Source: Candidatus Staskawiczbacteria bacterium (GTDB taxonomy: Bacteria > Patescibacteriota > Minisyncoccia > Minisyncoccales > Staskawiczbacteraceae). From it: a stretch of DNA of 64,000 nt. This document shows positions 1 through 64,000 of the stretch, in pieces. The stretch spans positions 6,354 through 70,353 of the forward strand of contig CAIMWV010000015.1 in assembly GCA_903845295.1 (NCBI GenBank), given 5' to 3'. Position 1 is the first letter of the stretch. Every line of letters starts with the position of its first letter. The notes beneath the pieces were generated by a model that saw only the letters and a list, made by a program, of their open reading frames with translations, was not told the origin of the DNA and searched no databases. Position numbers and translations under genes: made by a program.

Positions 1-1
1 C

Positions 2-142
2 TTGTGCCATATATCTGAATTTGAATCAAAAGAGAAAATGGAAGAGCAGATGAAAGTCGGAGAAACTTACGACTTCCAGGTTTTGTTAATAGAGCCGAAG
101 GAACATAGAATGAGCTTAAAATTAGTAACTACTCCAAAATAA
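2..142 (+). CDS. C-terminal fragment of an S1 RNA-binding-domain protein (5' end outside window)
   Basis: Frame 2 is open from the window edge to TAA 140-142. Translation LCHISEFESKEKMEEQMKVGETYDFQVLLIEPKEHRMSLKLVTTPK resembles the end of an S1/OB-fold repeat. Confidence 0.5.
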   Translation: MCHISEFESKEKMEEQMKVGETYDFQVLLIEPKEHRMSLKLVTTPK

Positions 143-151
143 ACGCATTAA

Positions 152-177
152 AAAATCCTCCACTCGGAGGATTTTTT
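152..177 (+). terminator. Rho-independent terminator after the S1-domain gene
   Basis: aaaatcctcc / actc / ggaggatttt stem-loop followed by a T run. Confidence 0.6.
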
Positions 178-341
178 AATTATAATATGGATATGGCGAC
201 CCCGCACCAATTTCAGCGATGGTTTTAGAAATAGTTAGTTTTTCTGCGAAGCACCTTCGGCTGTCACCAAAGTTATATAAGATTATCTGTAAAATTGGTG
301 AAGGGGTTTCGCGGCGGCAAGGAAATTATATTCCGCCGCTC

Positions 342-376
342 AAAAAAAAGAAGCGTTTGCCGAGAACAAACGCTTC
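342..376 (-). terminator. Rho-independent terminator of G+C-rich cassette 1
   Basis: Minus strand reads gaagcgtttg-ttctcgg-caaacgcttc followed by T8, 54 nt downstream of the stop at 430. Confidence 0.6.
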
Positions 377-429
377 ATGAAACTGATGTGCTGTTGCACC
401 TACTGCTGGCTTCTCGGACCAGCTTGTTT

Positions 430-1491
430 CTAGGCTGCTGCCGCTTCTGCGGCCGCGGCCTTTCTAGCCTTCTTGGTCTTGGGCTTCTTCGCCCGAGACT
501 TCCTGGGCTTGGGCTTCGCCACAGGCGCGGTTTCAGCCGGCGGATTCAGAATGGCATCGAATCCGCGGACCAGCATGTGGCCCAGGAGACCGGTCTTCCC
601 AGCCTTCCCGGAAAAAACCAGGCTGGCCGAGATTTGCGGATGGTGTGCCATTGCCTTCCGCGCATTAGCCTCGGCCACCCCCATACCGCCACCGCCAAGC
701 TCGTTGACCACGTCCATGATCAGCAAGCGGTTGTTATAGTACTTGACGAGCAACCTGCACCCTTGATGGGTGAAGGTCTTTCCGGGCCGCTTCTTGTCAT
801 CCACCATTTCGGGCGGAACATCCAAGAAAAATATCCCGTGCTGGCCGGCAATGGCATCTGTCGAGTCAATGTCAGCCTTGCCGACGAACTCATCAATCCT
901 CTCCTGCCGAAACTGCTTGACCGCCTCCTGCGTCCGGCTACGCATATCCCGATAGAGCTGGCGGAATTCGGCGATGTCCTGTCGGCTGATGGGAAGGCCA
1001 TCCGGGAGATTGTACGACACCCCATAGATGGTCGCTGGCTTCTGCTCGCCGTCCCCGAACTTCTTCCAACCGCCGGGCAGGTCGGCTTGGGGGTCGCGCT
1101 CGACACACTTGACCAGAATACCACGGTCGGCCATCTTCTCGAACATGGCCTTACACTGATCGTGGGTCTGAAAGGTCTGACCCAGTTGGTGCCGGAAGTA
1201 CGCCAGCCAGGCCTCCCGTTGGAGCAGTCTGTCTCCTGAATTCCAGAGGCAGCTGTCGCTGTACAGCCAGTCCTCCAACTCTGGCGCATTCGACAACGCC
1301 TGGCCGGCGGCGTCAGCATCCTCGTACTCCCAGATCGCCGGCATTGCCTCGTCGAACCACTCGCGCAGGGTTTTGATTTCACCCGCTCGGGCCTTTCGCT
1401 CTTCGGCCGCCTTTTTCGCCGAGACCACCTTGGGTCTCGCACGTTTACTGCCCGAGCTCAGCTCGGGGTCTGACTTTTTTGCTGGAGGCAT
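430..1491 (-). CDS. Hypothetical protein, 353 aa, G+C-rich foreign-looking gene with Lys/Arg/Ala-rich tails at both termini
   Basis: Long minus-strand ORF (track 430..1533), trimmed to ATG 1491, which has GGAGG 6 nt upstream. It has its own promoter and terminator. No family recognised. Confidence 0.7.
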   Translation of the reverse strand: MPPAKKSDPELSSGSKRARPKVVSAKKAAEERKARAGEIKTLREWFDEAMPAIWEYEDADAAGQALSNAPELEDWLYSDSCLWNSGDRLLQREAWLAYFRHQLGQTFQTHDQCKAMFEKMADRGILVKCVERDPQADLPGGWKKFGDGEQKPATIYGVSYNLPDGLPISRQDIAEFRQLYRDMRSRTQEAVKQFRQERIDEFVGKADIDSTDAIAGQHGIFFLDVPPEMVDDKKRPGKTFTHQGCRLLVKYYNNRLLIMDVVNELGGGGMGVAEANARKAMAHHPQISASLVFSGKAGKTGLLGHMLVRGFDAILNPPAETAPVAKPKPRKSRAKKPKTKKARKAAAAEAAAA

Positions 1492-1568
1492 GAGCCCCCT
1501 CCTTCCCTGGGCCGTAGCCCAAAAAGATCCCAAACTGTCAAAATGCTTCCTTAACTTAACATAATCAT

Positions 1569-1597
1569 ATTATAGCAAATTTATATGTCTTTGTCAA
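1569..1597 (-). promoter_or_regulatory. Consensus sigma70-type promoter driving cassette 1
   Basis: Minus strand TTGACA (1597-1592), 17-nt spacer, TATAAT (1574-1569), about 70 nt upstream of ATG 1491. Confidence 0.55.
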
Positions 1598-1619
1598 GTC
1601 TCCACCATACAAATAATGC

Positions 1620-1648
1620 TTGCTATAAAACGTATAGATTTATATAAT
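1620..1648 (+). promoter_or_regulatory. Candidate promoter upstream of ftsH
   Basis: TTGCTA, 17 nt, TATAAT. A second extended -10 (TGgTAAATT, 1742-1750) lies 7 nt before ATG 1758. Confidence 0.4.
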
Positions 1649-1757
1649 TTTTTAATAAACCCAATAAATAGCACTGACGGAATAGTGAAGACTCAAGGGT
1701 TTCTACTATTCTTCTGCTTTATTGAATTTATTTTAAAAATATGGTAAATTATTTTAT

Positions 1758-3605
1758 ATGAACCCATTACTTAAAAATTTTATATTTGTCATTTTAATTC
1801 TTCTTGTTGTCGGAGGGATTTTTAGCTTGCTTTATTTCCCGACTTCAACCCCGAATGAAATATCTGCCACGCAATTAATTTCTGATATAAACAATAATAA
1901 AGTCAAAAAAATTACCGTCTCGGGAGATATATTGAACATTGTTTACACTGATAATAAAACCGCGATTTCAATGAAAGAATCCGGCACAGGATTAACGGAC
2001 TTATTGATAAACTTGGGGGTCAACAAAGACAGCCTTCAAAAAGTTGAAATTTCAGAACAGCCGGCCCAGCAGGATTTATGGTCCTGGCTGACCCCGCTTT
2101 TAGTCTTCGGCATTTTGCCCCTAATTGTGTTTGGATTTTTCTTCTGGACAATGATAAGGCAGGCAAAATCCGGCGCAGTTCAGGTATTTGATTTTACAAA
2201 AGCCAAAGCCCGCCTTTTCGGAGCCGAAGGCCATGGAAAAGAAAAAATAACCTTTAAAGATGTGGCCGGATTAAAAGAGGCAAAGGAAGAGCTGGTTGAA
2301 ATTGTTGACTTTCTGAAGTTTCCTAAAAAATATCTGGCAATGGGAGCCAAAATCCCAAGGGGAGTTTTGCTTGTAGGAGCAGCCGGAGTCGGAAAAACCT
2401 TATTGGCAAGAGCTGTTGCCGGCGAAGCCAATGTGCCGTTTTTATCAGTTTCCGGATCAGAGTTTGTGGAAATGTTTGTTGGCGTAGGGTCCGCCCGCGT
2501 CAGGGATTTATTTGCAACAGCAAAAAAATCTGCCCCATCGATAATCTTTATTGATGAATTGGATGCAATCGGGCGCCACAGAGGAGCCGGCATTGGCGGA
2601 GGGCACGATGAAAGAGAACAGACGTTAAACCAGATTTTAGTTGAAATGGACGGATTTGAGAAAGAAACGGGAGTTATAATTTTAGCCGCCACAAACAGGC
2701 CGGATATTTTAGACCCTGCTCTTTTAAGGCCCGGAAGATTCGACAGAAAAATCGTTTTAGATCCGCCGGATGTCCATGACAGAGAGGAAATTCTTAAAAT
2801 CCATTCAAAAGGAAAACCATTGGGAAAAGATGTTGATTTCAAAGAAACTGCCGAGAGAACTCCCGGATTTACCGGAGCTGACCTGGCCAATGTTGCCAAC
2901 GAAGCCGCTTTATTGGCTGCCAGACAAAATAAAACCGTTGTTGACCAGAAAGAATTTTTAGAGGCAATTGAAAAAGTTTTGTTGGGGCCTGAGAGAAAAT
3001 CCCATATTTTATCCAAAAAAGAAAAGGAAATAGCAGCATATCACGAAGCAGGACACGCCTTGGTTTCCACATTTATGCCGGATACAGAACCTGTAAGAAA
3101 AATATCGATCATTGCCAGAGGAATGGCAGCAGGATATACATTGCAAGTTCCATCAGAAGAAAGGAAAATGAAAACAAAAACCGGTTTTATGTCAGAAATT
3201 GCCACCCTGCTTGGAGGTTACTGTGCTGAAAAAATAAAGTTCGGCGAAATGACAACCGGAGCTTCAAATGATTTAAGCAGGGCTTCGGAAATGGCAAGGA
3301 AATTAGTCAAAGAATACGGAATGTCGTCTTTGGGCCCGATTTCTTTTGGCGAAAAAGAAGAGCTGGTATTTTTGGGAAAAGAAATTTCTGAACAAAGAAA
3401 TTATTCTGAAAAAGTTGCAGAAAGAATCGATGAAGAAGTTGACGTAATTATAAAAGGAGCGCAGAAACAAGCAGAGATAGTTTTATTAAAACACAAAAAT
3501 TTATTAGACAAGGTGGGAAAAGATTTGATTGAAAAAGAAACCATTGAAAAAGAAGAATTTGAAAGAATAATCGGTGTCCATAAAAATAACAGCAAAAAAT
3601 CATAA
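1758..3605 (+). CDS. ftsH: ATP-dependent zinc metalloprotease FtsH
   Basis: 615 aa. N-terminal TM helices, AAA Walker A GAAGVGKT, Walker B IIFIDELD, zinc motif HEAGHA. Confidence 0.95.
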   Translation: MNPLLKNFIFVILILLVVGGIFSLLYFPTSTPNEISATQLISDINNNKVKKITVSGDILNIVYTDNKTAISMKESGTGLTDLLINLGVNKDSLQKVEISEQPAQQDLWSWLTPLLVFGILPLIVFGFFFWTMIRQAKSGAVQVFDFTKAKARLFGAEGHGKEKITFKDVAGLKEAKEELVEIVDFLKFPKKYLAMGAKIPRGVLLVGAAGVGKTLLARAVAGEANVPFLSVSGSEFVEMFVGVGSARVRDLFATAKKSAPSIIFIDELDAIGRHRGAGIGGGHDEREQTLNQILVEMDGFEKETGVIILAATNRPDILDPALLRPGRFDRKIVLDPPDVHDREEILKIHSKGKPLGKDVDFKETAERTPGFTGADLANVANEAALLAARQNKTVVDQKEFLEAIEKVLLGPERKSHILSKKEKEIAAYHEAGHALVSTFMPDTEPVRKISIIARGMAAGYTLQVPSEERKMKTKTGFMSEIATLLGGYCAEKIKFGEMTTGASNDLSRASEMARKLVKEYGMSSLGPISFGEKEELVFLGKEISEQRNYSEKVAERIDEEVDVIIKGAQKQAEIVLLKHKNLLDKVGKDLIEKETIEKEEFERIIGVHKNNSKKS

Positions 3606-3622
3606 AGGGATTCCCCCTTTAT

Positions 3623-3696
3623 GGGCCTGTAGCTCAGCTGGTTAGAGCACGGCTCTTATAAAGCCGGGGTCGATGGTTCGAGTCCATCCAGGCCCA
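3623..3696 (+). tRNA. tRNA-Ile (anticodon TAT)
   Basis: Manual cloverleaf: gggcctg/caggccc acceptor, anticodon arm cggct-cttataa-agccg, T arm gatgg-ttcgagt-ccatc. 74 nt, no encoded CCA. Confidence 0.85.
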
Positions 3697-3723
3697 CAAA
3701 ATTGAAAAAATTAGTAAAAATAA

Positions 3724-3796
3724 GGGCGCTTAGCTCAGTTGGTAGAGCATTTACTTGACGTGTAAAGGGTCATAGGTTCGAGTCCTATAGCGCCCA
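3724..3796 (+). tRNA. tRNA-Val (anticodon GAC)
   Basis: Acceptor gggcgct/agcgccc, anticodon arm tttac-ttgacgt-gtaaa, T arm atagg-ttcgagt-cctat. Confidence 0.9.
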
Positions 3797-3892
3797 CCGG
3801 GAATTTAAAAATTTGCGAAAACTATGGGTTTGCCCAGTGATAAACACTGGGCGTCGGGTGTTAATCACCCGACGAGTCCTATAGCGCCCACA
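3797..3892 (+). repeat. tRNA-trailing mini-insert ending in a 19-bp duplicate of the tRNA-Val 3' end
   Basis: cgagtcctatagcgcccac occurs at 3779-3797 and again at 3873-3891. Two hairpins (gcccagtg..cactgggc, gtcgggtg..cacccgac) sit just before the second copy, which ends 1 nt before the RluA-family ATG. Confidence 0.6.
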
Positions 3893-4603
3893 ATGAATAT
3901 AAAAATAATTTACGAAGATGATGATGTTCTGGTTGTTGATAAGCCGGCAGGAATTGTAGTTTTCCCGGAGGGTCAAACCAAAGAAAATACCCTGATTGAC
4001 GCTTTAATTGAAAAATATCCCGAGTTAAAAAACACTGGAGAACAGCCAAGATACGGAATTGTGCACAGATTAGATAAAGAGACTTCCGGGGTTTTACTGG
4101 TGGCAAAGAACAATGAAAGCTTGATTTTTCTGCAAAAACAGTTTAAAAATAGAGAGGTAGGAAAGAAATATGTTTGCTTGGTTGAAGGAACGATAAAAGA
4201 GGACAAAGGAGAGATCAAAACTTTAATTGCCAGATCTCCTAAAGACGGGAGGAAACAAAAAGCTTACTCAGAAAATGGACCTCACCCAAAATCAGCCAGG
4301 GAGGCTATAACAGAATATGAGGTTTTAGAAAGATTTAAAGATTATACACTATTAGAAGTTGAGATTAAAACAGGCAGACGCCACCAAATACGGTGTCATT
4401 TTTCTTATTTACATCATCCGATTGCAGGAGATAAATTATACAGTTTCAAAAATTCAAAGATTCCAAAAGGCCTGATGAGGCAATTCCTGCACTCGGCATA
4501 TTTAAAAATCCAATTGCCAAGTGGAGAAATTAAAGAATTTAAATCAGAGCTGCCGGAAGAATTAAACAACGTATTAAAAAATTTACAGCCGGGCGAACAA
4601 TAA
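3893..4603 (+). CDS. RluA-family 23S rRNA/tRNA pseudouridine synthase (RluD-like)
   Basis: Track ORF 3824..4603 trimmed to MNIKIIYEDDDVLVVDKPAG. Catalytic motif HRLDKETSGVLLVAK. Confidence 0.85.
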   Translation: MNIKIIYEDDDVLVVDKPAGIVVFPEGQTKENTLIDALIEKYPELKNTGEQPRYGIVHRLDKETSGVLLVAKNNESLIFLQKQFKNREVGKKYVCLVEGTIKEDKGEIKTLIARSPKDGRKQKAYSENGPHPKSAREAITEYEVLERFKDYTLLEVEIKTGRRHQIRCHFSYLHHPIAGDKLYSFKNSKIPKGLMRQFLHSAYLKIQLPSGEIKEFKSELPEELNNVLKNLQPGEQ

Positions 4604-4692
4604 TGAATTCGGCGTAAATGAGGCATTAATGTATTCGATATATCAGATGGCCTCATTTCCGAAGTAGTCTTATTCGCTTCGCTCACAAGACC
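4592..4692 (+). promoter_or_regulatory. Two-hairpin leader RNA motif, copy A (abuts rplS ATG)
   Basis: Stem cgtaaatgaggc/gcctcatttccg around a conserved loop aatgtattcgatatatca, then hairpin gtcttat..acaagac, then c-ATG. Homologous to copies at 17996-18096, 28149-28251 and 55112-55201. Confidence 0.6.
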
Positions 4693-5127
4693 ATGATAAC
4701 ATTATTAGAAAAATTCAATAAAGACCAATTAAAAGATTTGCCGGAATTAAGGCCTGGCGATACAATTAAAGTATACCAGAAAATAAAAGAAGGAGATAAA
4801 GAAAGAATCCAGATTTTTGAAGGGTTAATTATTGCTAAAAAGCACGGTAAAGGCATTCCGGCCACAATAACCGTAAGGAAAGTTGTTGATGGAATTGGAG
4901 TTGAAAGGGTTTTCCCCATTCATTCCCCCTCTTTAAGCAAAATAGAGGTTGTAAGGCACGGAAAAGTCAGGAGATCAAAACTTTATTACTTAAGGACAGC
5001 TAAAGGACAAAGAGCCAAGCTGAAGAAAAAAGATTTTGCCGTAGCCATTGCCGAAGAACCAGTTACAGAATCGACAGCTCCAGAAAGCCCAACCGAGACC
5101 AAAACATCTGAAAAAAAGTCTGCATAA
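4693..5127 (+). CDS. rplS: 50S ribosomal protein L19
   Basis: 144 aa. [29 protein letters not shown]...[19 protein letters not shown] is typical L19. Acidic/Thr-rich C-terminal extension. Confidence 0.95.
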
Positions 5128-5142
5128 TAGGGATCTATATGA

Positions 5143-5227
5143 GCGGACGTGGCGAAATTGGCAGACGCACTACCTTGAGGTGGTAGCGCCGCAAGGCATG
5201 CAGGTTCGACTCCTGTCGTCCGCACCA
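5143..5227 (+). tRNA. tRNA-Leu (anticodon GAG), CCA encoded
   Basis: Acceptor gcggacg/cgtccgc, anticodon arm ctacc-ttgaggt-ggtag, long variable arm, T arm gcagg-ttcgact-cctgt. Confidence 0.9.
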
Positions 5228-5231
5228 CAAA

Positions 5232-5418
5232 GGGCGCTTAGCTCAGTTGGTAGAGCACTTCATTTATTCACCCCGTTAAATTTTGGACGATTAGCTCAGT
5301 TGGCTAGAGCGTCTCACTTACACTGAGAAGGTCGCAGGTTCGAGTCCTGCATCGTCCACCAAAAAATATTTAACGGGGCAAGCTGAAGGGGTCATAGGTT
5401 CGAGTCCTATAGCGCCCA
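5232..5418 (+). tRNA. Interrupted tRNA (identity unclear) whose anticodon region carries a 114-121 nt insert containing tRNA-Val(TAC)
   Basis: The 5' half gggcgcttagctcagttggtagagcacttca (5232-5262) and 3' half tgaaggggtcataggttcgagtcctatagcgccca (5384-5418) form a complete acceptor, D, anticodon-stem (cttca/tgaag) and T-arm set. Confidence 0.5.
5285..5361 (+). tRNA. tRNA-Val (anticodon TAC), CCA encoded, nested inside the interrupted tRNA
   Basis: Acceptor ggacgat/atcgtcc, anticodon arm tctca-cttacac-tgaga, T arm gcagg-ttcgagt-cctgc. Confidence 0.9.
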
Positions 5419-5564
5419 CATTATTAATTTTAAGACGCCGAAGGTGTTTTAAAATTAATAAATAATAGGTTCTATGTGGCGAGAACCTATTCCCCGAATT
5501 GTCCCGAGCCAGCAGGCGAGGGAGCAATGCCTTCGGGCAACTCTTCGAGTCCTATAGCGCCCAC
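5419..5564 (+). repeat. tRNA-trailing mini-insert ending in a 21-bp duplicate of the preceding tRNA 3' end
   Basis: ttcgagtcctatagcgcccac occurs at 5399-5419 and 5544-5564. Internal hairpins are present. The 20-nt motif gcaatgccttcgggcaactc (5524-5543) is identical to 14872-14891. Confidence 0.55.
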
Positions 5565-5574
5565 CAAATTTAAT

Positions 5575-5649
5575 GCCGGAGTAGCTCAGTGGTAGAGCAC
5601 TGCTCTGAAAAAGCAGTGGTCGAAGGTCCGATTCCTTTCTCCGGCACCA
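5575..5649 (+). tRNA. tRNA-Phe (anticodon GAA), CCA encoded
   Basis: Acceptor gccggag/ctccggc, anticodon arm ctgct-ctgaaaa-agcag. The T loop reads tccgatt, which is non-canonical. Confidence 0.85.
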
Positions 5650-5653
5650 GGGT

Positions 5654-5725
5654 GCGGGTGTCGTATAGTGGCTATTATGCAACCTTGCCAAGGTTGAGAC
5701 GGCAGTTCGATTCTGCTCACCCGCT
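5654..5725 (+). tRNA. tRNA-Gly (anticodon GCC)
   Basis: Acceptor gcgggtg/cacccgc, anticodon arm caacc-ttgccaa-ggttg, T arm ggcag-ttcgatt-ctgct. The D stem is weak. Confidence 0.8.
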
Positions 5726-5740
5726 CACCGTAGTTTACAA

Positions 5741-5770
5741 AAAACCACCTTTTAATTGAGGTGGTTTTTT
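5741..5770 (+). terminator. Rho-independent terminator after the tRNA cluster
   Basis: aaaaccacct...aggtggtttttt stem-loop with T run. Confidence 0.6.
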
Positions 5771-5803
5771 GGTAGGATAAGATAATAATTAACAATAAAA
5801 AAT

Positions 5804-6145
5804 ATGGAATTAAAATCAGGGACTATAAAACATTTACAGGAGTATGTCGACGCTAAATTAAAGGAGCGAGGATTTGCTGACGAAACATTACATGAGCGTT
5901 TGTTGCTATTAACTGAAGAACTGGGCGAGTTGGTTAATGCTTGCCGCAAAATCTCCGGCATGAATGTCGATAAAAATAGAGACATAACTAATGAGGCGGG
6001 TGAGGAAATTGCCGATATGATAAATTTAGTTTTTGCCGTTGGTATAGAATTGGGTTTGGATATTGAAAAAGAATTCTTAGAAAAGAATGCCAAAGTAGAC
6101 AAACGCATTTACAAAAGGAGTACCAAAAAAATAAAGGGCGGATAG
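5804..6145 (+). CDS. MazG-like nucleotide pyrophosphohydrolase domain protein
   Basis: 113 aa. LLLLTEELGELVNACRK and EEIADMINLVFAVGIELGLD match the small all-alpha MazG/NTP-PPase pattern. Confidence 0.65.
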   Translation: MELKSGTIKHLQEYVDAKLKERGFADETLHERLLLLTEELGELVNACRKISGMNVDKNRDITNEAGEEIADMINLVFAVGIELGLDIEKEFLEKNAKVDKRIYKRSTKKIKGG

Positions 6146-6367
6146 TTCAGTTGATAGAGCACTTCATTATTGAGCCGCAGGGTAGGGCAATTTAGTTGAT
6201 TTCCGCCCTCTCCACCGACAACCTCCGTATAAAGAACCCTTTATTCTCTATAAAATAGGTTTTAACATCATCCACTATCCCGCTCCAATATAAAAAAAGG
6301 TGCATAAACGCCTCTTTTTTGTTAAAATCACACTCTTGACAGCTGATGCTATTTTGTGTTGTAACTA

Positions 6368-6396
6368 TTGACAAGCCCCCTTTTATATGCTAATAT
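6368..6396 (+). promoter_or_regulatory. Promoter of the 3D-domain gene
   Basis: TTGACA, 17 nt, TAATAT, 32 nt upstream of ATG 6428. Confidence 0.5.
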
Positions 6397-6427
6397 ATAT
6401 GTATACTCCTTTGGGAGTTTTTTAATT

Positions 6428-6910
6428 ATGAATACATCAAAAAACAACGCTATTTTAAGGGGGGAAACCCGCTTAACTGGCTGTATATTTGCGGTTATTA
6501 TAATCGGCATCTGCCTTTTAGGGATAATTATGCCTAGGGCAACCAGCGCTGATTTTACTAATACTACTAATGCTTCATATGTGGCTAAAAATACCAGCTG
6601 GGTGCAAAAAGCTGTAAAAACAATCGATGTTGTGGTTACCGCATATTCAAGCACCCCGGACCAGACAGATGATACGCCTTTCATAACTGCGTCCGGAAAA
6701 TATGTGGCAGATGGCATAATTGCAAATAATATGTTGCCCTTTGGAACAAAAATTAGAATACCGGAACTGTATGGTAATAAAGTGTTCACTGTCCAAGACA
6801 GAATGAATAAAAATAAAAGCAAATACCATATAGACATATGGATGCCAGACAGAATATCTGCAATAAATTTCGGGGTAAAAAATGTTGAAATAGAAATTTT
6901 AGAAAGCTAA
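6428..6910 (+). CDS. Secreted 3D-domain (RlpA/MltA-like double-psi barrel) protein
   Basis: Track ORF 6368..6910 trimmed to MNTSKNN. N-terminal TM/signal segment. VVTAYSSTPDQTDDTPFITASG...FTVQDRM...IDIWM is typical of 3D-domain proteins. Confidence 0.75.
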   Translation: MNTSKNNAILRGETRLTGCIFAVIIIGICLLGIIMPRATSADFTNTTNASYVAKNTSWVQKAVKTIDVVVTAYSSTPDQTDDTPFITASGKYVADGIIANNMLPFGTKIRIPELYGNKVFTVQDRMNKNKSKYHIDIWMPDRISAINFGVKNVEIEILES

Positions 6911-6979
6911 TATTCTAAACAAAAAACCGCCGCTAAATGCGCCGGTTTTTTGTTTATATGTGAAGATATATTATTATTT

Positions 6980-7468
6980 TTATTTCTCGGGAATGGGGAT
7001 GTGGGGCACAAGCAAACGGACCTCTCTTATTTGTTTTCCCTGAAAAACTAAGGGTTTTTCCGGATCAAGGTTTAACGTAATAATGGTTCCGGCAGCATTG
7101 CCCTTAATTTCGTCTGGGTCAAAATTACCAGAAATTTTTCTTTTTGCCGACTCTTGGTCAAGAGTAACTTGGATATCTAATTCCTTGGGCCCTCCATGAC
7201 CAGGTTCTTCTTTCGCCGGCCGAACAGAAATATATGTGCGCTGGGCGGGTACAGGATTTTTTTCGCCCTTGCCGATAGCAAAAGGAAGATCCATCATCAA
7301 TCTTCTTAATTCTTCTTCCTCTCTTGATCCCTCCGACAGAAAAGATGAGTTTCCATCTTCCCGAAATTCTTCAAATTGAGGAACAATTGCGTCTCCTCCG
7401 CCTATTACTAATTCTCTATTTTCAGCCCGTTCTTGATCAAGTAACTCGTCAGATGTTTTTCTTGCCAT
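6980..7468 (-). CDS. Hypothetical protein, 162 aa, acidic N-terminal half
   Basis: ATG-initiated ORF filling the gap between a bidirectional hairpin (about 6919-6955) and the tRNA pair. No family recognised. Confidence 0.55.
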   Translation of the reverse strand: MARKTSDELLDQERAENRELVIGGGDAIVPQFEEFREDGNSSFLSEGSREEEELRRLMMDLPFAIGKGEKNPVPAQRTYISVRPAKEEPGHGGPKELDIQVTLDQESAKRKISGNFDPDEIKGNAAGTIITLNLDPEKPLVFQGKQIREVRLLVPHIPIPEK

Positions 7469-7536
7469 AAAAATTTTATTTTAAATTATTTATAAATTCG
7501 ACCTTTGAATCCTTCTCTCTAGGCCTAACTAACTTG

Positions 7537-7619
7537 TGCCCGGGGCGGGAGTCGAACCCGCATGAGGAAAACCTCGCAACATTTTAAGTGTTGTGCGTAT
7601 ACCATTCCGCCACCCGGGC
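7537..7619 (-). tRNA. tRNA-Leu (anticodon TAA)
   Basis: Reverse complement gcccggg...cccgggca, anticodon arm caaca-cttaaaa-tgttg, long variable arm, T arm gcggg-ttcgact-cccgc. Confidence 0.9.
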
Positions 7620-7648
7620 AAGGTACTGCCGCCCTCTTATCAATTTTG

Positions 7649-7720
7649 AGGCCAGGGCGAGAATTGCACTCGCGTATGTTGGTTTTGCAGACCAACGCCT
7701 TACTACTTGGCTACCTGGCC
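7649..7720 (-). tRNA. tRNA-Cys (anticodon GCA)
   Basis: Reverse complement ggccagg...cctggcct, anticodon arm ttggt-ctgcaaa-accaa. T arm gcgag-tgcaatt-ctcgc has a non-canonical T loop. Confidence 0.8.
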
Positions 7721-7741
7721 ATCTAATTTAATTTATCAATT

Positions 7742-8101
7742 TTATGACTTTTTTTCAATATTTGTTTCTTCGCCAGCTTTGACTAAGAGCTCTTCTATCT
7801 TCGCCGCCTTTGCAATTTCTGTTTCTTTAATAAATTTTATTTTGGGAATTGGCCGCATCCTTAATGTCCTGTTGATTTTATACTGGATATCATAAACCGA
7901 TTTATTCAGGGCGCGTATGATTCCCTCGGATTTTTCTTCCGGAAAAACAGAAATATAAGCCTTGGTTTCGATTAAATTTGCCGATGTATCAACTCGGGTC
8001 AGCGTAACCAAAATTTCCGGAGAAAAAGCAAAATCCTTTAAAAGAATTTTGCCGATCTCATGCTGTAACAGCGAATTTACTTTCTCTATTCTATTGCTCA
8101 T
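7742..8101 (-). CDS. rbfA: Ribosome-binding factor A
   Basis: 119 aa. RIEKVNSLLQHEIGKIL...LVTLTRVDTSANLIETKAYISVF. Located directly downstream of infB, as is usual. Confidence 0.9.
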   Translation of the reverse strand: MSNRIEKVNSLLQHEIGKILLKDFAFSPEILVTLTRVDTSANLIETKAYISVFPEEKSEGIIRALNKSVYDIQYKINRTLRMRPIPKIKFIKETEIAKAAKIEELLVKAGEETNIEKKS

Positions 8102-8111
8102 CTTTCAATAA

Positions 8112-9638
8112 TTAAAGTTCTCCCTTTTTTCTTTCTTCGACGTATGCGACCAGTATATCCCCTTTTTCAATTTTTGTATTGCCTTCAAAAAGTATGCCGG
8201 CTTCATCGCCCTTCCTCAATAAATCGATATCTTTTTTATCGCGCTGGAGATTGATTATCCTGCCTGACCCTATTTTTTTGTCGTCTCTGAAAACCTCTAA
8301 TTTTAATCCTTTTTTCAGTTCGCCCTCGGTAATTTTTCCGCCCACGATCTGCCTGTTTTTTTCTCCCCAAAAAACCAGCAATGTCCTTAACTTTCCGACA
8401 TCTTTTCTTGTTATTTCTGCCTCTAAAGTTTTTTCCAAGCTATGCCTCACGTCCTGTATTAATTCATATATTATATCAAATGTTTTAATTCTCAGTTTTT
8501 TCTCCAAATCATTTTTCATAAACTGAAGGACAGTCGGACTAATTTTAACCCTGAATCCGATTATTATGGCTTTTGACATCTCAGCAAGCTTTGCGTCCGT
8601 TTCATTTATTTCCCCGACCTCTGATTTTAAAATACGCAAAGTAGCTTTATCCTGGGGCAAGCTTTTCAGCATACCATCAATCGCCTCCAGCGAACCGAAA
8701 ACATCTCCCTTCAAAATTATATTCAAGACTTTTTTGTTCGGATCAGATTCCAAAACAGTTGAACCAATTTCTCTTTTCGGCTGTTCTGTTCTTATCTTTG
8801 CCATTGCCTCCTCGGCTGTTTTATAGCTTCTGAACTTTTCTCCGACTGCCGGCACTTTTTCAAATCCTAAAATAATAACCGGCTGAGAAGGATTTGCTTC
8901 TTTTATAGGAAGACCCTTAAAGTCCTCCAAATGTTTTATTTTGGCCAAAGCCAAATCCGTGGCGATGATGTCCTTATTTTTCAAAATACCTTTTTTCACA
9001 ATAGCAGTTGCCACGGGCCCTTTTGAACCGTCCATATAGGATTCAATAATCAATCCTTCCGCAGAAACCTCTGTTTCCGATCTTAAATCCTGCAAATCAG
9101 CAACCAGTAATACAACCTCCAACAATTCATCGATTCCTGTCTTTTCTTTTGCCGAGACTTCCACAGCAGGTATTGTCCCGCCGAAAGATTCAACTAAAAC
9201 ATCTATTTTGGAAAGCTCTCCTTTTATTTTTTCAGGATTTGCCGTCGGCAAATCAATTTTATTTAAAACAACAATCATCGGGATTTCAGCCCTTTTTATC
9301 GCCATCACAGCTTCCTTGGTCTGCGGCTGTACTGATTGGGCGGCATCTACAACCAGCAAAGCAATATCAGCAACTTCAGCCCCTCTGGCCCTCATTGCAG
9401 AAAATGCCTCGTGGCCAGGCGTATCGATGAATGTTATTTTTTTCCCTTTTTCCTCAACTTCATAAGCTCCAATATGCTGGGTGATCCCGCCCGATTCTTT
9501 TGAGGTTATTTTAAAATCCCTGATTGCTTCTAAAAGAGAACTCTTTCCGTGGTCAACGTGACCCAAAACAACCACCACTGGCGGCCTGTGCAAAATCTCT
9601 TCTATTTTGGAGGACCCTTTAGGTCGTTTTTTAGCCAT
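8112..9638 (-). CDS. infB: Translation initiation factor IF-2 (short form lacking the long N-terminal region)
   Basis: 508 aa. GTPase motifs GHVDHGKSS, DTPGHEAF, NKID. IF-2 C-terminal domains. Confidence 0.95.
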   Translation of the reverse strand: MAKKRPKGSSKIEEILHRPPVVVVLGHVDHGKSSLLEAIRDFKITSKESGGITQHIGAYEVEEKGKKITFIDTPGHEAFSAMRARGAEVADIALLVVDAAQSVQPQTKEAVMAIKRAEIPMIVVLNKIDLPTANPEKIKGELSKIDVLVESFGGTIPAVEVSAKEKTGIDELLEVVLLVADLQDLRSETEVSAEGLIIESYMDGSKGPVATAIVKKGILKNKDIIATDLALAKIKHLEDFKGLPIKEANPSQPVIILGFEKVPAVGEKFRSYKTAEEAMAKIRTEQPKREIGSTVLESDPNKKVLNIILKGDVFGSLEAIDGMLKSLPQDKATLRILKSEVGEINETDAKLAEMSKAIIIGFRVKISPTVLQFMKNDLEKKLRIKTFDIIYELIQDVRHSLEKTLEAEITRKDVGKLRTLLVFWGEKNRQIVGGKITEGELKKGLKLEVFRDDKKIGSGRIINLQRDKKDIDLLRKGDEAGILFEGNTKIEKGDILVAYVEERKKGEL

Positions 9639-10110
9639 GATAATTGATTGCTTTATTTACAGCTTCAAGTTCCTCATTAGACAGCGCATAATCTGACTTT
9701 CCTTGTTTTATTGTTTTTGTATAAACCCTGTTTCCGTCTTTTACAAACAGGCTGGAAATTAAAAAACCGTTATTTTTGTCATCTAACATTGCGATACAAA
9801 AGCTTTGGTTGCCCCCCATATCATTGAAAGGATTAAATCTTACTACGCTTATTTTTCGGATGGTTGTTTCGCAGATCCCTTCCAGGTTCTTAATTTTTAA
9901 AAAAGCGTCTTCAATTTTTTTCCCTAAATCGTCGTTTTTTTCTTTTTGCGACAATAAAATATCTTTAAAATCTTTTATTTTGCCTTTTTCCAATAGAATA
10001 TCTATTTTTTTATTGGCTTTATAAGAATATACAAACAAAAAAACATTGATAATTAACAGAATAAGAGCTAAGCCACCCGATAATAAAAAAATGGTCGCTT
10101 GTAAAGCCAT
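9631..10110 (-). CDS. DUF4446-like membrane-anchored protein
   Basis: 159 aa. N-terminal TM helix, then VVRFNPFNDMGGNQSFCIAMLDDKNNGFLISSLF, typical of the DUF4446 family. Overlaps the infB start by 8 nt. Confidence 0.6.
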   Translation of the reverse strand: MALQATIFLLSGGLALILLIINVFLFVYSYKANKKIDILLEKGKIKDFKDILLSQKEKNDDLGKKIEDAFLKIKNLEGICETTIRKISVVRFNPFNDMGGNQSFCIAMLDDKNNGFLISSLFVKDGNRVYTKTIKQGKSDYALSNEELEAVNKAINYHG

Positions 10111-10205
10111 GTAATCATATTACTCCCAAATTGACAAAAATTCAATGCCCTTGTGGACATTGTCATGCCATACAAAGCAAGCCGCAGGCATAAGCCCTTT
10201 GATTT

Positions 10206-11174
10206 CTATTTTAAAAAGTTTTCCATTGCTTTTCTTGTCTCAAGCGTGTTTTTAACCTTCATAAGATGCTCTCTGAGTTCTTTAGCGCCTTTAAATCCCT
10301 TTGTATACGCATGAAAGTGTTTTTTTATACTTTCAAATTGCTTGCAGCAACCATCTTTTCCAATATCTTTTTTATGCAAATTATCAAAAATTTCAGCATG
10401 CTCAATAACAGCATTAAGCCGTTCCGAAAGAAGGGGCGACTTCCCAGAAAAAAACCACGGGTTTCCCAAAAGACCACGGCCAATCATAACGCCGTCTAAT
10501 CCTGTTTCGTTTATTAATTTATGAGCCTCTGCAAGCGATTTTACATCACCATTCCCTAAAATTAACGTCTCTGGAGCAATGCGATCTCGAAGTTTTAAAA
10601 TTTCCTGCGCTAATTCCCAATGAGCAGGAGGGGCGGACATTTCCTTTCTTGTGCGAAAATGCACTGTAAGCGCTGCGATGTTTTCCTCGAGAAGCGCGGG
10701 AATCCACTCGGCAATCTGATTCTTATTATATCCAATACGTGTTTTTACCGAAATCGGAATTTTACCTGCTCCCTTCTTTGCCCCCCGAATAATTTCTTTT
10801 GCCAAACCTGGATTTTTAATCAATGCTGCACCTCCTCCTTTTTTCTCTATATCACTATCAGGGCAACCCATATTAATATCAATACCGTCAAAACCAAGTT
10901 TTACAATCTCCGAGGCCGCTTTTTCAAAATATAAAGGGTCTCCGCCAAAAACCTGAGCGACTATTGGGCGCTCTTTCGGCAAAAATTTTAAAATCTCAAG
11001 ACAATAATCTCTTCCCTTAGAAAACAAGCCGTCGGCTGAAACAAACTCTGTCCAAAAAACATCCGGCTTTCCGTATTTTAAAAACATCTGCCGGAATGCT
11101 TCGTCACTCACTCCCGACATCGGGGCCGTAACCATTATTGGCCGTTTTAATTTTTCCCAAAAATTCGTTTTCAT
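10206..11174 (-). CDS. dus: tRNA-dihydrouridine synthase
   Basis: 322 aa. TIM-barrel FMN motifs MSGVSDEAFR, GFDGIDINMGCP, VKTRIG, VHFRT. Confidence 0.9.
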   Translation of the reverse strand: MKTNFWEKLKRPIMVTAPMSGVSDEAFRQMFLKYGKPDVFWTEFVSADGLFSKGRDYCLEILKFLPKERPIVAQVFGGDPLYFEKAASEIVKLGFDGIDINMGCPDSDIEKKGGGAALIKNPGLAKEIIRGAKKGAGKIPISVKTRIGYNKNQIAEWIPALLEENIAALTVHFRTRKEMSAPPAHWELAQEILKLRDRIAPETLILGNGDVKSLAEAHKLINETGLDGVMIGRGLLGNPWFFSGKSPLLSERLNAVIEHAEIFDNLHKKDIGKDGCCKQFESIKKHFHAYTKGFKGAKELREHLMKVKNTLETRKAMENFLK

Positions 11175-11181
11175 GTTTCTT

Positions 11182-11205
11182 AAAAAGCGCTGAAAGCGCT
11201 TTTTA
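11182..11205. terminator. Bidirectional hairpin between tRNA-Ser and dus
   Basis: aaaaagcgct-gaa-agcgcttttt. Confidence 0.5.
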
Positions 11206-11213
11206 TTTTAATG

Positions 11214-11298
11214 CGGAGGGGGTGAGATTCGAACTCACGATACCCTTTCGAGTAACGGTTTTCGAAACCGTCCCGTTAAACCACTCCGGCACCCCTCC
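11214..11298 (-). tRNA. tRNA-Ser (anticodon CGA)
   Basis: Reverse complement ggagggg...cccctccg, anticodon arm acggt-ttcgaaa-accgt, long variable arm. 85 nt. Confidence 0.9.
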
Positions 11299-11388
11299 AT
11301 AAAATTATAATACTTTATAAATATTATTACTTCAACTAAAATGCGGCCCTTCGCCGCATTTTTATTAAATCAGTTTATTCGGCTGTCT

Positions 11389-11808
11389 TTATTCCTCGTT
11401 CTTCACTAAAATTTTATGCCAATCATTGAAGTCATAAATATCATGGGCAATAATGCCGGACACCACTCCCACAAAAAATCTTGGAAGGTAAAAATAATCA
11501 ATAAACCAAACTATCAGCAATAACAAAGCTCCTAAAATCCAGTGGTGCAGATGAATTTTCCATTTTTTCCCGCAATCTATATAAACACAATCAACCTTGC
11601 CGTTTTCAAGCAGATATTTTGAAAAAATCTTAGAGCCGATATACCCTAGGGCTAACCCCAAAGCCAAAAGAAAGGAATAATAAAATGAAGCTACTAATAC
11701 GACTGTTGGCAGATATTTCCTGACTTTTGAGTTATTATTGTCTTTTTTTGCTAATTCTAGGTCTATTAATTTACCGTTTATATCGTTTAATTTATCGTTA
11801 TTTTCCAT
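11389..11808 (-). CDS. Hypothetical integral membrane protein, 139 aa
   Basis: ATG ORF with about 3 hydrophobic helices. No family recognised. Confidence 0.55.
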   Translation of the reverse strand: MENNDKLNDINGKLIDLELAKKDNNNSKVRKYLPTVVLVASFYYSFLLALGLALGYIGSKIFSKYLLENGKVDCVYIDCGKKWKIHLHHWILGALLLLIVWFIDYFYLPRFFVGVVSGIIAHDIYDFNDWHKILVKNEE

Positions 11809-12032
11809 AAAATAATCCCGACTTCCTGATAGAAATCGTTTGACTCTATTAACGTTAAATCTATTTATTATTTATCCATTTTACCATCAGCAAGCACCCT
11901 TGTCCATAGACAGACACCATTTTTATCCCCAGCTATTCCCCATATAAAAAGAGTAAGAATCTGCCCGAAACATGCGCTTTTAGGCCGAAAAACCGCCCTT
12001 TACAGCGATTTTTTGCCGATTCGGTGGTTTGT

Positions 12033-12116
12033 GTGCCCCTAGAACCTCCATTTAAGGTTTAGGAAACCTTCGCCCTATCTTCCCCCCCCACACCAATGCG
12101 CCCTCGGGAGGAATCT
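12033..12116. pseudogene. Rearranged fragments of tRNA-Arg(CCT)
   Basis: gaacctccatttaaggtttaggaaacct.cg.cctatc and gccctcgggaggaatc duplicate parts of the intact gene at 12217-12288 but in permuted order. ccccacaccaatgc is the inverted copy of gcattggtgtgggg at 12287-12300. Confidence 0.5.
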
Positions 12117-12180
12117 CACCGGCAGTTCTCGAAAGCAACAAGGGGGCTGGAGTTTCTCAACCTTCCCAAAGACAATATAA

Positions 12181-12214
12181 AACCTGGGGCGCTAAATAGC
12201 GCCCCAGGTTTTCT
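12181..12214 (-). terminator. Hairpin terminator downstream of tRNA-Arg(CCT)
   Basis: 12-bp stem aacctggggcgc/gcgccccaggtt, loop taaata, T-rich flanks. Confidence 0.5.
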
Positions 12215-12216
12215 TG

Positions 12217-12288
12217 TGCCCTCGGGAGGAATCGAACCTCCATTTAAGGTTTAGGAAACCTCCGTCCTATCCGTTGAACGACGAGGGC
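12217..12288 (-). tRNA. tRNA-Arg (anticodon CCT)
   Basis: Reverse complement gccctcg...cgagggca, anticodon arm gaggt-ttcctaa-acctt, T arm ggagg-ttcgatt-cctcc. Confidence 0.9.
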
Positions 12289-12425
12289 ATTGGTGTGGGG
12301 CAAATTGAACAACAAGGGCTTTGTTTATTTAATACGTTAACACAATTTTTATAAAACTGCAAGTTGCTATTTTATAGATTATTCTGATATAATTATTCAA
12401 TTACTCAATATTAAAATTTAAAAAC

Positions 12426-13466
12426 ATGCCTTTTAAATCACCTATCGTAGAAATCGCAAAAAAAGTTTGTCCGGCGGTAATTACTGTCATAGTTTCAAAA
12501 GACTTGCCGAAAGCAGAGAATTTTTATTCTTTCCCTTTCGGCGGCAAAGAATACGTAATGCCGAAGTTAGAAAAGGGCCAGAAGAGCAAAGTGCAGAAAA
12601 CCACAATTGGCGGAGGGTCGGGGTTTATTATTTCAGAAGATGGTTATGTTTTAACCTCAAACCATGTGGTATCAGACACAACGGCTGACTATACTGTGAT
12701 TGTGGATCCGAAACATAAATATCCGGCCAAAGTTTTGTCACGCAACCCAATCAACGACACTGCTGTCTTAAAAATTGAAGACCATAATAAATTCCCATAT
12801 TTAGAAATGGCGGATTCGAATAAAATTGAACTTGGAGAAGAAGTGGTTGCAGTGGGAAATGCATTAGGTGAATTTACAGATACATTATCATCTGGAATTG
12901 TTTCCGGGCTTTCCCGGTTTATAACCGCGTTTGGAGGAATTGAAAATCAGATGCAAAACTTAAGGGGGCTTATACAAACTGATGCTGCAATTAATCCCGG
13001 CAACTCCGGCGGGCCTTTGATTAATATGGACTGCCAGGTTATCGGCATAAATACCGCCATGATAATGGGCGCTGAAAATATCGGTTTTGCAATTCCCATA
13101 AATTACGCAAAAAAAGATTTAGAGGAAGTCAGAAAATACGGAAAAATAATAATGCCGTTCTTGGGTGTAAAATATGTTTTAATTTCAAAAGAAATGGCAG
13201 AAGCCAACAAATTGCCGGTAAATGACGGAGCTTTGGTGGTACGGGAACAGCTGGGAGAATCGCCGGTAATAAAAGGTTCTGCAGCAGACAGGGCGGGAAT
13301 CAAAGAATGGGATATAATTTTGGCCTGCAATAATGAAAAAATCACCATGAAAAACTCATTGGCGAACATTCTGCAAAAATGCAAAATCGGGGAAGAAACA
13401 ACTTTGACTGTTCTGCGCGACGGCAAAAAAATAAATCTGAAGGCAAAGTTGGAAGAAAAAATTTAA
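12426..13466 (+). CDS. htrA: HtrA/DegP-family serine protease with C-terminal PDZ domain
   Basis: 346 aa. Catalytic His (TSNHVV), Asp (NDTAVLKI), Ser (GNSGGPL). PDZ-like C-terminus. Confidence 0.9.
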   Translation: MPFKSPIVEIAKKVCPAVITVIVSKDLPKAENFYSFPFGGKEYVMPKLEKGQKSKVQKTTIGGGSGFIISEDGYVLTSNHVVSDTTADYTVIVDPKHKYPAKVLSRNPINDTAVLKIEDHNKFPYLEMADSNKIELGEEVVAVGNALGEFTDTLSSGIVSGLSRFITAFGGIENQMQNLRGLIQTDAAINPGNSGGPLINMDCQVIGINTAMIMGAENIGFAIPINYAKKDLEEVRKYGKIIMPFLGVKYVLISKEMAEANKLPVNDGALVVREQLGESPVIKGSAADRAGIKEWDIILACNNEKITMKNSLANILQKCKIGEETTLTVLRDGKKINLKAKLEEKI

Positions 13467-13526
13467 CATCATTTTAACGCCACAATTAAGTGATCACAAT
13501 TTTGTAGAAGTAATCAAAAAAGTCTA

Positions 13527-13555
13527 TTGACAAATATCCTGAAAAGGTATACAAT
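13527..13555 (+). promoter_or_regulatory. Candidate promoter
   Basis: TTGACA, 17 nt, TACAAT, about 100 nt upstream of ATG 13653. Confidence 0.4.
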
Positions 13556-13652
13556 AAAAGTGAAAGATAAAATGTATCTGAGATTTTAAGGGAAATAGCA
13601 AAAAATAAAAGGTCGGATACTTTTGATTTGAAAATTAATAAATTTTAAAAAT

Positions 13653-13982
13653 ATGTTTGACGAAACAAAAATCGGCGGAGGATCGGTTCCTGGAGAAGAA
13701 GGAAAATTTTCCTATACGGAAAAGGAATTAGACGAGAGGAAAAAGGCAAGTGACCGCGGAGATAAACCCAGAGAAGAATTAGTTAAGGCAGCTGAAGAGT
13801 TGAGACAGGAAGAAGAAGCTGCCAAAGCAAGAGGGGAGGCTGCAAAAGCAGAAAAGGAGGCTGCAGAAGCTGCTAGAAAAGCCAAAATAAAAGAACTTGA
13901 AGCAAAAATGGAAGAAAAAAATATAAAGGAATGGGAGAAGGAATGGGGGCCGAGAAAAGAGGAAAAGAAAGAAGCTGCATAA
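13653..13982 (+). CDS. Hypothetical Lys/Glu/Ala-rich coiled-coil protein, 109 aa
   Basis: ATG ORF with low-complexity charged sequence. No family recognised. Confidence 0.5.
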   Translation: MFDETKIGGGSVPGEEGKFSYTEKELDERKKASDRGDKPREELVKAAEELRQEEEAAKARGEAAKAEKEAAEAARKAKIKELEAKMEEKNIKEWEKEWGPRKEEKKEAA

Positions 13983-14062
13983 AAATAAAACCGCCTTTAC
14001 TCTATGAGGCGGTTTTATTTTGCTTTTATTCTGCTGGCTTGCTAAGCTATTTTATTATTACT

Positions 14063-14461
14063 TTATTCTGTCGTTGTGCCGTCAAATTCTTCTTCGCTTG
14101 CCTCTGCCTCGGCTTTTGTTACCCGCACAATGCCATCTTTATGGTGGGCCGGGGAATAAATGGTGTAAAGTTTCAGACTTTCTGTTTTAGAGACATTAAT
14201 GATATTGTGCTGAGAACCGGCAGGCACAACCACTGCTGTGCCATCTTGAATTTCATATTCATTCCCGTCAATGATGCATTTACCCTGGCCTTTTTCAAAA
14301 CGGAAAAATTGGTCGTTGTCTTTATGGACCTCCATCCCGATTTCTTCATTTGGAGCCAGAGACATCAAAACCAGCTGGCTGTGTTTTGAAGTGTAGAGAA
14401 CCTTCCTGAAATTTTCGTTCTCCAATGTATCTTTTTCTATATTTGAAACAAATCCTTTCAT
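14063..14461 (-). CDS. Cupin-domain protein
   Basis: 132 aa. GMEVHKDNDQFFRFEKGQG...GTAVVVPAGSQHNIIN matches the two cupin motifs. Confidence 0.75.
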   Translation of the reverse strand: MKGFVSNIEKDTLENENFRKVLYTSKHSQLVLMSLAPNEEIGMEVHKDNDQFFRFEKGQGKCIIDGNEYEIQDGTAVVVPAGSQHNIINVSKTESLKLYTIYSPAHHKDGIVRVTKAEAEASEEEFDGTTTE

Positions 14462-14483
14462 GTTTATGTTTTTTTAATAATAT

Positions 14484-14560
14484 TGGTGGGCGGCTAACGG
14501 GATTCGAACCCGTACTGAGACTGCCACAGAGTCTTGTGCTGCCATTACACCATAGCCGCC
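14484..14560 (-). tRNA. tRNA-His (anticodon GTG) with G-1, CCA encoded
   Basis: Reverse complement g-gcggcta...tagccgc-c-cca, anticodon arm agact-ctgtggc-agtct. The extra 5' G pairs with C73. Confidence 0.9.
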
Positions 14561-14578
14561 ATAAATAAAATCTACCTG

Positions 14579-14649
14579 TCGGGGTGCCCAGATTCGAACT
14601 GGGGCTAAACGCTCCCAAAGCGTTCGTGCTACCGCTACACAACACCCCG
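14579..14649 (-). tRNA. tRNA-Pro (anticodon TGG)
   Basis: Reverse complement cggggtg...caccccga, anticodon arm aacgc-tttggga-gcgtt, T arm cccag-ttcgaat-ctggg. Confidence 0.9.
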
Positions 14650-14682
14650 ATATATTATAGATAATATAGCAAAAAATCAACA

Positions 14683-14711
14683 TTGTCAAAGGAAAAATTT
14701 TGTGATAATAT
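14683..14711 (+). promoter_or_regulatory. Promoter of the tRNA-Arg/Gly unit, sharing its -35 with a divergent promoter
   Basis: TTGTCA, 17 nt, TGaTAATAT on the plus strand. The minus-strand TTGACA (14689-14684), 17 nt, TATTAT points at tRNA-Pro/His. Confidence 0.45.
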
Positions 14712-14724
14712 ATTAGTTAATTCA

Positions 14725-14796
14725 GCCCTCGTAGTTAAATGGATATAACTCTAGCCTTCTAAGCTGGTGTTGGAGGTTCGATTCCTCCCGAGGGCA
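14725..14796 (+). tRNA. tRNA-Arg (anticodon TCT)
   Basis: Acceptor gccctcg/cgagggc, anticodon arm ctagc-cttctaa-gctgg, T arm ggagg-ttcgatt-cctcc. Confidence 0.9.
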
Positions 14797-14914
14797 CAAA
14801 GCCTGGATTTAAATACAAAGCAATTCGAGGGAGGATGAGAACCTCCACCCCCGGATTGCGAGCGAAGCGAGGCAATGCCTTCGGGCAACTCGGTTCGATT
14901 CCTCCCGAAGGCAC
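14797..14914 (+). repeat. tRNA-trailing mini-insert ending in a 23-bp (1 mismatch) duplicate of the tRNA-Arg(TCT) 3' end
   Basis: ggttcgattcctcccgagggcac at 14775-14797 versus ggttcgattcctcccgaaggcac at 14892-14914. The second copy is preceded by gcaatgccttcgggcaactc (14872-14891), identical to 5524-5543. Confidence 0.55.
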
Positions 14915-14917
14915 CAT

Positions 14918-14988
14918 GCAGGTATCGTATATCGGTATTACCTTAGCTTTCCAAGCTAATGAGAGGGGTTCGACTCCCCTTACCTGCT
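14918..14988 (+). tRNA. tRNA-Gly (anticodon TCC)
   Basis: Acceptor gcaggta/tacctgc, anticodon arm ttagc-tttccaa-gctaa, T arm agggg-ttcgact-cccct. Confidence 0.9.
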
Positions 14989-14997
14989 CAAAATGCA

Positions 14998-15024
14998 GAA
15001 ACCACCTTAACGGGTGGTTTTTGT
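14998..15024 (+). terminator. Rho-independent terminator after tRNA-Gly(TCC)
   Basis: aaaccacc-ttaacg-ggtggttt followed by T run. Confidence 0.6.
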
Positions 15025-15074
15025 TTTATCTTTTTTATGATAAAGTAAGATAAATAAAGATTAACCATAAAACC

Positions 15075-15602
15075 ATGACAGATAAATTTATCAATTTATA
15101 TGATTTTATAGATTTCGCCAGGGCTAACCGAAAATATCCGGACAATACGGCAAATAATTTGAAATCTGCTCTAAAAATTTTTGAGAAAGAACTGAATGCG
15201 GAAGAACTTAAGTCTATAAGCATGGTAGAGGACAGCATAGGAGAAATTTTTAGGAGCTTAGTGATTGCAAATAAAAACAAAAGCATTTTATCTTTGAATA
15301 CCTACAAGGCCCGCCTGCTTAAAGTTATAAAAGACTACAAAAAATATGGCGCAGAACCCGGCAAAATACAAAATTGGGTTGTAAAAATAAAGAAATCCAC
15401 ACCCCTGTTAATTAAGAAAGATAAAACAGATAAAAAGAATATAGAATTATCTAATCTTATCCATACTCCTGTGGAGAAACTCCACAAGATAGATATTTCT
15501 TTTGACTGTGACACGGTTAAAATTTCGATTCCAAAAGACATTAGCGCCAAAGAAGTTAAAATGATAAAAGGTGTCCTGGACTCCTTAACGACTAGAGATT
15601 AA
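15075..15602 (+). CDS. Hypothetical protein, 175 aa
   Basis: ATG ORF with AT-rich native composition. No family recognised. Confidence 0.55.
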   Translation: MTDKFINLYDFIDFARANRKYPDNTANNLKSALKIFEKELNAEELKSISMVEDSIGEIFRSLVIANKNKSILSLNTYKARLLKVIKDYKKYGAEPGKIQNWVVKIKKSTPLLIKKDKTDKKNIELSNLIHTPVEKLHKIDISFDCDTVKISIPKDISAKEVKMIKGVLDSLTTRD

Positions 15603-15647
15603 TAATGGTCGCAATTTTGGCTGTTTTTTGGTATAATATACAAAAAC

Positions 15648-16382
15648 ATGGCGACACTTATTATACTACTTTCGATAGCAACATTTGTTTCCACTCTTCT
15701 GGGCGGACTCTTTGCCGTTAAATTTAAAAATAAACTCCACTATATCATGGCTTTTGCCTCAGGAGTTTTGCTTGGAGTTGTAGCATTTGATATTTTCCCG
15801 GAAATTATTGAACAGGTTAAAACTTATAACTTTAATTCTGTTGAAGCTATGATTGCTTTAGTCTTGGGCTTTTTAATTTTCCACATATTAGAAAAAAGCA
15901 TTTTAATACAGCATTGCCATGAAGAGGAATGTGCTGCCCATCACAAACATCCGCATATAGGAATTGCCTCTGCTTTGGCTTTAGCCGGCCACAGTTTTAT
16001 GGACGGAGTCGGTATCGGACTCGGTTTTCAGGTCAGTCCTGTCGTAGGATTATTGGTTGCGGTTGCTGTTATTTCCCACGATTTTACAGATGGTATGAAC
16101 ACGGTGACATTGATGCTCAACAATAAAAATACTGACAGAAATTCCAAAATATTTCTGCTTTTAGATTCTGTAACGCCTGTTTTGGGAGCTGCATCAACTT
16201 TATTTTTTAAAGTTTCCCCTCATTTTTTGGTTTTATATTTGGGATTCTTCGCAGGATTCTTGCTTTACATCGGAGCATCGGACATTTTGCCGGAAGCCCA
16301 TTCGCAGCACAGCTCTTATAAATTAATGGGCCTGACAATTCTAGGCACATTATTCATTTTTATCATCACCCGTTTTATTTAA
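15648..16382 (+). CDS. ZIP-family divalent metal transporter (ZupT-like)
   Basis: 244 aa, about 7-8 TM helices, His-rich loop HCHEEECAAHHKHPH, motif HSFMDGVGIG...SHDFTDG. TATAAT at 15632-15637 lies 10 nt before the ATG. Confidence 0.85.
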   Translation: MATLIILLSIATFVSTLLGGLFAVKFKNKLHYIMAFASGVLLGVVAFDIFPEIIEQVKTYNFNSVEAMIALVLGFLIFHILEKSILIQHCHEEECAAHHKHPHIGIASALALAGHSFMDGVGIGLGFQVSPVVGLLVAVAVISHDFTDGMNTVTLMLNNKNTDRNSKIFLLLDSVTPVLGAASTLFFKVSPHFLVLYLGFFAGFLLYIGASDILPEAHSQHSSYKLMGLTILGTLFIFIITRFI

Positions 16383-16462
16383 AATTATTATGTCTCCATT
16401 TCAAATCAAAAACTCAGTCATATGGCTGAGTTTTTGGTGTTTTGTACTTTATGTTTTATGAT

Positions 16463-17995
16463 TTACCTGGCATATTCTATTACTCTGTTTTCCCTAATAA
16501 CCACAACTTTGACTTCCCCGGGGTATTTCAATTCTTCTTCAATTTCTGCTGCTATCTGCTTAGCTATTTTTGCAGCTCCCAAATCGTCAACCCTGTCTGA
16601 TTTCACGAATACGCGTATTTCCCTTCCCGCCTGGATTGCATATGTTTTTTCAACGCCTTCAAATTTGTTTGCAATATCCTCTAAATCTTTCAATCTCTGC
16701 AGATAATTTTCCAACGTATCCTTTCTGGCTCCCGGGCGCGAACCAGAAATTGCATCGGCTGTTTTCACGATTACAGCCTCCAATGTTTCTGCGGGATAAT
16801 CTTCATGGTGGGCCCTCATTGCTTTTATAATGGCTTCCGACTCGCCAAACTTTTCCAAAATCTTAATTCCAATTTCAATATGGGAACCCTGTATCTGCTG
16901 GTCAATTGCTTTGCCAATATCGTGCAAAAGTCCTGCTCTTTTTGCAATCTGGCTGTTTGCCCCCAGTTCTTCTGCCATTGTTTCTGATATCAAAGCAACC
17001 TCCATTGAATGCATCAAAACATTCTGGCCATAGCTTGTTCTGTAATGCAATCTGCCTAAAATCTGGATGAGCTTCTCGTTTAATCCGATAACCCCTACCT
17101 CATAAGATGCTTTTTCACCGGCTTCTTTTATTTTGACTGCAATTTCCGCCTTGGCTTCTTCAACTTTTTCTTCAATTTTAGCCGGCTGGATTCTGCCGTC
17201 TGCAATTAATTTGTCCAAAGCAACTTTGGCAATCTGCCTTCTGATCGGATTGAATCCTGAAATAACAACTGACTCGGGAGTTTCGTCAACAATCAGCTCA
17301 ACGCCGGTTAATTTTTCGAATGCCCTGATATTTCTGCCTTCTTTGCCGATAATCCTGCCCTTTAATTCTTCATTGGCGAGAATTACTGTTGTTGTTGTCA
17401 GTTCCTGCGCCTGAGAAACCGCGCATTTTTGGATTGCTAAAGTAACAATTTCTTTTGCCCTATTTTGCAATTTTTCCTGGTTTCCCTCCTCCAGCTTTTT
17501 CATCCTCGCTAAAATTTCTTTTTCGTTTTCAATTTCAACTAATGCCAGCAATTCTTTTTTGGCATCCTCTCTTGAAAGCTGGGCTACCTTTTCCAGTTTG
17601 CCTTCCGCCTCGAGCCTCAATTGTTCCAAGCTTTCTTTTATGGTTTTTAGCTTTTCTCCTTTAGTTTGAAGCTCTTTTTCTTTTTCCTCAAAAGAAATGA
17701 TTCTTTCAGCCAGCAAACTTTCTCTGTTTAATAAAAGCTGTTGGGCTTTTAAAAATTCCCTCCTTCTTTCATCAACGTCTTTTTGAGCCCTTTCTACAAT
17801 GTCGGAAGCCTTTTTCTCTGCATTCCTCACCATTGCAGTCGTCTCTTCTTTAACGTCTATAACTTTTTTCTGCAATTTCGCTTCAAGCGTGCCGGCTCTT
17901 CTTTTTGCCAGGTTTTGCCTGACATAATATCCCAAAATAGAACCTGCAATCAAAGCCACTGCAGCTATAATTACCGATAAAAATGTTTGATCCAC
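16463..17995 (-). CDS. rny: Ribonuclease Y
   Basis: 510 aa. N-terminal TM helix, coiled coil, KH domain (GRIIGKEGRNIR), HD domain (LLHDIGK). GTG start at 17995. Confidence 0.95.
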   Translation of the reverse strand: MDQTFLSVIIAAVALIAGSILGYYVRQNLAKRRAGTLEAKLQKKVIDVKEETTAMVRNAEKKASDIVERAQKDVDERRREFLKAQQLLLNRESLLAERIISFEEKEKELQTKGEKLKTIKESLEQLRLEAEGKLEKVAQLSREDAKKELLALVEIENEKEILARMKKLEEGNQEKLQNRAKEIVTLAIQKCAVSQAQELTTTTVILANEELKGRIIGKEGRNIRAFEKLTGVELIVDETPESVVISGFNPIRRQIAKVALDKLIADGRIQPAKIEEKVEEAKAEIAVKIKEAGEKASYEVGVIGLNEKLIQILGRLHYRTSYGQNVLMHSMEVALISETMAEELGANSQIAKRAGLLHDIGKAIDQQIQGSHIEIGIKILEKFGESEAIIKAMRAHHEDYPAETLEAVIVKTADAISGSRPGARKDTLENYLQRLKDLEDIANKFEGVEKTYAIQAGREIRVFVKSDRVDDLGAAKIAKQIAAEIEEELKYPGEVKVVVIRENRVIEYAR

Positions 17996-18096
17996 GGTCT
18001 TGTGAGCGAGGCGAACAAGATTGCTTCGGAAATTAGACCCTGATATATCTTATACATTGTGGGTCTAATTTACGCTGAACACCTTACGCTTCGCTG
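17996..18096 (-). promoter_or_regulatory. Two-hairpin leader RNA motif, copy C (abuts rny GTG)
   Basis: Sense strand: cgtaaattagaccc-acaatgtataagatatatca-gggtctaatttccg, then gtcttgt-tcgcctcgctc-acaagac, then c-GTG. Confidence 0.6.
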
Positions 18097-18111
18097 TTTA
18101 ATTTTTCTAAT

Positions 18112-18137
18112 AAATAAAACTCACTTTGCTCAGTGAG
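18112..18137 (-). terminator. Terminator downstream of clpP
   Basis: Minus strand ctcact-gagcaa-agtgag followed by ttttatttatt. Confidence 0.5.
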
Positions 18138-18173
18138 TGTGCATAAGATACATTCAAATTTTACGGAGGTTTA

Positions 18174-18755
18174 TTATTTTCCGCCTATTACTTCATCAAT
18201 CAGTCCGTATTTTTTGGCTTCTTCTGCGGTTAAATAAAAATCCCTGTCAGTGTCCTTTTCCACCTTGGTTATGGGCTGGCCTGTATGCGAAGACAGAATT
18301 TTATTTAATTTTTCTTTCATCAGCACAATCTGCTTTGCGGTAATTTCAATGTCTGCCGCCTGTCCCTGCATGCCTCCGGCAACCTGGTGCAAAAGTATTT
18401 CGGCATTAGGCAGGGAAAATCTTTTCCCCTTGGTGCCTGCCGCCAAAATAACTGCTGCCATTGAAGCCGTAAGCCCTATGCAAATGGTAGAAACAGGGCA
18501 TTTCAAATACTGCATTGTATCATAAATCGCTAACCCGGCCGTAACCGAACCTCCTGGGCTGTTTATGTAAAGCTTTATGTCTCTTTTTGAGTCTTTCGAT
18601 GCTAAATAAAGCATCTGGGCAATAACCACATTTGCGTTCATATCTGTAACTGGACCCGCAAGAAAAATAATGCGCTCTTCTAAAAGCCTTGAAAATATAT
18701 CGTATGCGCGCTCACCGCGCTGTGTTCTTTCTACAATAGTTGGTACTATTGGCAC
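18174..18755 (-). CDS. clpP: ATP-dependent Clp protease proteolytic subunit
   Basis: 193 aa. RIIFLAGPV..., active-site context [11 protein letters not shown] and [11 protein letters not shown] start. Confidence 0.95.
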
Positions 18756-18800
18756 GTTATTATATTGTTAATTTTTAATGATTAATTTTTAATTTTAAAA

Positions 18801-19559
18801 CTACTTCGTAAATTTAAAAGTGGAAAGCATCTCGTTGTAGATTGTTTTGTATCCGCTATCTGTCGAATTCAGATCTAGATTTGACCCCAAACCGTTTGTA
18901 TGAATATAAATGGGAGATTCTGGACTATTCATCCCACAAGTCTGTCTGCAATTTAATAAACTATTTCCAGCAAGAGGACAAAACGCAACGCCATCAATGT
19001 TGCAACTAAATTTTTGGTATGTCCATGACGATGGATATTTGACCGAAATACCTAAACTTATATCTGTATATGTTTTCCAGCCAGCGGTTTGGTCGGTCGG
19101 CATAACAATGCTGAAGTTATTATTGCTCTCATCATAAACAGACGCATCTCCATATTTGCTTATCCTTACCTTGAAGTCATTCCCACTTACCCCTGCTCCC
19201 TGTGTAGGCGGTAATAACCAGCTATAAGTGCCATTGTTATTAATTTGTGAAACTATGTTCAAGTAAAAATTTACTCCTCGGTATAAATCAATATTAATAT
19301 AAGGAATATTCGATGTTCCTGTTGATGTCCAAGTTATATTATGTGTTTCTCCTATTACCCACGCCTCTCCTCCATTTGGCGAAGTGACGGTAATTGAAGG
19401 CTGAGCGGTTTGGTTATTTTGATTTTGATTTTGCTGCGTTTGAACAACTGGTTGTGTTTTTGGCGCAAAATATTGATAAGCAAAAAAACCTGCTACAACT
19501 ACAAGCACGACTATAACTACTACTAATATTACGGAAGCAACTCCTTTTTGGGTTTGCAT
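18801..19559 (-). CDS. Secreted/membrane-anchored hypothetical protein with C-terminal DQTAGWK...STFKFTK module
   Basis: Track ORF 18801..19610 trimmed to ATG 19559 (MQTQKGVASVILVVV...) to avoid overlap with tig. The C-terminal ~100 aa are paralogous to two modules in 40739..42271. Confidence 0.65.
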   Translation of the reverse strand: MQTQKGVASVILVVVIVVLVVVAGFFAYQYFAPKTQPVVQTQQNQNQNNQTAQPSITVTSPNGGEAWVIGETHNITWTSTGTSNIPYINIDLYRGVNFYLNIVSQINNNGTYSWLLPPTQGAGVSGNDFKVRISKYGDASVYDESNNNFSIVMPTDQTAGWKTYTDISLGISVKYPSSWTYQKFSCNIDGVAFCPLAGNSLLNCRQTCGMNSPESPIYIHTNGLGSNLDLNSTDSGYKTIYNEMLSTFKFTK

Positions 19560-19563
19560 ATTT

Positions 19564-20856
19564 TTATAATTTTGACGAAAAATTTTCCAATATCTGGAAT
19601 ATCTTTTCATTATGAATTACTCCCTTAGTATACTCTTTTAATTGCTCAATGTCAATCTTTGCTAACTGCTCTTTAGAATAATTTTTGACGGATTTTGTGA
19701 CCTCTTCTTCAACTTCTTTATCAGAAACTTCAATATTTTCTTTCTTCCCAAGCTCTCTCAAAACCAAAAATCCTCTAAGTCTTTTCTCGGCTTCCTTCTG
19801 ATAGGTTTCTTTTATTTCTGCCTCTGTCTTTTTTATGGAAGCTAAATATTCTTCAAATGTAATCTTTATACTTTGTGCAATTTTATTTTTTAAATCTTCC
19901 AGCAATCTTTCTTTTTCATATTCTACCATTGCTTCTGGCATTTCAAACTTTGCTTTCTCGGCAATTTTGTCCAAAATTTCCGCTCTTATCCTTTGTTTTT
20001 CAGCTTCCTTTTTTTCCGTTGTTATGCCTTCTTTCATGCCGGTTTTTAGCGCCATCAACGAATCGAAAGCCCCTAATTCTTTTGCAAATTCATCGTTAAT
20101 TTCCGGCAATTCCATTTTTTGGACTGAAATTATTTTGACTTTGAAAACTCCTTCTTTTCCTGCCAGATCTTTTTTCGGAGAATCATCAGGAAACTTTACA
20201 GAAATTTGTTTTTCTTCGCCGGCTTTCATTCCAATAATGCCATCCTCAAACCCCTTCATAAATCCGCCTTCGCCTAAAATAAACTTGTCATCAACTTCCT
20301 TGCCCCCATTTATATCCTTGTTCTGGTATTTAATTTCAACAAAATCTTTTTTCTCAGCCGGCTCGTTTTTTAATGTAAGCTTTGCCCTGGTCTTTTGCAG
20401 GTAATTTAAAGTATCCTGAACTTCTTCTTCTGTCACAGAAATTTCTTTGCCTGCCCGCGCAGGCAAGCCCTTCACGGTTTTGGCAATTTGTTTATAATCA
20501 GGCAACTCGACATCGGGCAAAACAGTAATAACTGCCTTAAATATAAAAGGAGAACCCTGGGCTACTTTTACAATTGAAACTTCCGGCTGGCCAACCGGCT
20601 CCAATTTGCTTTCTAAAATATATTTTGAATAAGTTTCCCTAACTGCACAATCTCCGGCCTCCATTAAAAGCGACTCTGGTTTTATTTTATCTTCAACCAT
20701 TTTGTTTGGAGCTTTGCCAGCCCTGAATCCATCAACCTTAACATGCTGTTTCAAATGCCCCAAAGCATGCTCAATATGATGTTTAAATTCCTCTTCTGTA
20801 AGTTCAAATTCAATCTCAACTTGAGATTTTGGTAATTTTTTTTGATTTGTTTTCAT
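19564..20856 (-). CDS. tig: Trigger factor
   Basis: Track ORF starts at TTG 20871; ATG 20856 (MKTNQKKLPKSQVEIEFEL) is preferred. Domain order is ribosome-binding N-domain, FKBP-like PPIase, C-terminal domain. Confidence 0.9.
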   Translation of the reverse strand: MKTNQKKLPKSQVEIEFELTEEEFKHHIEHALGHLKQHVKVDGFRAGKAPNKMVEDKIKPESLLMEAGDCAVRETYSKYILESKLEPVGQPEVSIVKVAQGSPFIFKAVITVLPDVELPDYKQIAKTVKGLPARAGKEISVTEEEVQDTLNYLQKTRAKLTLKNEPAEKKDFVEIKYQNKDINGGKEVDDKFILGEGGFMKGFEDGIIGMKAGEEKQISVKFPDDSPKKDLAGKEGVFKVKIISVQKMELPEINDEFAKELGAFDSLMALKTGMKEGITTEKKEAEKQRIRAEILDKIAEKAKFEMPEAMVEYEKERLLEDLKNKIAQSIKITFEEYLASIKKTEAEIKETYQKEAEKRLRGFLVLRELGKKENIEVSDKEVEEEVTKSVKNYSKEQLAKIDIEQLKEYTKGVIHNEKIFQILENFSSKL

Positions 20857-20942
20857 TGATTTTATGAACAAATGAATAAAATCATCCTGAGGCTTGCGCG
20901 GATATATATTTTTTTCATTGCGCGCGAATCGAAGGAATGCCT

Positions 20943-21230
20943 TTATTCGGGAACATTTTTCTCATTAAGCTCTTTTACTAATTTTTCTGCAATTTTTTTT
21001 CGCTCCGGACTAAATAAGGCAATGACTTCACATGCTTTTGCCAAACTGACAGAAAAATCTATTTTTAAAATCAAACATTTGTCCTCGATATTTATTATAT
21101 GATAATAAAAATTATCTTTATTTATTTTTTCCATAAGTTTATTTGTCCTCTTAAATTTTCCGCAAAAAATTTTGGAGGATTTAATATTAATATTGTCTAA
21201 TTTAACATTTTTTTTGTAATAAATCAACAA
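20943..21230 (-). CDS. Hypothetical small protein (start uncertain)
   Basis: 95-aa ORF, very AT-rich. An internal ATG (MEKINKDN...) is an alternative start. No family recognised. Confidence 0.3.
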   Translation of the reverse strand: MLIYYKKNVKLDNINIKSSKIFCGKFKRTNKLMEKINKDNFYYHIINIEDKCLILKIDFSVSLAKACEVIALFSPERKKIAEKLVKELNEKNVPE

Positions 21231-21260
21231 AAAGCGGGCCTGCGGGCCCGCAAAATCCCG

Positions 21261-21291
21261 AACGGCTCAAATGGAAGAAATGAGCCGTTCG
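21261..21291 (-). terminator. Hairpin immediately after the wHTH reading frame
   Basis: gaacggctca-aatggaagaaa-tgagccgttc, a 10-bp stem. Confidence 0.45.
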
Positions 21292-21858
21292 CTAGATTGC
21301 TTGATAAAAAGTTTCATGTCCGGTTTTGCCAACCTGCTTAATCCTTCCCTGCCTTTCTAGTTCGTCAAAATATCTTGCTGCCGTAGCTTGAGAAATTCGT
21401 AAAAGCTTGCACGCCTCCGCATTAGTAATTTTATTTTTTTGTTTTGCAAACTCTAAAATCTTATCCAGCTTCTTTTGCTTACGCCCGGCAATTACAGCTT
21501 TACATTTCTACAAAAGTACTGAAAGTGGGTTAGTCGGCCTTAGTGCCTCGCTCGCAACCGGCTCGCCTGCCTGCGCAGGCTCGCTCGCCGGCGTTTCCAC
21601 AATTGGCTCTGTTTTCGCTTTATTTGAGTCTAAATTGGCCTCTGCCTGGGCTTCTATTTGAGATGGTACTTCTGCCGATTCCGACTCCAAACCCGCCTTT
21701 GGTGCTTCTACGGCCTCCGAAGCATTACCGCCCTCCGGCGTTACCTCCAGTTCACCCGAATCCTGCACGGGCTCATTTGCAACTGGCTCCTCCTTTGCCA
21801 TGCCGGAGCCTTCGGCGGAGGCTGGTGTGATTGTTGAATTGCTTGAATCGTCTGCCAT
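21292..21858 (-). pseudogene. Acidic disordered region plus winged-helix DNA-binding domain, interrupted by an in-frame TAG
   Basis: ORF 21508..21858 (Pro/Ala/Glu/Ser-rich) ends at TAG 21510-21508. The same frame continues for 71 codons (KCKAVIAGRKQKKLDKILEFAKQKNKITNAEACKLLRISQATAARYFDELERQGRIKQVGKTGHETFYQAI) with no start codon of its own. Confidence 0.5.
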
Positions 21859-21862
21859 AAAA

Positions 21863-23005
21863 TTATTTCATAAAAGCATTCAAATATCTAGAGTAAACAT
21901 ATGTTCTGTCATAAGTTCCTTTCTCTTCTTTTGTATCTAATATGCCAAGTTTTATAAAACGATCAACTACTCCTTGAGCTCCAGCCCTTGTAAAACCAGT
22001 CCATTTCATAATGACACTAGTGGAAACTATTGGGTCAGCAAATAAATGAGAAAGCACTAAAACACCACTTTCAGATTCGCGCTTAGCCAATGCCTGAATT
22101 TTTAACATATCATTATCTCTTAATTCTCTTATTTCTTTTGAAATTTTTATTGATTCATTCGCGGTATCAATTATTCCGTCAAGAAAAAAATCAAGCCATG
22201 CGATGATTTCTCCCTCATGGTACCCGTTCAAACGAGAATAATAAACTTTTTGATTTTTCTTAAAATAAGAAGAAAGAAATAATACGGGCCTCTCGAGTAA
22301 TTTTCTTCTACACATAAGCATTGTAACTATTAAGCGACCCGTTCTCCCATTACCATCCAAAAATGGGTGTATGGTTTCAAATTGTGCATGCACTAAACCA
22401 ACATGTATCAAGGGAAGAGTTATTTTTTCATCACGTAAAAAATTTTCGAAATCACCTAAGGCTCTATGCATCTCATCAACGGGGGGTGGTACAAAAAGCG
22501 CATTGAAAGGAGACGTTCCGTTAATCCAATTTTGTCTTTCCCGAAACTCTCCGGGATTAGCCGGCTGTGTTGCTCTAGCTCCTGTCATTAATTGTTCGTG
22601 TATCTCTTTAATGAGACGAAGAGAAAGCGGGAAATCGTTTAGTCTTTTAGTTCCATAATTTAAGGCCTTAATATAATAAAGAATGTCATCTGCATCTGTT
22701 TCATTTACAGAAATACCAACATCTTTTTCGATAGCATCAACTATAGTTGCTTTTGTGCCTTCAATTTGAGCAGACGAGGTCGCATCTTTTTTAACGAACA
22801 TATGCAAGAAAAATTCAACGTCTGGTAAGATGTGCGTTATACCATCTAATTTTCCTATAAGCCCGCGTGCTTCGTCGGCCTTCGCCAAAAGAGTTGGAGG
22901 AAAACTGAAAATTCCTTTGGGAGGGAAAGGATTTGGGATAAAAGCCGAAGAGCCATCTTTTTGCTTTATATTTTTGCCTATTTCTATTTTCATTATAGTT
23001 TGCAT
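21863..23005 (-). CDS. Fic-family protein (AMPylase-type Fido domain) with C-terminal wHTH
   Basis: 380 aa. Canonical Fic motif HPFLDGNGRTGR and the N-terminal Fic_N-type region. Confidence 0.9.
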   Translation of the reverse strand: MQTIMKIEIGKNIKQKDGSSAFIPNPFPPKGIFSFPPTLLAKADEARGLIGKLDGITHILPDVEFFLHMFVKKDATSSAQIEGTKATIVDAIEKDVGISVNETDADDILYYIKALNYGTKRLNDFPLSLRLIKEIHEQLMTGARATQPANPGEFRERQNWINGTSPFNALFVPPPVDEMHRALGDFENFLRDEKITLPLIHVGLVHAQFETIHPFLDGNGRTGRLIVTMLMCRRKLLERPVLFLSSYFKKNQKVYYSRLNGYHEGEIIAWLDFFLDGIIDTANESIKISKEIRELRDNDMLKIQALAKRESESGVLVLSHLFADPIVSTSVIMKWTGFTRAGAQGVVDRFIKLGILDTKEEKGTYDRTYVYSRYLNAFMK

Positions 23006-23153
23006 CTTTTAATACTTATATACTATATTACACTTTAGTATACATTAAGTCAACACTCATATACTAGTTTGAACGAGCCGTGGTTATTTCTCAATTAATT
23101 TTTATTTCCTCAGTTTACAGAAGCCCGGCATCTGCGAGCGAAGACATCCAACT

Positions 23154-23191
23154 GTTAGCAGAAATTACGCTATCGCGTAATTTCTGCTAAC
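23154..23191. repeat. Perfect 17-bp stem hairpin in a G+C-rich intergenic patch
   Basis: gttagcagaaattacgc-tatc-gcgtaatttctgctaac. One arm resembles 54883-54899 in the cassette-3 leader. Confidence 0.6.
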
Positions 23192-23261
23192 ACCCACCTT
23201 GCCCGTCCGAAGTCCCAATCAAGTCGTGGACGAAAAATAATTCTGTTTTCATTTTTTATTT

Positions 23262-23612
23262 TTATTTTTTAGAAAAGCTGATGTAAAGATATGCTCCAAA
23301 AACCCAAAGAGGAATTATAAGATTAGGAAAGGGGTCTTCATACATTAATCTCTGTATGTCGGTTTGTAAGAAAACAATCAAAAAAGCAACGACCAAAGCC
23401 ACTATTTCCATAGTTTTTCTTGTTGTAGTGGCTTCAACCATATTTAATTTTCTTCTTTTAGCCGACCGATATGCCAATACTCCTAAAATAATAACTGCTC
23501 CGGCTATGCCAAGACTGCTTGGAGTGGTAATGCCCCCAGCAAGGGCAACAATGCCAATTCCGAGAGCTATGGTAGACCATAAAAATCTTTTATCGCCTAA
23601 AAAATTTGCCAT
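23262..23612 (-). CDS. Hypothetical membrane protein, 116 aa
   Basis: ATG ORF with 3-4 hydrophobic helices. Confidence 0.55.
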   Translation of the reverse strand: MANFLGDKRFLWSTIALGIGIVALAGGITTPSSLGIAGAVIILGVLAYRSAKRRKLNMVEATTTRKTMEIVALVVAFLIVFLQTDIQRLMYEDPFPNLIIPLWVFGAYLYISFSKK

Positions 23613-23713
23613 ATATTTATTAATTAGTTTATATTATATTATCTTACTCCTCCCAAACCCGCTAAACAAGCAAAAAGCCGCCTATAGCGGCTTTTTTATT
23701 CGAAATCCACTGC

Positions 23714-24031
23714 TTAATTTTTAAAGAATGGCAATCTTTCCAAAATGAATTTTCTTTTCCTATTCAAATGTTCTAACCCATACTGATATTTTTCTACTGC
23801 GGCTTTTATTTGTCTTTCCATAAAAACCGTGGTGACGTCTTTGCCCTTTGTCCCCGATTTAATAGTATCTATTTCTTTTTGTTTTTGTGTTTCAATTCTC
23901 TCAATTTTTATTTCATAAAGCATAACCCTTAATAAACTAAACATTATATAAAAAACTCCAAATAAAAAAATAAAAGATGCCACATCTAAACTGGTTTCTC
24001 TAAAAAATTCCTTTATTACAAACCAATCCAT
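23714..24031 (-). CDS. Hypothetical membrane-anchored protein, 105 aa
   Basis: ATG ORF with one N-terminal TM helix and a charged C-terminus. Confidence 0.5.
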   Translation of the reverse strand: MDWFVIKEFFRETSLDVASFIFLFGVFYIMFSLLRVMLYEIKIERIETQKQKEIDTIKSGTKGKDVTTVFMERQIKAAVEKYQYGLEHLNRKRKFILERLPFFKN

Positions 24032-24040
24032 AAATTTATT

Positions 24041-24616
24041 TTATAATCCGAATAAATAACTAGCTATACTAGAGCCTACTCCAACCAGTAAAAATGCGTA
24101 TAAAAAGTCGAACCAAAAAAACCTTAGTGCATTTGCAATCCACATTACTGCAACAAAAATGAAAGCCAAATAATGAAGAATGTTACCACTTGTCTTAATT
24201 TCTTTTTTACTTGTTTCCCAAATGTTTTTCATATCGTGATTACTGGGAAAGGCATTAACTCCAGCAGAAACACCGACCCACATTAAAAATATCCATATAA
24301 TTGATTCAGATGAAAAAAATGAAGCAAAAATGGTTAGAACTATTGAAGCTAAAGAATTTATAACCAATGGTCCGACTGAAATCCAAAAAGTTTGTGTATA
24401 TTTTTTGGGCTCTTCGTGTATTACATATCCAGCTGGTTTTCCACTAAAAGAAAAACGATAATATACCACCTTTTCTACACGAACCCTAGTCCATTCACAG
24501 AATTTTTTATGAGACCATTCGTGAATAATGACTCCGGGAAATGTTAATAATGATATTAAGTAGCCGGGTATTATAAACATAATTTTTATTTTTAATAATA
24601 GAATTAAACTAATCAC
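24041..24616 (-). CDS. Membrane protein with HExxH motif (DUF3267 / putative zincin-like)
   Basis: 191 aa. HEWSH motif after the first TM helix and multiple TM helices. Start uncertain (alternative MFIIPGY). Confidence 0.5.
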   Translation of the reverse strand: MISLILLLKIKIMFIIPGYLISLLTFPGVIIHEWSHKKFCEWTRVRVEKVVYYRFSFSGKPAGYVIHEEPKKYTQTFWISVGPLVINSLASIVLTIFASFFSSESIIWIFLMWVGVSAGVNAFPSNHDMKNIWETSKKEIKTSGNILHYLAFIFVAVMWIANALRFFWFDFLYAFLLVGVGSSIASYLFGL

Positions 24617-24645
24617 CCCGCGCTTTTTAGGCGCGGGGCAAGATT

Positions 24646-26625
24646 TTATACTAGAAACGCTACGATCAGCAAGGCCACAATATTTAGAACTTTAATCATT
24701 GGGTTAATAGCTGGCCCTGCTGTGTCTTTATAGGGGTCACCAACTGTGTCGCCGGTGACTGCGGCTTGGTGGGCAAAACTTCCTTTTCCGCCATAAGCCC
24801 CGCCTTCAATATATTTTTTGGCATTGTCCCAGGCAGCGCCTCCGGTTGTCATCGAAATTCCGACGAATAATCCTGTAACAATGGCTCCTATTAATAATCC
24901 GCCCAAAGCTTCCGGTCCTAAAATAAATCCGACTAAAATTGGGGCTGCAACCGGAATCAAAGCCGGCAAAAGCATTTCTTTAATTGCGGCTTTTGTAACA
25001 ATATCAACCGCTTTTCCATATTCCGGTTTTGCGGTTCCTTCCATTAAGCCTTTTATTTCTTTAAATTGCCTTCTGACTTCCTCAACAACTTTCCCGGCTG
25101 TTTTTCCGACGGCTCCCATCAAAAATGAAGCAAATAAATAAGGAAGCAGTCCGCCGATTAAAAGTCCTGCAATAACCTGGGGATTTGTCAAAGAAAAATT
25201 TATTGAGCCGTTTATGCTGACTTTTTCTGAATATGCGGCAAACAAAACCAAAGCCGCCAATCCCGCTGAAGCGATTGCATATCCTTTTGTAACTGCTTTT
25301 GTTGTGTTTCCCACTGCATCCAATGCATCTGTAATTTTTCTGACGTCTTCTGGCATTCCTGCCATTTCTGCAATTCCGCCGGCGTTGTCTGTAATCGGGC
25401 CATAAGCATCAACTCCTACAACAATTCCCGAGATTGAAAGCATTGCCATTACAGCCAATGCAACTCCGTAAATTCCGGCCAGCCAGAAACTTATAATTGT
25501 CCCGAAAGCAATCAGTAAAACCGGATAAGCGGTTGACTGCATCCCTAATCCAATTCCCCTGATTATATTTGTAGCGTGTCCGGTTTCAGATGCCTTGGCA
25601 ATCGATTTTACCGGGCCATAGCTTTTTGATGTGTAATATTCCGTGATGACAAACATTCCGGCTGCAATTACCAAGCCAACTAGTGTTGAGAAATAAAGAT
25701 TTGTGGCGGAAGTTATCTGGCCTGCCATATACCTTGAAATAACAAAATAAAATGCGACTGCCGATAAAATCACTGTTGCAACAACTCCCTTATACATTGC
25801 CCCCATTATATTCTGCTTTTTCCCGAGTCTGACAAAATAGCTTCCGACAATTGAAGTCAAAATTGAAACGCTGCATAAAATTAAAGGCAGTAAAACAAAT
25901 TGGGGAGATATCGGATACAATAAGGCTCCCAGAATCATAGTGGCGACAATTGTGACGCTGTAAGTTTCAAAAATGTCAGCTGCCATGCCGGCACAGTCTC
26001 CAACATTGTCTCCAACCTGGTCTGCAATAACTGCCGGGTTCCTCGGGTCGTCCTCCGGAATTCCTTTTTCAACCTTTCCCACCAAGTCGGCTCCCACATC
26101 TGCCGCCTTTGTATAAATTCCTCCGCCAACCCTGGCAAAAACAGAAATCAAGCTGGCTCCAAATCCCAGCCCGATCAATCCTGTTATTCCTGTTAAAAAA
26201 TAATATCCTGAAACCGCCAATAATCCTAAGCTCACAACCATCAGGCCCGTAATTAATCCTCCCTTAAAAGAAATATCTAAAGCTTTTGCCAAACCTTTTT
26301 TTGCGGCCTCTGCAACCCTGGTGTTTGCTTGGGTTGAAACAATCATCCCGATAAATCCCGAAACTCCCGACAAAACAGCCCCGATTAAAAATCCAATTGC
26401 AATTTTCCATCCCATAAAAAATAACAGGATGAATAAAATGATTCCCACGATGCTTATTGTTAGATATTGCCTTTTTAAATAAGACATTGCGCCTTCCTGC
26501 ACTGCCTGGGTTATTGCCACTGCTTTGTCTCCGGCAGCCGGCGATTTTTTTATCTGTGAAACCAGAAACCAGACAAACACAATCGCAAAAAGCGAAACTA
26601 TAATCGGAAAATATATGAGACTCAT
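24646..26625 (-). CDS. hppA: Membrane-bound proton/sodium-translocating pyrophosphatase
   Basis: 659 aa, about 15 TM helices. Signature motifs [49 protein letters not shown]. Confidence 0.95.
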
Positions 26626-26738
26626 CGAACTTTTATAATTACTAGGGAGGGAGAAGTGAAAAACTGCGGACAGTTTTGCACTTCGACCGAGCGAAGTAAT
26701 TATATTAAATTGCTTTAGCTATTTAATATTTTAAAAAA

Positions 26739-28148
26739 TTATTTAGCTTCAGTTGGATTTTCCGCGGGCTTTTCTTCAACAGCCGCATCCACTTCGCTTG
26801 GTTCTGCCGGTATTGCCTCTCCGTCTGTCCCAACTTTTTCTCCTTCGGCTTCGCTCGGGGCGGGTTCTTCCTTAGTTTTTTTAGCCTTGCCCCGCGTAGC
26901 CTTGGCGGAGTGGGGTTTCTTTTCCTTTTTTGGTTTTTCCTCTTTTTTATCTTCCTTTTTTTCTTCTTCCTTGGCAACTTCTTCCGCTTCAGCGCCCTCG
27001 GCGATTTCCTCTGCTGTCTTTTCTGCTGTTTTAATATCTATTTTCCAGCCGGTTAAATTGGCGGCCAGACGGACATTCCTGCCGTCTTTGCCGATGGCCA
27101 ATGAAAGCTGGTCTTCTGGCACAAAAACCGTGGCTGTATTTTTATCTTCAACTTTTACCCCGACGATTTTTGCCGGAGATAACGCATTAGCAATAAATTT
27201 TTCCGGCTTTTCTTCCCAAGAAATAACATCAATTTTTTCTCCGCCTAATTCATTTATAACTGCCATGATTCTTGTTCCTCTCTGACCAACACAAGCTCCA
27301 ATTGGATCAACTCCTTCTTCATTTGAAACAACTGCAATTTTTGTACGAAATCCCGGCTCTCTGGCAATTGACTTTATCACAACAACTCCGGAAGCGACTT
27401 CCGGCACTTCCAGCTCGAATAATTTTGAAATTAATTTTGGATAAGCCCTTGAAAGCATTACAACCGAACCTTTCGGAGTATCCTCCACTTTCATTATATA
27501 AAGTTTCAGGCGCTGGCTTGGCCTGTAAAATTCTCCGGGAATCTGTTCATCCCTGTTTAAAATTCCCAATGTTTTCCCGATGTCCACAAAAACCGTATGG
27601 CCCTCGACTCTCTGCACAATTCCTGAAATAATTTCCCCTTCTTTTGACCTGTATTCTGAAGAAATTGTTTCTTTTTCCGCTTCCCTTATTTTTTGCAATA
27701 TGACCTGCTTTGCAGTCTGGGCCGCAATCCTGCCATAATCCTGCTTTGAAACCAAAGGAATTTCAATCTCTTCCCCAGCCTTGATTTTCGGATAATCTTT
27801 TTTGGCATCAGCCAGCATTATATGTTTTTCGGGATTAAAAACATATTTTTTAGGCGGCTCTTCGCCTGCTCTCGCCTCATCCTGCGGAATCATTTTATTT
27901 TCTTTCATTTCTTCAATTTCCTCGTCTGTATAAAGCATTGAGTTATCCACAACTAATTTTATCTGCCAAAACTTAACATCGCCCGACACCGGGTTGAATT
28001 TGGCCTTAATTTTCTGTCCCTTTTCGCCGTAGTCTTTTTTATAGGCAGTGGCGATTGCCGCCTCAATTGTTTCTATCACCTTTTCCGGTGAAATTCCTCT
28101 TTCCTCTGCTATTTGAGCCAATGCTCCCTTAAAACCTTTTATGTCCAT
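26739..28148 (-). CDS. nusA: Transcription termination/antitermination factor NusA with Lys/Glu-rich C-terminal tail
   Basis: 469 aa. NusA N-domain, S1 domain, two KH domains (GACVGQRGTRI, AIGKDGRNVRLA). Confidence 0.95.
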   Translation of the reverse strand: MDIKGFKGALAQIAEERGISPEKVIETIEAAIATAYKKDYGEKGQKIKAKFNPVSGDVKFWQIKLVVDNSMLYTDEEIEEMKENKMIPQDEARAGEEPPKKYVFNPEKHIMLADAKKDYPKIKAGEEIEIPLVSKQDYGRIAAQTAKQVILQKIREAEKETISSEYRSKEGEIISGIVQRVEGHTVFVDIGKTLGILNRDEQIPGEFYRPSQRLKLYIMKVEDTPKGSVVMLSRAYPKLISKLFELEVPEVASGVVVIKSIAREPGFRTKIAVVSNEEGVDPIGACVGQRGTRIMAVINELGGEKIDVISWEEKPEKFIANALSPAKIVGVKVEDKNTATVFVPEDQLSLAIGKDGRNVRLAANLTGWKIDIKTAEKTAEEIAEGAEAEEVAKEEEKKEDKKEEKPKKEKKPHSAKATRGKAKKTKEEPAPSEAEGEKVGTDGEAIPAEPSEVDAAVEEKPAENPTEAK

Positions 28149-28251
28149 GGTCTTGTGAGCGAGGCGAACAAGACTACTTCGGAAATGAGGCCATCTGATA
28201 TATCGAATACATTAGTGCCTCATTTACGCTGAACTCATTATTCGCTCACCG
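28149..28251 (-). promoter_or_regulatory. Two-hairpin leader RNA motif, copy B (abuts nusA ATG)
   Basis: Sense strand: cgtaaatgaggc-actaatgtattcgatatatcagatg-gcctcatttccg, then gtcttgt-tcgcctcgctc-acaagac, then c-ATG. Confidence 0.6.
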
Positions 28252-28318
28252 TTTTTTTTAAAAAAATATGCCCGTGGTCAGACGGACAAGTTAACTCATT
28301 AATTCCAATTCTTATATC

Positions 28319-28347
28319 AATATAGCAAAAGCCAACATATGTGTCAA
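28319..28347 (-). promoter_or_regulatory. Promoter of the nusA leader
   Basis: Minus strand TTGACA (28347-28342), 17 nt, TATATT (28324-28319). Confidence 0.5.
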
Positions 28348-28415
28348 GAAACAAAAAAGAGCCCGACAGATATCGAGCCCCTGCTAAAACGTGCAATGAG
28401 CAAATGGTGCAACTT

Positions 28416-28571
28416 TCAGTGGTCGTGAACGTCGACGCAATCGTTCTTGCAGGCGCGATAGATCAGCCAAAGAAAGGAAGCTATCATGACTGCTACAAAT
28501 ATCCATATTGCCAAGTCCTTGTTAGGATCTTCGTTTCGCCCGATTGCTTCAATTACTTTCATGACACACAT
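28416..28571 (-). CDS. Small membrane protein, 51 aa (cassette 2, gene 4)
   Basis: Not in the ORF track (<60 aa). AGGAGG 8 nt before the ATG. MCVMKVIEAIGRNEDPNKDLAIWIFVAVMIASFLWLIYRACKNDCVDVHDH has one TM helix. Confidence 0.5.
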   Translation of the reverse strand: MCVMKVIEAIGRNEDPNKDLAIWIFVAVMIASFLWLIYRACKNDCVDVHDH

Positions 28572-28604
28572 GGCCTCCGCCTCCTTTCCGGCTCTTTAGA
28601 AGCC

Positions 28605-28757
28605 TCAGTAGTCGCCATAGTAATCTTCTTCACGGGTAACGTACCAAATCCCGACGAGAAAAGCGAGCAGAAACAAACCGCACAACACTAATTCCGCCCT
28701 AGCCTTGCCGGGATCCATTTCTTGCAGCGTTTCCGCAATTACCGGCAGGATGTTCAT
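28605..28757 (-). CDS. Small membrane protein, 50 aa (cassette 2, gene 3)
   Basis: Not in the ORF track. AAGGAGG 4 nt before the ATG. MNILPVIAETLQEMDPGKARAELVLCGLFLLAFLVGIWYVTREEDYYGDY has one TM helix. Confidence 0.55.
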   Translation of the reverse strand: MNILPVIAETLQEMDPGKARAELVLCGLFLLAFLVGIWYVTREEDYYGDY

Positions 28758-28786
28758 GTTGCCTCCTTTCCCAAGCTCCCGAGGAG

Positions 28787-29191
28787 CTAAGCGTTAAACC
28801 GCGTGCGCCAGATGCTCTCCACCCGGCTAGGCTGGCTTGCTTCCTTCCGTTCCGGCCGGTCTTTCTTTTTCCTTTTCGGTTCGCAGGGTTTCACTATCCC
28901 ATGGAACACGCCCCGCCCGTGAAGAACTCGCAAAACCTTCAGCGCCCTTTCCACGTGTTTGATGGCGTGCCCGTTGGCTCGGAAAAACTTTTGCAGAGCC
29001 GCCCTGGCTTCTTCTTGCTTTTGATTGTTTCCCTGGTCAGCTTCCAAGGCCCCGCGGGCTTCGGTAAAGTCGCTGAAGAAAACAAACATGTCATCGCAGG
29101 CGTCTTGGGCGTCGGCCAGCGCTTCGTTATTCACGAGCGTCACGTAATCGTCGAAGCTTTCGCACCTCTTACCGTTCCGCATCTTAAACAT
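28787..29191 (-). CDS. Hypothetical protein, 134 aa, acidic N-half and basic C-tail (cassette 2, gene 2)
   Basis: Track ORF 28787..29260 trimmed to ATG 29191, with GGAGG 5 nt upstream. Its start overlaps the upstream stop by 8 nt (ATGTTTAA). Confidence 0.65.
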   Translation of the reverse strand: MFKMRNGKRCESFDDYVTLVNNEALADAQDACDDMFVFFSDFTEARGALEADQGNNQKQEEARAALQKFFRANGHAIKHVERALKVLRVLHGRGVFHGIVKPCEPKRKKKDRPERKEASQPSRVESIWRTRFNA

Positions 29192-29522
29192 TAAGCCCTC
29201 CTCCCTTTTCCTGCCTGCGGCTGTGTGCCCAGCAATTGCGGCACATGCCGCTGCCGCCATCGGGGTTTGTCTCCGTAAAATCGTTTTTGCACTTCCCGCA
29301 CTTGCCCTCCCTGTTCAATTCCTTCCATTTCATATCTATCACGATGTATTTCTTCTCTTCCCCTCCGCCGTAATATTTCATCACAACGAAGGATATGAAA
29401 AACATCGTCAGCGCGCCTTCAATCAACTGGTCTCTGACAGGCAACCCTCGCGTGAGAGTTAACAATCCCACAGAAACCGCAGTGATTGAAAGGGCGTAAA
29501 GAATCGCTTTCCACGTCTTCAA
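29184..29522 (-). CDS. Membrane protein with C-terminal CxxC...CxxC zinc-ribbon, 112 aa (cassette 2, gene 1)
   Basis: TTG start with AGGAGG 6 nt upstream. Two TM helices, then KCGKCKNDFTETNPDGGSGMCRNCW. Confidence 0.65.
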   Translation of the reverse strand: MKTWKAILYALSITAVSVGLLTLTRGLPVRDQLIEGALTMFFISFVVMKYYGGGEEKKYIVIDMKWKELNREGKCGKCKNDFTETNPDGGSGMCRNCWAHSRRQEKGGGLNV

Positions 29523-29572
29523 GTCGCGCCTCCTTTCAAAGAGCTGTTTAAGTTTGAACCTTAACCAGTTTC

Positions 29573-29601
29573 AGATTAAGGCAGTTTATGGTATGTGTCA
29601 A
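29573..29601 (-). promoter_or_regulatory. Candidate promoter of cassette 2
   Basis: Minus strand TTGACA (29601-29596), 17 nt, TAATCT (weak -10). Confidence 0.4.
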
Positions 29602-29906
29602 CCTTCTGAAATCGTAATCCCAAAATAACGGATTTCTCCTAACTGCGCAGGCAGGGATTTTTTTACAAAAGAAAAAGCACTCAAAGAGTGCCTGGGGAAG
29701 GGAATGAGGTTGCGGGGGATTAGATTTATGGTTTAGCATGAAAGGATGGTGAGTGAGGAAGGTGGCAGCAGAACTGCCGAGGTGTTACTGAAGATTAAGT
29801 TGTAAAATAGCTTGGTTGAAGAGCTCCTGGTTCGATGTTGGAACCTTGTAGACGATTTTGCTTGCGGCTACGGTTCTCTCTTCTTCCAACTTAATTATCA
29901 CATAAG

Positions 29907-29941
29907 CAAAAACCCGCGTCAATAGCGCGGGCACTTTTTTT
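29907..29941 (-). terminator. Terminator downstream of yraN (bidirectional form)
   Basis: cccgcg-tcaatag-cgcggg with an A run on one side and a T run on the other. Confidence 0.55.
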
Positions 29942-29949
29942 GTTCAAAA

Positions 29950-30363
29950 TTATTTATCCTTTACAATATTCTCAAAAAAATCAACTTTTGGAATTTCATT
30001 ATTTATGGAAATTGCTATTATATCTATCTGGCAAGGATAATTTTGCGGAAACTTATTTTTTGAAAGCCAGATTTCAGCTAAGCTTATATATTTATTCTGC
30101 TTTTTATAGTCAACCCTCTGCTCAGGAAAAAAATCTTTGCCTTGTTTAGACAAAGATTTTACTTCAATGAAATGAATTGCCCGCCCTGAGGACGCCGAAG
30201 GGTTTTTCCTAAATAGATCCCCAAATTTCCATCTTTTTTGGGCAATAATATCGATTTCTCCAAAGTTTATCCTATAGTTTCTCCCTATGATTTTATACCC
30301 GTTCTTAACAAGATATTCACAAGCCAAATCCTCTCCAAATTTTCCTAAATCCCTTGTATCCAT
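29950..30363 (-). CDS. yraN: YraN-family (UPF0102) endonuclease-like protein with an in-frame G+C-rich insert
   Basis: 137 aa. GEDLACEYLVKNGYKIIGRNYR..GEIDIIA...HFIEVKS. Insert NPSASSGRA is encoded by 30179-30203. Confidence 0.8.
   Translation of the reverse strand: MDTRDLGKFGEDLACEYLVKNGYKIIGRNYRINFGEIDIIAQKRWKFGDLFRKNPSASSGRAIHFIEVKSLSKQGKDFFPEQRVDYKKQNKYISLAEIWLSKNKFPQNYPCQIDIIAISINNEIPKVDFFENIVKDK
30179..30203. repeat. G+C-rich mini-element copy (inside yraN)
   Basis: gcccgccctgaggacgccgaaggg is the reverse complement of the CCCTTCGRC..CTCAGGGC consensus. Confidence 0.6.
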
Positions 30364-30364
30364 C

Positions 30365-31336
30365 TTATTTAATAACGTTTAATGGCGGATATAACTGTTT
30401 ATCAATCGTTCTTACAAAACAAGAATGCCCAGCTGGATGATCCCAATTGGAAATTTTATCCATTGTATACGTATAAATAGGAGAAGGGCTATTCTTGTTG
30501 GTGGCTTTATTGAAATTAGCGCACAATTCAAACGATAATTGGCTCTCGGATGTTATAATATATTCGTAAGGAGTATTTGTTTGCGGATCTAATGGCGCAG
30601 TAAAACCGGAAATGGAATCATTCAAATCTTTTAGGGTTGCGGGCAATACCTGTTTTCTCTGCCAATAATTTATTATGTTTGATTGGATATTCTGTAAGTC
30701 AGAAATCTTTTGCTGGTCAAACTGCATTAATCTTGCAGTCGCAGGCGAGCCGACTATAAAAAATGCTCCGACAACGCAGGCCAAAACCACGATTCCCGTG
30801 GCCCAGGCAAAATATTTTGCTGACTTTGTCGGTGTTTCGCGCCTTACATCATCTAAATAATATCCAAAAACGACTCCGGCCACCAAAAGCACTGATAGCG
30901 CTTTTAAAATAAACCTTGCTGTAATTTCTCCTCCTAAAAACGTGTTTATAACGCTTACTAAATCTCCGATAATCACCAATGAAGCAATAAAAAGAGTCAG
31001 ATATATCAGCCATTTTCTTATTTTTGATTCTCTGACTGCAGACTCCCTCCTGTAAATTTTATTTAAATACCAAGAAACAAGGATAAAAACAGGAAAGACT
31101 ATTATCAATGAGGAGACTGCGAATCTGATAGGCCCAGCAAAACCCATATACCCATAATATCCGTTCAAAATATCGGGAAAATAATAATTTATGTATTGCC
31201 ATAAAAGCGTGACAAAGCTTACTGCTGACCAATAAAGCGTGACTACTGCCAACAGATGCAAAAATAAATCTCTTGGAATATTTCTTCCTCGCCCTGAGCC
31301 CGTCGAAGGGTTTGGCATTGATTCTGTGTTTTCCAT
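30365..31336 (-). CDS. Multi-pass membrane protein (DUF5671-like) with extracellular C-terminal domain
   Basis: 323 aa with about 6 TM helices. The N-terminus carries an in-frame G+C-rich insert (PNPSTGSGRG). Confidence 0.6.
   Translation of the reverse strand: MENTESMPNPSTGSGRGRNIPRDLFLHLLAVVTLYWSAVSFVTLLWQYINYYFPDILNGYYGYMGFAGPIRFAVSSLIIVFPVFILVSWYLNKIYRRESAVRESKIRKWLIYLTLFIASLVIIGDLVSVINTFLGGEITARFILKALSVLLVAGVVFGYYLDDVRRETPTKSAKYFAWATGIVVLACVVGAFFIVGSPATARLMQFDQQKISDLQNIQSNIINYWQRKQVLPATLKDLNDSISGFTAPLDPQTNTPYEYIITSESQLSFELCANFNKATNKNSPSPIYTYTMDKISNWDHPAGHSCFVRTIDKQLYPPLNVIK
31291..31310. repeat. G+C-rich mini-element copy (inside 30365..31336)
   Basis: gccctgagcccgtcgaaggg. Confidence 0.6.
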
Positions 31337-31432
31337 ATTTTTATTGCTACTTACACGTGTAAGTACATATGTAAGTAGTAAAATTAATTTATTTTTTTAT
31401 TTCAAAATTTAATTGTATATTTTTTTGCGTAA

Positions 31433-31706
31433 GGGCCACGAAACGGAATTAGAATTAAGTTTTAGAAGCCAAAAAATGAAAATGATTTCAAGGCGCGACT
31501 AGGAGGTTGTAACCTCTGCGTTACGCCGACGAAGTCGCAACGCAGAAATCATTCATTTTTTGGCTTCCCTTCGGGCGGGCGAATTAAGTCAATCTTCATC
31601 GTTGCTCGTCGCGAACAATGCACATAGGCATTAGGTTCGCTCCTCGCGCCTCGAATATTGCCTTAATTCGCTCCGCTAAAATAATTTTAATTCCGTCTCG
31701 TGGCCC
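31433..31706. repeat. 274-bp concentric inverted-repeat element overlapping the NUDIX 3' end
   Basis: The outer 20-nt arms gggccacgaaacggaattag (31433-31452) and ttaattccgtctcgtggccc (31687-31706) match 18/20. Inner arms are 31465-31489 and 31545-31567. Further hairpins lie inside. Confidence 0.6.
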
Positions 31707-32128
31707 AAAAATGCTTTTATCATCTTTGCGCTTGGCGGGAAAACTTTATCCGGCAGGTTGTCTAAACCAAACCATTTCCATTCTGTTATTTCTTCGGGTT
31801 CCATTACCCCTTGCTCGCCCTCAAAGTCCTGGCATAAAAATCCAACGGTAACATAATGATTATCTTTTACAATTTCATCTGCAACGCTGATTACTTTTAT
31901 TTTGTCTTTGTTAATTTTGATGTTCGTCTCCTCTAAAACCTCCCTGTAAGCTCCATCTATCAAAGTTTCCTGGAAATCAAGCTTGCCTCCGGGCATTGTC
32001 CACGTACCCTCGCCATGGAGATCGCTTGAGGCTTTTTCTGCGTCATCATTCCTTTTGCCGAGTAAAACTTTATTGTTTTTTAAAACCATTACGCCCACGC
32101 CAACTTTAGGCCTTTGTTTTTCTTCCAT
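31676..32128 (-). CDS. NUDIX hydrolase
   Basis: 150 aa. Nudix box GGKLDFQETLIDGAYREVLEETN. TATAAT lies 11 nt before the ATG. Confidence 0.9.
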   Translation of the reverse strand: MEEKQRPKVGVGVMVLKNNKVLLGKRNDDAEKASSDLHGEGTWTMPGGKLDFQETLIDGAYREVLEETNIKINKDKIKVISVADEIVKDNHYVTVGFLCQDFEGEQGVMEPEEITEWKWFGLDNLPDKVFPPSAKMIKAFLGHETELKLF

Positions 32129-32316
32129 ATTTTAAAAAAATTATAATTTCTGGCATTCACCCCCGCTTCGCAGAGACGGGAGGATGCCAGCCCGTAGCGT
32201 AGGGTCGCGAGATTTATCCGCGAAGCGGAAAATCCCGACCTAGCGGAGGAAATTACATAAATCCAGCAATTTTTTGAAACTTATATTTCGCTTCGCGAAT
32301 TTCAAAAAATTGATAA

Positions 32317-32360
32317 GGTTCTTTCCCTTCGGAAAGAACCCCGCCGCTCTGTCGGCGGGG
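32317..32360 (-). terminator. Tandem hairpins downstream of the DUF2207 gene
   Basis: ccccgccg-ctctgt-cggcgggg and ggttctttcc-cttc-ggaaagaacc. Confidence 0.5.
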
Positions 32361-32379
32361 ATTTCTATTTTTTATTTTA

Positions 32380-34137
32380 TTACCATCCGCCGCCGCCACC
32401 GCCTCCGCCGCCACCGCCCGATCCCCCCGAGCCTCCGGCGCCCGAAGATCCGCCGACGTTACTGGATATATTTGTGGTTATGCTGTTTAACTGGCTTGTG
32501 AAACTGTTCACATTAAAATTAGCCGAAAACGATCCGACAAACCAAACCGGATGGTAGTTTTTGAAATAATCTTCTCCATATATCAATTGCATTTTCTTTG
32601 CCCACAATTCGGCAATCCCAAAAATAATTGCGTATGGTAAAAACTTGTCGAAAATATTTTCTTTCTCATAAAATTGCTGGCGGTAATTTTCCGCTTGTTT
32701 CATATACAGTTCAAATCCTTTTATTTTAAAAAGCAAATCCACGCCTTCCTGCGTACGTTTTGGCATAATGACGGCAAACAAAATAAAAATAATTCCGGAA
32801 ATAAAAATGCTTAAAAATAATTTTTCAGAAAAGATGAGCATCCAGAAGCAAAGCCAAATTAGGACTATTCCGTAGACAAAAAAATAAACTGAATATTTTT
32901 TGCTTTCTTTTACGGCCCAACCTTTTTCTATAATATCATTCTCCGCCGATTTTTTTATTCCAGCTAAATCTTTATAAAAATTATTCCTTAAACTGGAAAG
33001 CTTGACGCTGTCCTGGCCTGATTTAAAAAGGCTTTCAAGCAAAACTTTTTCTGTCGGCGTTACTTTGTTTAAATCATAGCTTTCCAATTTTTTTTTCAGC
33101 ACGATGTCTTTTTCCTTAAAAAACAGAATTTTTTCTTCCGTTTGTTCTATGGTAATAAATTTTCTGACTGCCAAATCTACAATTGCGGCTGTTATAAAAT
33201 TATTTTTCCACTTTCCGTGAGATAAAACCATGCCCATTTGAATTGGAGTTATATTGTCTGGTATTCCGAATTCCGGCGGAATAGGCTTTTTCATTTTCGG
33301 ATCTTTCCCGTATTTTCTCCATTTTGAAAAAGAGGAAATAAAAACTGCAAGTGGAATTAAAAAAGATAAATCCCAAAAATAATCTCCGTATTGTTCCCAA
33401 AACGTTGGAATATATGGAGTAAAAATATTTTTGGGAAAAGTCACAGAAACCGTCAACCCCTCATCTGGCTGGAAAACAGGAAACTGGGCGGCGGGAACAG
33501 AATTAAAATTTAAAACGTTATTAGAATCCCAGAAGTAGGTTGCCAAACTTCTATCCTTCGACCCGAGCGGCCCGTCATAATAATCCACTTTTGCATTTTT
33601 ACTGTTTACTTCCTGAGGGAAGCTTATTTTTGCTGAAAATTTGTCTGTTCCGATATCCCAAAAATTTCCCAATAGATTCCAGTACAGTTCGTCAAAATCT
33701 TTATTGCCAAACCTCACGGCATTTTTAACCCTATATACAATTCTATAATCGTTTACTCCGCTGACAGTCACATTCGGATCTCCGATTTTCCAGGTAATTG
33801 TATGGTTAAAACCGTCTCCTATTGTTTCGTACTGGTATGGCTTTCCATTGAAATCTGTGATACTGACCAGTTCAATCGGCGTTTTAAAGGTTCCAACATT
33901 TGTCCTGGTTTCTGTCGGCAAAACCCTGAAGATTCCGTGTTTGTCGGGCAGATCTCCGCAATCAGCAGTTATGTTTTCAGTAATAAGCAAAGACGAGTCC
34001 TTGTTTACTGCAATGTTGGTATCAAAATTCTTTATATACCAGTCAGTAATATCTGCAGTATCTCTTGCAAAAGCAACTTGGCCGGCAAACAAAAAAGAAA
34101 CAGCTAAAGAGAATATAATAAAATATTTTTTGAGCAT
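32380..34137 (-). CDS. DUF2207-family membrane protein with poly-Gly C-terminus
   Basis: 585 aa. Signal peptide, large extracellular N-domain, 3 TM helices, tail GGSSGAGGSGGSGGGGGGGGGGGW. Confidence 0.75.
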   Translation of the reverse strand: MLKKYFIIFSLAVSFLFAGQVAFARDTADITDWYIKNFDTNIAVNKDSSLLITENITADCGDLPDKHGIFRVLPTETRTNVGTFKTPIELVSITDFNGKPYQYETIGDGFNHTITWKIGDPNVTVSGVNDYRIVYRVKNAVRFGNKDFDELYWNLLGNFWDIGTDKFSAKISFPQEVNSKNAKVDYYDGPLGSKDRSLATYFWDSNNVLNFNSVPAAQFPVFQPDEGLTVSVTFPKNIFTPYIPTFWEQYGDYFWDLSFLIPLAVFISSFSKWRKYGKDPKMKKPIPPEFGIPDNITPIQMGMVLSHGKWKNNFITAAIVDLAVRKFITIEQTEEKILFFKEKDIVLKKKLESYDLNKVTPTEKVLLESLFKSGQDSVKLSSLRNNFYKDLAGIKKSAENDIIEKGWAVKESKKYSVYFFVYGIVLIWLCFWMLIFSEKLFLSIFISGIIFILFAVIMPKRTQEGVDLLFKIKGFELYMKQAENYRQQFYEKENIFDKFLPYAIIFGIAELWAKKMQLIYGEDYFKNYHPVWFVGSFSANFNVNSFTSQLNSITTNISSNVGGSSGAGGSGGSGGGGGGGGGGGW

Positions 34138-34151
34138 TTTTTTAATTTAAT

Positions 34152-34391
34152 TTACAAAAATCTTTTGTTCGTGAATGCATATCCCGAGCTCGATTTAAGA
34201 TATCTTTCAAAATCGTATGCTTTTTTCTTGCTTAAAAAAGCGCAGTACCAAATTAATTCATATGGTCGCTTTGGATTAGAATATTTAGCATTCCCAGAAT
34301 TATGTTCTTTAATACGCCTTTTCAAATCAAAAGTGACTCCAAAATATCTGCTCTTATCTTTTTCGCTTTGCAAAACATAAACGTAAAACAT
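34152..34391 (-). CDS. GIY-YIG nuclease-family small protein
   Basis: Track ORF 34152..34568 trimmed to MFYVYVLQSEKDKSRYFGVTFDLKRRIKEHNSG...; the longer form would overlap tRNA-Ala. Confidence 0.8.
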   Translation of the reverse strand: MFYVYVLQSEKDKSRYFGVTFDLKRRIKEHNSGNAKYSNPKRPYELIWYCAFLSKKKAYDFERYLKSSSGYAFTNKRFL

Positions 34392-34508
34392 TGGAACTGC
34401 CCCACTCCGCCAAGGCTTCGCGGGGCACCACTTCGCTTTTTGAAAATTATTTTTCAAAAATTGTTTAGTGCTTGCACCGCGTAGCTCCGAACGAAGAGAG
34501 GAGCGAAG

Positions 34509-34582
34509 TGGTGGACCTGGGGAGAATCGAACTCCCGCCTCAGCAATGCGAATGCCGCGTAATGCCACTTTACTACAGGCCC
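34509..34582 (-). tRNA. tRNA-Ala (anticodon CGC), CCA encoded
   Basis: Reverse complement gggcctg...caggtcca-cca, G3:U70 pair, anticodon arm cggca-ttcgcat-tgctg. Confidence 0.9.
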
Positions 34583-34602
34583 GTTGGAATATCTAATAAA
34601 TG

Positions 34603-34625
34603 CCCTCCGGCGCATCGCTCAGGGC
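34603..34625. repeat. G+C-rich mini-element copy (intergenic)
   Basis: ccctccggcgcatcgctcagggc. Confidence 0.5.
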
Positions 34626-34685
34626 ACTTCGCTTTACTAACTCTTTGCAGTTGCCTGCATTGAGCGAGCGAAGCGAGTCGAAGTG

Positions 34686-34756
34686 TCGGGGTACTGAGAT
34701 TTGCACTCAGACTAAATCCTCCCGAAGGACTCGTGCTACTGTTACACTATACCCCG
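34686..34756 (-). tRNA. tRNA-Pro (anticodon CGG)
   Basis: Reverse complement cggggta...taccccga, anticodon arm agtcc-ttcggga-ggatt. T arm ctgag-tgcaaat-ctcag has a non-canonical T loop. Confidence 0.85.
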
Positions 34757-34833
34757 TTATATAAACCTACATCATTATTAAAAATTGTAAATTTAAAATT
34801 AAAAATTCCAAAATTTCCAGCTGGAAATTTTGG

Positions 34834-36348
34834 CTACGTTACCCAATATTTTTGTTTCGTCATTTCATCTTCTTTGGTTTCAATTTCCGATTTTTCTTCT
34901 TTTGATTTTTCTGCCATTTTTTTCAATTCTTTATCCGGCAATTTTCCTAATTTCAAAGCCTCTTTTTCCAAGAATTCTTTGGTATTTTTTTTAGGATCAT
35001 CTAAAACGTAACCCAATAGCACATCTAGGGTCTGGCCTATTCTTGGTCCTGGCTTTATGTTTAAAATCGACACCAGATCATTTCCGTTGATTTCCAGCAT
35101 TTTGGCAGAAATGGGGTCTTTGGAAACTTTTTCAATCAGATATTTTAAGTGCCTTAATTTATACGGTTCGGCTTTCGGCACCCCCGACCCTATTCTGTCA
35201 GCCTGGCGCACCTGCAAAAGCTCTTCCATGTTTTCCAACCCTACATTTTTTACCAATCTCCGCACAGATGCATCTTTGACCTCGTCAACATTGTAATAAA
35301 ATAAATGGTATCTTACAAGCTTGGTTATTTTCTCAACATCTTTTTTGGGAAATTTCAAATTATTTAGAATTTGGAAAGCCATCCTGGCCCCCACAATTTC
35401 ATGGTTATAAAAAGTCGCGTTTTCCCCCTCCCCGGATTTAGCTTTAGGTTTTCCAATGTCATGCAACAAGGCGGCCAATCTCACATGCATATTAAATTTT
35501 TTCTTTGCAGTATATTCCAAAGATTTTATTGCGTGCTGGTAACAGTCGTAAATATGGTGTTTGTTCTGCGAAACGCCGTAATTATCCAGAAGCTCGGGCA
35601 CAATATATTTTAACAGCCCTAGTTCCCTCAGCAATTCGATTCCCGCCGAAGGCCCTGAGGACATTCGGCTGAGCTCAGTCGAAGCCCCTGTCGAAGGGTC
35701 TGCCATTATTATTTTTACAAATTCGTCCCTGATTCTTTCTTTAGAAATCGCTTCCAGCCAGATGCTATTTTTTTTAATTGCCTCGGCGGTATTTTTTTCA
35801 ATTGCAAAACCCTTCGACCCGCTCAGGGCAGGTCCAAGCGTTGTTGCAAACCTTACAGCCCTCAGCATTCTTAAGGCATCTTCATCAAATCTTTCCTCCG
35901 GATTTCCGACAGTTTTTATTATCTTGTTTTTCAAATCTTTTTGTCCATCAAATAAATCAACAATTTTCTTTTTCTCATCCATCGCCATCGCATTTATGGT
36001 AAAATCCCTCCGGCTTAAGTCATCCTCAAGAGTTTTGGCATATTTTACTTGGTCAGGATGTCTTTTATCAGAATATTTTGCCTCAAGCCTGTAAGTTGTA
36101 ATTTCAATTTCCGCCAATTCAGGGCTTTTGCTGCCGGTTCTTGCGGTAACTGTCAAAAAATTATTTTCATAAAAACTATTGGGAAACACTTTTTGGATTT
36201 CTTCGGGCTTAGCATTAGTTGTAACATCCCAGTCTTTCGGTTCTATGCCAAGTAAAAAATCGCGCACGCATCCGCCCACGACATACGCCTCGTAACCTGC
36301 TTTTTGCAAATCTTGGATTATTTTTTTTACTTCTTTAGGAATAGCCAT
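34834..36348 (-). CDS. cca: CCA-adding enzyme / poly(A) polymerase-family nucleotidyltransferase with HD domain
   Basis: 504 aa. GGCVRD...DWDV head domain, RDFTINAM, HD motif LLHDIGK. Contains two in-frame G+C-rich inserts. Confidence 0.85.
   Translation of the reverse strand: MAIPKEVKKIIQDLQKAGYEAYVVGGCVRDFLLGIEPKDWDVTTNAKPEEIQKVFPNSFYENNFLTVTARTGSKSPELAEIEITTYRLEAKYSDKRHPDQVKYAKTLEDDLSRRDFTINAMAMDEKKKIVDLFDGQKDLKNKIIKTVGNPEERFDEDALRMLRAVRFATTLGPALSGSKGFAIEKNTAEAIKKNSIWLEAISKERIRDEFVKIIMADPSTGASTELSRMSSGPSAGIELLRELGLLKYIVPELLDNYGVSQNKHHIYDCYQHAIKSLEYTAKKKFNMHVRLAALLHDIGKPKAKSGEGENATFYNHEIVGARMAFQILNNLKFPKKDVEKITKLVRYHLFYYNVDEVKDASVRRLVKNVGLENMEELLQVRQADRIGSGVPKAEPYKLRHLKYLIEKVSKDPISAKMLEINGNDLVSILNIKPGPRIGQTLDVLLGYVLDDPKKNTKEFLEKEALKLGKLPDKELKKMAEKSKEEKSEIETKEDEMTKQKYWVT
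35642..35699. repeat. Compound G+C-rich mini-element (inside cca; encodes DPSTGASTELSRMSSGPSAG)
   Basis: cccgccgaaggccctgagg...gagctcagtcgaagcccctgtcgaaggg. Confidence 0.6.
35810..35829. repeat. G+C-rich mini-element copy (inside cca, opposite orientation; encodes ALSGSKG)
   Basis: cccttcgacccgctcagggc. Confidence 0.6.
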
Positions 36349-36443
36349 CTTAATTGAATTTTGAATTTAGTATTTTGAATTTTGAATGGAATTTAGAATA
36401 TTGAATTCTGGATTCTTTATTCTATTCTGGATTCTGACTTCAG
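36349..36443 (-). repeat. AT-rich AGAAT-repeat upstream module, copy 1 (abuts cca ATG)
   Basis: The sense strand ctgaagtcagaatccagaatagaataaagaatccagaattcaatattctaaattccattcaaaattcaaaatactaaattcaaaattcaattaag-ATG is homologous to 56307-56406. Confidence 0.6.
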
Positions 36444-36475
36444 AATACTATATTTTAATCATATTATCCTAAAAC

Positions 36476-36504
36476 TTGTGTTTTTTCAATTTTTTATGTA
36501 AAAT
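36476..36504 (+). promoter_or_regulatory. Promoter of tRNA-Arg(TCG) and the pilin-like gene
   Basis: TTGTGT, 17 nt, TGTAAAAT (extended -10). Confidence 0.4.
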
Positions 36505-36533
36505 AATACAATTATTAGCATTTTTAATTTCGT

Positions 36534-36605
36534 GCCCCTGTGTTGAAATGGATATCATCTTTGCCTTCGAAGCAAAGGTTGAGGGTTCGAGTCCTTCCAG
36601 GGGCA
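36534..36605 (+). tRNA. tRNA-Arg (anticodon TCG)
   Basis: Acceptor gcccctg/caggggc, anticodon arm tttgc-cttcgaa-gcaaa, T arm gaggg-ttcgagt-ccttc. Confidence 0.9.
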
Positions 36606-36614
36606 CAAGAAAAT

Positions 36615-37028
36615 ATGAAAAAAATATTTTTATTGATTATTTTATTATCAATAATTTTTGCACCTGTTTTTGCAAGCGCCGCAGGATTAGTGCCATGCAC
36701 TGGAGCTGTAACTTGCACAGGCACGGCTCCCAATCAAACCTGTACAACCGATTGCACTATAAGCGCGTTTTTTACCCTGATTTTAAATATTTATAATTTC
36801 ATAGTACAAGATATAGCCACGCCATTGGCAATATTATCAATCTCAATCGGAGGAATTATTATGATGATTTCAGCCGGCAATCCAAACCTATTAGGGCTTG
36901 GCAAAAAGATTTTTTATGCTGCAATCATCGGATTGGTTTTGGTTTTCTGTTCATGGTTGATAATTAATTTTATAATGCAGGCGGTCGGATATACCGCCAA
37001 TGGAGGAGCCTGGTCAAGCCTTCCATAA
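36615..37028 (+). CDS. Small secreted two-TM pilin-like protein (TrbC/VirB2-style T4SS pilin family common in CPR)
   Basis: Track ORF 36540..37028 trimmed to MKKIFLLIILL. Signal peptide, then AAGLVPCTG...C...C motif, then two hydrophobic helices. The ATG is 9 nt after the tRNA. Confidence 0.6.
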   Translation: MKKIFLLIILLSIIFAPVFASAAGLVPCTGAVTCTGTAPNQTCTTDCTISAFFTLILNIYNFIVQDIATPLAILSISIGGIIMMISAGNPNLLGLGKKIFYAAIIGLVLVFCSWLIINFIMQAVGYTANGGAWSSLP

Positions 37029-37081
37029 ACCCGCGCCCCCTAGCAATTGGTTTAAAAATCGTTTAGTATCACTTGTGCCCA

Positions 37082-37154
37082 GCCCTCATAGCTCAGCTGG
37101 TAGAGCAGTTGCCTCTTAAGCAATTGGTCACAGGTTCGAATCCTGTTGAGGGCA
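37082..37154 (+). tRNA. tRNA-Lys (anticodon CTT)
   Basis: Acceptor gccctca/tgagggc, anticodon arm gttgc-ctcttaa-gcaat, T arm acagg-ttcgaat-cctgt. Confidence 0.9.
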
Positions 37155-37155
37155 C

Positions 37156-37428
37156 ATGTTCTATGTTTATTTTTTATTTTTAAATAACCAAAATATTTAT
37201 AAAGGATTTACTGCCGATTTAGAAAGAAAAATCGAATAACACAAAACAGGAAGGGTTGCATCAACAAAAAATAAAAATCCGACGCTTATCCACTATGAAG
37301 CCTATCTGCTAAAAACAGATGCGGAAAGGCGCGAGAGATTTCTCAAAACTACTGAGGGCAGAAGATTGCTTAAACAACAATTAAAAGATTTACTAAATAA
37401 ATTAGGTTCGTCAGGTCATTCGACCTGA
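37156..37428 (+). pseudogene. GIY-YIG nuclease gene with in-frame TAA (37237-37239), inserted at the tRNA-Lys 3' end
   Basis: MFYVYFLFLNNQNIYKGFTADLERKIE*HKTGRVASTKNKNPTLIHYEAYLLKTDAERRERFLKTTEGRRLL... parallels the intact copy at 34152..34391. The stop replaces the conserved Glu (GAA to TAA). Confidence 0.7.
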
Positions 37429-37466
37429 CGCCCAGTCGGATGACTGGGCGAATCCTGTTGAGGGCA

Positions 37467-37495
37467 CCCTTCGACTCGCTTAGCTCGCTCAGGGC
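37467..37495. repeat. G+C-rich mini-element copy (intergenic)
   Basis: cccttcgactcgcttagctcgctcagggc. Confidence 0.5.
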
Positions 37496-37580
37496 GAACT
37501 TCTTTACAAAAGAACAAAATTAGAGTATATTATATCTATTATTAACCTTGGACGCCGGAAGCGCCCTTGTATATTAAAAA

Positions 37581-37850
37581 ATGTCGTTAACAACAAAAGA
37601 AAAGACAAAAATAATAAAAGACGTTAGTGAAGACGAAAAAAATACGGGCTCTGCTGATGTGCAGATTGCTTTGTTATCAAAAGCAATAGACAAGCTGGTT
37701 TTGCATCTGAAAAAACACCCTCAAGATGTGCATTCAAAAAAAGGGCTTATCACAATGGTCATAAAAAGGAAAAAACAATTGGCCTATTTGAAAAAAATAT
37801 CTGAAAAAAGATATTCGGCTATCATCAAAAAAATCGGATTAAAAAAGTAA
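37581..37850 (+). CDS. rpsO: 30S ribosomal protein S15
   Basis: 89 aa. GSADVQIALLSKAIDKLVLHLKKHPQDVHSKKGL. TGTATATT lies 5 nt before the ATG. Confidence 0.95.
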   Translation: MSLTTKEKTKIIKDVSEDEKNTGSADVQIALLSKAIDKLVLHLKKHPQDVHSKKGLITMVIKRKKQLAYLKKISEKRYSAIIKKIGLKK

Positions 37851-37874
37851 ACAAATAAATCATAAGGAAATCGC

Positions 37875-38378
37875 ATGCAGCCAAAACCAAAAGAGCAGAG
37901 AGTAGAGGTGCTCATAGACGTACAAAATTTGTATTATTCAGCAAAAAACCTTTACCACTCGAAAGTCAATTTTCAGGAAGTTTTAAAACAGGCAGTTGCC
38001 GGTAGAAAGTTTATTAGGGCTTTTGGTTATGTAGTGCGTACAAAAACTGGCGAAGAAGCGCCATTTTTTGATGCATTGAGCAAAATTGGAATTGAAACAA
38101 GAGTAAGAGATCTGCAGGAGTTTTATGGAGGAGCGAAAAAGGCTGACTGGGATGTCGGGATTGTAATTGATGCGATAAGAACTGCTCCGGGATTAGACGT
38201 AATTGTTTTAGTGTCAGGCGACGGAGATTTTATTCCCTTGGTAGAGTATTTAAAAAACTTTGGGAAAAGAGTTGAAGTGGTTGCATTTGGCAGGACAACT
38301 TCAGCAAAACTAAAAGAGGTTGCCGATGAGTTTATCGATTTAGATGAAAATGTTGCAAAATTTTTGTTGAAAAAATAA
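37875..38378 (+). CDS. NYN-domain (LabA/DUF88-like) protein
   Basis: 167 aa. VEVLIDVQNLYYS...DWDVGIVIDAI...VIVLVSGDGDFIPLVEYLK. Confidence 0.75.
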   Translation: MQPKPKEQRVEVLIDVQNLYYSAKNLYHSKVNFQEVLKQAVAGRKFIRAFGYVVRTKTGEEAPFFDALSKIGIETRVRDLQEFYGGAKKADWDVGIVIDAIRTAPGLDVIVLVSGDGDFIPLVEYLKNFGKRVEVVAFGRTTSAKLKEVADEFIDLDENVAKFLLKK

Positions 38379-38493
38379 TTATTAAAAAAATAAAATTACT
38401 GCGAAATTTAAGAAGCGTACGGCTATACGAAAGTGCTGGAGTAATCCAACTTTTTGGTATATTCGTACTAATTCGTATTTCGCAGCCAAATAG

Positions 38494-40641
38494 ATGGCAG
38501 TGAAAGATAAGTTCGAAATCAAAGTGGGTGAAAAACCCATAATAATTAAAACTACAAACTGGACGGAGCAGGCGTCCGGTTCTTGTTTGGTCCAGTGCGG
38601 GGAAACAGAAATTCTGGTAACCGCTGTCCTTTCTCCGTTTACAAGGGAAGGAATGGATTATTTTCCTTTAACGGTTGAATACGAGGAAAGGTTTTATGCT
38701 GCGGGAAAAATATTCGGCTCGCGCTTCATGAAAAGAGAAAGCCGGCCGACAGACGAAGCAGTTTTGAATGCGAGAATGATTGACAGGGCAATAAGGCCTT
38801 TATTTCCGAAAGATTTCAAAAAAGAAGTACAGGTTGTTGTCACTTGCCTTTCATGGGATGGAGAAAATGACCCAGATATTTTAGGCATGGTCGGAGCATC
38901 TTTTGCTTTATCAATTTCAAATATCCCTTGGAACGGGCCTTTAGGAGCCATAAGGGTCAGCAGAGTCAACGGGGAATGGATGTTCAATCCAAGCTACAAC
39001 CACAAAAAAGGAAGCGATATGGACTTAACATTATCGGCCATTGAAAGGGACGGAGAAATTTTAATCAACATGATTGAAATGGGAGCTAAAGAAGTTTCAG
39101 AAAAAGATGTTTTGCAGGCTTATGAGGTCGCCAAAAAAGAATTGAAAAAAATAATCGACGTCCAGATTCAGGCGGTAAAAAAAATCGGCAAAACAAAAGA
39201 TGAATTTATGCCCGCGGTTGAATCAGATATTGATAACGAAATAAAAGGATTTTTGGGAGATAAATTGGAAAAAGCGGTTACCGATGCGCCGAATCAGGAA
39301 AAAAATCTTGGGACCACTGAAACATTGAAGCAGGAAATTATAAAATATCTAGAGGAAAGGCATCCCGGAGAAGGAAAAGAAAAACAGGTTTTGGCTTTTG
39401 TCGAGAGAGAAATTGAATCTATTATTATAAAAAATATAATCGAAAAAGACCACAGGCCGGACGGCAGAAAATCAACCGAAATAAGGCCCTTATCGTGCGA
39501 AGTCGGTGTTTTGCCCAGGACCCACGGCTCAGGGGTTTTCTACAGGGGTTTGACAAGGGTGCTTTCAATTTTAACTTTGGGCGGGCCGGGAGACCAGCAA
39601 ACATTGGAAGGCATGGAAATTGTCGGAAAGAAAAGATTTTTGCATCATTATAATTTTCCGCCATTTTCTTCCGGAGAAACGGCTCCTATGAGAGGCCCGA
39701 AAAGAAGGGAAATCGGCCATGGGGCTTTGGTTGAAAAAGCATTGTTGCCCGTAATCCCCGATCCTGAAAAATTTCCTTATACGATAAGAATTGTTTCTGA
39801 AGTTGTTTCTTCAAACGGCTCAACATCACAAGCTTCTGTTTGCGCCTCAACTATCGCTTTAATGGATGCCGGAGTGCCGATTAAAGAACCTGTTGCCGGA
39901 ATTTCAATTGGTTTGGCAAAGGATGAAAAATCCGGAAAATATAAAGTTTTAACTGATATCCAGGGCCCCGAAGACCACTTCGGTGACATGGATTTTAAAG
40001 TTGCAGGAACTAAAAATGGAATCACCGCAATACAAATGGACGTTAAGATAGACGGCATTGATAAAAAAATTATAGAAGAGGCTTTAGACAGGGCAAAAGA
40101 TGCAAGATTAAAAATACTTGATATAATAAAGAAAGAAATACCTGAGCCTAGGAAATCTTTATCGCCCTATGCCCCGAAAATATTTATTTTGACGATAAAC
40201 CCTGCAAAAATCGGCGAGGTTGTAGGCCCTAAAGGAAGCGTGATAAATAAAATAATTGAAGAATGCTCGGTAACAATTGATATAGAAGATACGGGCTTGG
40301 TATTTATTACAGGCCAGGACGAAACCGGCGTTGAAAAAGCCGTGAACTGGATTAAGGGAATTGTAAGAGAAGTCCAGGCTGGCGAAGTATTCCAGGGAAA
40401 AGTTGTAAAAATTATGGACTTCGGAGCCTTTGTTGAAATATTGCCGGGAACAGACGGACTGGTACATATATCAAAATTCGTCCCCTACCAGTTGAAATCC
40501 GTAAAAGACATCGTGAAAGAAGGCGACACAATACCGGTGAAAGTAATGTCTGTAGATGAATTGGGCAGGATAAATCTTTCAGCAATTGACGCGGGATTCA
40601 AACCAAAAGAGCCCAAAAAAGGATTCTTCGAAAAAAAGTAA
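38494..40641 (+). CDS. pnp: Polyribonucleotide nucleotidyltransferase (PNPase)
   Basis: 715 aa. Two RNase PH domains, then KH and S1 domains (GEVFQGKVVKIMDFGAFVEILPGTDGLVHISK). Confidence 0.95.
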   Translation: MAVKDKFEIKVGEKPIIIKTTNWTEQASGSCLVQCGETEILVTAVLSPFTREGMDYFPLTVEYEERFYAAGKIFGSRFMKRESRPTDEAVLNARMIDRAIRPLFPKDFKKEVQVVVTCLSWDGENDPDILGMVGASFALSISNIPWNGPLGAIRVSRVNGEWMFNPSYNHKKGSDMDLTLSAIERDGEILINMIEMGAKEVSEKDVLQAYEVAKKELKKIIDVQIQAVKKIGKTKDEFMPAVESDIDNEIKGFLGDKLEKAVTDAPNQEKNLGTTETLKQEIIKYLEERHPGEGKEKQVLAFVEREIESIIIKNIIEKDHRPDGRKSTEIRPLSCEVGVLPRTHGSGVFYRGLTRVLSILTLGGPGDQQTLEGMEIVGKKRFLHHYNFPPFSSGETAPMRGPKRREIGHGALVEKALLPVIPDPEKFPYTIRIVSEVVSSNGSTSQASVCASTIALMDAGVPIKEPVAGISIGLAKDEKSGKYKVLTDIQGPEDHFGDMDFKVAGTKNGITAIQMDVKIDGIDKKIIEEALDRAKDARLKILDIIKKEIPEPRKSLSPYAPKIFILTINPAKIGEVVGPKGSVINKIIEECSVTIDIEDTGLVFITGQDETGVEKAVNWIKGIVREVQAGEVFQGKVVKIMDFGAFVEILPGTDGLVHISKFVPYQLKSVKDIVKEGDTIPVKVMSVDELGRINLSAIDAGFKPKEPKKGFFEKK

Positions 40642-40738
40642 GCGAATAACAATGAGCTTACCCAGCACTAATTTCCGTTGTAAGTGTGATATAGATTCAC
40701 TAATTATGGAAATTAGTGCTGGGTGCTAGTAAACTCGC
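40642..40738 (+). promoter_or_regulatory. Structured leader with a perfect 17-bp stem, a distant relative of the two-hairpin leader family
   Basis: acccagcactaatttcc (40660-40676) pairs with ggaaattagtgctgggt (40708-40724). The 5' flank gcgaataacaatgagctt resembles copy B. Ends at ATG 40739. Confidence 0.45.
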
Positions 40739-42271
40739 ATGCAGAATAAATATCTTAAAATTTTATTAATTGCATTAATCATTGCTTTTATTGTTCCACA
40801 AATAACCTTGGCTGCCTGGTATAATCCGTTCAGCTGGCACTTTTGGGGCAATTTTTGGAACTATTTTTTCCACAAACAAACGCCTGTGACACAGCAAGTT
40901 CCGCTGACGTCGGGAACGCTTAGAAATGCAACTATCACATATCCTAATCCATACGATACCTCTAAAAATGATACTTTCACTCTTAGTGGAGGCCATGCCA
41001 TAATTTATGATGCTGGAAATATAAAGCCCCGCGCTTATGATGTGGCTGCAACTGCTGTCGGTAATCTCAATAGCGATGGCATGGCTGAAGGAGTTATTGG
41101 GATTTATCAAGGATATGGCGCAAACATAATCGTACCAATCGTTTTTGTTTTTTCTGATAAAAATGGAGTGCTGACACAAATTGATTCTGTTTTGCCCGAT
41201 GCGTCAATTTGGAATAGCGAAACCCAGATAAAATCTATTTCCATAAATAATGGTGTTCTTTCAGTTAATCTTCTTGTCCTAGCTGAAAAAGACCAATCAT
41301 TGCCCCATTACCAGCAACAAGCATCAATAGCAAAAACTGTCCAATATAAACTTATAGATGGAAAATTGATTTTACAACCAACCGACCAAACCGCCGGCTG
41401 GAAAACATTCGTAGGCGTAAACGTGGGCGTTTCGTTTTCGTTTGAATATCCTTCTTCTTGGACTTATCAAAAAGTTAGCTGCAATTTAGATTACATCGCG
41501 TTTTGTCCTCTTGTCGGAAATAGTCCGTCAAATTGTGGCATGACTTGTGCAATGAACAGCCCTAATGCATCGATTTATCTTTACACATTCCAAGGGAGTC
41601 CGGCTATCGGCGTAGCTTCTCAAAATATCAAATATTGGGCAGAACCAAATGCAAGCTTAAATTTGTGGGATAATAAATATAAAGAAATTTATACAGAAAT
41701 GATTTCCACTTTTAAATTTATAACACCAACCGACCAAACCGCTGGCTGGAAAATATACACGAACTCTCAATATGATTTTTCATTATCGTATCCATCCGAT
41801 TTTGCAAACGTAAATGATTTAACGGCCACACAGCAAAATTCACTTCAAACATATATGGAAGTGTGCTTTCGTAACAATAACAATCCGAACGAAACAGATT
41901 TTTGTTATATAGGCAACCAAACATCGGATGGATTCGCAGCTGCTTCTCTAAATATAGCCGCCAGTGCATCCACGACTATGCAAGATTGCGAGAAGTCAGA
42001 AGGATATGGACCAGATGGTGAACAAGCCCAAACCCAACCGACAACGATTAATGGTATTATTTTTTACAACGCTCAACTTGCTGACGCTGGTCTAGGCCAT
42101 TATGTATCGACAGATTCTTACAGAACATATCACGGAGGAACGTGTTACACAATAGATTTAAATATTGAGTCTGACCGAGGCGTTTCAGAAAAAGGACTCA
42201 GTGCTGATTTTTCTTCCATGATGCACTCTAAGTTAAAATCAATTATTTCCACTTTTAAATTTACTAAATAG
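40739..42271 (+). CDS. Secreted hypothetical protein with two DQTAGWK...STFKF modules
   Basis: 510 aa with a signal/TM segment. Internal repeats start at PTDQTAGWKTF and PTDQTAGWKIY. Ends STFKFTK, like 18801..19559. Confidence 0.65.
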   Translation: MQNKYLKILLIALIIAFIVPQITLAAWYNPFSWHFWGNFWNYFFHKQTPVTQQVPLTSGTLRNATITYPNPYDTSKNDTFTLSGGHAIIYDAGNIKPRAYDVAATAVGNLNSDGMAEGVIGIYQGYGANIIVPIVFVFSDKNGVLTQIDSVLPDASIWNSETQIKSISINNGVLSVNLLVLAEKDQSLPHYQQQASIAKTVQYKLIDGKLILQPTDQTAGWKTFVGVNVGVSFSFEYPSSWTYQKVSCNLDYIAFCPLVGNSPSNCGMTCAMNSPNASIYLYTFQGSPAIGVASQNIKYWAEPNASLNLWDNKYKEIYTEMISTFKFITPTDQTAGWKIYTNSQYDFSLSYPSDFANVNDLTATQQNSLQTYMEVCFRNNNNPNETDFCYIGNQTSDGFAAASLNIAASASTTMQDCEKSEGYGPDGEQAQTQPTTINGIIFYNAQLADAGLGHYVSTDSYRTYHGGTCYTIDLNIESDRGVSEKGLSADFSSMMHSKLKSIISTFKFTK

Positions 42272-42339
42272 TGTTTAAAAATTTAGATATTTAAAATTGA
42301 TTAAAAATTTGAAATTATAAATTAAAAATTTTCGTTGAT

Positions 42340-43428
42340 ATGGTAACTGCAGACGAAGAATTACAAGCTAAAGAATTTTTAAAGAGGGCTGAAATAAGGA
42401 CAATGAGAAAGGACCTGCAGGCCCTGAGAGAGACTGATGCGCTGAAAGAAAGAGATAAAATTGCCAAAATAAAAACTTTGGAAGAGCAGAGAGCAGAACA
42501 GGAAAAACAACTGCAGACAAAAGAAGCTGTAAAAGCTGCTGAAGAAAAAGTGGGGAGAGAAGAGATTCTGCAAAAAAACGAGGGAGAGGAAAGGATAGCA
42601 GAAAAAGATCTGAAAGATTATGCCACAGAACAGGAGCGCCAGCAGATATTTTTGATTGAATCCCAGCGCCTCGCTTTTGAAAAGCAAGTTGATGCAATTG
42701 ATAAAGTAAAGGATCCGGCATTGAAATTGGAAAAGAATAAATTGCTATTGCAAAAACGCGACCAGCAGGCAAAATTGAATTCTATTTTAGAAGAGGAAAG
42801 GAAACTGGAAACCGATGAAAAATTTATTATAGAAAAAGAGCAGACAACCACTATTGCATCCCAAAGAAAAAGTTTGGAACAATCAAAGGCAGACGAAGAC
42901 AAAAAAATACAGGACGTTGAAAGGAAGAGATGGGAAGCCGAAAAACAAATTCAAGATACAGACAGCAAGGTAAGCCAGGTGGATATATCTTCGGAAAGCC
43001 TCGTAACAGAAAAAAACGGGCTCCGGGACAAAATTTTAGGAGCAGACAAGTCATTAAGAGAAATTTATTCTGTTGTTATGGCCAGAGAGGAAGAAAAAAG
43101 AAGAGGCCAGGCCGCCGAGCAAATAGCCAAAAGAGAAGCCCTGTCAAAAGTAAGGCTTGAACAAAAAGAGAGGGTGCAAAGGCAACAATGGTCTGGAGCA
43201 TCAACATCCGCGCCTAAAAAACCCTTGGAAATTCCGGTTCCGGTGCCTGCAAAACAAAAACTGGCGAGATCATTTGAGGCCGAAGAGGAACAAAGAAGAA
43301 AATTTTTACAGGACGTAGAGCTGGGAACAAGCAAAAACCAAGGCCAGCCGATGCAAAAAACATTTGTGCAGCCCCAGCAAGCAACACAAACTGCTCCCCC
43401 ACCGCCAATACCGCCTAAAAAACTATAA
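42340..43428 (+). CDS. Hypothetical Glu/Lys/Gln-rich coiled-coil protein with Pro-rich C-terminus
   Basis: 362-aa ATG ORF with low-complexity charged repeats. Confidence 0.55.
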   Translation: MVTADEELQAKEFLKRAEIRTMRKDLQALRETDALKERDKIAKIKTLEEQRAEQEKQLQTKEAVKAAEEKVGREEILQKNEGEERIAEKDLKDYATEQERQQIFLIESQRLAFEKQVDAIDKVKDPALKLEKNKLLLQKRDQQAKLNSILEEERKLETDEKFIIEKEQTTTIASQRKSLEQSKADEDKKIQDVERKRWEAEKQIQDTDSKVSQVDISSESLVTEKNGLRDKILGADKSLREIYSVVMAREEEKRRGQAAEQIAKREALSKVRLEQKERVQRQQWSGASTSAPKKPLEIPVPVPAKQKLARSFEAEEEQRRKFLQDVELGTSKNQGQPMQKTFVQPQQATQTAPPPPIPPKKL

Positions 43429-43446
43429 ATAAATTAAAATAAAAAA

Positions 43447-43809
43447 ATGGACAAAAAACTAATCGAAGAGTTAAAGAAAAAACTAGAATTGGAAAAAAAA
43501 TCCCTGCAAAAAGAGCTGGAAAGTTTTGCTACAGAGGATCCTAAGCTAAAGCACAATTGGGATACAAAATACCCAAACAGGGAAGATGGCGATAAAGATG
43601 AAGAGGCCGATGAAGTCCAGGAGTATGACAATAAACTGTCCTTAGAATATAGCATGGAATTAAAGTTAAAAGATGTAAGTAATGCTTTAGAAAAAATTGA
43701 AAAGGGCGGATATGGAATTTGCGAAAACTGCGGTAAAAAAATCGATGAAAAAAGATTACTTGCCTGCCCTGAAGCAAAAACCTGTCTTAGGTGTGGGAAA
43801 AATAGCTAA
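43447..43809 (+). CDS. DksA/TraR-family C4 zinc-finger protein
   Basis: 120 aa. CENCGKKIDEKRLLACPEAKTCLRCGK preceded by a coiled-coil region. Confidence 0.75.
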   Translation: MDKKLIEELKKKLELEKKSLQKELESFATEDPKLKHNWDTKYPNREDGDKDEEADEVQEYDNKLSLEYSMELKLKDVSNALEKIEKGGYGICENCGKKIDEKRLLACPEAKTCLRCGKNS

Positions 43810-43859
43810 AATAAATATAAGGGTCGTATTTCAATTAATTTTAATTATCAAAAAATATT

Positions 43860-44078
43860 ATGATTATGAAACCCGAACAAGAACCATCTCCCCAAGATTT
43901 AACAAGAGAAGAAGATGTAACTTCATTGATGATATCAAGCAAAAACGAAGAAGAATGGAATAATAATTGTGACAAAATAAAAGCGGCAAACAATAAAGAT
44001 TATCCCAAATTTTGGTATGAAAAAATAGTATTATCCGGATTAGCGAATAAAGTACAAAAATCTTGGGAGAAAAAATAA
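43860..44078 (+). CDS. Hypothetical protein, 72 aa
   Basis: ATG ORF followed by terminator 44082-44109. Confidence 0.45.
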   Translation: MIMKPEQEPSPQDLTREEDVTSLMISSKNEEEWNNNCDKIKAANNKDYPKFWYEKIVLSGLANKVQKSWEKK

Positions 44079-44081
44079 AAC

Positions 44082-44109
44082 AAAAAACCGGGATTAGTCC
44101 CGGTTTTTT
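44082..44109 (+). terminator. Rho-independent terminator
   Basis: aaaaaaccggga-ttag-tcccggtttttt. Confidence 0.65.
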
Positions 44110-44134
44110 GTTTTGTGTGGTAAAATATAAGAAT

Positions 44135-45655
44135 ATGCCAAGCAAAGTTTTTTCAGGAGCCATAAACGGACTAGATGCGCAGTTGGTGGAAGTGGAGGTT
44201 GATGTGGCGCAGGGATTGCGTTCTTTTTCTATTGTCGGGCTTCCTGATAAGGCAGTAAAGGAATCGGAAGACAGGGTTGATTCTGCGATAAAAAGCGCGA
44301 AATTATTGTCTCCGCACAGTAGAACTTTCAAGGTTTTGGTGAACTTGGCGCCCGCTGATTTAAAAAAAGAAGGTTCTATTTATGATTTGCCAATTGCTTT
44401 GGCATTTTTAATTGCATCAAAACAAACAATCTTCAATCCGGCAGACAAAATATTTTTAGGCGAGCTGTCCCTTGATGGAAAATTAAGGCCGATAAAAGGC
44501 GCCCTGTCTTTTGCTTTACTGGCTAAAAAGCTCGGAGTCAAAGAAATAATTTTACCGAAGCAAAATGCCATAGAGGCTTCCCTGATAAAAGATGTAAAAG
44601 TTGTCGGCGTAGATTCATTGGCCGAAACCCTGGCCTACTTGGAACAAAGAATACAAATTCCGGGAATGAAATTCAAAGAAGAACAAGTTGTTTCAAATCC
44701 TGATTATCAAATTGATATCGGCTGGGTAAAAGGGCAAGAATATGCAAAAAGAGCTTTAGAAATTACAGCTGCCGGCTCGCATAATTTATTTATGTTTGGG
44801 CCTCCCGGTGGAGGAAAAAGTTTGCTGGCAAAAGCTTTGCCGTCAATCTTGCCGAAATTAAATTTTGCAGAGTCTTTGGAAGTTACAAAAATTTACAGTA
44901 TTGCCGGCCTTCTGCCGGAAAACCAGGCACTCATAAATTTCAGGCCTTTCCGCTCGCCTCACCACATTTCTTCTGAAGTTGCCTTGATCGGCGGAGGAAA
45001 TCCGCCCAGACCTGGCGAAATAACCCTGGCTCATCGCGGAGTTTTATTTTTAGACGAATTTCCGGAATTTCACAGGGATGTTTTAGAGTCTTTGCGCCAG
45101 CCGATTGAAGAAGGGAAAATAACTGTCTCGCGGGCAAAAAACACTTTTACTTTTCCTTCCAGATTTATGCTTATAGCCGCCTCCAACCCGTGCCCTTGCG
45201 GATATTTTAATGACCCGGAAAAACCATGCACCTGTTCTCCCTCTCAAATTTCAATGTACAGGAGAAAAATGTCCGGACCCTTAATGGACAGAGTTGATTT
45301 ATTCATTGAAGTGCCGGCAGTAAAATATGAAAAATTGACTGCTGATTCCGCTGAAAATCAGAGCCAGGCTATAAGGGAAAAAATTGAGAAAGCCAGAGAA
45401 AAACAAAAAGAAAGGTTTGCCGGCGATAAAATCTTAACAAACTCTGAAATGAACATCCCTGAAACTAAAAAATATTGCGGGCATGATGAGCAGTCTCAGA
45501 ATCTTTTGAAAAAATATGTTGATTCGGGAAAATTATCTGCCAGAGGATATCACAGAATTTTAAAAGTTGCCAGAACTATTGCTGACTTGGCTGATTCTGA
45601 TAAAATCCAACATGAGCATATTGCCGAGGCCTTGATGTATAGAATTAGAGATTAA
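44135..45655 (+). CDS. comM: YifB/ComM Mg-chelatase-like AAA+ ATPase
   Basis: Track ORF 44063..45655 trimmed to MPSKVFSGAINGLDAQLVEVEVD. Walker A GPPGGGKS, Walker B GVLFLDEF. TAAAAT lies 8 nt before the ATG. Confidence 0.9.
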   Translation: MPSKVFSGAINGLDAQLVEVEVDVAQGLRSFSIVGLPDKAVKESEDRVDSAIKSAKLLSPHSRTFKVLVNLAPADLKKEGSIYDLPIALAFLIASKQTIFNPADKIFLGELSLDGKLRPIKGALSFALLAKKLGVKEIILPKQNAIEASLIKDVKVVGVDSLAETLAYLEQRIQIPGMKFKEEQVVSNPDYQIDIGWVKGQEYAKRALEITAAGSHNLFMFGPPGGGKSLLAKALPSILPKLNFAESLEVTKIYSIAGLLPENQALINFRPFRSPHHISSEVALIGGGNPPRPGEITLAHRGVLFLDEFPEFHRDVLESLRQPIEEGKITVSRAKNTFTFPSRFMLIAASNPCPCGYFNDPEKPCTCSPSQISMYRRKMSGPLMDRVDLFIEVPAVKYEKLTADSAENQSQAIREKIEKAREKQKERFAGDKILTNSEMNIPETKKYCGHDEQSQNLLKKYVDSGKLSARGYHRILKVARTIADLADSDKIQHEHIAEALMYRIRD

Positions 45656-45662
45656 TACCAAT

Positions 45663-45698
45663 AAAAAACAGAGCGGGCAAAGCCGCTCTGTTTTTTTT
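45663..45698. terminator. Bidirectional terminator between comM and the M23 peptidase gene
   Basis: aaaaaa-cagagcgg-gcaaag-ccgctctg-tttttttt. Confidence 0.65.
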
Positions 45699-45701
45699 GA
45701 A

Positions 45702-46868
45702 TTATTTATAACTTATAGTTGAACCCTTTGGGTATACTGCTAAAGGATTTCTGGCTCCCACAACCTCAAAGTGCAAATGGCATCCTGTAGAATTGCCGGC
45801 GCCCGCCATACCCAAGGCTCCGCCCATAAAGGCGATATTTTGGCCGGTATAAACCTTGTCTCCCGGTTTCACCAGCAAGGTCATAAGGTGGCCATAATAG
45901 GTGACAGTTCCATTGCTGTGCAAAATTGTTATATGATTTCCCATGCCTCCGTTCCAGCCGCCATTAGAAACAGCTCTCTGCACGACGCCGGCAGCCGCCG
46001 CATATATAGGAGTCCCGCATTTATTGGCAATATCAACAGCATTATAATAATGAAGCCCTTGTGTGATGTGTCCCTGCGTCGGAAAGATAAAGAACCCATT
46101 GGCTAAAGGAATTTGATTATTTATTATCGGGCTGGATTTTTTAGGCATCACTCCTCCCGGTACGATTAAAATATCGCCGATATAAATATCATCTTGATTG
46201 GCTAAATCGTTGTAAGAAATTATTTCATCTGCTTGCGCCTTATAAGTTTGGGCAATTCCTGCTAGAGTATCTCCAGATTTTATAACATGCAAAATGCCGT
46301 CTACGGGCAAAATAACTAAACTTTGGCCAACTTTAACTGTTGATGAACTTGCAAGGTCATTTGCCCAGAGCAAAGTATTGACAGAGATATTATTTGCACC
46401 TGCTATAGACTGCAAAGTGTCGCCCGGCTGGACAACATAGTTGGCTACATCTTTTTGATCTTGAATGCTCCCTCCGAACGCATCTCCTAAAACTTTTCCG
46501 GACACGACGCATGTAGTGGCTACTCCGCAAAGAGTATTATCTTGCATTATTTTCAGATCCGGGGTTTCCAAAGGAATCGCATTCGCCTGGCTGGAAAACA
46601 AAGTATCTCCAGATGACCCGAGGGGCGCCCCGGTCACCCCATTGCTGGGTTTAAAAAAAGAGTTGGAAAAAACCATGTGGCTTGAGCCCAAATTAACTGA
46701 ACTATCGCAAGATGCATATATCGCCGAGAACAAAATAACAGAAACTAATCCAAAATAAAATAAAGGATTTTTGAATAATCCTCTTAAATCAGCCCATTTC
46801 TGCATATTTTTTACAGAGAGCCAAATCGCTTTTATCCTTATTAAAATTTTTCTGATTATCTTCAACAA
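45702..46868 (-). CDS. LysM-domain M23-family peptidoglycan endopeptidase
   Basis: 388 aa with an N-terminal TM helix. Two LysM repeats (YVVQPGDTLQSIA..., HVIKSGDTLAGIA...). M23 motifs HYYNAVDIA, GHL, CHLHFEV. Confidence 0.85.
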   Translation of the reverse strand: MLKIIRKILIRIKAIWLSVKNMQKWADLRGLFKNPLFYFGLVSVILFSAIYASCDSSVNLGSSHMVFSNSFFKPSNGVTGAPLGSSGDTLFSSQANAIPLETPDLKIMQDNTLCGVATTCVVSGKVLGDAFGGSIQDQKDVANYVVQPGDTLQSIAGANNISVNTLLWANDLASSSTVKVGQSLVILPVDGILHVIKSGDTLAGIAQTYKAQADEIISYNDLANQDDIYIGDILIVPGGVMPKKSSPIINNQIPLANGFFIFPTQGHITQGLHYYNAVDIANKCGTPIYAAAAGVVQRAVSNGGWNGGMGNHITILHSNGTVTYYGHLMTLLVKPGDKVYTGQNIAFMGGALGMAGAGNSTGCHLHFEVVGARNPLAVYPKGSTISYK

Positions 46869-46955
46869 GATACATTAAATTTACCATTTAAAAACCGGCC
46901 AGTCAAATAGTTATGCACAACAAACACAACTGCTTTTATATGCTATAATATTCCA

Positions 46956-47798
46956 ATGGAACTTACCTCTCCGAAAACACTAAAAGAGCTTCTTTCAAAA
47001 TATGAAACCCGGCCATCAAAAGGACTGGGCCAGAATTTTTTAATCGATAAAAAAGTCTTAAAAAGGATTATCGAGTCAGCTGATATCAAACCAAATGATA
47101 TTATTCTGGAAGTTGGGCCCGGCGCAGGCACACTGACCCAGGAGCTAGCCCGGAAAGCTAAAAAAGTTATTGCTGTTGAAAAAGACAGAACAATGATTGA
47201 AATTCTAAAAGAAACATTAAAAGATTTTAATAATGTAGAAGTTGTTCAAGGTGATATTTTAAAGCTGAATCTTGAACACTACACCCTAAACCCTTATAAG
47301 ATTATTGCAAACATACCATATTATTTGACATCTCCTTTGATCAGAAAATTTCTTGAGGAAAAAAATCAGCCGCAAGAAATGATTTTAATGCTTCAAAAAG
47401 AAGTGGCTCAAAGAATTTGTGCAAAACCGCCGCAAATGAGCTTGCTGGCGGTATCTGTGCAATTTTATGCTGAGCCGAAAATTATTTCTTATGTTTCAAA
47501 AAATTGCTTTTGGCCGCCGCCAAAGGTTGATTCAGCAATAATAAAAATTAAACCACAGATTAATACAGAAAAAAAACAGATCGATGCGGATTTATTTTTT
47601 AAAATTGTTAAAGCCGGGTTTTCCCAGCCCAGAAAGCAATTAGCCGGAAATTTATCAAAAATCTTGAAAATTGACAAAGAAAAGACGACCGCATGGTTGC
47701 TTAAAAATAATATTAAGCCAAACCAACGGGCAGAGACGCTAAATGTTGAAGATTGGATAAGATTGGCAAAAACAGGAAAAGTTGTTATAATCACATAA
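46956..47798 (+). CDS. rsmA: 16S rRNA (adenine1518/1519-N6)-dimethyltransferase
   Basis: 280 aa. GLGQNFL, SAM-binding ILEVGPGAGTLT, NIPYYLTSP. Confidence 0.9.
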   Translation: MELTSPKTLKELLSKYETRPSKGLGQNFLIDKKVLKRIIESADIKPNDIILEVGPGAGTLTQELARKAKKVIAVEKDRTMIEILKETLKDFNNVEVVQGDILKLNLEHYTLNPYKIIANIPYYLTSPLIRKFLEEKNQPQEMILMLQKEVAQRICAKPPQMSLLAVSVQFYAEPKIISYVSKNCFWPPPKVDSAIIKIKPQINTEKKQIDADLFFKIVKAGFSQPRKQLAGNLSKILKIDKEKTTAWLLKNNIKPNQRAETLNVEDWIRLAKTGKVVIIT

Positions 47799-47830
47799 AA
47801 GATCAAATAAAAATTAATTGCTAAAAAATT

Positions 47831-48208
47831 ATGGCTGAAACACTAAGACCAAAAAGCGAAAAATTAGAATCGGAACAGACTCCAGAAATAGTCGTGGATC
47901 AAGCTGCAAAAGAGGTTGTATCCACGGCCGAATTTCAGGAGGCGGCTTCCGCTGATGCTACTTCCGAACGCACAAAAAACCCTGAAAGCTGGCTGAAAAC
48001 TAAATCTAAAGAATTTTTTGATCCAAGGGCTAATTTGAATGCTGCCAAGACAGCTGCTGGGTTAGGAATTTTTTCTGTTTTTAAAATGTTTGGGGCCCTT
48101 ATAAAATTTGCAAAGGAAGCAATAATGAGAAAAGGAGAGGTTGGGTTTGGAAAGGGATTTGAAATTGGAGAAAAAATATTTGGAAGCGAAAAAAAAGATA
48201 AAAGTTAA
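47831..48208 (+). CDS. Hypothetical protein, 125 aa
   Basis: ATG ORF. No family recognised. Confidence 0.45.
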   Translation: MAETLRPKSEKLESEQTPEIVVDQAAKEVVSTAEFQEAASADATSERTKNPESWLKTKSKEFFDPRANLNAAKTAAGLGIFSVFKMFGALIKFAKEAIMRKGEVGFGKGFEIGEKIFGSEKKDKS

Positions 48209-48217
48209 TTCATATAA

Positions 48218-48493
48218 ATGGCATCTAAAAAAAATTTAAAGGAGCTATCAGCGTCTCAAATAGATTTAAGTTCAAGGATTTTTGATTTAGTGATTGGCCG
48301 AGTTTTAAAAGGGGCCTATTCGGGGTTTGACGAAAAAACTAAAAAAGAAATGGATGAAACCTTCCTTTCAGACAACGACAAGGAAAAAGAAAAATTTATT
48401 AAAAAAAATATACCAAATTTTAAAAAACTTTTTGAGGAAGAAGCAAAAAAGATTGAGGAAAAAATCAAGGCAGAGATAGAACAGAAAATTTAA
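48218..48493 (+). CDS. Hypothetical Lys/Glu-rich protein, 91 aa
   Basis: ATG ORF. No family recognised. Confidence 0.45.
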   Translation: MASKKNLKELSASQIDLSSRIFDLVIGRVLKGAYSGFDEKTKKEMDETFLSDNDKEKEKFIKKNIPNFKKLFEEEAKKIEEKIKAEIEQKI

Positions 48494-48617
48494 AAAACAA
48501 TTACCAATTAGCGCTAGATGTGGACAACTTGAGCGTTTTTTTATTTCCCTGCGAAAACGTTAAACATTAAGAATTGGATTGGCCCTTGTTTTTGAATTTA
48601 TGTTATAATAAATAAAT

Positions 48618-49226
48618 ATGTTAAATATCAGTTTCTATTTATATATATTTGTTCTGATTATATGGCTTATCTATATATTTAATTCTTTCTATCAAAATTA
48701 CCGGATGAAAAAATTTATACCCAGCAAAACCATAGAAGTTTTAACTATTCCTTTTTACATTTTTTCTACATTATCTTTTTATCTCTTAACCAGAAACATT
48801 ATAATTATTATTTCAACTGGCAATAGAGAAAAATTTATAAATTTAAATTCGTTATGGCCGATAATTTTAGTTATCACAGGAATAGTATTTTGCTCCTGTT
48901 CTGCAATTCTTTATATCTATGCCAATTTTTTCGAAAAATCTTTTCCAAGCTGCATAACCGCGGAAAATAACAAGCCGCTTGAAGGATTATATAAATATAT
49001 CCGCCATCCTTCATATTACATATTCTTTTTTATAACTTTCGGGAATGCTCTCTGCTTATTAAGTCTGCCACTTTTCATATTGGCATGCATAAATCATATT
49101 TGTCTTTATTTTTATTATATGATTGAAGAAAATCAAATCAGGAAAACAAATGCTGATTATGATAAATATTTGAAGATAAGCAACAGGTTCTTGCCGAATT
49201 TTTTTAAAATGCCGGCTATCAACTGA
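48618..49226 (+). CDS. Membrane methyltransferase-like protein (ICMT/PEMT-type fold)
   Basis: 202 aa with 4-5 TM helices. GLYKYIRHPSYY motif as in isoprenylcysteine carboxyl / phospholipid methyltransferases. Confidence 0.5.
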   Translation: MLNISFYLYIFVLIIWLIYIFNSFYQNYRMKKFIPSKTIEVLTIPFYIFSTLSFYLLTRNIIIIISTGNREKFINLNSLWPIILVITGIVFCSCSAILYIYANFFEKSFPSCITAENNKPLEGLYKYIRHPSYYIFFFITFGNALCLLSLPLFILACINHICLYFYYMIEENQIRKTNADYDKYLKISNRFLPNFFKMPAIN

Positions 49227-49278
49227 TAAAGATTAATGCTTTATCTATTATTTGTGATATAATTATTATAATTAAAAC

Positions 49279-50025
49279 ATGATTAAAAAGACTGAGGCAA
49301 TGTTCTTTCGGGTTTCAGAAAATATATTCATAAAATATTATAAGGCCGGTGAAAAATTAAAAGATTTTTTATCGCCAATTTTTAATCCGGAAAATAAGGA
49401 AAGAGGCCTTGTAATTTCGGGTACCACACTGCTTATTGTTGGAATAGCAGCAGCAGTATTAGCCGGAGTAGGGTATGTATCCGTAAAAAATACCGTAGCA
49501 GGAGCGGAAGCAGATTTTTTTACCGCTTTAGTTTTAGGAATAGGTTTAGTGTTTGTGATGCTTGGCCAAGCAGTTTTTGGTTTTGCCGCCGGTTTTTTAA
49601 CAAGAGTTTTAGACCCACAGTTCATAAATGGAGCCATTACTAGCAATCAGGTATTCTCAACTGTATGGGGAAACGTCAGGGATTTAGCTAATATGATTAT
49701 TGTTATGGGATTTGTTGTTGTGGGAATAGCCACCGCATTAAGAATCCAGGAATATGCGGCAAAGAAAATTTTATGGCGGTTAATATTAATTGCTCTTGTA
49801 ATTAATTTTTCCGGCCTGTTTTGCGGGCTGATAATTGATTTATCAAATATAACAATGAACGGACTGCTTGGCGGCAGCAGTGCCCAAACAAACATTGAGT
49901 CGATATCTCTTGCTATTACAAATTATGTAAATAATGCGCTTGGAGAAACCGCAAAATTAATGCCCGGTGGCGGCATAATCTCAACTCCCCCAGCTCCTGC
50001 AGCTCCTGCAGCTGTTGGCAGATAA
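49279..50025 (+). CDS. Polytopic membrane protein, possible N-terminal part of a VirB6/TrbL-like channel component
   Basis: 248 aa with 5-6 TM helices. The Pro/Ala tail STPPAPAAPAAV resembles the N-terminal linker of 51397..52911. Confidence 0.5.
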   Translation: MIKKTEAMFFRVSENIFIKYYKAGEKLKDFLSPIFNPENKERGLVISGTTLLIVGIAAAVLAGVGYVSVKNTVAGAEADFFTALVLGIGLVFVMLGQAVFGFAAGFLTRVLDPQFINGAITSNQVFSTVWGNVRDLANMIIVMGFVVVGIATALRIQEYAAKKILWRLILIALVINFSGLFCGLIIDLSNITMNGLLGGSSAQTNIESISLAITNYVNNALGETAKLMPGGGIISTPPAPAAPAAVGR

Positions 50026-50146
50026 ACTCCTGCCTCGCCGCCCCAATAACGCTAAAGCAGAAGCTCTTAATATTTCTGACTAGATAAATTTATTAAAGAG
50101 TTTAGAAAAAGAATAAAAATATTTTTATCAATAATTTTAAACCATT

Positions 50147-51244
50147 ATGACAGTAAAAAATAATTTAATTTGGGTAGGGGCGTCTCTTGCGGTGTTTTTG
50201 TTTTTAATTAGTTTCGGAAATAAAACTTTACTTTATATGAATACGGCGGATTTAATTGGCAGCCTTGGCAGCCAATGCGCTCCTAATTGGCAGTGTAACT
50301 CTTGGACTGAATGCAACTCTCGGGGCGAGGCATACAGGCAGTGTGCAGATATAAATAATTGTATGAGGGCTGTTTCTCCCGATACCAGTCGTGATTGTGT
50401 GCTGACGCCGGAAATGCTGACTTCTTATCAGAATGATTACGAAAATAAACTTTTAAATATCGGAGGCGATACCTCTAAAATAAAAGTTGATTTTACCGGG
50501 GGAATAGGGGAACAAAATAGCGGGGACTGCCAGTATATTAACGACACAAGCCCAATTTGCTATTATTTCAATCTTCCCGGCAATATGTCTATCAAATTTT
50601 CGAACAGCCAGGCATCAGGAGATTCGTCCCAGGGGGAAATGACCTTTATAAACGGAGATACAAATAAAAAACTGATGACAGGGATAGGATCTTTAAAAGA
50701 CCCTCTTAATAAAATTTCGGCGGGATTTTATGTTTATCCGACTAATTCCGAAAATATTTTTTATATTGTCGGCGATAAAACAATAGAAAATAATATTATG
50801 TCCTGGAAAGAAATTTATTTTGATGTGTCAAAACAGGATATCGTTTTTTATGCAGATGCCGGCGTGAATTTAGGAGGGACAAACGTAAGTTTCGTTAATA
50901 TTAAAAAAGGCGCCCAGAAAGAATATGATATTAATGTAAATCTGCCCAGTTCTTGCACTTTTCCTGAAAAATATGGATTAAACGGCATTTTTGTGAACAA
51001 CGTAAATAATAGCGTATTTCCCAATTCCCTGTCATTTGATTGCAATCAAGACGGACAAAGCTATTCAGACTCAATTGAGGTCGAACCGCTTGCGCTAAGC
51101 AGCGATTTTAAAACGCTCCATTTATTTGTGCATAAATTTAAAAACGACGGCCTTAAAAATAATGGCCCTGAAAAAGATGGCACAGATTGGCATTACTTAT
51201 TTGGTTTAACTGGCGGCACAATAACATTTGCGCCAAATAATTAA
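50147..51244 (+). CDS. Secreted hypothetical protein with N-terminal Cys-rich motif
   Basis: 365 aa with a signal/TM anchor, then CAPNWQCNSWTECNSRGEAYRQCADINNC. Confidence 0.55.
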   Translation: MTVKNNLIWVGASLAVFLFLISFGNKTLLYMNTADLIGSLGSQCAPNWQCNSWTECNSRGEAYRQCADINNCMRAVSPDTSRDCVLTPEMLTSYQNDYENKLLNIGGDTSKIKVDFTGGIGEQNSGDCQYINDTSPICYYFNLPGNMSIKFSNSQASGDSSQGEMTFINGDTNKKLMTGIGSLKDPLNKISAGFYVYPTNSENIFYIVGDKTIENNIMSWKEIYFDVSKQDIVFYADAGVNLGGTNVSFVNIKKGAQKEYDINVNLPSSCTFPEKYGLNGIFVNNVNNSVFPNSLSFDCNQDGQSYSDSIEVEPLALSSDFKTLHLFVHKFKNDGLKNNGPEKDGTDWHYLFGLTGGTITFAPNN

Positions 51245-51396
51245 ATAAAAAAACCTTTAAGTTTTTGGGCAAGTGACGATTAACGATAGCCGCCGGAATA
51301 TGACCTGCGAAAAATTTTATAGAAAAAAAGATAAAATATTCTTAATAATGCGATCAATAAAAAAATCAAAAAAGATTTAAACAATAATCTTAACTT

Positions 51397-52911
51397 ATGC
51401 CAAAATTTTTTTCAATTTTAAAAAACAAAAAACTAATATTTTTTGTTTTTCTAATTTTTACATTTTTAGCACTAACTTTTCCTGAAATAACTATCGCTGT
51501 TAACGGTGGACCCGTAATGAATGGTTTGTTACCATCGACCCCAATATCAGCACCAACTCCCGCACCGGTTACAGCCGCCGTTAAAGAGCCTGGGAAATTT
51601 TTGTTAAATTGCATCTTATTTTTTTGCATGTTGGTATTTGCGGCATACACGTTTGCGATTATGGCTGTTTTGATTGCTGCAAGATATGCCGTACTTGCCG
51701 CGCTTTATATACTTTCGCCATTGGCTTTTGCTTTTTGGATTTTTCCTGCGTCCAGATTAAAGAAATACCACTCACAATGGTGGGACGAATTTTTAAAATG
51801 GTGCTTTGTGGGAGTTTTTGCCTCATTTTTTATTTATTTGGCAACAAAAGTAATAGATGCCTCAACCAAAAGCGGGAAGTTAGACACTTTCCCTCTTTTC
51901 GTTGCTTTTATCTTTATTATAGTCGGTTACAAGATGATCCGCAAAACTGGTGGAATAGCAGATATAGCAGCTGGCGCAATTAAAGGAGTTGCAACCGGAG
52001 GAGCTGGGCTTGCTATGGGAGCAGTGGTAGGGGCGGGAGGGATAGCAATGAATAGATTAGGTAGGACAGCAACCGGACAAAGAGTAAAAGAGGCAGTTAG
52101 CGACAGAGTGGCCAGAATTCAAGAAACTCTTGGCGCGCCAGAGGGCCATGCAGCCCAGCAAAGAACGGCCAGGGAGCGTGCTGCAGCAACACAAGTAAAT
52201 GCTCTGCGAACATCTTCAGCCCAAGGAGACAGAAATAGATACGAACAACTTGTCAGAACCGGCCAAGGAGCAATGGGAGCAGCAGCTGTTACTACAGCCA
52301 ATGAGCACGGCGACCTTGGCAGATTATATGATCTGAATACCGATAATGGACTTAACCAAGCTAATAATCGCGTGGCCCATGCTCAAGCATTCGGACATGA
52401 AAGAGGTGAATTTGAAAGAAGAAATTATCAATTAAGAGGTGTTAACGAAGGAGCAATAGGCGCTTACGCAACTGCTCATCCCAATGTTGACCCAGCCAAT
52501 ATTCCAGCTACATTAAGGAGAGAACAGCTCGCAGAAAACCTCCCAACAATGACTGCTCCCGAATTTGGAAGAATTAATCATGAGGATCTTGGCGGTCCTG
52601 GCGGCTATCAATTTGTAAGAGATAACTTTACTCCCCGCATGATAGATCGAATAGGAGTTACAGGAAACGCTGATTTGATAGGTGCTGTAAATGCCCATGC
52701 GCCACAAATGATAACCGAAGCTGCTGCTGCAGGTGCTAATGGCAACCAAGGAGAATTTAACAGATTAAATGAAAGAATAATTGCGATTGCAAGATTGCCC
52801 GGAGCTCATCTGCCAAATAATCCTCCTCCGCAAACAAATGCATATCCGCCAAACAATGTTAATATACCTCCTCCAGGTCCAGGTCCAAACCCATATATTC
52901 CTCTGCCATAA
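51397..52911 (+). CDS. TrbL/VirB6-like polytopic membrane protein with Gly-rich loop and long soluble Pro-rich tail
   Basis: 504 aa with a signal segment and about 5 TM helices (LAALYILSPLAFAFWIFP..., WCFVGVFASFFIYL...). GGIADIAAGAIKGVATGGAGLAMGAVVGAGG. Confidence 0.55.
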   Translation: MPKFFSILKNKKLIFFVFLIFTFLALTFPEITIAVNGGPVMNGLLPSTPISAPTPAPVTAAVKEPGKFLLNCILFFCMLVFAAYTFAIMAVLIAARYAVLAALYILSPLAFAFWIFPASRLKKYHSQWWDEFLKWCFVGVFASFFIYLATKVIDASTKSGKLDTFPLFVAFIFIIVGYKMIRKTGGIADIAAGAIKGVATGGAGLAMGAVVGAGGIAMNRLGRTATGQRVKEAVSDRVARIQETLGAPEGHAAQQRTARERAAATQVNALRTSSAQGDRNRYEQLVRTGQGAMGAAAVTTANEHGDLGRLYDLNTDNGLNQANNRVAHAQAFGHERGEFERRNYQLRGVNEGAIGAYATAHPNVDPANIPATLRREQLAENLPTMTAPEFGRINHEDLGGPGGYQFVRDNFTPRMIDRIGVTGNADLIGAVNAHAPQMITEAAAAGANGNQGEFNRLNERIIAIARLPGAHLPNNPPPQTNAYPPNNVNIPPPGPGPNPYIPLP

Positions 52912-52932
52912 TTATAAAAAATTTATAAAAAA

Positions 52933-53577
52933 ATGAATGAACAAAAAAATAATGTACGCGTGTTATTTACGGTCAAAGCAAATTCTGGTCTTAATGACAT
53001 AATAAAAAAATTTGGCTTGGAAGAAACCATGGAAGAGTCTGTGAAAAGAATGCAAAAAGGAAAACTTGCAAAAATGGTTGTTATTGACCATTTATCCAAA
53101 GATTTTGCATTAGGGACTATATCAGAAAAAGATTTGGTCAGCTCTTTAAAAGATGATTTAGAAATTTCTCAACAAACAGCAGGGCAAATTTCAAAAGATA
53201 TTTTGACTAATATTATTCCTTTTTTGGAAAAGGTTCCCGAAGAAAAATTGAAGGACCCTGCTTTTGTGGAAGAACTTGTTAAAAAAGTTTTGGGAGAAAC
53301 AATGAAAGAAAAACCTTTGATTTCTAAAATAGAAACTCCCGGGCAAGAACCCTTCGGCACGGCTCAGGGCAAGAAAGATATAGATCTTTTTCCTAAAATT
53401 AAACCCGATGAAAATATTACCAAACCAACAGAAAAAAATACTTCAGTGCCAGAGAAAGAGCTGGGTGGAGGAACCGCACTTCAATCAAAAAAAATTAAAA
53501 AACCGCTTCCAAAAGAATCTGCGCCCCAAATAAAACAAACAAGGGGACCAGACAATTATCGCGAACCGATTGGGTAA
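52933..53577 (+). CDS. Hypothetical protein, 214 aa (contains an in-frame G+C-rich mini-element)
   Basis: ATG ORF. The segment EPFGTAQGK is encoded by 53350-53370. Confidence 0.55.
   Translation: MNEQKNNVRVLFTVKANSGLNDIIKKFGLEETMEESVKRMQKGKLAKMVVIDHLSKDFALGTISEKDLVSSLKDDLEISQQTAGQISKDILTNIIPFLEKVPEEKLKDPAFVEELVKKVLGETMKEKPLISKIETPGQEPFGTAQGKKDIDLFPKIKPDENITKPTEKNTSVPEKELGGGTALQSKKIKKPLPKESAPQIKQTRGPDNYREPIG
53350..53370. repeat. G+C-rich mini-element copy (inside 52933..53577, third reading frame)
   Basis: cccttcggcacggctcagggc. Confidence 0.6.
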
Positions 53578-53590
53578 AAAATTGCAATAG

Positions 53591-53624
53591 AAAATGGCAA
53601 ACACAATCGTGTTTGCCATTTTTG
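53591..53624. terminator. Bidirectional terminator shared by 52933..53577 and the SPFH gene
   Basis: aaa-atggcaaacac-aatc-gtgtttgccat-tttt, a perfect 11-bp stem. Confidence 0.7.
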
Positions 53625-53653
53625 ATTCCATTTGCTGGAACCCTTTCGCTCCC

Positions 53654-54808
53654 TTAGTTGGGCGTCCTCTTCAAGGGATCCCATTTAGGATATTTGCCAT
53701 TTCTGGCAAAGTGGTCCGCAGCAGCTTGCTCATACGGCGCTGGATCCACCGGCATATTGGATCTTCCTCGCTGACGAGGTCCTTGGCCGCCTTGCTGTCC
53801 GTCGCGATTTCCACCGCCGCGCTTGCCTTGACCGCCGACTAAGATGCCTGCGCCTCCGCCACCGCCGCCGACGACCGCAGTGGTTGCATTTTCGAGGCCG
53901 TGAACCTCTAGATTTTGACCTCCGGCCTTCAAATAAGCCCTCTTGGCCAATTCGTCCTGCTTCTTGGTAATTTGTTCCGGAGAAGCGCCAGGATGGGCCT
54001 TTTTCCAGGCTTCTAATGCCTGGTTTGTATCATCAAGCCGAGTGGCGCTTGCCGCTGCCTCATGTACGGCGGCCTCTTTTTCCTTCTGGGCCTTGTATGG
54101 TGCCAGTGTGGTGTCCCGCCATCCTGGCGGGGGATCAATGCTGGCCAGTTCCACTGACTCAACCTCAATCCCGTACGTATCCCTCAGCTCAACAATCACC
54201 GAGGGCTTTCCACTTTCGCGGGGGGCATTCATTGCCTCCCACAAACGCTGCCCGAACACTTTCACGGCGCTTCCCGCTGGCACATTCTGGCCAGTAATTT
54301 GCTCCCAAGAAACCTCCGTGAAAACTTGACGCAAAGCTGAGATGACTAGGGTGATCGTCGTGACGTACCAATCGCTGGCCACAAAGAAGGCCTTGGATGG
54401 ATCCGCCATCCGTGCATGCGTCGCGATCACCCCCGTCAAGGGCAACCCATGAGAATCCTCTTCATCCTTGAAGGGGATAGCATATGGGTATCTGGTGCTC
54501 TTAAAGCTGGTGATGTTGGAATCGTCATGATCCTCAACGGTGACGTCGCCGTCATCTTTCACCACACATTTTTTGAACACCATCTTCCTGGAGTAAAGAG
54601 TGTACACTCCTGGCCACCCCAGCCAGTGAAGACCGGGTCCGAGTGTTATGTGGTAGCAGCCCAGCCGCATTACCACCTTGTACCAACCCTGCTCCACCTT
54701 GGTCCAAAGGAAATTGCGCTTGGCAAGCCCGAGGACGGCATAGAAGCCAAGCAAAGCCACCAGCACGATTGCGGCCAGCGACACCAGAAACTCCTCAAAA
54801 AAGTCCAT
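53654..54808 (-). CDS. SPFH/band-7 (flotillin/prohibitin-like) membrane protein with Gly/Arg/Gln-rich tail; G+C-rich cassette 3
   Basis: 384 aa. ATG with GGAGG 6 nt upstream. N-terminal TM helix, a central region with an SPFH-like pattern, coiled coil KAQKEKEAAVHEAAA, tail GGGGGGAG...GKRGGGNRDGQQGGQGPRQRGR. Family call is from pattern memory only. Confidence 0.65.
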   Translation of the reverse strand: MDFFEEFLVSLAAIVLVALLGFYAVLGLAKRNFLWTKVEQGWYKVVMRLGCYHITLGPGLHWLGWPGVYTLYSRKMVFKKCVVKDDGDVTVEDHDDSNITSFKSTRYPYAIPFKDEEDSHGLPLTGVIATHARMADPSKAFFVASDWYVTTITLVISALRQVFTEVSWEQITGQNVPAGSAVKVFGQRLWEAMNAPRESGKPSVIVELRDTYGIEVESVELASIDPPPGWRDTTLAPYKAQKEKEAAVHEAAASATRLDDTNQALEAWKKAHPGASPEQITKKQDELAKRAYLKAGGQNLEVHGLENATTAVVGGGGGGAGILVGGQGKRGGGNRDGQQGGQGPRQRGRSNMPVDPAPYEQAAADHFARNGKYPKWDPLKRTPN

Positions 54809-54971
54809 GTTCCACCTCCAAAAAAAGAGTTAAGCTTCGAATCGTTGATGGTCTGCGCAGGACAATCCCGCGCTAAACCCGTCGCGTAGTAATTTCTGCT
54901 GAAAAAAATCTAGGCAAATCACTACGTGACAGGTTTAAAAGACCATTTTTCTCAATGTTCTTGTTATATAA

Positions 54972-55000
54972 AGCATAGCATATTATTTTAATCTTGTCAA
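54972..55000 (-). promoter_or_regulatory. Candidate promoter of cassette 3
   Basis: Minus strand TTGACA (55000-54995), 17 nt, TATGCT (54977-54972), with a roughly 160-nt structured leader. Confidence 0.45.
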
Positions 55001-55048
55001 GATTTAAGCTCTTAAATTACGGCTTCCAATTCTGTGCAATAACCCCTA

Positions 55049-55078
55049 TTGCCTATGCTTTTTTATACGTGATATAAT
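55049..55078 (+). promoter_or_regulatory. Candidate promoter of the PrgI/VirB4 operon
   Basis: TTGCCT, 18 nt, TGaTATAAT (extended -10). Confidence 0.4.
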
Positions 55079-55111
55079 AACAAAATAAGTATAATAAAAA
55101 ATTAACAGAAA

Positions 55112-55201
55112 AAGGTGTTCAGCGGAAATTAGACCAGCAATGTATAAGATATATCAAGGTCTAATTTCCGAAGCAAATCTGCTCGCCTCGCTCGCAGACC
55201 C
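55112..55201 (+). promoter_or_regulatory. Two-hairpin leader RNA motif, copy D (abuts GTG of the PrgI-like gene)
   Basis: cggaaattagacc-agcaatgtataagatatatcaa-ggtctaatttccg, then tctgc-tcgcctcgctc-gcaga, then ccc-GTG. Confidence 0.6.
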
Positions 55202-55609
55202 GTGGAACAATATCCTATACCACAATTTATTGAATCAGAGAGCAAAATTATTTCGTTCATGTCATTTAAACAATTTTTTTACCTTGTGGGAGCCGGGCTC
55301 ATCTGTTTTTTCCTGTATTTTATTTTGCCCCGCGTTCTTTTTTTTATAGTTAGCGCTATAATTTTTCTTGCTGCAATAGTACTCGCCTTCGGAACAATGG
55401 GCGGCACTCCCATACTAAATATAATTTTAGGATCGATTGGTTTTTCAATGGGCGGCAAAGATTATACATGGAAAAAGAAGGAATCCCCCTACCCTTTCAA
55501 ACCGATAAAAAGGACTCAGATTAAAAAAATAGAACAAGGCCCTGTTTTACAGGCCCAAACAAGCCAATTAAAAAGAACGCGCACTGCGATAGAAATGCGC
55601 ACTAAGTAA
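55202..55609 (+). CDS. PrgI/VirB3-like small membrane protein of a type IV secretion system
   Basis: 135 aa. MEQYPIPQFIESESKIISFMSFKQFFYLVGAGLI followed by two TM helices. Located two genes upstream of VirB4. Confidence 0.6.
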   Translation: MEQYPIPQFIESESKIISFMSFKQFFYLVGAGLICFFLYFILPRVLFFIVSAIIFLAAIVLAFGTMGGTPILNIILGSIGFSMGGKDYTWKKKESPYPFKPIKRTQIKKIEQGPVLQAQTSQLKRTRTAIEMRTK

Positions 55610-55627
55610 TTAAAAATTCATAACTAT

Positions 55628-56290
55628 ATGCCAGAATCAGCTACACAAGCATTTTTAGAAGTACAAGACATAAGAGAGGGAATTTTAATTTTAAAAAACA
55701 ACTCTATAAGAGGGATTTTAATGGTCTCTTCTATAAATTTTGCATTGAAATCGGAGGAAGAACAAACAGCCATAATTTTCGCTTTTCAAACTTTTTTAAA
55801 CTCTTTGGATTTTTTCTGCCAGATTGTAATTCAATCGAGAAACATAAACATTACTCCGTATTTAGACGGTTTGAAAGATTTAGAGGAAAAGCAAACTAAC
55901 GAATTATTAAGGAAACAAACATCATCATATAGAGAATTTATAAAAAATATGGTTGTGGGAGACACGGTCATGACAAAAAACTTTTATATTGTCATTCCTT
56001 ATAACCTTATGGAAATTTTCGGAATGAAAGGAGCGGCAAAACAGTTTGGCATTTTTAAAAAAGAATCCGGAGGGCAGCAGGGACAAGCTATGAAAGACGA
56101 TGAATTTCAAAGGGCCAAAACGCAGCTCTGGCAAAGGATGGAATATGCATCAATGGGTTTAAGAAGGTGCGGGTTGGAGGCCGTGCCTTTAACAACGCCG
56201 GAGCTTATCGAACTTTTCTGGTCCATACACCATCCGGATCAGGCAGAAGTTGGATACTATCCGGAGATATTGCCGGAATTGCTCAAATAA
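55628..56290 (+). CDS. Hypothetical T4SS-associated protein, 220 aa
   Basis: ATG ORF between the PrgI-like and VirB4 genes. No family recognised. Confidence 0.55.
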   Translation: MPESATQAFLEVQDIREGILILKNNSIRGILMVSSINFALKSEEEQTAIIFAFQTFLNSLDFFCQIVIQSRNINITPYLDGLKDLEEKQTNELLRKQTSSYREFIKNMVVGDTVMTKNFYIVIPYNLMEIFGMKGAAKQFGIFKKESGGQQGQAMKDDEFQRAKTQLWQRMEYASMGLRRCGLEAVPLTTPELIELFWSIHHPDQAEVGYYPEILPELLK

Positions 56291-56306
56291 TAATGAACTC
56301 CGTATC

Positions 56307-56406
56307 GTGAAGTTAGAATACAGAATAGAATACAGAATAAAGAACTCTGAATCCAATATTTAAAATTCTATTCAAAATACTATATACTAAATTCAAAATT
56401 ATATTT
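56307..56406 (+). repeat. AT-rich AGAAT-repeat upstream module, copy 2 (abuts virB4 ATG)
   Basis: gtgaagttagaatacagaatagaatacagaataaagaactctgaatccaatatttaaaattctattcaaaatactatatactaaattcaaaattatattt-ATG. Confidence 0.6.
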
Positions 56407-58209
56407 ATGCCATCATTTTTAAATAATCTTTTAGGCAAAAAACAAGAAGATCTGACAGAACAAATTTTTCAGGAAGAGGCTTTTGATGTAAGAGATATTA
56501 TAGCTCCGCCATATATCGGAGTAATGCAAGACCATATAAAATTGGGCGAAAGGTTTGCCAAGTCTTTTTTTGTTTTTTCTTATCCCCGATATTTAAATAC
56601 CGGCTGGTTCACGCCTGTCATTGATTTAAATACCCCCATGGATGTTTCATTCTTCATACACCCCGTCAGCAGCGAATTGATTTTAAAAAAATTAAGAAAA
56701 AAAGTTACGGAGGTTTCGTCAGAAATATTAGAAAGAGAAGAAAAGGGATTGATCAGAGATCCCGCCCTGGAAACTGCATATAAAGATATTGAAACCCTTA
56801 GGGACAACTTGATGACGGCCCAAGAAAAGATGTTCAGGCTGGGTATTTATATCACAGTCTATGAAACTTCTGAAAAAGAACTGCGCGATACAGAACTTAC
56901 TTTAAGGTCAATTTTTGAATCCAGGTTAATTTATATAAAACCTGCTCTATTTAAACAAAAAGAGGGATTTATTTCCTGCAATCCTTACGGTATGGACTTG
57001 CTAGAAGTCCATACTCCTATGGATACAGAACCCCTGTCAACTTGTTTCCCTTTCATCTGTTTTGATTTAAGCTCTAATGAAGGAATTTTATATGGCATAA
57101 ACAGGCACAATAATTCTTTGGTTTTATTTGACAGATTCAGCTTGGAAAATGCGAATATGGTGGTTTTTGCAAAATCCGGCGCAGGAAAATCCTTTGCTAT
57201 AAAATTAGAAATTTTAAGATATCTGATGCAGGGAGTCGATTGCATAATTATCGACCCGGAAAACGAATATGAATTTTTAGCGGATGCGGTGGGCGGTTCA
57301 TTTTTAAAAATTTCCTTGACTTCTCCAAACCATTTAAACCCTTTTGATTTACCCCTCCCCGGCCCCGATGATAATCCGGAAGATATTTTACGGTCTAATG
57401 TCATAAACCTGGTCGGGCTTTTAAGAATCATGCTGGGAGGATTAACGCCGGAAGAAGACAGTATTTTAGACGAAGCCCTTACGGAAACTTATGCCGTAAG
57501 GGATATCACCCCGCAATCAGACCCAAAAACCTGGGCAAACAGCACGCCTTTAATGTCTGACTTCCAGGAAATTTTAGAGAGCATGACCGGAACAGAATCT
57601 TTGGTTAATCGCATTAAAAAATTTACCAAAGGGACTTTTTCTGACTTCTTCAACCAGCAGTCAAATATTTCTATGGACAAAAGTTTTGTTGTTTTTGGGA
57701 TAAGAGACATGGAAGAATCTTTAAGGCCTATCGCACTGTACATTGTTATGAGATATATCTGGAATATGGTCAGGTCAAAATTAAAAAAAAGAATTCTGGT
57801 TATTGATGAGGCGTGGTGGCTGATGCAATCAGATGACGGAGCTTCATTCCTTTTTGGCTTGGTAAAAAGAGGCAGAAAATATTGGCTGGGGGTTACAACT
57901 ATTACTCAAGATGTGGGTGATTTTATGAAATCTGATTACGGCAAAGCAATTGTCACAAACTCATCCCTGCAGTTTTTAATGAAACAATCAACTGCTGATA
58001 TTGATTCCGTACAAAAAACTTTTACCTTGACGGAACAAGAAAAAAATCTATTGATTGAAGCGGCGGTCGGAGAAGGGTTATTTTTCGCCGGCAGAAAACA
58101 TGTATATCTGCAGGTGGTTGCCAGTCAGACAGAGAACCAAATAGTTACAACTAATCCTCAAGAAGTTGAACAAAATAGAGAGGAAAAAAGAAACTTAGGG
58201 TCTGTTTAA
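56407..58209 (+). CDS. virB4: VirB4/TraC/TrsE-family type IV secretion ATPase
   Basis: 600 aa. Walker A AKSGAGKSF, Walker B RILVIDEAWWLM. Size and motif order fit VirB4-type ATPases. Confidence 0.9.
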   Translation: MPSFLNNLLGKKQEDLTEQIFQEEAFDVRDIIAPPYIGVMQDHIKLGERFAKSFFVFSYPRYLNTGWFTPVIDLNTPMDVSFFIHPVSSELILKKLRKKVTEVSSEILEREEKGLIRDPALETAYKDIETLRDNLMTAQEKMFRLGIYITVYETSEKELRDTELTLRSIFESRLIYIKPALFKQKEGFISCNPYGMDLLEVHTPMDTEPLSTCFPFICFDLSSNEGILYGINRHNNSLVLFDRFSLENANMVVFAKSGAGKSFAIKLEILRYLMQGVDCIIIDPENEYEFLADAVGGSFLKISLTSPNHLNPFDLPLPGPDDNPEDILRSNVINLVGLLRIMLGGLTPEEDSILDEALTETYAVRDITPQSDPKTWANSTPLMSDFQEILESMTGTESLVNRIKKFTKGTFSDFFNQQSNISMDKSFVVFGIRDMEESLRPIALYIVMRYIWNMVRSKLKKRILVIDEAWWLMQSDDGASFLFGLVKRGRKYWLGVTTITQDVGDFMKSDYGKAIVTNSSLQFLMKQSTADIDSVQKTFTLTEQEKNLLIEAAVGEGLFFAGRKHVYLQVVASQTENQIVTTNPQEVEQNREEKRNLGSV

Positions 58210-58324
58210 GTTTAAATTTTTATAAAAAACGTAAATACTTGGTAAGGAGGCATCCCTGACTAAAAACCGAACTTTTGATTCTGAGGAATTAAATAAATTT
58301 TTTAATTAAGAAGGCAATAAAGCG

Positions 58325-61300
58325 ATGATCTTTTGCAAAAAACTTTTTTTCTTTATTTGTTTGAGCTGCGTTCTTTTGCTAAACGCCAGTTTTGTTTTAG
58401 CGCTCGAGGTTACTTATCCGACTATAAATATTTTTGGCCAAAGTTTTTCATTCAATAATGCCGATGCCACAAGCACTAATGCTCTTGGTAAATTCGTCTG
58501 CTATCTTTTCGGATTAGGAACGGATATAGCTGCTTTCATAGCTGTTGTTGTGATAGCTTGGGGCGGAATTTATTATCTGGTTTCTTATGGAAGGGGAAAA
58601 TTTACAGATGAAGGCAAAGATTGGATAAAAGCCGGAGTTTTAGGGCTTTTAATAGTTGTTTGTGCCTCTTTAATCGCTTATACAATTAATCCGGGCCTAA
58701 ATACTTGCAAGCTCGGAATTCTATCAGTAATCAACTTAACTTCTTCGGTTATTCCTCCTCCACCGCCGAACGTACCTATTACCACCTATAAAGAAATTCC
58801 TATCGGAACTTTAACTGAAGCTCTTTTAACTAGAACAATGGATTGTTATGGTTTTGACCAAAGCGGCAATCCTGTTGATGGAGACCAAGAATCAGACGAT
58901 GGAAAAAACGCGGCTCCAACATATTTAGACCACGACAGGGCAGATTGCCTGGCGCAATTAGTTGACGGCGCTCAAAAAAAATCTCAAATTATTGCCAGTT
59001 TATCAGATGAAATAACCAAATTAATGAATAAGTGCAATTGCCAGACCTATGGCAAATGTGAGAACAGCTGCGGAGGACAATGCGACCAACCAACAACTTG
59101 CCGTGAGCCCCCCGGTTATAAGTGTACCGGTGCATGTGTAGGTATTGCCTGCCAATCTCCGCCATTTTCAACAACCCCGCCGCCGCCGGATTGCTGTCCG
59201 ACAACTTCTGGAGTTATAGACCCAACAACGAATAAACCATTGATAGATCCAACGACAGGTAAAGAATTATCAGTTAAGGGGCAGATTGAACACGGTCCGA
59301 TAAGTGTGGCTATTGATCTTAATGCAGTAGCGGGTGGAGCCGGCGCTGTCACGCTACCACCTACTGCTGCCAGCAGAGAAACTGGCGGACCTTGTAAAAC
59401 TCAAACTGTAGATTATAAAGGATTAGAGGAGCTTAGGTCAGATTATAATAATAATTATGGCTCAATAAAAAATGCAGTTGAAACAACTGCTCGAATAAAT
59501 GGAAAACAAGTGACAATCATTAAAACCGGGAAATGCGGAACGTGTGATTCTACTGCTGCAGATTATGCAACTTGTAAAGATAAATTAGATAAATGCAAAA
59601 AAAACAGCGAATGGGGCAAATTAAAATTAATCGACCAGCTCGCATATTTAAAGGGTAAAATAGACAGTTGGGCAGATGACAGCAAAATTAAAGACGATAA
59701 ACAGGCATTAGACCGGGCGAAGTCTGAGCTAGGCAGCTGTTATTTAGCAATACCCTATATTGACCTTGCCCAAACTTATGAAATTACAAGACAACAAAAT
59801 AAAATTATTCTTAAAGACCCGGAAACATTTTCCGACCCCGTAACCAATAAGCCAATAGATGCATCAAAATATTGCCAGGGGTTCAATTATGATAAATCCA
59901 GCTGTTTTAAAAAATGCAATGACTTGTGCCCCGACACAAGCACCAAGGCGATGGCGTGTTATGCCGGCTGCACCGCTTGTCCTAGCAATTGTTCATCTTG
60001 TGATCCCAATGCAGCAGATTATAATGATTGCATAAACCAAAAACAGGCGTGCGAAAAAAATTTATCTAATTGCCGAAACAAACAAGAAAGATGCATAGAA
60101 AACTGTTATAATTCAAGGCCTTGCCCAAATACATCCGGCGATAACCCTCCTAAAACTTTCGGCGTAACTAAATGCAACCCCAATTCAGCCTGTCAAAGCG
60201 GACAAATTTGCAGTGATAACGGGACTGGCACTACTACTTGTGGTGGTGTTGTAAATAATGGCACCCCTTGTTCTCCGGGCGTAGACACAAGTTGTCCAGG
60301 CGGACAGACGTGCAATCCCAATACCAGCACTTGCGGGAGTGATAATTCTACAGATACTCCTCAAGACTGCATAAGCTCCTGCCAGAACAACTGCTCGGCT
60401 GACTGCTCTAAAAAATATTTGCCGTGTTCTGACGAATATAATTTTTGCCAAAACCAGTGTGAAAATAACGGACAATGTGTTTTAGACAATGCCTCAGATT
60501 GCCTGTTTAATACTGCTAAATTCCAGCAATGCGGGCAAGCGGCGAGCCAAGGTGTTGACCAAGGCAATATAAATTATTGCATTAATAATGCTTATCTGTG
60601 CAAAAACGGGTCTGATGAATATGCCGGCTACTCAGATTGCGTTGATTCGTCTATCAGCGGATGTCCGGCAAATAAATATTCCTCATCTTTTCTTTATGAC
60701 TCCTTTATTAATGATGCTCCGGGCTGTGAAAAATGCCCTTATCCATATGATTCACCCGAACCTGGCACTGCTTGTTACAGCAGTACGGCTAAACCTGGTG
60801 TTTCTTGTCTAAATCTGTGCCCTGAAACTACAAAATGCCCGGCCTCTTCTAAATGTCCCGACTGCTCATGCGACCAAATAGATCAAACCCTTAAATTTTC
60901 TGTACCTAATATATCAACTTCTGATGCGAGCGCAGGGCCGATTAACGCCGGCTATGAGGGTTATAGCACACAAACACAAAAAGTTTCTGCATATCAAATT
61001 GTAGGGCCCCAATGCAACGGATATTCTTATAATGACGACCCATTAACTTTTTATTGCGAAGATGTTGTATGGAATGACCCAGGCAGGGAAGGACTTGGCA
61101 AAACGCCGATAGGGGCAGAAAGAATTTGCTCTAAAGGACAAGATGTGCCGGTCGGACAAACGGTTGACGATGCCGAAAATTGGGCTGACGGATTGATTAA
61201 AAGTGCAGATAAAATGGACCAGGATATACAAAAAGTTCTCACCCAAGCTATAAATATAGGCAATGCTAAGAAGCAAACAAACGGAGTACAGGATTATTGC

Positions 61301-61996
61301 AAATGCGCTGCAAAATTTGATTTAAATTCTCCCCACCCGGCTCCCGAAGTTGCTGGCGGGCCAATCTGCAAAACCGGCTGCCAATACAGCGAAACTCATG
61401 TGCCCGAACAGACACAGGAGGTTCCCGATACAATGGATGATGAGGGAAATGTTATACTTGGATACACAATAACGATACTTGACCATTGGGAATGCGCTTG
61501 CACATTCACGCCTTGCAGCGGAAACCCGTGCCAGCAGATCACAGATTATATATCAATGCTTTGGAATGATTATAGACAACTAAAACTTGATTTTATAGAT
61601 TTTTATACGACTATGCTTGCAGAACCCAGAAGTGATATTATGAAGGAATTGACCTATTCAAGAAAAACAACCAATGATTGCAGTTTAGTAGGCAGCACAA
61701 ATGGTTTATTAAGCGAGAGGCTGTTAAATTGCACAAGGGTTGAAGATGAAATAATCTCTCCTATTAATACGAATAAAATGACAAAAGAAGAATTGGCCGC
61801 CCTTGTCCATATTGACCCCAGCCAAATAGGCATTCCCGGCAATAATACTTTAGACGGTTATTGTTATGGAAAAAAGATGGGCAAGGTTTTAATTCCATCG
61901 GTAGATTTAAATTTAACCGACAATTGGTTCTGCTGCCAGGAATATAGCAAAAACCCAACGACAAACAATAATCCTATCTATAATATACAAAAATAG
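58325..61996 (+). CDS. Giant cysteine-rich surface protein with N-terminal pilin-like module
   Basis: 1223 aa. Signal peptide, ALEVTYP motif, two hydrophobic helices (pilin-like), a PPPPP linker, then about 1000 aa densely populated with Cys (many CxxxC / CxC spacings). Confidence 0.75.
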   Translation: MIFCKKLFFFICLSCVLLLNASFVLALEVTYPTINIFGQSFSFNNADATSTNALGKFVCYLFGLGTDIAAFIAVVVIAWGGIYYLVSYGRGKFTDEGKDWIKAGVLGLLIVVCASLIAYTINPGLNTCKLGILSVINLTSSVIPPPPPNVPITTYKEIPIGTLTEALLTRTMDCYGFDQSGNPVDGDQESDDGKNAAPTYLDHDRADCLAQLVDGAQKKSQIIASLSDEITKLMNKCNCQTYGKCENSCGGQCDQPTTCREPPGYKCTGACVGIACQSPPFSTTPPPPDCCPTTSGVIDPTTNKPLIDPTTGKELSVKGQIEHGPISVAIDLNAVAGGAGAVTLPPTAASRETGGPCKTQTVDYKGLEELRSDYNNNYGSIKNAVETTARINGKQVTIIKTGKCGTCDSTAADYATCKDKLDKCKKNSEWGKLKLIDQLAYLKGKIDSWADDSKIKDDKQALDRAKSELGSCYLAIPYIDLAQTYEITRQQNKIILKDPETFSDPVTNKPIDASKYCQGFNYDKSSCFKKCNDLCPDTSTKAMACYAGCTACPSNCSSCDPNAADYNDCINQKQACEKNLSNCRNKQERCIENCYNSRPCPNTSGDNPPKTFGVTKCNPNSACQSGQICSDNGTGTTTCGGVVNNGTPCSPGVDTSCPGGQTCNPNTSTCGSDNSTDTPQDCISSCQNNCSADCSKKYLPCSDEYNFCQNQCENNGQCVLDNASDCLFNTAKFQQCGQAASQGVDQGNINYCINNAYLCKNGSDEYAGYSDCVDSSISGCPANKYSSSFLYDSFINDAPGCEKCPYPYDSPEPGTACYSSTAKPGVSCLNLCPETTKCPASSKCPDCSCDQIDQTLKFSVPNISTSDASAGPINAGYEGYSTQTQKVSAYQIVGPQCNGYSYNDDPLTFYCEDVVWNDPGREGLGKTPIGAERICSKGQDVPVGQTVDDAENWADGLIKSADKMDQDIQKVLTQAINIGNAKKQTNGVQDYCKCAAKFDLNSPHPAPEVAGGPICKTGCQYSETHVPEQTQEVPDTMDDEGNVILGYTITILDHWECACTFTPCSGNPCQQITDYISMLWNDYRQLKLDFIDFYTTMLAEPRSDIMKELTYSRKTTNDCSLVGSTNGLLSERLLNCTRVEDEIISPINTNKMTKEELAALVHIDPSQIGIPGNNTLDGYCYGKKMGKVLIPSVDLNLTDNWFCCQEYSKNPTTNNNPIYNIQK

Positions 61997-62019
61997 TTTT
62001 TAAATAATAAAAAAAAGAT

Positions 62020-63207
62020 ATGATAAAAAAAACAAAATATAAACATTTTTTATTTAATTGTTCCAAAATTACAAGAAGTGGGGCGACTGTTTGTTTTTTA
62101 GCCTTTTTTGTTATTTTACTTTTTAGGGTCAGCGGTTTTGCACACGCTCTAGAAGTAACATATCCCAACCTTACTGGTTTTGGTTTGCCGCCTTTAAATG
62201 CTAATTCCAGTATAGTTGATTATGTCAAATATTTTTTTGGTGCGGGCGTTTATGTGGCTGGAATTTTAGCTCTTATATCTTTTGCCATAGGCGCCATCGG
62301 ACTGATAAATCCCAGTCCCGAATCTCATAATGAATCAAAAGAAAGGATGAAGGGCGCTGTTTTAGGACTAGTGTTAACGGTTGCTGCTTTTATAATTATG
62401 AGAACAATCAATCCCACGCTCGTCTCGCCCACTTTAACTGGGCTGACGCCAGTTACGCTACCGACGGCAACTAAATCGCCCGGTATTTACTATGACTCAG
62501 ATAGTGGTTGCGGTGCGGGCGGGTCTGAGGTGGGGCCAGATACTGTTCAACAAAATGATTTATCAAATGTTAACCTTCCTGGTAGGGTTATAAATGCTAT
62601 TAGGATTATTAATGACCCGGAAAATAATATTTATTATGGTGTTATTCTTCATGATAGTTATGGACTTGATAAAGGGGGAGCTTGCATCAGACCAATAATA
62701 AAGTCTGACCCGTGCCGGCAACCCAAAGGCTGCTGTGTCCGTGTTGATTCAAGCCCGAATTCAATTGATATTTTTAAAGTAAATAAAAACCCCTCAACCT
62801 CTGGAAATGGCGTAACTTTTTATAGTGAGACATTTGGTAACGCTGGAAGGGGTGGCAAATTCGTAGTGACAAATGAAAAAATACCTTCCAATTATCTGTT
62901 TATTGCGAAGACTGATATGAAATTTGATTATGCGGGCAGCTCAGCAGACCAACCATATAGAGACGCTTATGTTACCTTCGCAGACAGGCCGGGAAGTATG
63001 ATATCAAGCAGCAGTAACTATTTAGTCGCCCTCTATGCCAACGTAAATATGGCGATACATACGGATACCGGGGGCGCTATAGTTCCGAGCCTATTTCCAT
63101 ACTGCCAGACATTTAATGGAGGAACTGTTGAAGAATTAGCTGCACAACCGATTATACTTGAAAATAAAACAATAGATGCTGTTTATATAATTCCCATGAA
63201 ACCATAA
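62020..63207 (+). CDS. Pilin-like N-terminal module fused to a secreted domain (paralog 2)
   Basis: 395 aa. The ALEVTYP motif and helix pair are as in 58325..61996. The C-domain is paralogous to the next gene. Confidence 0.65.
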   Translation: MIKKTKYKHFLFNCSKITRSGATVCFLAFFVILLFRVSGFAHALEVTYPNLTGFGLPPLNANSSIVDYVKYFFGAGVYVAGILALISFAIGAIGLINPSPESHNESKERMKGAVLGLVLTVAAFIIMRTINPTLVSPTLTGLTPVTLPTATKSPGIYYDSDSGCGAGGSEVGPDTVQQNDLSNVNLPGRVINAIRIINDPENNIYYGVILHDSYGLDKGGACIRPIIKSDPCRQPKGCCVRVDSSPNSIDIFKVNKNPSTSGNGVTFYSETFGNAGRGGKFVVTNEKIPSNYLFIAKTDMKFDYAGSSADQPYRDAYVTFADRPGSMISSSSNYLVALYANVNMAIHTDTGGAIVPSLFPYCQTFNGGTVEELAAQPIILENKTIDAVYIIPMKP

Positions 63208-63225
63208 AATCACAATATAAATTTG

Positions 63226-64000
63226 ATGATAAAAAACTTTACCCTGACACAAAAAATTTATGCTGGATTTTTTTTAGTTTTCTTTTTATCCACTGGTTTT
63301 TTTTATTTATCAATAAATAAAGCTTCTGCTTTGGAGGTACAATATCCTGTGCTATCGGGCATAAATTTAAACACTGAGGCAAATCTTACGCTACCCAAAT
63401 ATGTATTATATCTGTTTAATGCTGGGATGTTCCTTGGTTTCTTTTCCGTTTTTATCTCTATAACTATTGCAGGGGCAATGTATTTTTTATCTCCTGTGAG
63501 CGCTGAATTACGGGCTGATGCCAAAGACAGGTTTTTTGGAGCGATGTCGGGGCTGCTTATTTTGGTGCTGACATATTTGATTATAACCACCATAAATCCC
63601 CAGCTTAGCATTTTTAACCCTAATAAACTGCCATCGGCGCCGCCACCGCCAGCAGCAAAAAAAGCTCCTGGTGTTTATTTTTATCAATCTGACTGTTCTG
63701 ACAATAGCATCCAGCCTAATACGTCGAACGTCCCGGACTTTGGCGCGCTCAAAAATAAAATAAATTCGGCGAATATTGTGCAAGATGCAGACAATGGAAT
63801 TTCTTATATATCAATGCTATACAGCAACACTAACCTTTGGGGGCAATGCCAAGAGGTTGACCCGACAATAACAGGCTGCCAGTCTTTAGGTTCTTTCGCA
63901 TCAAAATCTTCCTCGGCTTCTATTTATCAATATGATTTCCATCCTGAAAATAATAATCCTTCCGATGGTGGAGTATATTTTTTCCGCAAATCTTGTTTCA
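63226..64000 (+). CDS. Pilin-like N-terminal module fused to a secreted domain (paralog 3; 3' end outside window)
   Basis: Not in the ORF track because no stop is reached. My manual translation from ATG 63226 is open to the window end: MIKNFTLTQKIYAGFFLVFFLSTGFFYLSINKASALEVQYPVLSG...TINPQLSIFNPNKLPSAPPPPAAKKAPGVYFYQSDC... Confidence 0.65.
   Translation, partial: MIKNFTLTQKIYAGFFLVFFLSTGFFYLSINKASALEVQYPVLSGINLNTEANLTLPKYVLYLFNAGMFLGFFSVFISITIAGAMYFLSPVSAELRADAKDRFFGAMSGLLILVLTYLIITTINPQLSIFNPNKLPSAPPPPAAKKAPGVYFYQSDCSDNSIQPNTSNVPDFGALKNKINSANIVQDADNGISYISMLYSNTNLWGQCQEVDPTITGCQSLGSFASKSSSASIYQYDFHPENNNPSDGGVYFFRKSCF

Follow-up and report, generated by a model that had tools for sequence, protein, structure and literature searches.

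A disabled GIY-YIG nuclease cassette on a tRNA-Lys gene and its tRNA-linked family

The tRNA-Lys locus and its broken nuclease gene

The window, that is, the whole stretch of 64,000 nucleotides analysed here, carries two GIY-YIG nuclease genes downstream of tRNA genes. The features at the two sites are listed below.

37082..37155, + strand: intact tRNA-Lys(CTT) (ARAGORN; Rfam tRNA, 75.9 bits)
37137..37155, + strand: repeat copy 1, part of the intact tRNA-Lys (exact 19-nt repeat)
37156..37428, + strand: GIY-YIG nuclease pseudogene, 90 codons plus TGA (translation; Pfam PF01541)
37405..37409, + strand: GGTTC, carried by the cassette, a 5' T-loop half-box immediately ahead of the hairpin pair
37410..37449, + strand: conserved 40-nt double-hairpin module, present at most family loci (covariation; fold z = −5.3)
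37410-37429, + strand: hairpin 1, GTCAGGTC-ATTC-GACCTGAC
37430-37449, + strand: hairpin 2, GCCCAGTC-GGAT-GACTGGGC
37449..37467, + strand: repeat copy 2, displaced resident tRNA-Lys 3' end (exact repeat of copy 1)
37468..37500, + strand: terminator-like GC-rich hairpin, with the motif CTTCGACTCGCTTMGCTCGCTCA that is present also after tRNA-Pro
34152..34391, − strand: second GIY-YIG gene, intact, 79 aa (Pfam E = 6e-16, above gathering score)
34509-34582, − strand: tRNA-Ala(CGC), with the second GIY-YIG gene starting 117 nt downstream

The tRNA-Lys that the first-pass annotation had placed at the insertion point was called as tRNA-Lys(CTT) at 37082-37155 by both ARAGORN and Rfam; it is the functional copy, and its 3' end directly adjoins the cassette. 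The claimed 19-bp direct repeat of the tRNA-Lys end bracketing the GIY-YIG gene was recovered at the coordinates given for it: CGAATCCTGTTGAGGGCAC has two exact occurrences in the window, at 37137-37155 and 37449-37467, and zero matches, even allowing ≤2 mismatches, in any shuffle (0 expected by chance), which excludes a chance origin of the repeat. Copy 1 extends from C56 of the T loop through the 3' strand of the acceptor stem and the discriminator A to one C, and copy 2 from G57/A58 of the T loop to the 3' end of tRNA-Lys. The only ORF between the copies is the GIY-YIG gene, with no tyrosine or serine integrase there, in agreement with the claim that the nuclease is the sole enzyme carried. 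The cassette on the tRNA-Lys end amounts to 312 bp, comprising one broken nuclease gene and a conserved hairpin pair. A terminator-like site was called at 37485-37497, within the hairpin that directly follows repeat copy 2; as the terminator-like hairpin originally followed tRNA-Lys, the cassette sits between the tRNA and its terminator. No promoter-like site was called inside or before the GIY-YIG ORF (37156-37428), and the next one, at 37503-37531, belongs to rpsO. Several other tRNA-end duplications are present in the window.

The ATG of the GIY-YIG ORF follows tRNA-Lys without a gap, and the stop is the TGA at 37426-37428. Its last codons (GGT TCG TCA GGT CAT TCG ACC TGA) overlap the T-loop half-box and hairpin 1. 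With its single in-frame TAA (37237-37239, codon 28) read as sense, the ORF matches PF01541 with E = 1.2e-8, above the gathering score, and has 239 homologues, the best of which is 88% identical and full length at 90 aa. Two assemblies from other samples (L089 and L090) are 100% identical to the window over ~4 kb, TAA included; because they carry the identical sequence independently, the TAA is not a read error of this one assembly, and sequencing error is excluded as its source. No full-length protein can therefore be made. The stop replaces E28, a position that is mostly E/D in the family alignment (A1) and lies just before an invariant His. A1 contains invariant Y15, G17, R25, H29 and E60 and near-invariant Y3, Y5 and E48, all retained in the window copy, and the catalytic Glu is probably the invariant E60 rather than E28, the catalytic roles being inferred from the alignment. 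The first-pass annotation was right that a single in-frame TAA at 37237 disables the ORF, but the conserved Glu that it named is, on this reading of the alignment, not the catalytic one.

Proteins of the family are 80-106 aa long, with the Pfam domain at residues 1-69 and a short remainder: a GIY-YIG catalytic domain on its own, 80-100 aa in size and of the UPF0213/SLX1 type. The closest solved structures to the A1 profile are the UPF0213 proteins BH0048 (1zg2, E = 4.8e-13) and EF2693 (1ywl, E = 6.4e-10), and SLX1 structures match it weakly (E = 0.03-0.9). For neither GIY-YIG protein of the window was there an NCBIfam model at threshold or a PHROGs family, and a tblastn search for phage relatives returned only weak Listeria-phage matches and nothing SegB-like.

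The two hairpins had been described as lying inside a second copy of the T loop. This placement is supported: the pair splits the T-loop box, with GGTTC before it and GAATCC after it, and the region folds with z = −5.3. The apical cores GTCATNCGAC (hairpin 1) and GTCGNATGAC (hairpin 2) are mutual reverse complements. Across the family, positions −5 to −1 ahead of the module read G51 G52 T56 T55 C61 (counts among n = 65 modules). The hairpins covary strongly: 98.9% of cells are paired, double changes occur in 12 of 16 pairs and none of 500 shuffles scored as high. Among four relatives with more divergent ORFs, 39 of the 40 module positions are invariant. Mismatches of the G-T and A-C kinds number 11 and 5, respectively, too few cases to separate a DNA-level from an RNA-level role. 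No Rfam family, ribozyme or group I intron was detected in the hairpins or insert at gathering score or E ≤ 10; with no match at these thresholds, all three were rejected as identities, and the tRNA is contiguous.

The second GIY-YIG gene represents another family, with 39% identity to the first. It is intact and downstream of tRNA-Ala as claimed, but the gap of 117 nt does not allow it to be called directly downstream. A GC-rich hairpin precedes its ATG, and neither a tRNA-end repeat nor a double-hairpin module was found there. Of 80 metagenome loci of this second family, 37 have a same-strand tRNA upstream at a distance of 26-287 nt, frequently ~92-128 nt, and many of the loci have a similar hairpin before the ATG. 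An absence of tRNA association from GIY-YIG genes elsewhere would have counted against a tRNA-targeting element; the outcome was the opposite, as both families are tRNA-linked.

Two architectures across species and changing host tRNAs

The family of the disabled gene is large, occurring mainly in ultra-small (CPR) bacteria but also in MAGs of Verrucomicrobiota, Kiritimatiellae and Planctomycetota; one peptide pattern gave 385 confirmed matches in species-representative genomes. An intact same-strand tRNA abuts the ORF in 64 of 80 loci, all relatives from different species (species representatives), against 0.46 expected from the local tRNA density, and a tRNA and/or the module is adjacent in 77/83 loci; the host genes are of more than a dozen kinds of tRNA. 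Two arrangements recur, in both of which the ORF and the abutting intact tRNA are co-oriented. In class I, the form found in the window, the order is intact tRNA, ORF, GGTTC and hairpin pair, then the resident 3' tRNA fragment (position 57 to the end); class II is its mirror, with a 5' tRNA fragment (position 1 to 56), hairpin pair, short leader, ORF and intact tRNA. With 64 of 80 relatives abutting a tRNA, and the hairpins at the T-loop breakpoint in both classes, the claim of a tRNA-targeting element carrying a replacement 3' end gains support from well beyond the window.

In class I the ATG lies 0-22 nt after the tRNA, and the copy after the module is that of the local tRNA, exact or near-exact, from C56 to 0-4 nt past the 3' end (19/19 in L007 and L008, 23 in L022, 22 in L035, 25 in L042, 18 in L043 and 19 in the window); older copies have decayed in L001, L009, L025, L038, L050 and L083. 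In class II, the ORF stop lies only 2-18 nt short of tRNA position +1. The upstream fragment matches the intact tRNA on the other side of the ORF over an alignment that starts at position 1 and stops exactly at the module, with an identity of 100% in L021, L053, L054, L055 and L057 and a minimum of ~75% in L078. In L013 and L015, fragment and intact tRNA differ in the variable arm and the acceptor, and the differences are compensatory; the fragment therefore derives from another functional allele. The gene is almost always broken between TTC and GA of the T loop, TC and GA being the flanks of 42 of 57 double modules, and a minority breakpoint falls between CTC and GAAA in anticodon loops. Tandem units in L017 and L045 indicate repeated invasion of one gene, and pseudogenes recur (the window, L011, L019, L024 and L069). 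The two classes are interspersed on a rough protein tree. Excising the module in silico recovered only three upstream tRNAs, because the upstream pieces are 5' fragments and not whole tRNA genes; ARAGORN in intron mode, applied to split or nested tRNA regions, returned inner or intact tRNAs only.

Close relatives occupy different tRNA genes. Those at 75-88% amino acid identity sit at tRNA-Arg(GCG), Glu(CTC), Leu(TAG) and Lys(CTT), and in every case the duplicated end is that of the local tRNA. Their nucleotide sequences are similar between the ATG and the last position of the module, and beyond that each sequence matches its own local tRNA. One MAG carries two copies (L007 and L016). Comparison of filled and empty sites gave the result expected of a mobile unit in the first-pass annotation: at the conserved tRNA-Lys/rpsO site the cassette is patchily present among close relatives, filled in the window, L089 and L090 and empty in L087, L088 and L091, which are 94.8% identical to the window and encode the same S15 protein. 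In the cassette-free L087 the tRNA end ...TGAGGGCAC runs directly into CCTTCGA, as it does after repeat copy 2 in the window. As this is the flank that follows copy 2, copy 2 is the resident tRNA end.

A homing-type reading and its rivals

The architecture, the tRNA association, the conserved covarying hairpins, the different host tRNAs, the filled and empty site and the decay of fragments and ORFs are direct observations. The reading that we favour, at a probability of roughly 0.7, is that the segment 37156-37448 and the duplicated tRNA end represent a minimal, single-gene mobile GIY-YIG cassette of the free-standing homing type, targeting the tRNA T-loop box, in a copy that was disabled recently. 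Nuclease specificity, break-repair homing, the origin of the duplication, co-transcription, leaderless translation, the role of the hairpins and any addiction effect are inferred, without cleavage, transcript or transfer data. The nuclease would recognise the conserved T-loop box GGTTCRANTCC in tRNA genes and break the gene, and the break would be repaired by copying the cassette from a donor, the tRNA gene itself serving as homology. The cassette would bring or create the missing tRNA segment, so that every insertion restores one intact tRNA, and the resident segment that it displaces would stay in place, its T-loop box split by the hairpin pair. Having no promoter or terminator of its own, the cassette may be co-transcribed within the tRNA unit; RNase Z or RNase P, in processing the tRNA, would then free its mRNA, which in the window's clade would be a leaderless message starting at AUG. 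Precise loss would be selected against, since the sole working tRNA copy is fused to the cassette.

The closest precedent is SegB of phage T4, a free-standing GIY-YIG homing endonuclease from the T4 tRNA gene cluster (PMC2330249). Its 27-bp site lies inside tRNA genes and starts with the T-loop box GGTTCRANTCC, and the preferred cut falls at the tRNA 3' end just after CCAR, leaving 2-nt 3' overhangs; many different tRNA genes are cut, and homing moves flanking whole tRNA genes (PMC2330249). The window repeat, from C56 to the 3' end, covers exactly this interval from box to cut, with the ORF at the cut position, whereas partial tRNA duplication, a hairpin pair and an ORF-tRNA fusion are not mentioned for SegB in the abstract or cleavage-site section of that study. 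This indirect match of junction positions to the recognition and cleavage geometry of SegB is the sole support for site-specific cleavage by the cassette nuclease, which remains an inference. No sequence relationship between SegB and the cassette family is detectable by tblastn. SegB is much larger than the cassette proteins and has a separate DNA-binding domain. Unlike the phage enzyme, the cassette proteins are bare catalytic domains of 80-100 aa encoded on bacterial chromosomes, without the separate DNA-binding domain of homing endonucleases such as SegB and I-TevI. They resemble UPF0213 proteins (YazA/YhbQ-type) in their equal size, their restriction to the catalytic domain and their profile similarity over the whole domain; to our knowledge, UPF0213 proteins have no tRNA-gene association, hairpin module or mobility. 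So-called fractured genes share with the cassette a free-standing endonuclease gene flanked by the two parts of its host gene (PMC2677866). In their case the host genes reportedly encode proteins, whose function is restored by split inteins after translation, whereas the cassette's host is a tRNA that stays functional through a partial duplication of its gene. A prediction of horizontal transfer to other bacteria has been made for GIY-YIG genes of Patescibacteria (PMC12455944). We found no description of a tRNA-linked GIY-YIG cassette family in the literature searched, and the family is apparently undescribed there so far.

The homing-type reading has evident weak points. In the absence of a SegB- or I-TevI-like DNA-binding domain, sequence-specific recognition of the T-loop box is unexplained, and as the intact tRNA in a filled locus keeps that box, there is no obvious self-immunity. 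Simple homing explains neither the matching tRNA segment after a move to a different tRNA species nor the coincidence of the junction with tRNA position +1 or the 3' end, and the interconversion of classes I and II implied by their interspersion on the rough tree is likewise unaccounted for. The window copy is a pseudogene, so nothing at this locus needs to be active. An alternative that we hold possible, though rather unlikely, is a new class of mobile element, in which a structure-specific nuclease of the SLX1/UPF0213 type performs a defined cut-and-join reaction rather than SegB-like homing. Here, the substrates of the 80-90-aa nuclease would be the cassette's hairpin pair in extruded form and tRNA-gene stem-loops, with TC/GA in the T loop, the anticodon loop or the D loop as putative targets; the tRNA gene would be split, the segment from breakpoint to gene end duplicated and the cell made to rely on the tRNA copy linked to the cassette. 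Solitary hairpins of this type, which are scattered in loops of tRNA fragments undergoing decay, may then be footprints of the reaction.

A true transposon would nick the T loop and the tRNA end in a staggered manner, by its nuclease or a host factor, with ligation of the cassette and gap filling producing a target-site duplication as long as the tRNA segment between the two nicks. Perfect local duplications in many kinds of tRNA, of 18-25 nt for class I and 54-71 nt for class II, a duplicated segment that always matches the local tRNA, even among close relatives, and a cassette proper that is a discrete unit from ATG to module all fit such a scheme. We nevertheless judge it unlikely, given that class II would require staggered cuts of 54-71 nt, that the compensatory differences in L013 and L015 point to another allele and not to a fresh duplication, and that the two tRNA ends flanking the tandem unit of L017 are not identical; furthermore, we know of no strand-transfer activity in GIY-YIG enzymes. 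The same three observations weaken a simple target-site duplication at the tRNA 3' end. Alternatively, the gene might be a domesticated, host-beneficial member of tRNA operons (a repair, quality-control or defence nuclease), the tRNA fragments being by-products of local recombination. Although the family-wide co-orientation and co-transcription-like placement with tRNAs, the tRNA linkage of a second, unrelated small GIY-YIG family and the ordinary chromosomal status of the UPF0213 proteins as closest relatives are in line with this idea, it sits badly with patchy presence (including the empty site in a 94.8% relative), host tRNAs that differ among close relatives, tandem arrays, multiple decayed fragments, recurrent pseudogenes (the window, L011, L019, L024 and L069) and occurrence in unrelated phyla, and we grant it little credence.

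Two further explanations appear barely tenable. Integrase-driven islands classically land in tRNA genes; tyrosine-integrase islands and prophages enter the T loop or the 3' portion of such a gene, restore an intact tRNA and leave a displaced partial copy as a direct repeat. The window repeat could, on this basis, be attL/attR of such an element shrunk to ~300 bp, with the GIY-YIG gene as leftover cargo; the direct repeat of the tRNA 3' part, seen also in relatives, is the standard island footprint, and the other tRNA-end duplications in the window would agree. However, the same ~300-bp unit, with GIY-YIG as the sole ORF and the hairpin pair at its breakpoint, is seen again and again across dozens of species and tRNAs, the host tRNA changes among close relatives, and the mirror, 5'-duplicating form of class II is impossible as an att remnant. 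Nor was an integrase gene called next to the cassette in loci with gene tables; the one rve-domain gene, in L003, is DDE-type, not tyrosine, and lies ~1.5 kb upstream. An RNA-level device is as hard to credit: a T-loop intron or split tRNA in which the 5' part would be joined to, or would pair with, the 3' copy downstream, the ORF and hairpins being removed from the transcript. Its attractions are hairpins that covary like RNA structure, the frequency of group I introns in Patescibacteria tRNA genes (PMC13011429) and the presence in class II of both a 5' fragment and a 3' end around the ORF. Against it, an intact contiguous tRNA is always encoded, making splicing unnecessary; the ribozyme core of group I tRNA introns was not detected in the cassette, with no ribozyme or intron family matching in Rfam. 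Moreover, the extra fragments decay, are truncated and gain further insertions, and G-U pairs are barely commoner than mismatches in the hairpins.

Significance

The cassette family explains many of the tRNA pseudo-fragments and uncalled tRNA fragments in CPR assemblies. The known GIY-YIG enzyme targeting tRNA genes that we found in the literature, SegB, is a phage protein, whereas the cassette family is chromosomal in bacteria. The family also gives a testable starting point for a very small nuclease, alone or combined with the hairpins, directed at a universally conserved DNA motif. If the proposed homing-type mechanism is true, the cassette would be among the smallest autonomous mobile elements; it would show how a parasite can enter the essential single-copy RNA genes of tiny genomes while the host survives, and it may even make itself hard to lose.

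The tRNA-Lys insertion and its empty counterpart

The candidate insertion lies at the 3′ end of a tRNA-Lys gene and comprises the following features.

37082-37155, tRNA-Lys(CTT), called by both ARAGORN and Rfam
37156-37428, GIY-YIG ORF starting directly after tRNA-Lys, with a single in-frame TAA (37237-37239) and its terminal stop at 37426-37428
37405-37409, GGTTC, directly before the hairpin pair
37410-37429 and 37430-37449, two 20-nt hairpins (together, the module), then the GAATCC... of repeat copy 2

The first-pass annotation had claimed a 19-bp repeat of the tRNA-Lys end, and this proved exact: the 19-mer CGAATCCTGTTGAGGGCAC occurs twice and only twice in the 64-kb window, at 37137-37155 (copy 1) and 37449-37467 (copy 2), and shuffles gave no matches even with two mismatches allowed. 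Given the position of tRNA-Lys(CTT), copy 1 is the stretch from T loop to 3′ end of the tRNA itself. The ORF with one in-frame TAA was likewise confirmed, with a Pfam GIY-YIG domain detected (E = 1.2e-8) when the TAA is treated as a sense codon. Two assemblies from different samples (L089 and L090) match the window at 100% identity over ~4 kb, TAA included, so the pseudogene is a genuine feature, fixed in that population. The further suggestion that the TAA replaces the conserved Glu probably does not hold: the stop sits at E28, a mostly acidic alignment position beside an invariant His, whereas the catalytic Glu is probably E60, an assignment inferred from sequence, and would not be the residue lost. 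The two hairpins do interrupt a second T-loop box, as proposed (GGTTC, hairpins, GAATCC of copy 2), and their region folds well above shuffles (z = −5.3); a search of Rfam yielded no family matching them.

Empty and filled sites were compared using contigs that encode an identical S15 protein, which are of two types. The filled type (L089, L090) is identical to the window, whereas the empty type (L087, L088 and L091; 94.8% identity downstream) lacks the GIY-YIG gene and the module at the tRNA-Lys site. In these three contigs the tRNA-Lys 3′ end (...GTGAGGGCAC) is joined straight to CCTTCGA..., the flank that also follows copy 2 in the window, which identifies copy 2 as the resident 3′ end; copy 1 was either brought or produced by the insertion.

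A cassette family at tRNA genes

A protein search returned 239 homologues of the window ORF, nearly all of the named ones from Patescibacteria (CPR), and one peptide pattern gave 385 confirmed hits in species-representative genomes. The best homologues (80-88% identity, full length, 90 aa) share an odd C-terminus, ...LGSSGH(S/T)T, encoded by GGTTC and hairpin 1. The first contigs examined repeat the window's arrangement at other tRNAs: the ORFs of two homologous proteins (P0016, P0018) begin directly after tRNA-Arg(GCG) and that of a third (P0026) directly after tRNA-Leu(TAG). Across 80 loci taken from species-representative genomes, an intact same-strand tRNA abuts the ORF in 64, against 0.46 expected given how densely tRNAs occur in the outer flanks of these loci, and 77 of 83 loci are tRNA-linked once the hairpin module is also counted.

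The loci take two forms, with positions interspersed on a rough protein tree. Class I, the form in the window (~20 loci), runs from an intact tRNA through an ATG 0-22 nt later and an 88-106-aa ORF, which reads into GGTTC and the module, to a terminal copy of the local tRNA extending from C56 to 0-4 nt past the 3′ end. This copy is exact in the window (19 nt) and in L007 (19), L008 (19), L022 (23), L035 (22), L042 (25) and L043 (18), decayed in L001, L009, L025, L038, L050 and L083, and replaced or interrupted in L002. Class II, the mirror layout, is commonest (34 complete loci, with further ones at contig edges): a 5′ tRNA fragment, the module, GAATC(C), a 10-45-nt leader and an 82-95-aa ORF precede, by 2-18 nt, an intact tRNA of the same isoacceptor as the fragment. 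The fragment aligns to that tRNA from position 1 exactly to the module, with identity of 100% in L021, L053, L054, L055 and L057 and down to ~75% in L078. The fragments of L013 and L015 differ from the intact gene by compensatory changes that affect the variable arm and acceptor strand, indicating that they derive from another functional allele. A single scheme covers both classes: fragment, module, ORF and intact tRNA, with ORF and tRNA co-oriented. Repeated invasion of one gene is evident from tandem units (L017, L045) and from stacked fragments (L026, L075).

Cassettes with 75-88% protein identity occupy tRNA-Lys(CTT), Arg(GCG), Glu(CTC) and Leu(TAG), and more distant members occupy Gly, Asn, Ser, Thr, Ile, Gln, Tyr, Pro and Cys tRNAs. 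One genome from a metagenome (MAG) carries two copies (L007, L016), and members also occur in MAGs of Verrucomicrobiota, Kiritimatiellae and Planctomycetota. The tRNA abutment, the presence of close relatives in different tRNAs and the empty site together support the earlier interpretation of a tRNA-targeting mobile element.

The only other GIY-YIG gene of the window also lies downstream of a tRNA.

34152-34391, minus strand, intact second GIY-YIG gene, starting 117 nt after tRNA-Ala(CGC)

It had been described as intact and directly downstream of tRNA-Ala, of which only "directly" fails. The gene shares only 39% identity with the first family and has 124 homologues of its own; 37 of 80 metagenome loci have a same-strand tRNA 26-287 nt upstream of the gene (commonly ~92-128 nt). 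Many tRNA-linked loci of this second family (L092-L171) have a GC-rich hairpin just before the ATG (e.g. GCCCTCCGAAGCCTTGGCGAAGGAGGGC), as does the window gene (GCCCCGCGAAGCCTTGGCGGAGTGGGGC, within 34392-34440, minus strand). No tRNA-end duplication was seen at second-family loci.

The breakpoint, the hairpin module and other tRNA inserts

In 42 of 57 cases the module sits at a TC|GA junction, which places the break after C56 and before G57 in the T-loop box (GGTTC|GAATCC). A minority of modules sit at CTC|GAAA in an anticodon loop, of tRNA-Ser(CGA) or tRNA-Arg, or in a D loop. The module consensus is GYCNNGTCATNCGACNNGRC GCCCNGTCGRATGACNGGGC, and the apical cores of the two hairpins are mutual reverse complements, making module and flanks pseudo-symmetric. 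In 50 modules chosen by apical motif only, such that stems played no part in selection, the stems are 98.9% paired and 12 of 16 stem pairs show both-sided changes (125 cells), a value reached by 0 of 500 shuffles. G-T pairs scarcely outnumber mismatches; these counts, although small, are no less compatible with a hairpin or cruciform of DNA than with an RNA hairpin. The window, L001, L002 and L007 have shared termini: similarity extends from the ATG to the module end and then gives way to each locus's own tRNA end. The module is 39/40 invariant among these four, and their ORFs vary at many third positions.

Lone 20-nt hairpins that share the apical core (GTCATNCGAC / GTCGNATGAC) were observed in D and anticodon loops of decaying upstream tRNA fragments (L020, L036, L052, L066, L068), at times several per fragment; among the loci read through, no intact tRNA carried one.

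Other inserts were seen at tRNA genes. At 5232-5419, a second gene resembling tRNA-Val(GAC) (cf. 3724-3798) has its anticodon region split by a complete tRNA-Val(TAC) (5285-5361) flanked by a 10-nt inverted repeat (ccccgttaaa / tttaacgggg), a tRNA gene nested in a tRNA gene; the intron mode of ARAGORN did not call the outer gene. Two further tRNA 3′-end duplications, without an ORF, lie at 14798-14916 (tRNA-Arg(TCT), a 94-nt insert, then GGTTCGATTCCTCCCGAAGGCACCA) and 5420-5566 (from the tRNA-Val-like end at 5419, a 124-nt insert, then TTCGAGTCCTATAGCGCCCACCA). Both inserts close with the identical 20-mer GCAATGCCTTCGGGCAACTC (14872-14891 and 5524-5543; 0 expected by chance), CCA is encoded in the second copies and not in the first, and they may form a separate family of tRNA-end inserts that lack an ORF. 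On the minus strand (region 12032-12320), tRNA-Arg(CCT) (12216-12288) lies within a unit of ~215 nt that interrupts the D loop of an older, degenerate tRNA-Arg(CCT) and has an inverted repeat at its ends, ccccacaccaat (12300-12289) / attggtgtgggg (12097-12086). In L087 (2160-2400) a near-same repeat (ccccacacacaccaatt / aattggtgtgggg) encloses a complete tRNA-Lys, which itself sits inside the D loop of the resident one; such units look like a terminal-inverted-repeat mini-element carrying a replacement tRNA. Near the 5′ end of that outer tRNA-Lys, a 43-nt hairpin with an AT-rich loop (2171-2213; ccctcacctagaaattttaatgttaaaatttctaggtgagggg) has CATAGC on either side, resembling a short target duplication. 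Many window tRNA genes encode only the first C of CCA, and the CCA-adding enzyme gene (34834-36348, minus strand) lies between tRNA genes; its product (504 aa, vs 495 aa in L087) contains low-complexity stretches (e.g. ...STGASTELSRMSSGPSAG...) that look like in-frame GC-rich insertions.

Expression and relation to known systems

No promoter-like site was found upstream of or within the window ORF; a GC-rich terminator-like hairpin directly follows copy 2, and the promoter-like site that comes next is that of rpsO. Class II ORFs stop 2-18 nt from tRNA position +1, leaving no space for a tRNA promoter. We infer that the tRNA promoter would drive cassette transcription, that RNase Z (class I) or RNase P (class II) would release the cassette mRNA, and that the hairpin pair would cap its opposite end. 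Such processing would put the AUG of the window's clade at the mRNA 5′ end or 1 nt from it, and translation would be leaderless. The GC-rich motif CTTCGACTCGCTTMGCTCGCTCA occurs after tRNA-Pro(CGG) (34661-34683, minus strand) and after the resident tRNA-Lys end (37469-37491) and overlaps a terminator-like hairpin; a similar stretch follows tRNA-Ala(CGC).

Among solved structures, those nearest in sequence are BH0048 and EF2693, both UPF0213 proteins, with SLX1 a weak next match. This indicates a catalytic domain on its own, as in stand-alone structure-specific nucleases, without the two-domain build of I-TevI. By analogy, the nearest functional counterpart is SegB of phage T4, a GIY-YIG homing endonuclease that is free-standing and lies in a tRNA cluster. 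It cuts many tRNA genes, with a 27-bp site within them starting with GGTTCRANTCC and preferred cleavage after CCAR at the tRNA 3′ end (PMC2330249). The class I junctions (the T-loop box and 0-4 nt past the tRNA end) correspond to this recognition box and cut site. In contrast to SegB, the family enzyme has no DNA-binding domain and its host is a bacterial chromosome; the partial tRNA duplication, the conserved hairpin pair at the breakpoint and the mirror architecture also set the cassette apart. No sequence relationship to phage proteins was detectable by tblastn beyond weak Listeria-phage matches. Integrase-type islands share the tRNA-restoring logic, but no integrase was called beside the cassette in the loci with gene tables, in line with the original claim of a GIY-YIG nuclease in its place. 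The group I introns of Patescibacteria tRNAs are ribozymes in the anticodon loop (PMC13011429), and the cassette shows nothing similar. Full-text literature searches found no description of the cassette family. A less probable but real alternative is that the hairpins and the minimal nuclease work by a new chemistry. The window copy is a decaying member of a widespread GIY-YIG cassette family that invades tRNA genes and, with the nuclease specificity inferred by analogy, a variant of the free-standing homing-endonuclease theme exemplified by SegB.

Follow-up and report, generated by a model that had tools for sequence, protein, structure and literature searches.

Ordinary genes without Shine–Dalgarno sequences and a few conserved, G+C-rich genes with strong ones in a Parcubacteria-type bacterium

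How is translation started on a message such as that of rpsO, whose start codon has no Shine–Dalgarno (SD) sequence in front of it and a promoter-like box only a few nucleotides upstream? The question was raised by an earlier note, which described the native genes of this DNA as SD-less and frequently leaderless, with a −10 box 5–11 nt from several start codons, and took the SDs of three G+C-rich cassettes as a marker of foreign origin. We addressed it in the window, by which we mean the whole 64,000-nucleotide stretch of DNA that was analysed; all ten of the coordinates that the note gave for −10 boxes and ATGs proved exact on re-check. The features at rpsO are:

37568–37575, plus strand: −10-like TGTATATT, the flagged site, with a gap of 5 nt to the rpsO ATG at 37581 and without canonical TGn spacing
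37503–37531, plus strand: alternative rpsO promoter-like TTTACA-17-TATATT, 49 nt before the ATG
37581–37850, plus strand: coding sequence of rpsO (S15), SD absent

The reading that we favour, with a probability of about 0.7, is that initiation occurs in two modes: an SD-free default that includes a leaderless fraction, and an SD-led mode confined to a few resident, G+C-rich genes.

The window has a G+C content of about 39% and holds 18 tRNA genes, which were the only hits of an Rfam scan at the gathering threshold, together with some 56 ordinary genes. These include ftsH, rplS, infB, rbfA, htrA, rny, clpP, tig, the gene for an H+-pyrophosphatase, nusA, cca, rpsO, pnp, comM and ksgA; a type IV secretion-like cluster is also present (TrbL-like, PrgI, TraC-like, VirB4 and large Cys-rich proteins). 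Three segments, at about 300–1600, 28400–29500 and 53600–54900, have a G+C content of 58–64%. Judged by its sequence, the host is a Parcubacteria-type (CPR/Patescibacteria) bacterium; its PNPase shares 74% identity with that of a syntenic metagenome-assembled genome (MAG) contig, L001, and about 50% with those of MAGs of Moraniibacteriota, Paceibacterota, Falkowbacteria and Lloydbacteria. The 56 native starts considered here were curated by obvious N-terminal conservation and by independent gene calls from other assemblies, which the gene starts of the window match.

SD potential was scored as the duplex dG of positions −25 to −3 with the anti-SD ACCUCCUUA, from which the host's own 16S tail may differ. 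The native starts (n = 56) have a median of −0.5 and a mean of −1.06 kcal/mol, and shuffles of the same upstream sequences have a mean of −0.73 ± 0.18 kcal/mol; values of −6 or below are found at 5 of the 56 starts, against 2.0 expected by shuffling, and −6 is reached by 11.6% of the remaining ATGs in the window. In a naive ORF pipeline the share of genes with a dG of −6 or below is 13% in the window, 11% among 330 genes from related loci and 13% among 234 genes from other CPR loci, compared with 47% and 35% in the Firmicutes and Chloroflexi controls. A scan of the whole window for an SD, a start and an ORF together found, beyond the cassettes, only a weak AAGGA before an NYN gene, at 37875. 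The description of the native genes as SD-less is thus borne out, in the relatives as in the window, with the Firmicutes control showing SDs. An altered, non-canonical SD was considered as well and rejected: no k-mer containing G or C is enriched at −18 to −1 among 366 genes, and because the enriched words are exclusively A/T-rich, such a signal is unlikely.

The native starts have a marked composition of their own. A is present at −6, −5, −4, −3 and −2 in 75, 66, 61, 59 and 55% of them, G accounts for only 2–7% from −10 to −2, and −1 is mostly T or C; the region from −30 to +30 has 26% G+C and a minimum free energy (MFE) of −5.0 kcal/mol, versus −8.4 kcal/mol for internal windows (p = 6e-7). 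In 15 cases out of 56 the gene starts less than 30 nt from a neighbour on the same strand, and none of these genes has an SD, so SD-free initiation on leadered or polycistronic RNA must be the main route. In such a default mode, open to essentially all ordinary genes and also used by those inside operons, SD pairing would be dispensed with and the ribosome would start in A-rich, G-poor, weakly folded RNA.

For promoters close to the start, −10 boxes were searched for in a loose form (TAnnnT, with at most one mismatch to TATAAT) and a strict form (TGnTAnnnT, with the same mismatch limit). The loose form lies 5–11 nt before the start in 14 of the 56 native genes, giving 15 matches where about 6 would be expected from the density at 12–40 nt, so the −10 boxes reported before several starts are confirmed. 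The strict form is found at short gaps before ksgA (6 nt), comM (8), the gene for an ICMT-like protein (8), that for a ZIP transporter (10) and another gene (15), and at long gaps before pnp (30), htrA (32) and a hypothetical gene (39), then at 69, 99, 123 (prgI) and 170 nt (nusA). The boxes of interest are:

46941–46949, plus strand: extended −10 TGCTATAAT, gap of 6 nt to the ksgA ATG at 46956, the best leaderless candidate
44118–44126, plus strand: extended −10 TGGTAAAAT (TAAAAT at 44121–44126), gap of 8 nt to the comM ATG at 44135
48601–48609, plus strand: extended −10 TGTTATAAT, gap of 8 nt to the ATG at 48618 of the ICMT-like membrane protein
15629–15637, plus strand: extended −10 TGGTATAAT (TATAAT at 15632–15637), gap of 10 nt to the ZIP transporter ATG at 15648
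1742–1750, plus strand: TGGTAAATT, gap of 7 nt to the ftsH ATG at 1758
32140–32145, minus strand: TATAAT, gap of 11 nt to the NUDIX ATG at 32128
28319–28347, minus strand: perfect nusA promoter TTGACA-17-TGCTATATT, 170 nt before the start

In a pool of 399 genes, drawn from the window and from related loci, there are 107 TGnTAnnnT matches, with 18 at a gap of exactly 6 and 30 at gaps of 5–9, none at 0–4, few at 10–14 and a low, flat background elsewhere; among 231 genes of a further CPR set, 8 matches have a gap of 6, and the Firmicutes controls have none at gaps below 30. Since a −10 hexamer usually lies 6 nt from the site where transcription begins, the peak at gap 6 is the phase in which a message would be leaderless. 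Starts with a short-gap match are ATG in 41 of 43 cases. About 14 of the matches at gaps of 6 or 7 belong to ksgA of different lineages, in which the upstream sequence is otherwise unrelated; the other short-gap matches come from at least 15 gene families, including exonuclease III, a UvrD-type helicase, comM and the ICMT-like protein, and at ksgA, comM and the ICMT-like gene the geometry is kept across divergent upstream sequences. Since about 14 of the matches represent one orthologue, the frequency of leaderless starts is less certain than the geometry itself. Geometry and conservation together suggest that leaderless mRNAs are likely to be real but a minority: in perhaps a quarter of the transcription units a TGnTAnnnT, usually without a good −35, would end 6 nt (range 5–10) before the ATG and, if it fires, transcription would start at or beside the A of the ATG, leaving no leader or one of at most about 4 nt.

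The phrase “frequently leaderless” accordingly suits a true subset, that of the sharp peak at gap 6, and overstates the case for the native genes at large: besides the 15 genes close to a neighbour, promoters lie 30–170 nt upstream of nusA, prgI, htrA and pnp, and a 91-nt structured element abuts the start codon of four genes. The native nusA promoter at 170 nt demonstrates that long leaders can occur on native genes and that consensus promoters belong to the native set. The rpsO gene is itself a weaker leaderless case than ksgA, because of its gap of 5, the want of a proper TGn and the TTTACA-17-TATATT at 49 nt, which would yield a leader of about 42 nt with a GC hairpin; in several CPR lineages rpsO has a TGnTAnnnT 6–9 nt from the ATG. 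The leader elements in the window are:

28149–28237, minus strand: 91-nt two-hairpin element, flush with the nusA ATG at 28148
4604–4692, plus strand: copy of the element, flush with the rplS ATG at 4693
17996–18083, minus strand: copy of the element, flush with the rny GTG at 17995
55114–55201, plus strand: copy of the element, flush with the prgI GTG at 55202
55049–55078, plus strand: promoter-like TTGCCT-18-TGATATAAT of prgI

Compensatory changes are present in both stems of the element. At the gathering threshold Rfam gives no match for it in the window, and a permissive scan of the nusA leader returned nothing credible, from which we take it not to be a described RNA family; a hammerhead-type ribozyme was rejected, its core motifs being absent on inspection and Rfam giving no match. 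A covariance model picked up a further copy left of the window, in frame with a gene for a metallo-beta-lactamase, and two more in a close relative, L095. There one copy precedes dksA, with ...AGACC followed directly by GTGGAT, where the window has ATGGAC and no element, and L001 has none at nusA; this presence and absence among close relatives marks the element as a young, mobile leader module.

Start codons also abut tRNA genes at two places:

3799–3895, plus strand: structured tRNA-like insert that restores the tRNA-Val 3′ end 2 nt before the rluD ATG at 3893
36534–36617, plus strand: tRNA-Arg (36534–36606), followed 8 nt on by the ATG at 36615 of a pilin-like gene

The insert before rluD is 94 nt long and structured (z = −5.1); in two related loci the rluD ATG follows directly after the tRNA-Val 3′ end (L086) or 9 nt after it (L083). 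RNA processing at tRNA 3′ ends of this kind may add leaderless or nearly leaderless messages, an arrangement more like mitochondrial tRNA punctuation than like the leaderless mRNAs of Actinobacteria, Deinococcus and archaea.

The genes that do have strong SDs are those of the three cassettes, each of them a complete unit on the minus strand:

342–1597, minus strand: cassette C1, with promoter TTGACA-17-TGCTATAAT at 1569–1597 and SD AAGGAGG at 1498–1504
430–1491, minus strand: C1 coding sequence, 353 aa, GC3 0.74, with a hairpin and T-run terminator at 342–376
28416–29601, minus strand: cassette C2, with promoter-like TTGACA-17-TAATCT at 29573–29601 and four small genes, GC3 0.54–0.68
29184–29522, minus strand: C2 gene with a TTG start, SD at 29529–29535
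28787–29191, minus strand: C2 gene, SD at 29197–29204
28605–28757, minus strand: C2 gene, SD at 28762–28768
28416–28571, minus strand: C2 gene, SD at 28574–28586
53591–55000, minus strand: cassette C3, with promoter TTGACA-17-TATGCT at 54972–55000, SD GGAGGTGG at 54812–54819 and terminator at 53591–53621
53654–54808, minus strand: C3 coding sequence, SPFH/Band-7, GC3 0.61, with a 5′ UTR of about 160 nt

The C1 leader is about 70 nt long, and AGGAGG precedes each of the four C2 genes. All six cassette starts have AAGGAGG or GGAGG 4–8 nt upstream, as had been observed, and their dG ranges from −10.6 to −12.6 kcal/mol; a dG of −10 is reached at 3.5% of the other NTG positions inside the cassettes, so that six out of six would arise by chance with a probability of about 2e-9. 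Cassette G+C is 0.58–0.64 versus 0.39, and GC3 is 0.54–0.74 versus 0.29–0.41 (about 0.35) in native genes. The codon bias of highly expressed genes was rejected as the cause of the high GC3, with rplS, rpsO, tig and nusA at 0.31–0.38. Folding is stronger in the G+C-rich start regions (MFE −8 to −23 kcal/mol), and we suggest that such starts cannot use the unstructured-leader route, hence their need for an SD. In this special mode C1, the four C2 genes and C3 would each be expressed from a near-consensus sigma-70 promoter through a long, structured 5′ UTR and a strong SD 4–8 nt from the start, with a terminator and G+C-rich codons completing the unit. For the 353-aa protein of C1 there is no Pfam or PHROG match; its AlphaFold model is poor (pLDDT 61, four sequences), and a Foldseek search of the PDB returned no match with E below 0.4.

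Are these genes imports? In the window C1 lies between ftsH and the S1-protein gene, and at least eight independent assemblies carry an identical copy in this context, so an assembly chimera was rejected. The sole further homologues of C1, 48–49% identical, likewise stand between ftsH and the S1-protein gene in L083 and L086; they have a G+C content of 0.59 against 0.38–0.40 for the genome and a GC3 of 0.72–0.74, and they share the promoter, AAGGAG and terminator hairpin of the window copy. The neighbouring FtsH is 92% identical, versus 48% for C1, and the order of codon-position differences (3 > 1 > 2) identifies C1 as coding. C3 has 66 homologues, one of them an SPFH protein named Staskawiczbacteria in NCBI, and in L088–L090 and at 21 metagenome loci the homologue invariably has the TrbL-like gene on one side and prgI-traC-virB4 on the other, and is encoded on the opposite strand. 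At these loci every C3 homologue has a GGAG-type SD (dG −5.5 to −11.5), 19 of the 21 metagenome copies have TTGACA-N17-(TGn)TAnnnT 70–177 nt upstream, and the G+C content of the gene is 0.44–0.54 versus 0.30–0.41 in the flanks. SPFH changes much faster than VirB4, pairs with at least 90% VirB4 identity having 45–77% SPFH identity. The window allele is 49% identical to that of L095, with VirB4 at 99%, flanks at 93–99% and a breakpoint about 45 nt inside the ORF; 49% identity within such flanks indicates that the coding body was replaced or diverged very fast. Among 406 genes, a dG of −7 or below is found in 65% of those whose GC3 is at least 0.15 above the locus median, versus 3% of the bulk, and the GC3 excess is present in lineages with a background GC3 anywhere from 0.19 to 0.45.

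On this sequence evidence, C1 and C3 are resident, position-conserved and unusually fast-evolving genes rather than imports: they are syntenic in relatives, where their promoter, SD, terminator and raised GC3 recur, and the proposal that the SDs mark foreign origin falls for these two. No Pfam or PHROG mobility domain, integrase, terminal inverted repeat (TIR), target duplication or convincing flanking repeat was found around the cassettes. The proposal survives in part for C2, which could still be imported accessory DNA, since L001, the closest relative, lacks it at the nusA-yraN site and it has no wider homologues: those of the C2b protein are near-identical ones only, and C2a has only weak matches, to tiny proteins.

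Three other readings have to be set against the two-mode one. The cassettes might all be recent foreign DNA, their SDs a leftover of the donor's translation system. The sharp contrast in G+C and GC3, SDs at six of six starts against almost none of 56, the patchy occurrence of C2 and the divergent C3 allele within nearly identical flanks speak for this; yet many related genomes carry homologues of C1 and C3 in the same places, signals included, all homologues whose context was examined lie in CPR-type surroundings, the cassette promoters match that of native nusA, mobility hallmarks are missing, and a GC3 excess that persists over so wide a range of backgrounds looks maintained, not decaying. 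We therefore regard recent import of all three as unlikely. Slightly less probable is that the boxes next to start codons are no promoters at all but part of an A/U-rich context that enhances translation, the genes being short-leadered or leadered. A and T strongly dominate the 12 nt directly before native starts, which raises the number of chance TAnnnT hexamers, and the loose matches are often TAAAAT or AATAAT; however, promoter-to-start distance predicts the strict peak at exactly gap 6 and composition does not, and the motif is kept at ksgA, comM and the ICMT-like gene where the surrounding upstream sequence has diverged.

The remaining rival, that the host ribosome has lost its anti-SD and that GGAGG motifs instead, for example, stabilise mRNA, bind a protein or serve expression in another cell after transfer, concerns a point on which the two-mode reading depends. 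Of Parcubacteria 16S sequences, only 48% have been found to contain the anti-SD CCUCCU, 52% being without it (Tsurumaki et al., 2022; PMC9297842), and if the host belongs to this half or so, its SDs cannot pair and the two-mode model fails. The 16S 3′ end, searched for as AAGTCGTAACAAGGTA with at most two mismatches, was not found in the 116 fetched loci, and the window has none. Loss of the anti-SD would suit native genes without SDs, and export would suit the place of C3 inside the type IV secretion-like cluster and cassettes bearing a textbook promoter, SD and terminator. Against it stands the conservation of the motif itself: in about 25 orthologues the GGAG core is kept 4–8 nt from the ATG and the flanking bases change, just as SD–anti-SD pairing predicts. 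Moreover, the promoters resemble native ones, which makes transcription in the CPR cell likely, and nothing points to an export of DNA or RNA. We consider loss of the anti-SD the least probable of the three. Because core and spacing persist through about 50% protein divergence, the SDs are most likely functional, and from functional SDs we infer that the ribosome keeps its anti-SD.

By analogy, the closest counterpart of this two-mode arrangement is the SD-blind translation of Bacteroidia (Flavobacterium johnsoniae), where starts are marked by upstream adenines and ribosomes are blind to SDs (PMC7797042, PMC13000457), yet rpsU has a strong SD with a regulatory function (PMC9976891, PMC13000453, PMC7797042). 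In both, SDs are missing from nearly all genes, starts have upstream adenines and weak structure, and very few genes keep a strong, conserved SD. The phylum is a different one, however, and the SD-led genes here encode SPFH, the 353-aa protein and small membrane proteins; unlike the rpsU of Bacteroidia they are G+C-rich, hypervariable and driven by consensus promoters. In Bacteroidia the anti-SD is sequestered by bS21, bS18 and bS6, whereas the likeness here is one of gene starts; the window holds none of the genes for bS21, bS18 and bS6, rpsU being among those absent. The leaderless candidates resemble the leaderless mRNAs of Actinobacteria, Deinococcus and archaea in that the −10 ends about 6–7 nt before the ATG and an SD is absent; they differ in being a minority and in combining an extended −10 with a poor −35. 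The cassettes likewise resemble horizontally acquired genomic islands in their atypical G+C and codon use and in having their own promoter and terminator, but C1 and C3 are position-conserved, mobility genes and flanking repeats are lacking, and the homologues examined in context are CPR-internal. Within the same broad lineage, the loss of the anti-SD from some Parcubacteria is already published and predicts SD-less genes (Tsurumaki et al., 2022; PMC9297842); that study covers rRNA rather than gene starts, and reports neither the leaderless geometry nor conserved SD-led genes. In the literature on CPR/Patescibacteria we found no gene-level study of SD or leaderless usage, and no earlier CPR description of SD-free and leaderless starts at the gene level or of conserved SD-led, G+C-rich genes.

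As for why GC3 should stay high in the SD-led genes, the cause may be frequent recombination accompanied by GC-biased conversion, selection for the structure or stability of the mRNA, or use by a different translation system. We also make a tentative proposal, to which we give clearly less than even odds: Parcubacteria would keep a small, conserved yet hypervariable class of genes (SPFH, C1 and small membrane proteins) that differ from all others in every layer of their expression, from promoter and leader to codons, and whose GC3 and SDs are actively maintained. Ribosomes of a separate pool or in a separate state, with a free anti-SD, would translate them, a private translational channel in a cell that is otherwise SD-blind. 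In an extreme variant, the cassettes may bear “generic bacterial” signals so as to be expressed in a host cell that receives them through the neighbouring secretion apparatus.

Work on gene prediction and expression in CPR bacteria usually assumes SD-type sites, and an SD-free default with a leaderless fraction affects both the calling of starts and heterologous expression. In such genomes SDs, high G+C and atypical codons are unsafe markers of foreign DNA, as resident, fast-evolving genes share that signature. If a special ribosome state does read the SD-led class, it would be a second, independent example of specialised initiation of the Bacteroidia type, and one standing in a lineage of which half the members are reported to have no anti-SD.

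A fourth Shine-Dalgarno (SD)-led gene of the same genome lies past the S1-protein gene, immediately left of the window (L081, the locus that reaches beyond the window on that side, 3400-3759); it encodes 119 aa, has a raised third-codon-position G+C (0.57) and is preceded by AAGGAG (dG -8.2). The first G+C-rich cassette (window 430-1491, minus strand), transcribed divergently from ftsH, encodes a 353-aa protein with Lys/Ala-rich tails, which matched nothing in Pfam, PHROG or PDB folds and has only three homologues, all distant, among 5.8 billion proteins. At the site of the second cassette the nearest relative (L001 200-3400) carries other genes instead; these encode a repeat protein of 561 aa and a DsbA-like protein whose gene has a GAGGAG SD. 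This makes the nusA-yraN gap a variable spot.

Dispersed through intergenic DNA are short, G+C-rich repeats (CCTTCGAC...GCTCAGGGCGAAC type), which are also inserted in-frame within several genes, where they encode peptides such as PSTGSGRG:
window 14800-14900 and 34600-34680, in-frame in genes
~30200, in-frame in yraN
~31290, in-frame in mem323
~35650, in-frame in cca
window 37400-37495, repeats of this type

Divergence between the window (48600-54770) and a close relative (L095 10044-14612) is mosaic: identity is 93-99% in most blocks, 72-78% in the secretion cluster's left half, which runs from the ICMT-like gene through the TrbL-like gene to hyp214, and below 65% at the nucleotide level in the SPFH coding body, with a breakpoint near 54765. 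A 5' box (GAACATTGTCAAAWAYGG) is common to the leaders of the SPFH orthologues (window 54809-54971, minus strand; related loci L090-L115), as is a hairpin that has a GUGUW loop and compensatory changes in its stem; this is a possible cis-regulatory RNA. The nusA leader contains a hairpin and T-run (window 28260-28287, minus strand), 94% conserved in the relative (L001 ~520-550), that looks like an attenuator.

A 91-nt two-hairpin repeat with the terminal sequence RTGGA ends exactly at the start codons of rplS, rny, nusA, prgI and a metallo-beta-lactamase gene, and at that of dksA in L095 only. Copies are located as follows:
window 4604-4692, plus strand, rplS
window 17996-18083, minus strand, rny
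window 28149-28237, minus strand, nusA
window 55114-55201, plus strand, prgI
L081 3908-3998
L095 9595-9685, minus strand
L095 20883-20973, minus strand
Both stems show compensatory changes and the loops are invariant; the repeat has no match in Rfam. Close relatives differ in its presence or absence, and it is therefore mobile.

Start codons are also abutted by tRNA 3' ends, in the window and in two related loci (L083, L086):
window 3799-3895, plus strand, tRNA-Val/rluD junction with a tRNA-like insert
window 36534-36617, tRNA-Arg and start of a pilin-like gene
L083 3785-3868, tRNA-Val/rluD region
L086 3783-3857, tRNA-Val/rluD junction
The window also has a tRNA-Ile gene with anticodon UAU (3623-3697, plus strand), which L083 and L086 likewise carry beside tRNA-Val (GAC). 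The rluD ATG of L086 follows tRNA-Val directly, with 0 nt between; in the window a structured tRNA-like insert re-establishes this junction, and 8 nt separate tRNA-Arg from the pilin-like gene. This abutment suggests tRNA processing as a source of leaderless mRNAs.

Follow-up and report, generated by a model that had tools for sequence, protein, structure and literature searches.

An antisense gene for an SPFH/Band 7 protein lies in the middle of a type IV secretion system (T4SS) locus of a Candidatus Staskawiczbacteria bacterium. Judged by gene order and sequence in related loci, it is a conserved antisense slot of this CPR (Staskawiczbacteria-like) T4SS locus and no recent insert. We consider it probable that the product, a scaffold of the stomatin/QmcA type, is a native and long-standing accessory of this lineage's chromosomal T4SS locus, where it would form a ring or cage serving the T4SS.

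An SPFH protein encoded between two T4SS units

The window, meaning the whole stretch of DNA that was analyzed, is 64,000 nucleotides long. An earlier interpretation, made from the DNA letters and open reading frames (the sequence-only reading), had placed the gene antisense between two plus-strand T4SS transcription units, and both the ORF map and the Pfam matches of the neighboring genes agree with this (Table 1). The upstream unit comprises p202 (methyltransferase-like), a TrbL/VirB6-like gene in two parts, p248 and p504, on either side of p365, and p214; a TrbL_3 Pfam match was seen on an orthologue of the TrbL/VirB6-like gene. On the other side, the SPFH gene is divergent from the PrgI-TrsD-VirB4 operon and has a common control region with it.

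The proposed SPFH identity was confirmed when HMM and structure searches were run. Pfam Band_7 (PF01145) matched over profile positions 2–174 of 176 with E = 2e-9 and 38.2 bits (cut-off 23.6). This was the only Pfam match; there was none to a Flot-type C-terminal domain, and no homology to any recognized T4SS protein family was found. The AlphaFold2 (AF2) monomer model had a pLDDT of 84.8. When it was compared with the PDB by Foldseek, 62 matches were obtained at E ≤ 1e-3, and the top ones were all SPFH proteins: stomatin was best (9oh9, 3.6e-11), and HflK/C, PHB (prohibitin), QmcA, erlin, and flotillin were also found. A profile-to-PDB search matched QmcA (8z5g, 7.4e-8).

The hydrophobic N-terminal helix is kept in an alignment of the SPFH homologues. 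Because the N-terminus is acidic (MDFFEE) and KR follows the helix, an N-out/C-in arrangement with a cytoplasmic SPFH domain is suggested by the positive-inside rule, and the charge pattern over 57 homologues points the same way. The N-terminal half of the SPFH domain contains more beta-strand than canonical members. Based on aligned structures of stomatin, HflK/C, and QmcA, we infer that the two long helices that follow may be counterparts of helices CC1/CC2, which build wall and cap in SPFH cages; a near-invariant GLENATTAVVGGGG segment comes directly after them. The tail had been described as RGG/Gly-rich. It is indeed Gly-rich and basic, but in the alignment RGG-type triplets occur only in isolation.

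Table 1. Coordinates of the SPFH gene, its control elements, and the adjacent T4SS units within the window
Feature	Position	Strand	Basis
CDS, 384-aa SPFH/Band 7 protein (prokaryotic stomatin/QmcA-like), type A of the T4SS-slot family	53654..54808	-	ORF, Pfam, AF2, Foldseek
N-terminal TM helix, aa 3-30	54719..54802	-	AF2 helix, pLDDT >90
SPFH domain, aa 35-225	54134..54706	-	Pfam, AF2, Foldseek
Two long C-terminal helices, aa 236-271 and 277-294	53927..54103	-	AF2, alignment
Disordered Gly-rich basic linker, aa 300-356	53741..53911	-	pLDDT <50, alignment
C-terminal helix and short linear motif ...DHFARNGKYPKWDPLKRTPN	53657..53737	-	alignment
Shine-Dalgarno GGAGG, 6 nt before ATG	54815..54819	-	read from sequence
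5'-UTR: long hairpin 54937-54874, then G+C-rich hairpin 54873-54855	54855..54937	-	folding
Sigma-70-type promoter TTGACA-17-TATGCT, extended -10 TG	54972..55000	-	10/12 consensus score
Bidirectional intrinsic terminator, common to convergent p214 gene	53590..53623	.	15-pair hairpin, then T-run
Allele-replacement boundary (about codon 15)	54765	.	identity to relative L009
Upstream elements of the PrgI-TrsD-VirB4 operon: divergent promoter-like site at 55049-55078 (TTGCCT-18-TATAAT), repeated leader of ~100 nt at 55107-55206	55049..55206	+	
Downstream T4SS unit	55202..63207	+	Pfam here, precomputed Pfam on orthologues
PrgI/VirB3-like	55202-55609	+	
TrsD/TraC-like	55628-56290	+	
VirB4-like ATPase	56407-58209	+	
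1223-aa protein	58325-61996	+	
Pilin-like 395-aa protein	62020-63207	+	
Upstream unit, varies between relatives	48618..53577	+	

An autonomous transcription unit

The SPFH gene is an autonomous monocistronic unit with a near-consensus promoter, a structured 5' UTR, a strong Shine-Dalgarno sequence, and a terminator. A promoter, ribosome-binding site, and terminator of its own had been proposed before, and they are borne out by the sequence and by conservation in related loci. The promoter is kept in nearly all of these loci as TTGACA-N16/17-TATG(C/A)TATAAT; the count of TTGACA/TATGCT-type sites in the region does not exceed shuffle expectation. GGAG is kept upstream of the SPFH homologues, and a strong hairpin is found 3' of the stop codon in 21 of 23 loci. 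Since an A-run precedes the terminator hairpin and a T-run follows it, termination is possible in both directions.

The leader folds with an MFE of -55.7 kcal/mol (z = -5.8). In related loci a 5'-UTR hairpin is present at the equivalent place with a different sequence. One arm of the long leader hairpin is a 15-mer that the sequence-only reading had noticed in a second hairpin at 23154–23191, and this match is real (2 matches, compared with 0 by chance). On the other hand, the resemblance of CGCAGACC to "leader copy D" turned out to be at chance level, its 3 matches being reached by 3 of 100 shuffles. A scan of the window with Rfam returned only tRNAs at gathering thresholds.

Every related locus examined has a gene in the slot

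We compared approximately 25 distinct loci. About 20 of these were found through the SPFH protein and four (L037–L040) were picked by VirB4 alone; all belong to one clade in which VirB4 is at least 75% identical. An antisense SPFH-type gene between the unit encoding VirB6/TrbL-like and small proteins and the PrgI-TrsD-VirB4 operon was present in every one of them (~25/~25), including the four selected by VirB4, where it encodes 384–410 aa. The slot also survives an IS insertion (L039) and the presence of extra genes (L020, L023, and L027).

The proteins in the slot are of three very divergent types, A, B, and C, with approximately 50% identity within type A. Some relatives carry tandem pairs of type A and type C genes, and the window has a single gene. 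Type B is probably an SPFH protein as well, as indicated by transitive BLAST and a sub-threshold Pfam match; its AF2 model, made from 7 sequences, has a pLDDT of 41.8. Core SPFH positions are strongly conserved among the homologues.

The C-terminus of the protein, which had escaped the earlier interpretation, is a conserved YPxWDPxKRTPN motif. This tail occurs in 14 of 57 type A and 5 of 7 type B proteins, and the others end in an acidic DM(T/S)(D/E)EEL tail. Between tail class and the p214-like protein next to the gene there was no association (p = 0.38). We regard the C-terminal motif (...DHFARNGKYPKWDPLKRTPN) as a candidate docking peptide.

High G+C content runs through the gene family

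The SPFH gene has a G+C content of 55.6%, compared to 39.6% for the window, and lies within the top 0.7% of 1155-nt windows. GC1, GC2, and GC3 are 0.61, 0.45, and 0.61, against approximately 0.46, 0.37, and 0.37 in other genes, and composition changes abruptly at both ends of the gene. One interpretation of the G+C and GC3 values, which the sequence-only reading had put forward, is that the gene arrived recently as a foreign cassette, came from a donor of higher G+C content, and was placed antisense in a T4SS locus that had been continuous until then. A difference in ancestry between the gene body and its flanks, relative to locus L009 (see below), would also fit.

The related loci contradict this interpretation. 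GC3 of the SPFH gene exceeded that of the pooled other genes in 20 of 20 loci (mean +0.197, Wilcoxon p = 8.8e-5); it was the highest of any gene in 16 of 20 loci and correlated with host GC3 (r = 0.58). Even type B genes have a GC3 of 0.51–0.57 versus 0.20–0.32. The homologues are G+C-rich in host genomes of 31–42% G+C, and none of the relatives was found to carry the gene with a native AT-rich composition. High G+C and GC3 are a property of the SPFH gene family in every host genome examined. An excess that is common to the homologues does not by itself point to recent acquisition. Relative to its host the gene is unusual in composition, but equally so in all hosts, and no donor was found.

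Other observations point in the same direction. The slot is filled, in equal orientation, in all ~25 related loci with no presence/absence polymorphism, every homologue found sits in this one CPR locus type, and the promoter is kept family-wide. Searches of plasmid, phage, and viral collections found no homologue; tblastn against 72,556 plasmids gave no match, and a weak match to phrog_200 was the only one on the phage side. There are no insertion scars, the flanking direct and inverted repeats being short, AT-rich, and chance-like, and no integrase or transposase adjoins the gene in the ORF list or among the Pfam matches of its neighbors. A recent foreign cassette is therefore very improbable. 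The abrupt composition change could also be explained by a chimeric join with a G+C-rich fragment of another organism during assembly or binning, but four independent assemblies from other samples are 99.8–100% identical across both junctions (51978–56029), which rules against an assembly chimera, and the architecture recurs in dozens of unrelated metagenomes, so that the likelihood of such an artefact is negligible.

The family-wide GC3 excess matches neither transfer nor amino-acid content nor expression-linked codon bias. Amino-acid content as the sole cause explains the offsets at GC1 (+0.12) and GC2 (+0.05) and does not explain that at GC3 (+0.20); codon tables show that A-ending codons are generally avoided. 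As for expression-linked bias, GC3 is an ordinary 0.31–0.41 in those genes of the window that encode ribosomal protein L19, trigger factor, NusA, IF-2, and ClpP. An overlapping antisense gene that constrains third positions was likewise rejected: one frame is fairly open (80–188 codons) but never spans the gene, and such relative openness is to be expected when TTA/TCA are depleted. A recombination hot spot with biased gene conversion would be compatible with allele shuffling (see below), but the equally variable p214-like and VirB6-like neighbors have the lowest GC3 in the locus. The other G+C-rich ORFs of the window (430–1533, 21508–21858, and 28341–29522) belong to no Pfam family, and no motif or promoter is common to them and the SPFH gene.

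Homologous recombination has replaced the body of the gene

It had been suggested that a foreign coding body was joined to a host-type leader. The identity switch relative to L009 supports a different ancestry for body and flanks, but it indicates homologous replacement of one allele by another and not an insertion. Between the window and L009, the flanks are approximately 93% identical at the nucleotide level (91–95%) and VirB4 is 98.8% identical at the amino acid level, compared to only 48% for the SPFH protein. The ~93% identity extends through the leader and into the gene for ~14 codons, then collapses, and the remaining SPFH body cannot be aligned as nucleotides. To the right of the boundary in Table 1 (leader, promoter, and PrgI-VirB4 operon) identity is ~0.85–1.0, and to the left (SPFH body) it is ~0.3–0.6.

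SPFH and VirB4 identities were uncorrelated over 105 locus pairs (rho = 0.18), and the closest SPFH alleles (66%) were found in more distant organisms, L008 and L036. As read from these identity patterns, an allele of a more distant CPR locus has taken the place of the SPFH body through homologous recombination, and one crossover lies near codon 15.

A probable role in the secretion apparatus

The most likely function of the protein, we infer, is that of a ring or cage scaffold for the T4SS membrane complex. Gene position makes a strong case by guilt-by-association for a putative functional link to the secretion apparatus. Like other SPFH proteins, this one is predicted to oligomerize into a membrane-attached ring or cage on the cytoplasmic face. 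The assembly would corral, stabilize, or gate the inner-membrane complex of the T4SS (VirB3/VirB6/VirB4-TrsD). A strong dedicated promoter could provide many copies, as a cage needs, and the C-terminal YPxWDPxKRTPN peptide, or the alternative acidic one, may dock a partner. There is precedent for SPFH cages in the solved structures that matched the model and in PMC12624060, and for links of SPFH proteins to T4SS/T7SS in PMC8656257. However, the SPFH proteins of Agrobacterium are dispensable for localization and function of its T4SS (PMC8656257), which counts against functional coupling, as does the absence of such a component from the text and available supplements of the Patescibacteria T4SS survey (PMC12102498). 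Moreover, the case for coupling comes from gene position in one clade (VirB4 at least 75% identical), where the synteny could in part be due to shared descent.

A second explanation is that this is a general housekeeping SPFH protein, for example an FtsH/protease modulator or a membrane-integrity scaffold (cf. HflK/C and QmcA), that its position in the T4SS locus is synteny inherited within a narrow clade, and that it plays no particular part in secretion. Proteins of the SPFH superfamily occur almost everywhere and often have pleiotropic effects. The window also encodes FtsH (1758–3605), and genes unrelated to the T4SS (KsgA, M23 peptidase, and ComM-like) are likewise syntenic in the neighborhood. 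The promoter and terminator sequences indicate that the SPFH gene is transcribed apart from the T4SS operons, and the dispensability in Agrobacterium is in keeping with a housekeeping role. We nevertheless think this explanation unlikely. The gene is located between T4SS units and not beside the locus, with one divergent control region for it and prgI-virB4, and the slot has been kept although its sequence has turned over to the extreme (types A, B, and C) and the locus has been rearranged in places. The SPFH protein varies along with the VirB6-like protein, p214, and the pilin while the housekeeping flanks are 91–95% identical, and 48% identity is unexpected for a housekeeping scaffold where VirB4 is 98.8% identical. 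Furthermore, the protein falls short of the hflK equivalog model (15.7 versus 159.4 bits) and has no NfeD partner.

It could also be speculated that the SPFH fold is only the chassis of a protein that determines strain specificity or self/non-self discrimination, for instance a membrane module of the anti-phage or exclusion/immunity-like kind, under diversifying or frequency-dependent selection. The extreme divergence in near-identical backgrounds, decoupled from VirB4 phylogeny, is what such a determinant would show, and so are the three very divergent types in one slot, the two interchangeable C-terminal motifs, and the similar variability of the neighboring VirB6-like protein, p214, and pilins. 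Pilin variability is discussed in PMC12102498. This possibility is a distinctly poor one, as none of the PADLOC defense families was matched at E ≤ 0.01, conservation is strong at core SPFH positions, and surface recognition is hard to reconcile with a variable domain that is probably cytoplasmic.

Within the preferred reading of a T4SS scaffold, a more tentative proposal, which we consider doubtful but not idle, is that the hypervariable slot, with three barely alignable SPFH types and two interchangeable tails, may be a module that determines specificity or stability of the T4SS and is exchanged by homologous recombination, and that the +0.2 GC3 excess may be actively maintained. Such maintenance could possibly come about through selection on mRNA or DNA (stability, or insulation between T4SS operons) or through biased gene conversion with recurrent allele exchange.

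The T4SS is thought to be central to the epibiotic lifestyle of Patescibacteria, and several of its genes were reported to be essential in a cultivated Saccharibacterium (as summarized in PMC12102498). For most classes the list of its components is still incomplete, and in this clade at least, an antisense SPFH slot extends the set of genes described so far. If the preferred reading is correct, a locus-embedded SPFH scaffold would be a component absent from the published survey and a rare case of an SPFH client guessed from gene position, and a defined system would be at hand for testing what prokaryotic SPFH cages enclose, a matter of long debate. Composition analysis can take a lesson from this case: here, a sharply bounded G+C-rich stretch of an AT-rich genome was no evidence of recent horizontal acquisition. 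Comparison with relatives alone revealed a stable family trait, and identity breakpoints revealed allele replacement. The lineage-wide GC3 excess of a single gene is a small, clean puzzle for the evolution of composition.

Comparison with known systems

The neighbors of the SPFH gene fit the repertoire of the MPF-FATA-like T4SS of Patescibacteria (Quinonero-Coronel et al. 2025, PMC12102498): VirB4, a TrsD-like protein, PrgI/VirB3, VirB6, and arrays of VirB2-like pilins. As in that survey, the locus is chromosomal, has no relaxase, and is near yidC/rnpA (origin region). The available portions of its text and supplements list no SPFH/Band 7 component.

The best sequence-profile matches among solved structures were Escherichia coli QmcA (8z5g) and the stomatin PH1511 of Pyrococcus horikoshii (3bk6). 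The protein has the same order of N-terminal TM anchor, SPFH domain, and long helices, and like theirs its SPFH domain is probably cytoplasmic. In contrast, identity to them is only ~15–19%, and, unlike the QmcA-YbbJ type, the unit is monocistronic with no NfeD/YbbJ partner gene among the neighbors. The N-terminal beta content, the Gly-rich linker, the YPxWDPxKRTPN/acidic motif, and the embedding in a T4SS locus are additional features relative to QmcA and stomatin.

The fold and helical wall elements match those of the HflK/HflC-FtsH cage (7vhq, 7wi3, and 9cz2; Foldseek 3e-10 to 1e-5), and the tandem divergent SPFH paralogues in some relatives recall a hetero-oligomer. On the other hand, the TIGR01933 hflK equivalog model scored far below its threshold, as given above, the window has no adjacent pair of the hflK-hflC type, the gene does not adjoin ftsH, and the orientation suggested here is cytoplasmic while HflK/HflC is extracytoplasmic.

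In concept, the closest parallels would be the flotillin-type scaffolds that assist secretion, namely FloA with the T7SS of Staphylococcus aureus, HP0248 with the cag T4SS of Helicobacter pylori, and the DRM-resident T4SS/T6SS of Agrobacterium (PMC8656257 and works cited there). By analogy with these, an SPFH scaffold may organize or assist a secretion nanomachine. In the flotillin-type cases, however, the gene for the SPFH protein lies apart from the secretion locus and acts pleiotropically, whereas here it is embedded in the locus, its position is kept, and it varies together with parts of the T4SS.

An antisense SPFH gene with its own transcription signals

The minus-strand gene lying between the two plus-strand units of the T4SS-like locus was present as the sequence-only reading had described it, with GGAGG 6 nt before the ATG; the proposed promoter was recovered by our scan. 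The proposed bidirectional terminator was recovered as well: an A-run precedes the hairpin and a T-run follows it, so that it is able to serve both convergent genes. Independent assemblies of other samples gave four contigs that match the window at 99.8-100% identity over 51978-56029, which shows that the junctions of the gene are real. The window is part of a chromosome and carries 18 tRNAs together with FtsH, L19, IF-2, RNase Y, ClpP, trigger factor, NusA and PNPase.

The suggested SPFH-like core was borne out by Pfam, AlphaFold2 and Foldseek alike. The product matched Band_7/SPFH at 38.2 bits (gathering score 23.6) over nearly the whole profile, and it fell below the cut-off of the hflK equivalog model (15.7 bits versus 159.4). 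The AlphaFold2 model, for which the input alignment comprised 57 homologues, was confident (pLDDT 84.8). The top Foldseek matches in the PDB were all SPFH assemblies, among them human stomatin (3.6e-11), HflK/C, prohibitin, QmcA, erlin, flotillin and vault, while the nearest solved structures by sequence profile were E. coli QmcA (7.4e-8) and Pyrococcus stomatin. Within this well-known superfamily, the gene makes up a new subfamily. Homologues have either an acidic N-terminus with one TM helix or a basic one with two, and K/R after the last TM helix; by the positive-inside rule, these charges weakly suggest that the SPFH domain is cytoplasmic.

Nearly all related loci have, ahead of the SPFH gene, a near-consensus sigma-70 promoter with an extended -10 (TTGACA-N16/17-TATG(C/A)TATAAT), a 5'-UTR hairpin whose sequence varies by locus, and a GGAG Shine-Dalgarno sequence. 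Past the stop codon, 21 of 23 loci have a strong hairpin. These conserved signals indicate that the gene is an autonomous, monocistronic unit, divergent from the prgI-virB4 operon; it is probably strongly expressed.

The 157-nt leader in the window has an unusually stable fold (-55.7 kcal/mol, z=-5.8), and one arm of its long hairpin holds a 15-mer matching the hairpin at 23154-23191, a claimed likeness that proved significant (0 expected by chance). A second claimed resemblance (CGCAGACC) was at chance level. A different leader is repeated four times in the window and twice in L009, a close relative. Its copies (77% mean column identity) end at the start codons of rplS (L19), rny (RNase Y), nusA and the prgI-like gene that opens the T4SS operon, and share a 9-13 bp hairpin with two compensatory double changes (AAATGAGGC/GCCTCATTT versus AAATTAGACC/GGTCTAATTT). 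It had no Rfam match at gathering thresholds and is a candidate common regulatory RNA or leader.

In the public record (P0001) the gene is annotated as a 303-aa product from an internal Met, so that the TM helix and the start of the SPFH domain are missing. Such start calls leave several orthologues without a precomputed Band_7 hit, which may be the reason that the gene has been overlooked so far.

Positions of the SPFH gene, its protein domains and other features (window positions, unless a related locus is named or residues are given)
Feature	Position	Strand	Basis or remark
SPFH ORF, 384 aa, ATG start	53654-54808	-	ORF reading
Promoter-like site TTGACA-17-TATGCT, 10/12, TG before -10	55000-54972	-	promoter scan
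Terminator hairpin, 15 pairs and T-run	53590-53623	both	hairpin scan
prgI-virB4 operon promoter-like site and leader	55049-55206	+	scan, repeat alignment
TM helix	residues 3-30		AlphaFold2
SPFH domain, beta-rich	residues 35-225		AlphaFold2
Two long helices	residues 236-271 and 277-294		AlphaFold2
Disordered Gly-rich basic linker	residues 300-356		AlphaFold2
Short C-terminal helix			AlphaFold2
Repeated leader, ~100 nt	4599-4699, 17986-18086, 28137-28243, 55107-55206	+, -, -, +
Split TrbL/VirB6-like gene	49279-52911		p248 and p504
p248	49279-50025		residues 1-233 of 656-aa L009 protein
365-aa ORF	50147-51244		no Pfam family
p504	51397-52911		residues 223-656 of 656-aa L009 protein
p214-like 3' end	53553-53577
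Mosaic regions versus L009	48500-54765 and 61900-63620
Other G+C-rich ORFs	430-1533, 21508-21858, 28341-28691, 28787-29522	-, -, +, -
DDE transposase and PDDEXK_3 gene	L039 2518-3921		Parcubacteria groundwater contig
Type B slot genes	L037 4364-5542; L038 3989-5191; L040 4483-5715
Type C copies/slot variants	L014 11301-12470; L019 2694-3845; L030; L025

The gene fills a conserved slot

Homologue searches gave about 60 proteins with 41-66% identity to the window protein. Related loci came from two Candidatus Staskawiczbacteria MAGs and one genome labelled Saccharibacteria, from metagenomes (23 loci) and from exact-protein look-up. All loci of sufficient length to be judged had the same gene order: a KsgA-like methyltransferase and, further along, a ~650-aa TrbL/VirB6-like protein, a ~150-310-aa p214-like protein and SPFH on the opposite strand, followed by PrgI/VirB3-like, TrsD/TraC-like, a VirB4-like ATPase, a ~1000-1300-aa protein and pilin-like proteins. 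To avoid selection on SPFH, four loci were picked by VirB4 alone (85-91% identical), and in all four a 384-410-aa antisense gene filled the slot (one of type A, the type of the window protein, and three of the divergent type B). In the type A locus, L039, an IS-type transposase separates the SPFH gene from prgI, yet the gene is retained in the same orientation.

The sequence-only reading had the gene dropped into the locus as a foreign cassette. This is ruled out by the slot being filled antisense in all judged relatives; moreover, no flanking repeats or mobility genes point to an insertion in the window, and no homologues were found in 72,556 plasmids, 50,697 phage records or IMG/VR contigs. 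Defence-system models did not match the protein. When 1.84 billion cluster representatives were searched exhaustively with the profile, no more than 41 clusters reached E<=1e-30 (304 reached 1e-10), so the family is small and specialised.

The p214-like proteins, elsewhere poorly conserved (often under 30% identity), share a C-terminal ...YREPI(G/E) in the window and the convergent flanks of L005-L032, which shows up in most loci as a block of conserved nucleotides immediately beyond the terminator.

The SPFH body is exchanged between loci

L009 (Ga0209777_10000925) is 91-95% identical to the window in nucleotides over 43.3-48.5 kb and 54.77-61.9 kb, that is, in the housekeeping flanks and prgI-virB4-p1223, and its VirB4, TrsD-like, PrgI-like and M23 peptidase proteins are about 99% identical. 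The SPFH body is essentially unalignable as DNA and 48% identical as protein. Identity breaks off abruptly at about 54765, ~14 codons into the ORF, which leaves the promoter, leader and first TM residues in the conserved block. SPFH and VirB4 identities were uncorrelated over 105 locus pairs (Spearman 0.18), and the window's closest SPFH alleles (66%) occur in loci with PrgI and KsgA only about 70% identical to its own. These comparisons show homologous allele replacement of the SPFH body among CPR T4SS loci, from a donor lineage that is another CPR bacterium with the same locus and not a high-G+C outsider. Thus the idea of a foreign body on a native leader holds for the exchange and for the leader, but not for insertion or an outside donor.

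Nucleotide identity to L009 also drops over p202, the VirB6-like gene and p214 (74-78%; 72-78% with the pilin-like gene included). Together with SPFH, these membrane and surface parts of the T4SS form hypervariable modules. Relatives encode the VirB6-like protein in one ~650-700-aa ORF, whereas in the window the gene is split in two, with the 365-aa ORF in between. A homologue of this ORF in L020 (62% identical) lies beside, not inside, an intact VirB6-like gene, and p504 begins with 39 residues similar to the N-terminus of the full-length protein of L020.

Three SPFH-related types, very divergent from one another, occupy the slot: B replaces A in some loci, and C forms a tandem second copy in L014 and L019. 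Type B proteins, mutually 38-43% identical, had no BLAST-detectable similarity to the window protein. They are linked to type A through type C (A-C 1e-22 to 1e-27; C-B 1e-8 to 1e-19). Their SPFH fold is putative: the Band_7 match in L037 was below threshold and structure prediction gave pLDDT 42. After the Gly-rich linker, each family member ends in one of two conserved peptides, either ...FFxxxGxYPxWDPxKRTPN (the window protein, 14 of 57 type A and 5 of 7 type B) or an acidic ...DM(T/S)(D/E)EEL.... That both occur in types A and B, on cores that barely align, suggests that the tail may be a docking element. Tail class was not associated with the adjacent p214-like protein (p=0.38).

High G+C is a family trait

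The SPFH ORF has 55.6% G+C in a 39.6% window (top 0.7% of equal-length windows), with GC1/GC2/GC3 of 0.61/0.45/0.61 versus about 0.46/0.37/0.37 for the other 58 window ORFs. Among 20 distinct loci (host coding G+C 0.31-0.42), SPFH GC3 exceeded the pooled GC3 of the other genes in all 20 (mean offset +0.197, range 0.084-0.28; Wilcoxon p = 8.8e-5), was the highest of the locus in 16, and correlated with host GC3 (r=0.58). The window offset, +0.245, is unremarkable within the family. Type B genes behave similarly (0.51-0.57 versus 0.20-0.32 in neighbours), while the type C copy in L014 is at or near host composition. A-ending codons are generally avoided, with C and G gained (AAG 0.17 to 0.51; TTA 0.37 to 0.09; ATA 0.39 to 0.16). 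High G+C is thus a trait of the SPFH family across the lineage.

Recent transfer as the cause is excluded by the conserved slot, and no antisense frame is open across the whole gene that could constitute an overlapping gene. Expression-linked codon bias is unsupported, as GC3 is only 0.31-0.41 in L19, trigger factor, NusA, IF-2 and ClpP. Amino-acid composition accounts for the GC1 and GC2 offsets, not for GC3. Biased gene conversion would fit the recombination history of the gene; on the other hand, p214-like and VirB6-like genes vary just as much and yet have the highest A+T in the locus. The anomaly is lineage-wide and unexplained.

Other ORFs in the window reach G+C of 0.60 and GC3 of 0.74. 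They matched no Pfam family, had no motif or promoter in common with the SPFH gene, and are presumably the remaining "cassettes" of the sequence-only reading.

A possible role in secretion

In relatives, jag (KH/R3H), yidC and rnpA, the usual origin-proximal gene set, follow the T4SS locus (right ends of L037-L040; window ~63300-64000). Within the window, cumulative GC skew is lowest near 37 kb, the point at which the genes change orientation. The placement in these relatives agrees with a 2025 survey, which describes Patescibacteria T4SS loci as often near the replication origin (PMC12102498).

SPFH proteins form membrane-attached rings or domes around client membrane proteins (PMC12624060), and the structures matched by Foldseek are likewise rings or domes enclosing such clients. 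We propose that an SPFH ring on the cytoplasmic face would corral, stabilise or gate the T4SS inner-membrane assembly, because the slot between the VirB6-like and PrgI-TrsD-VirB4 genes is conserved, the SPFH gene and prgI operon have a common divergent control region, the strong dedicated promoter fits a high-copy structural protein, and SPFH co-varies with other variable T4SS parts. The main rival is a housekeeping SPFH protein whose position reflects inherited synteny within a narrow clade: VirB4 is at least 75% identical in every locus examined, and unrelated genes are syntenic too. The link to the secretion apparatus that had been conceived from the sequence is strengthened by the conserved slot but unproven.

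The genomic coupling of SPFH and T4SS is conserved and previously unreported. The components listed in the 2025 survey are VirB4, TrsD, VirB3/PrgI, VirB6, VirB8, VirB1 and VirB2-like pilins, with no SPFH/Band 7 protein mentioned in the available text and supplements (PMC12102498), and broader literature searches turned up no report of an SPFH component of a Patescibacteria T4SS. SPFH proteins have been linked to secretion elsewhere, H. pylori HP0248 with the cag T4SS and S. aureus FloA with the T7SS, while those of Agrobacterium are dispensable (PMC8656257). Unlike any of these genes, the window gene is embedded in the secretion locus itself.
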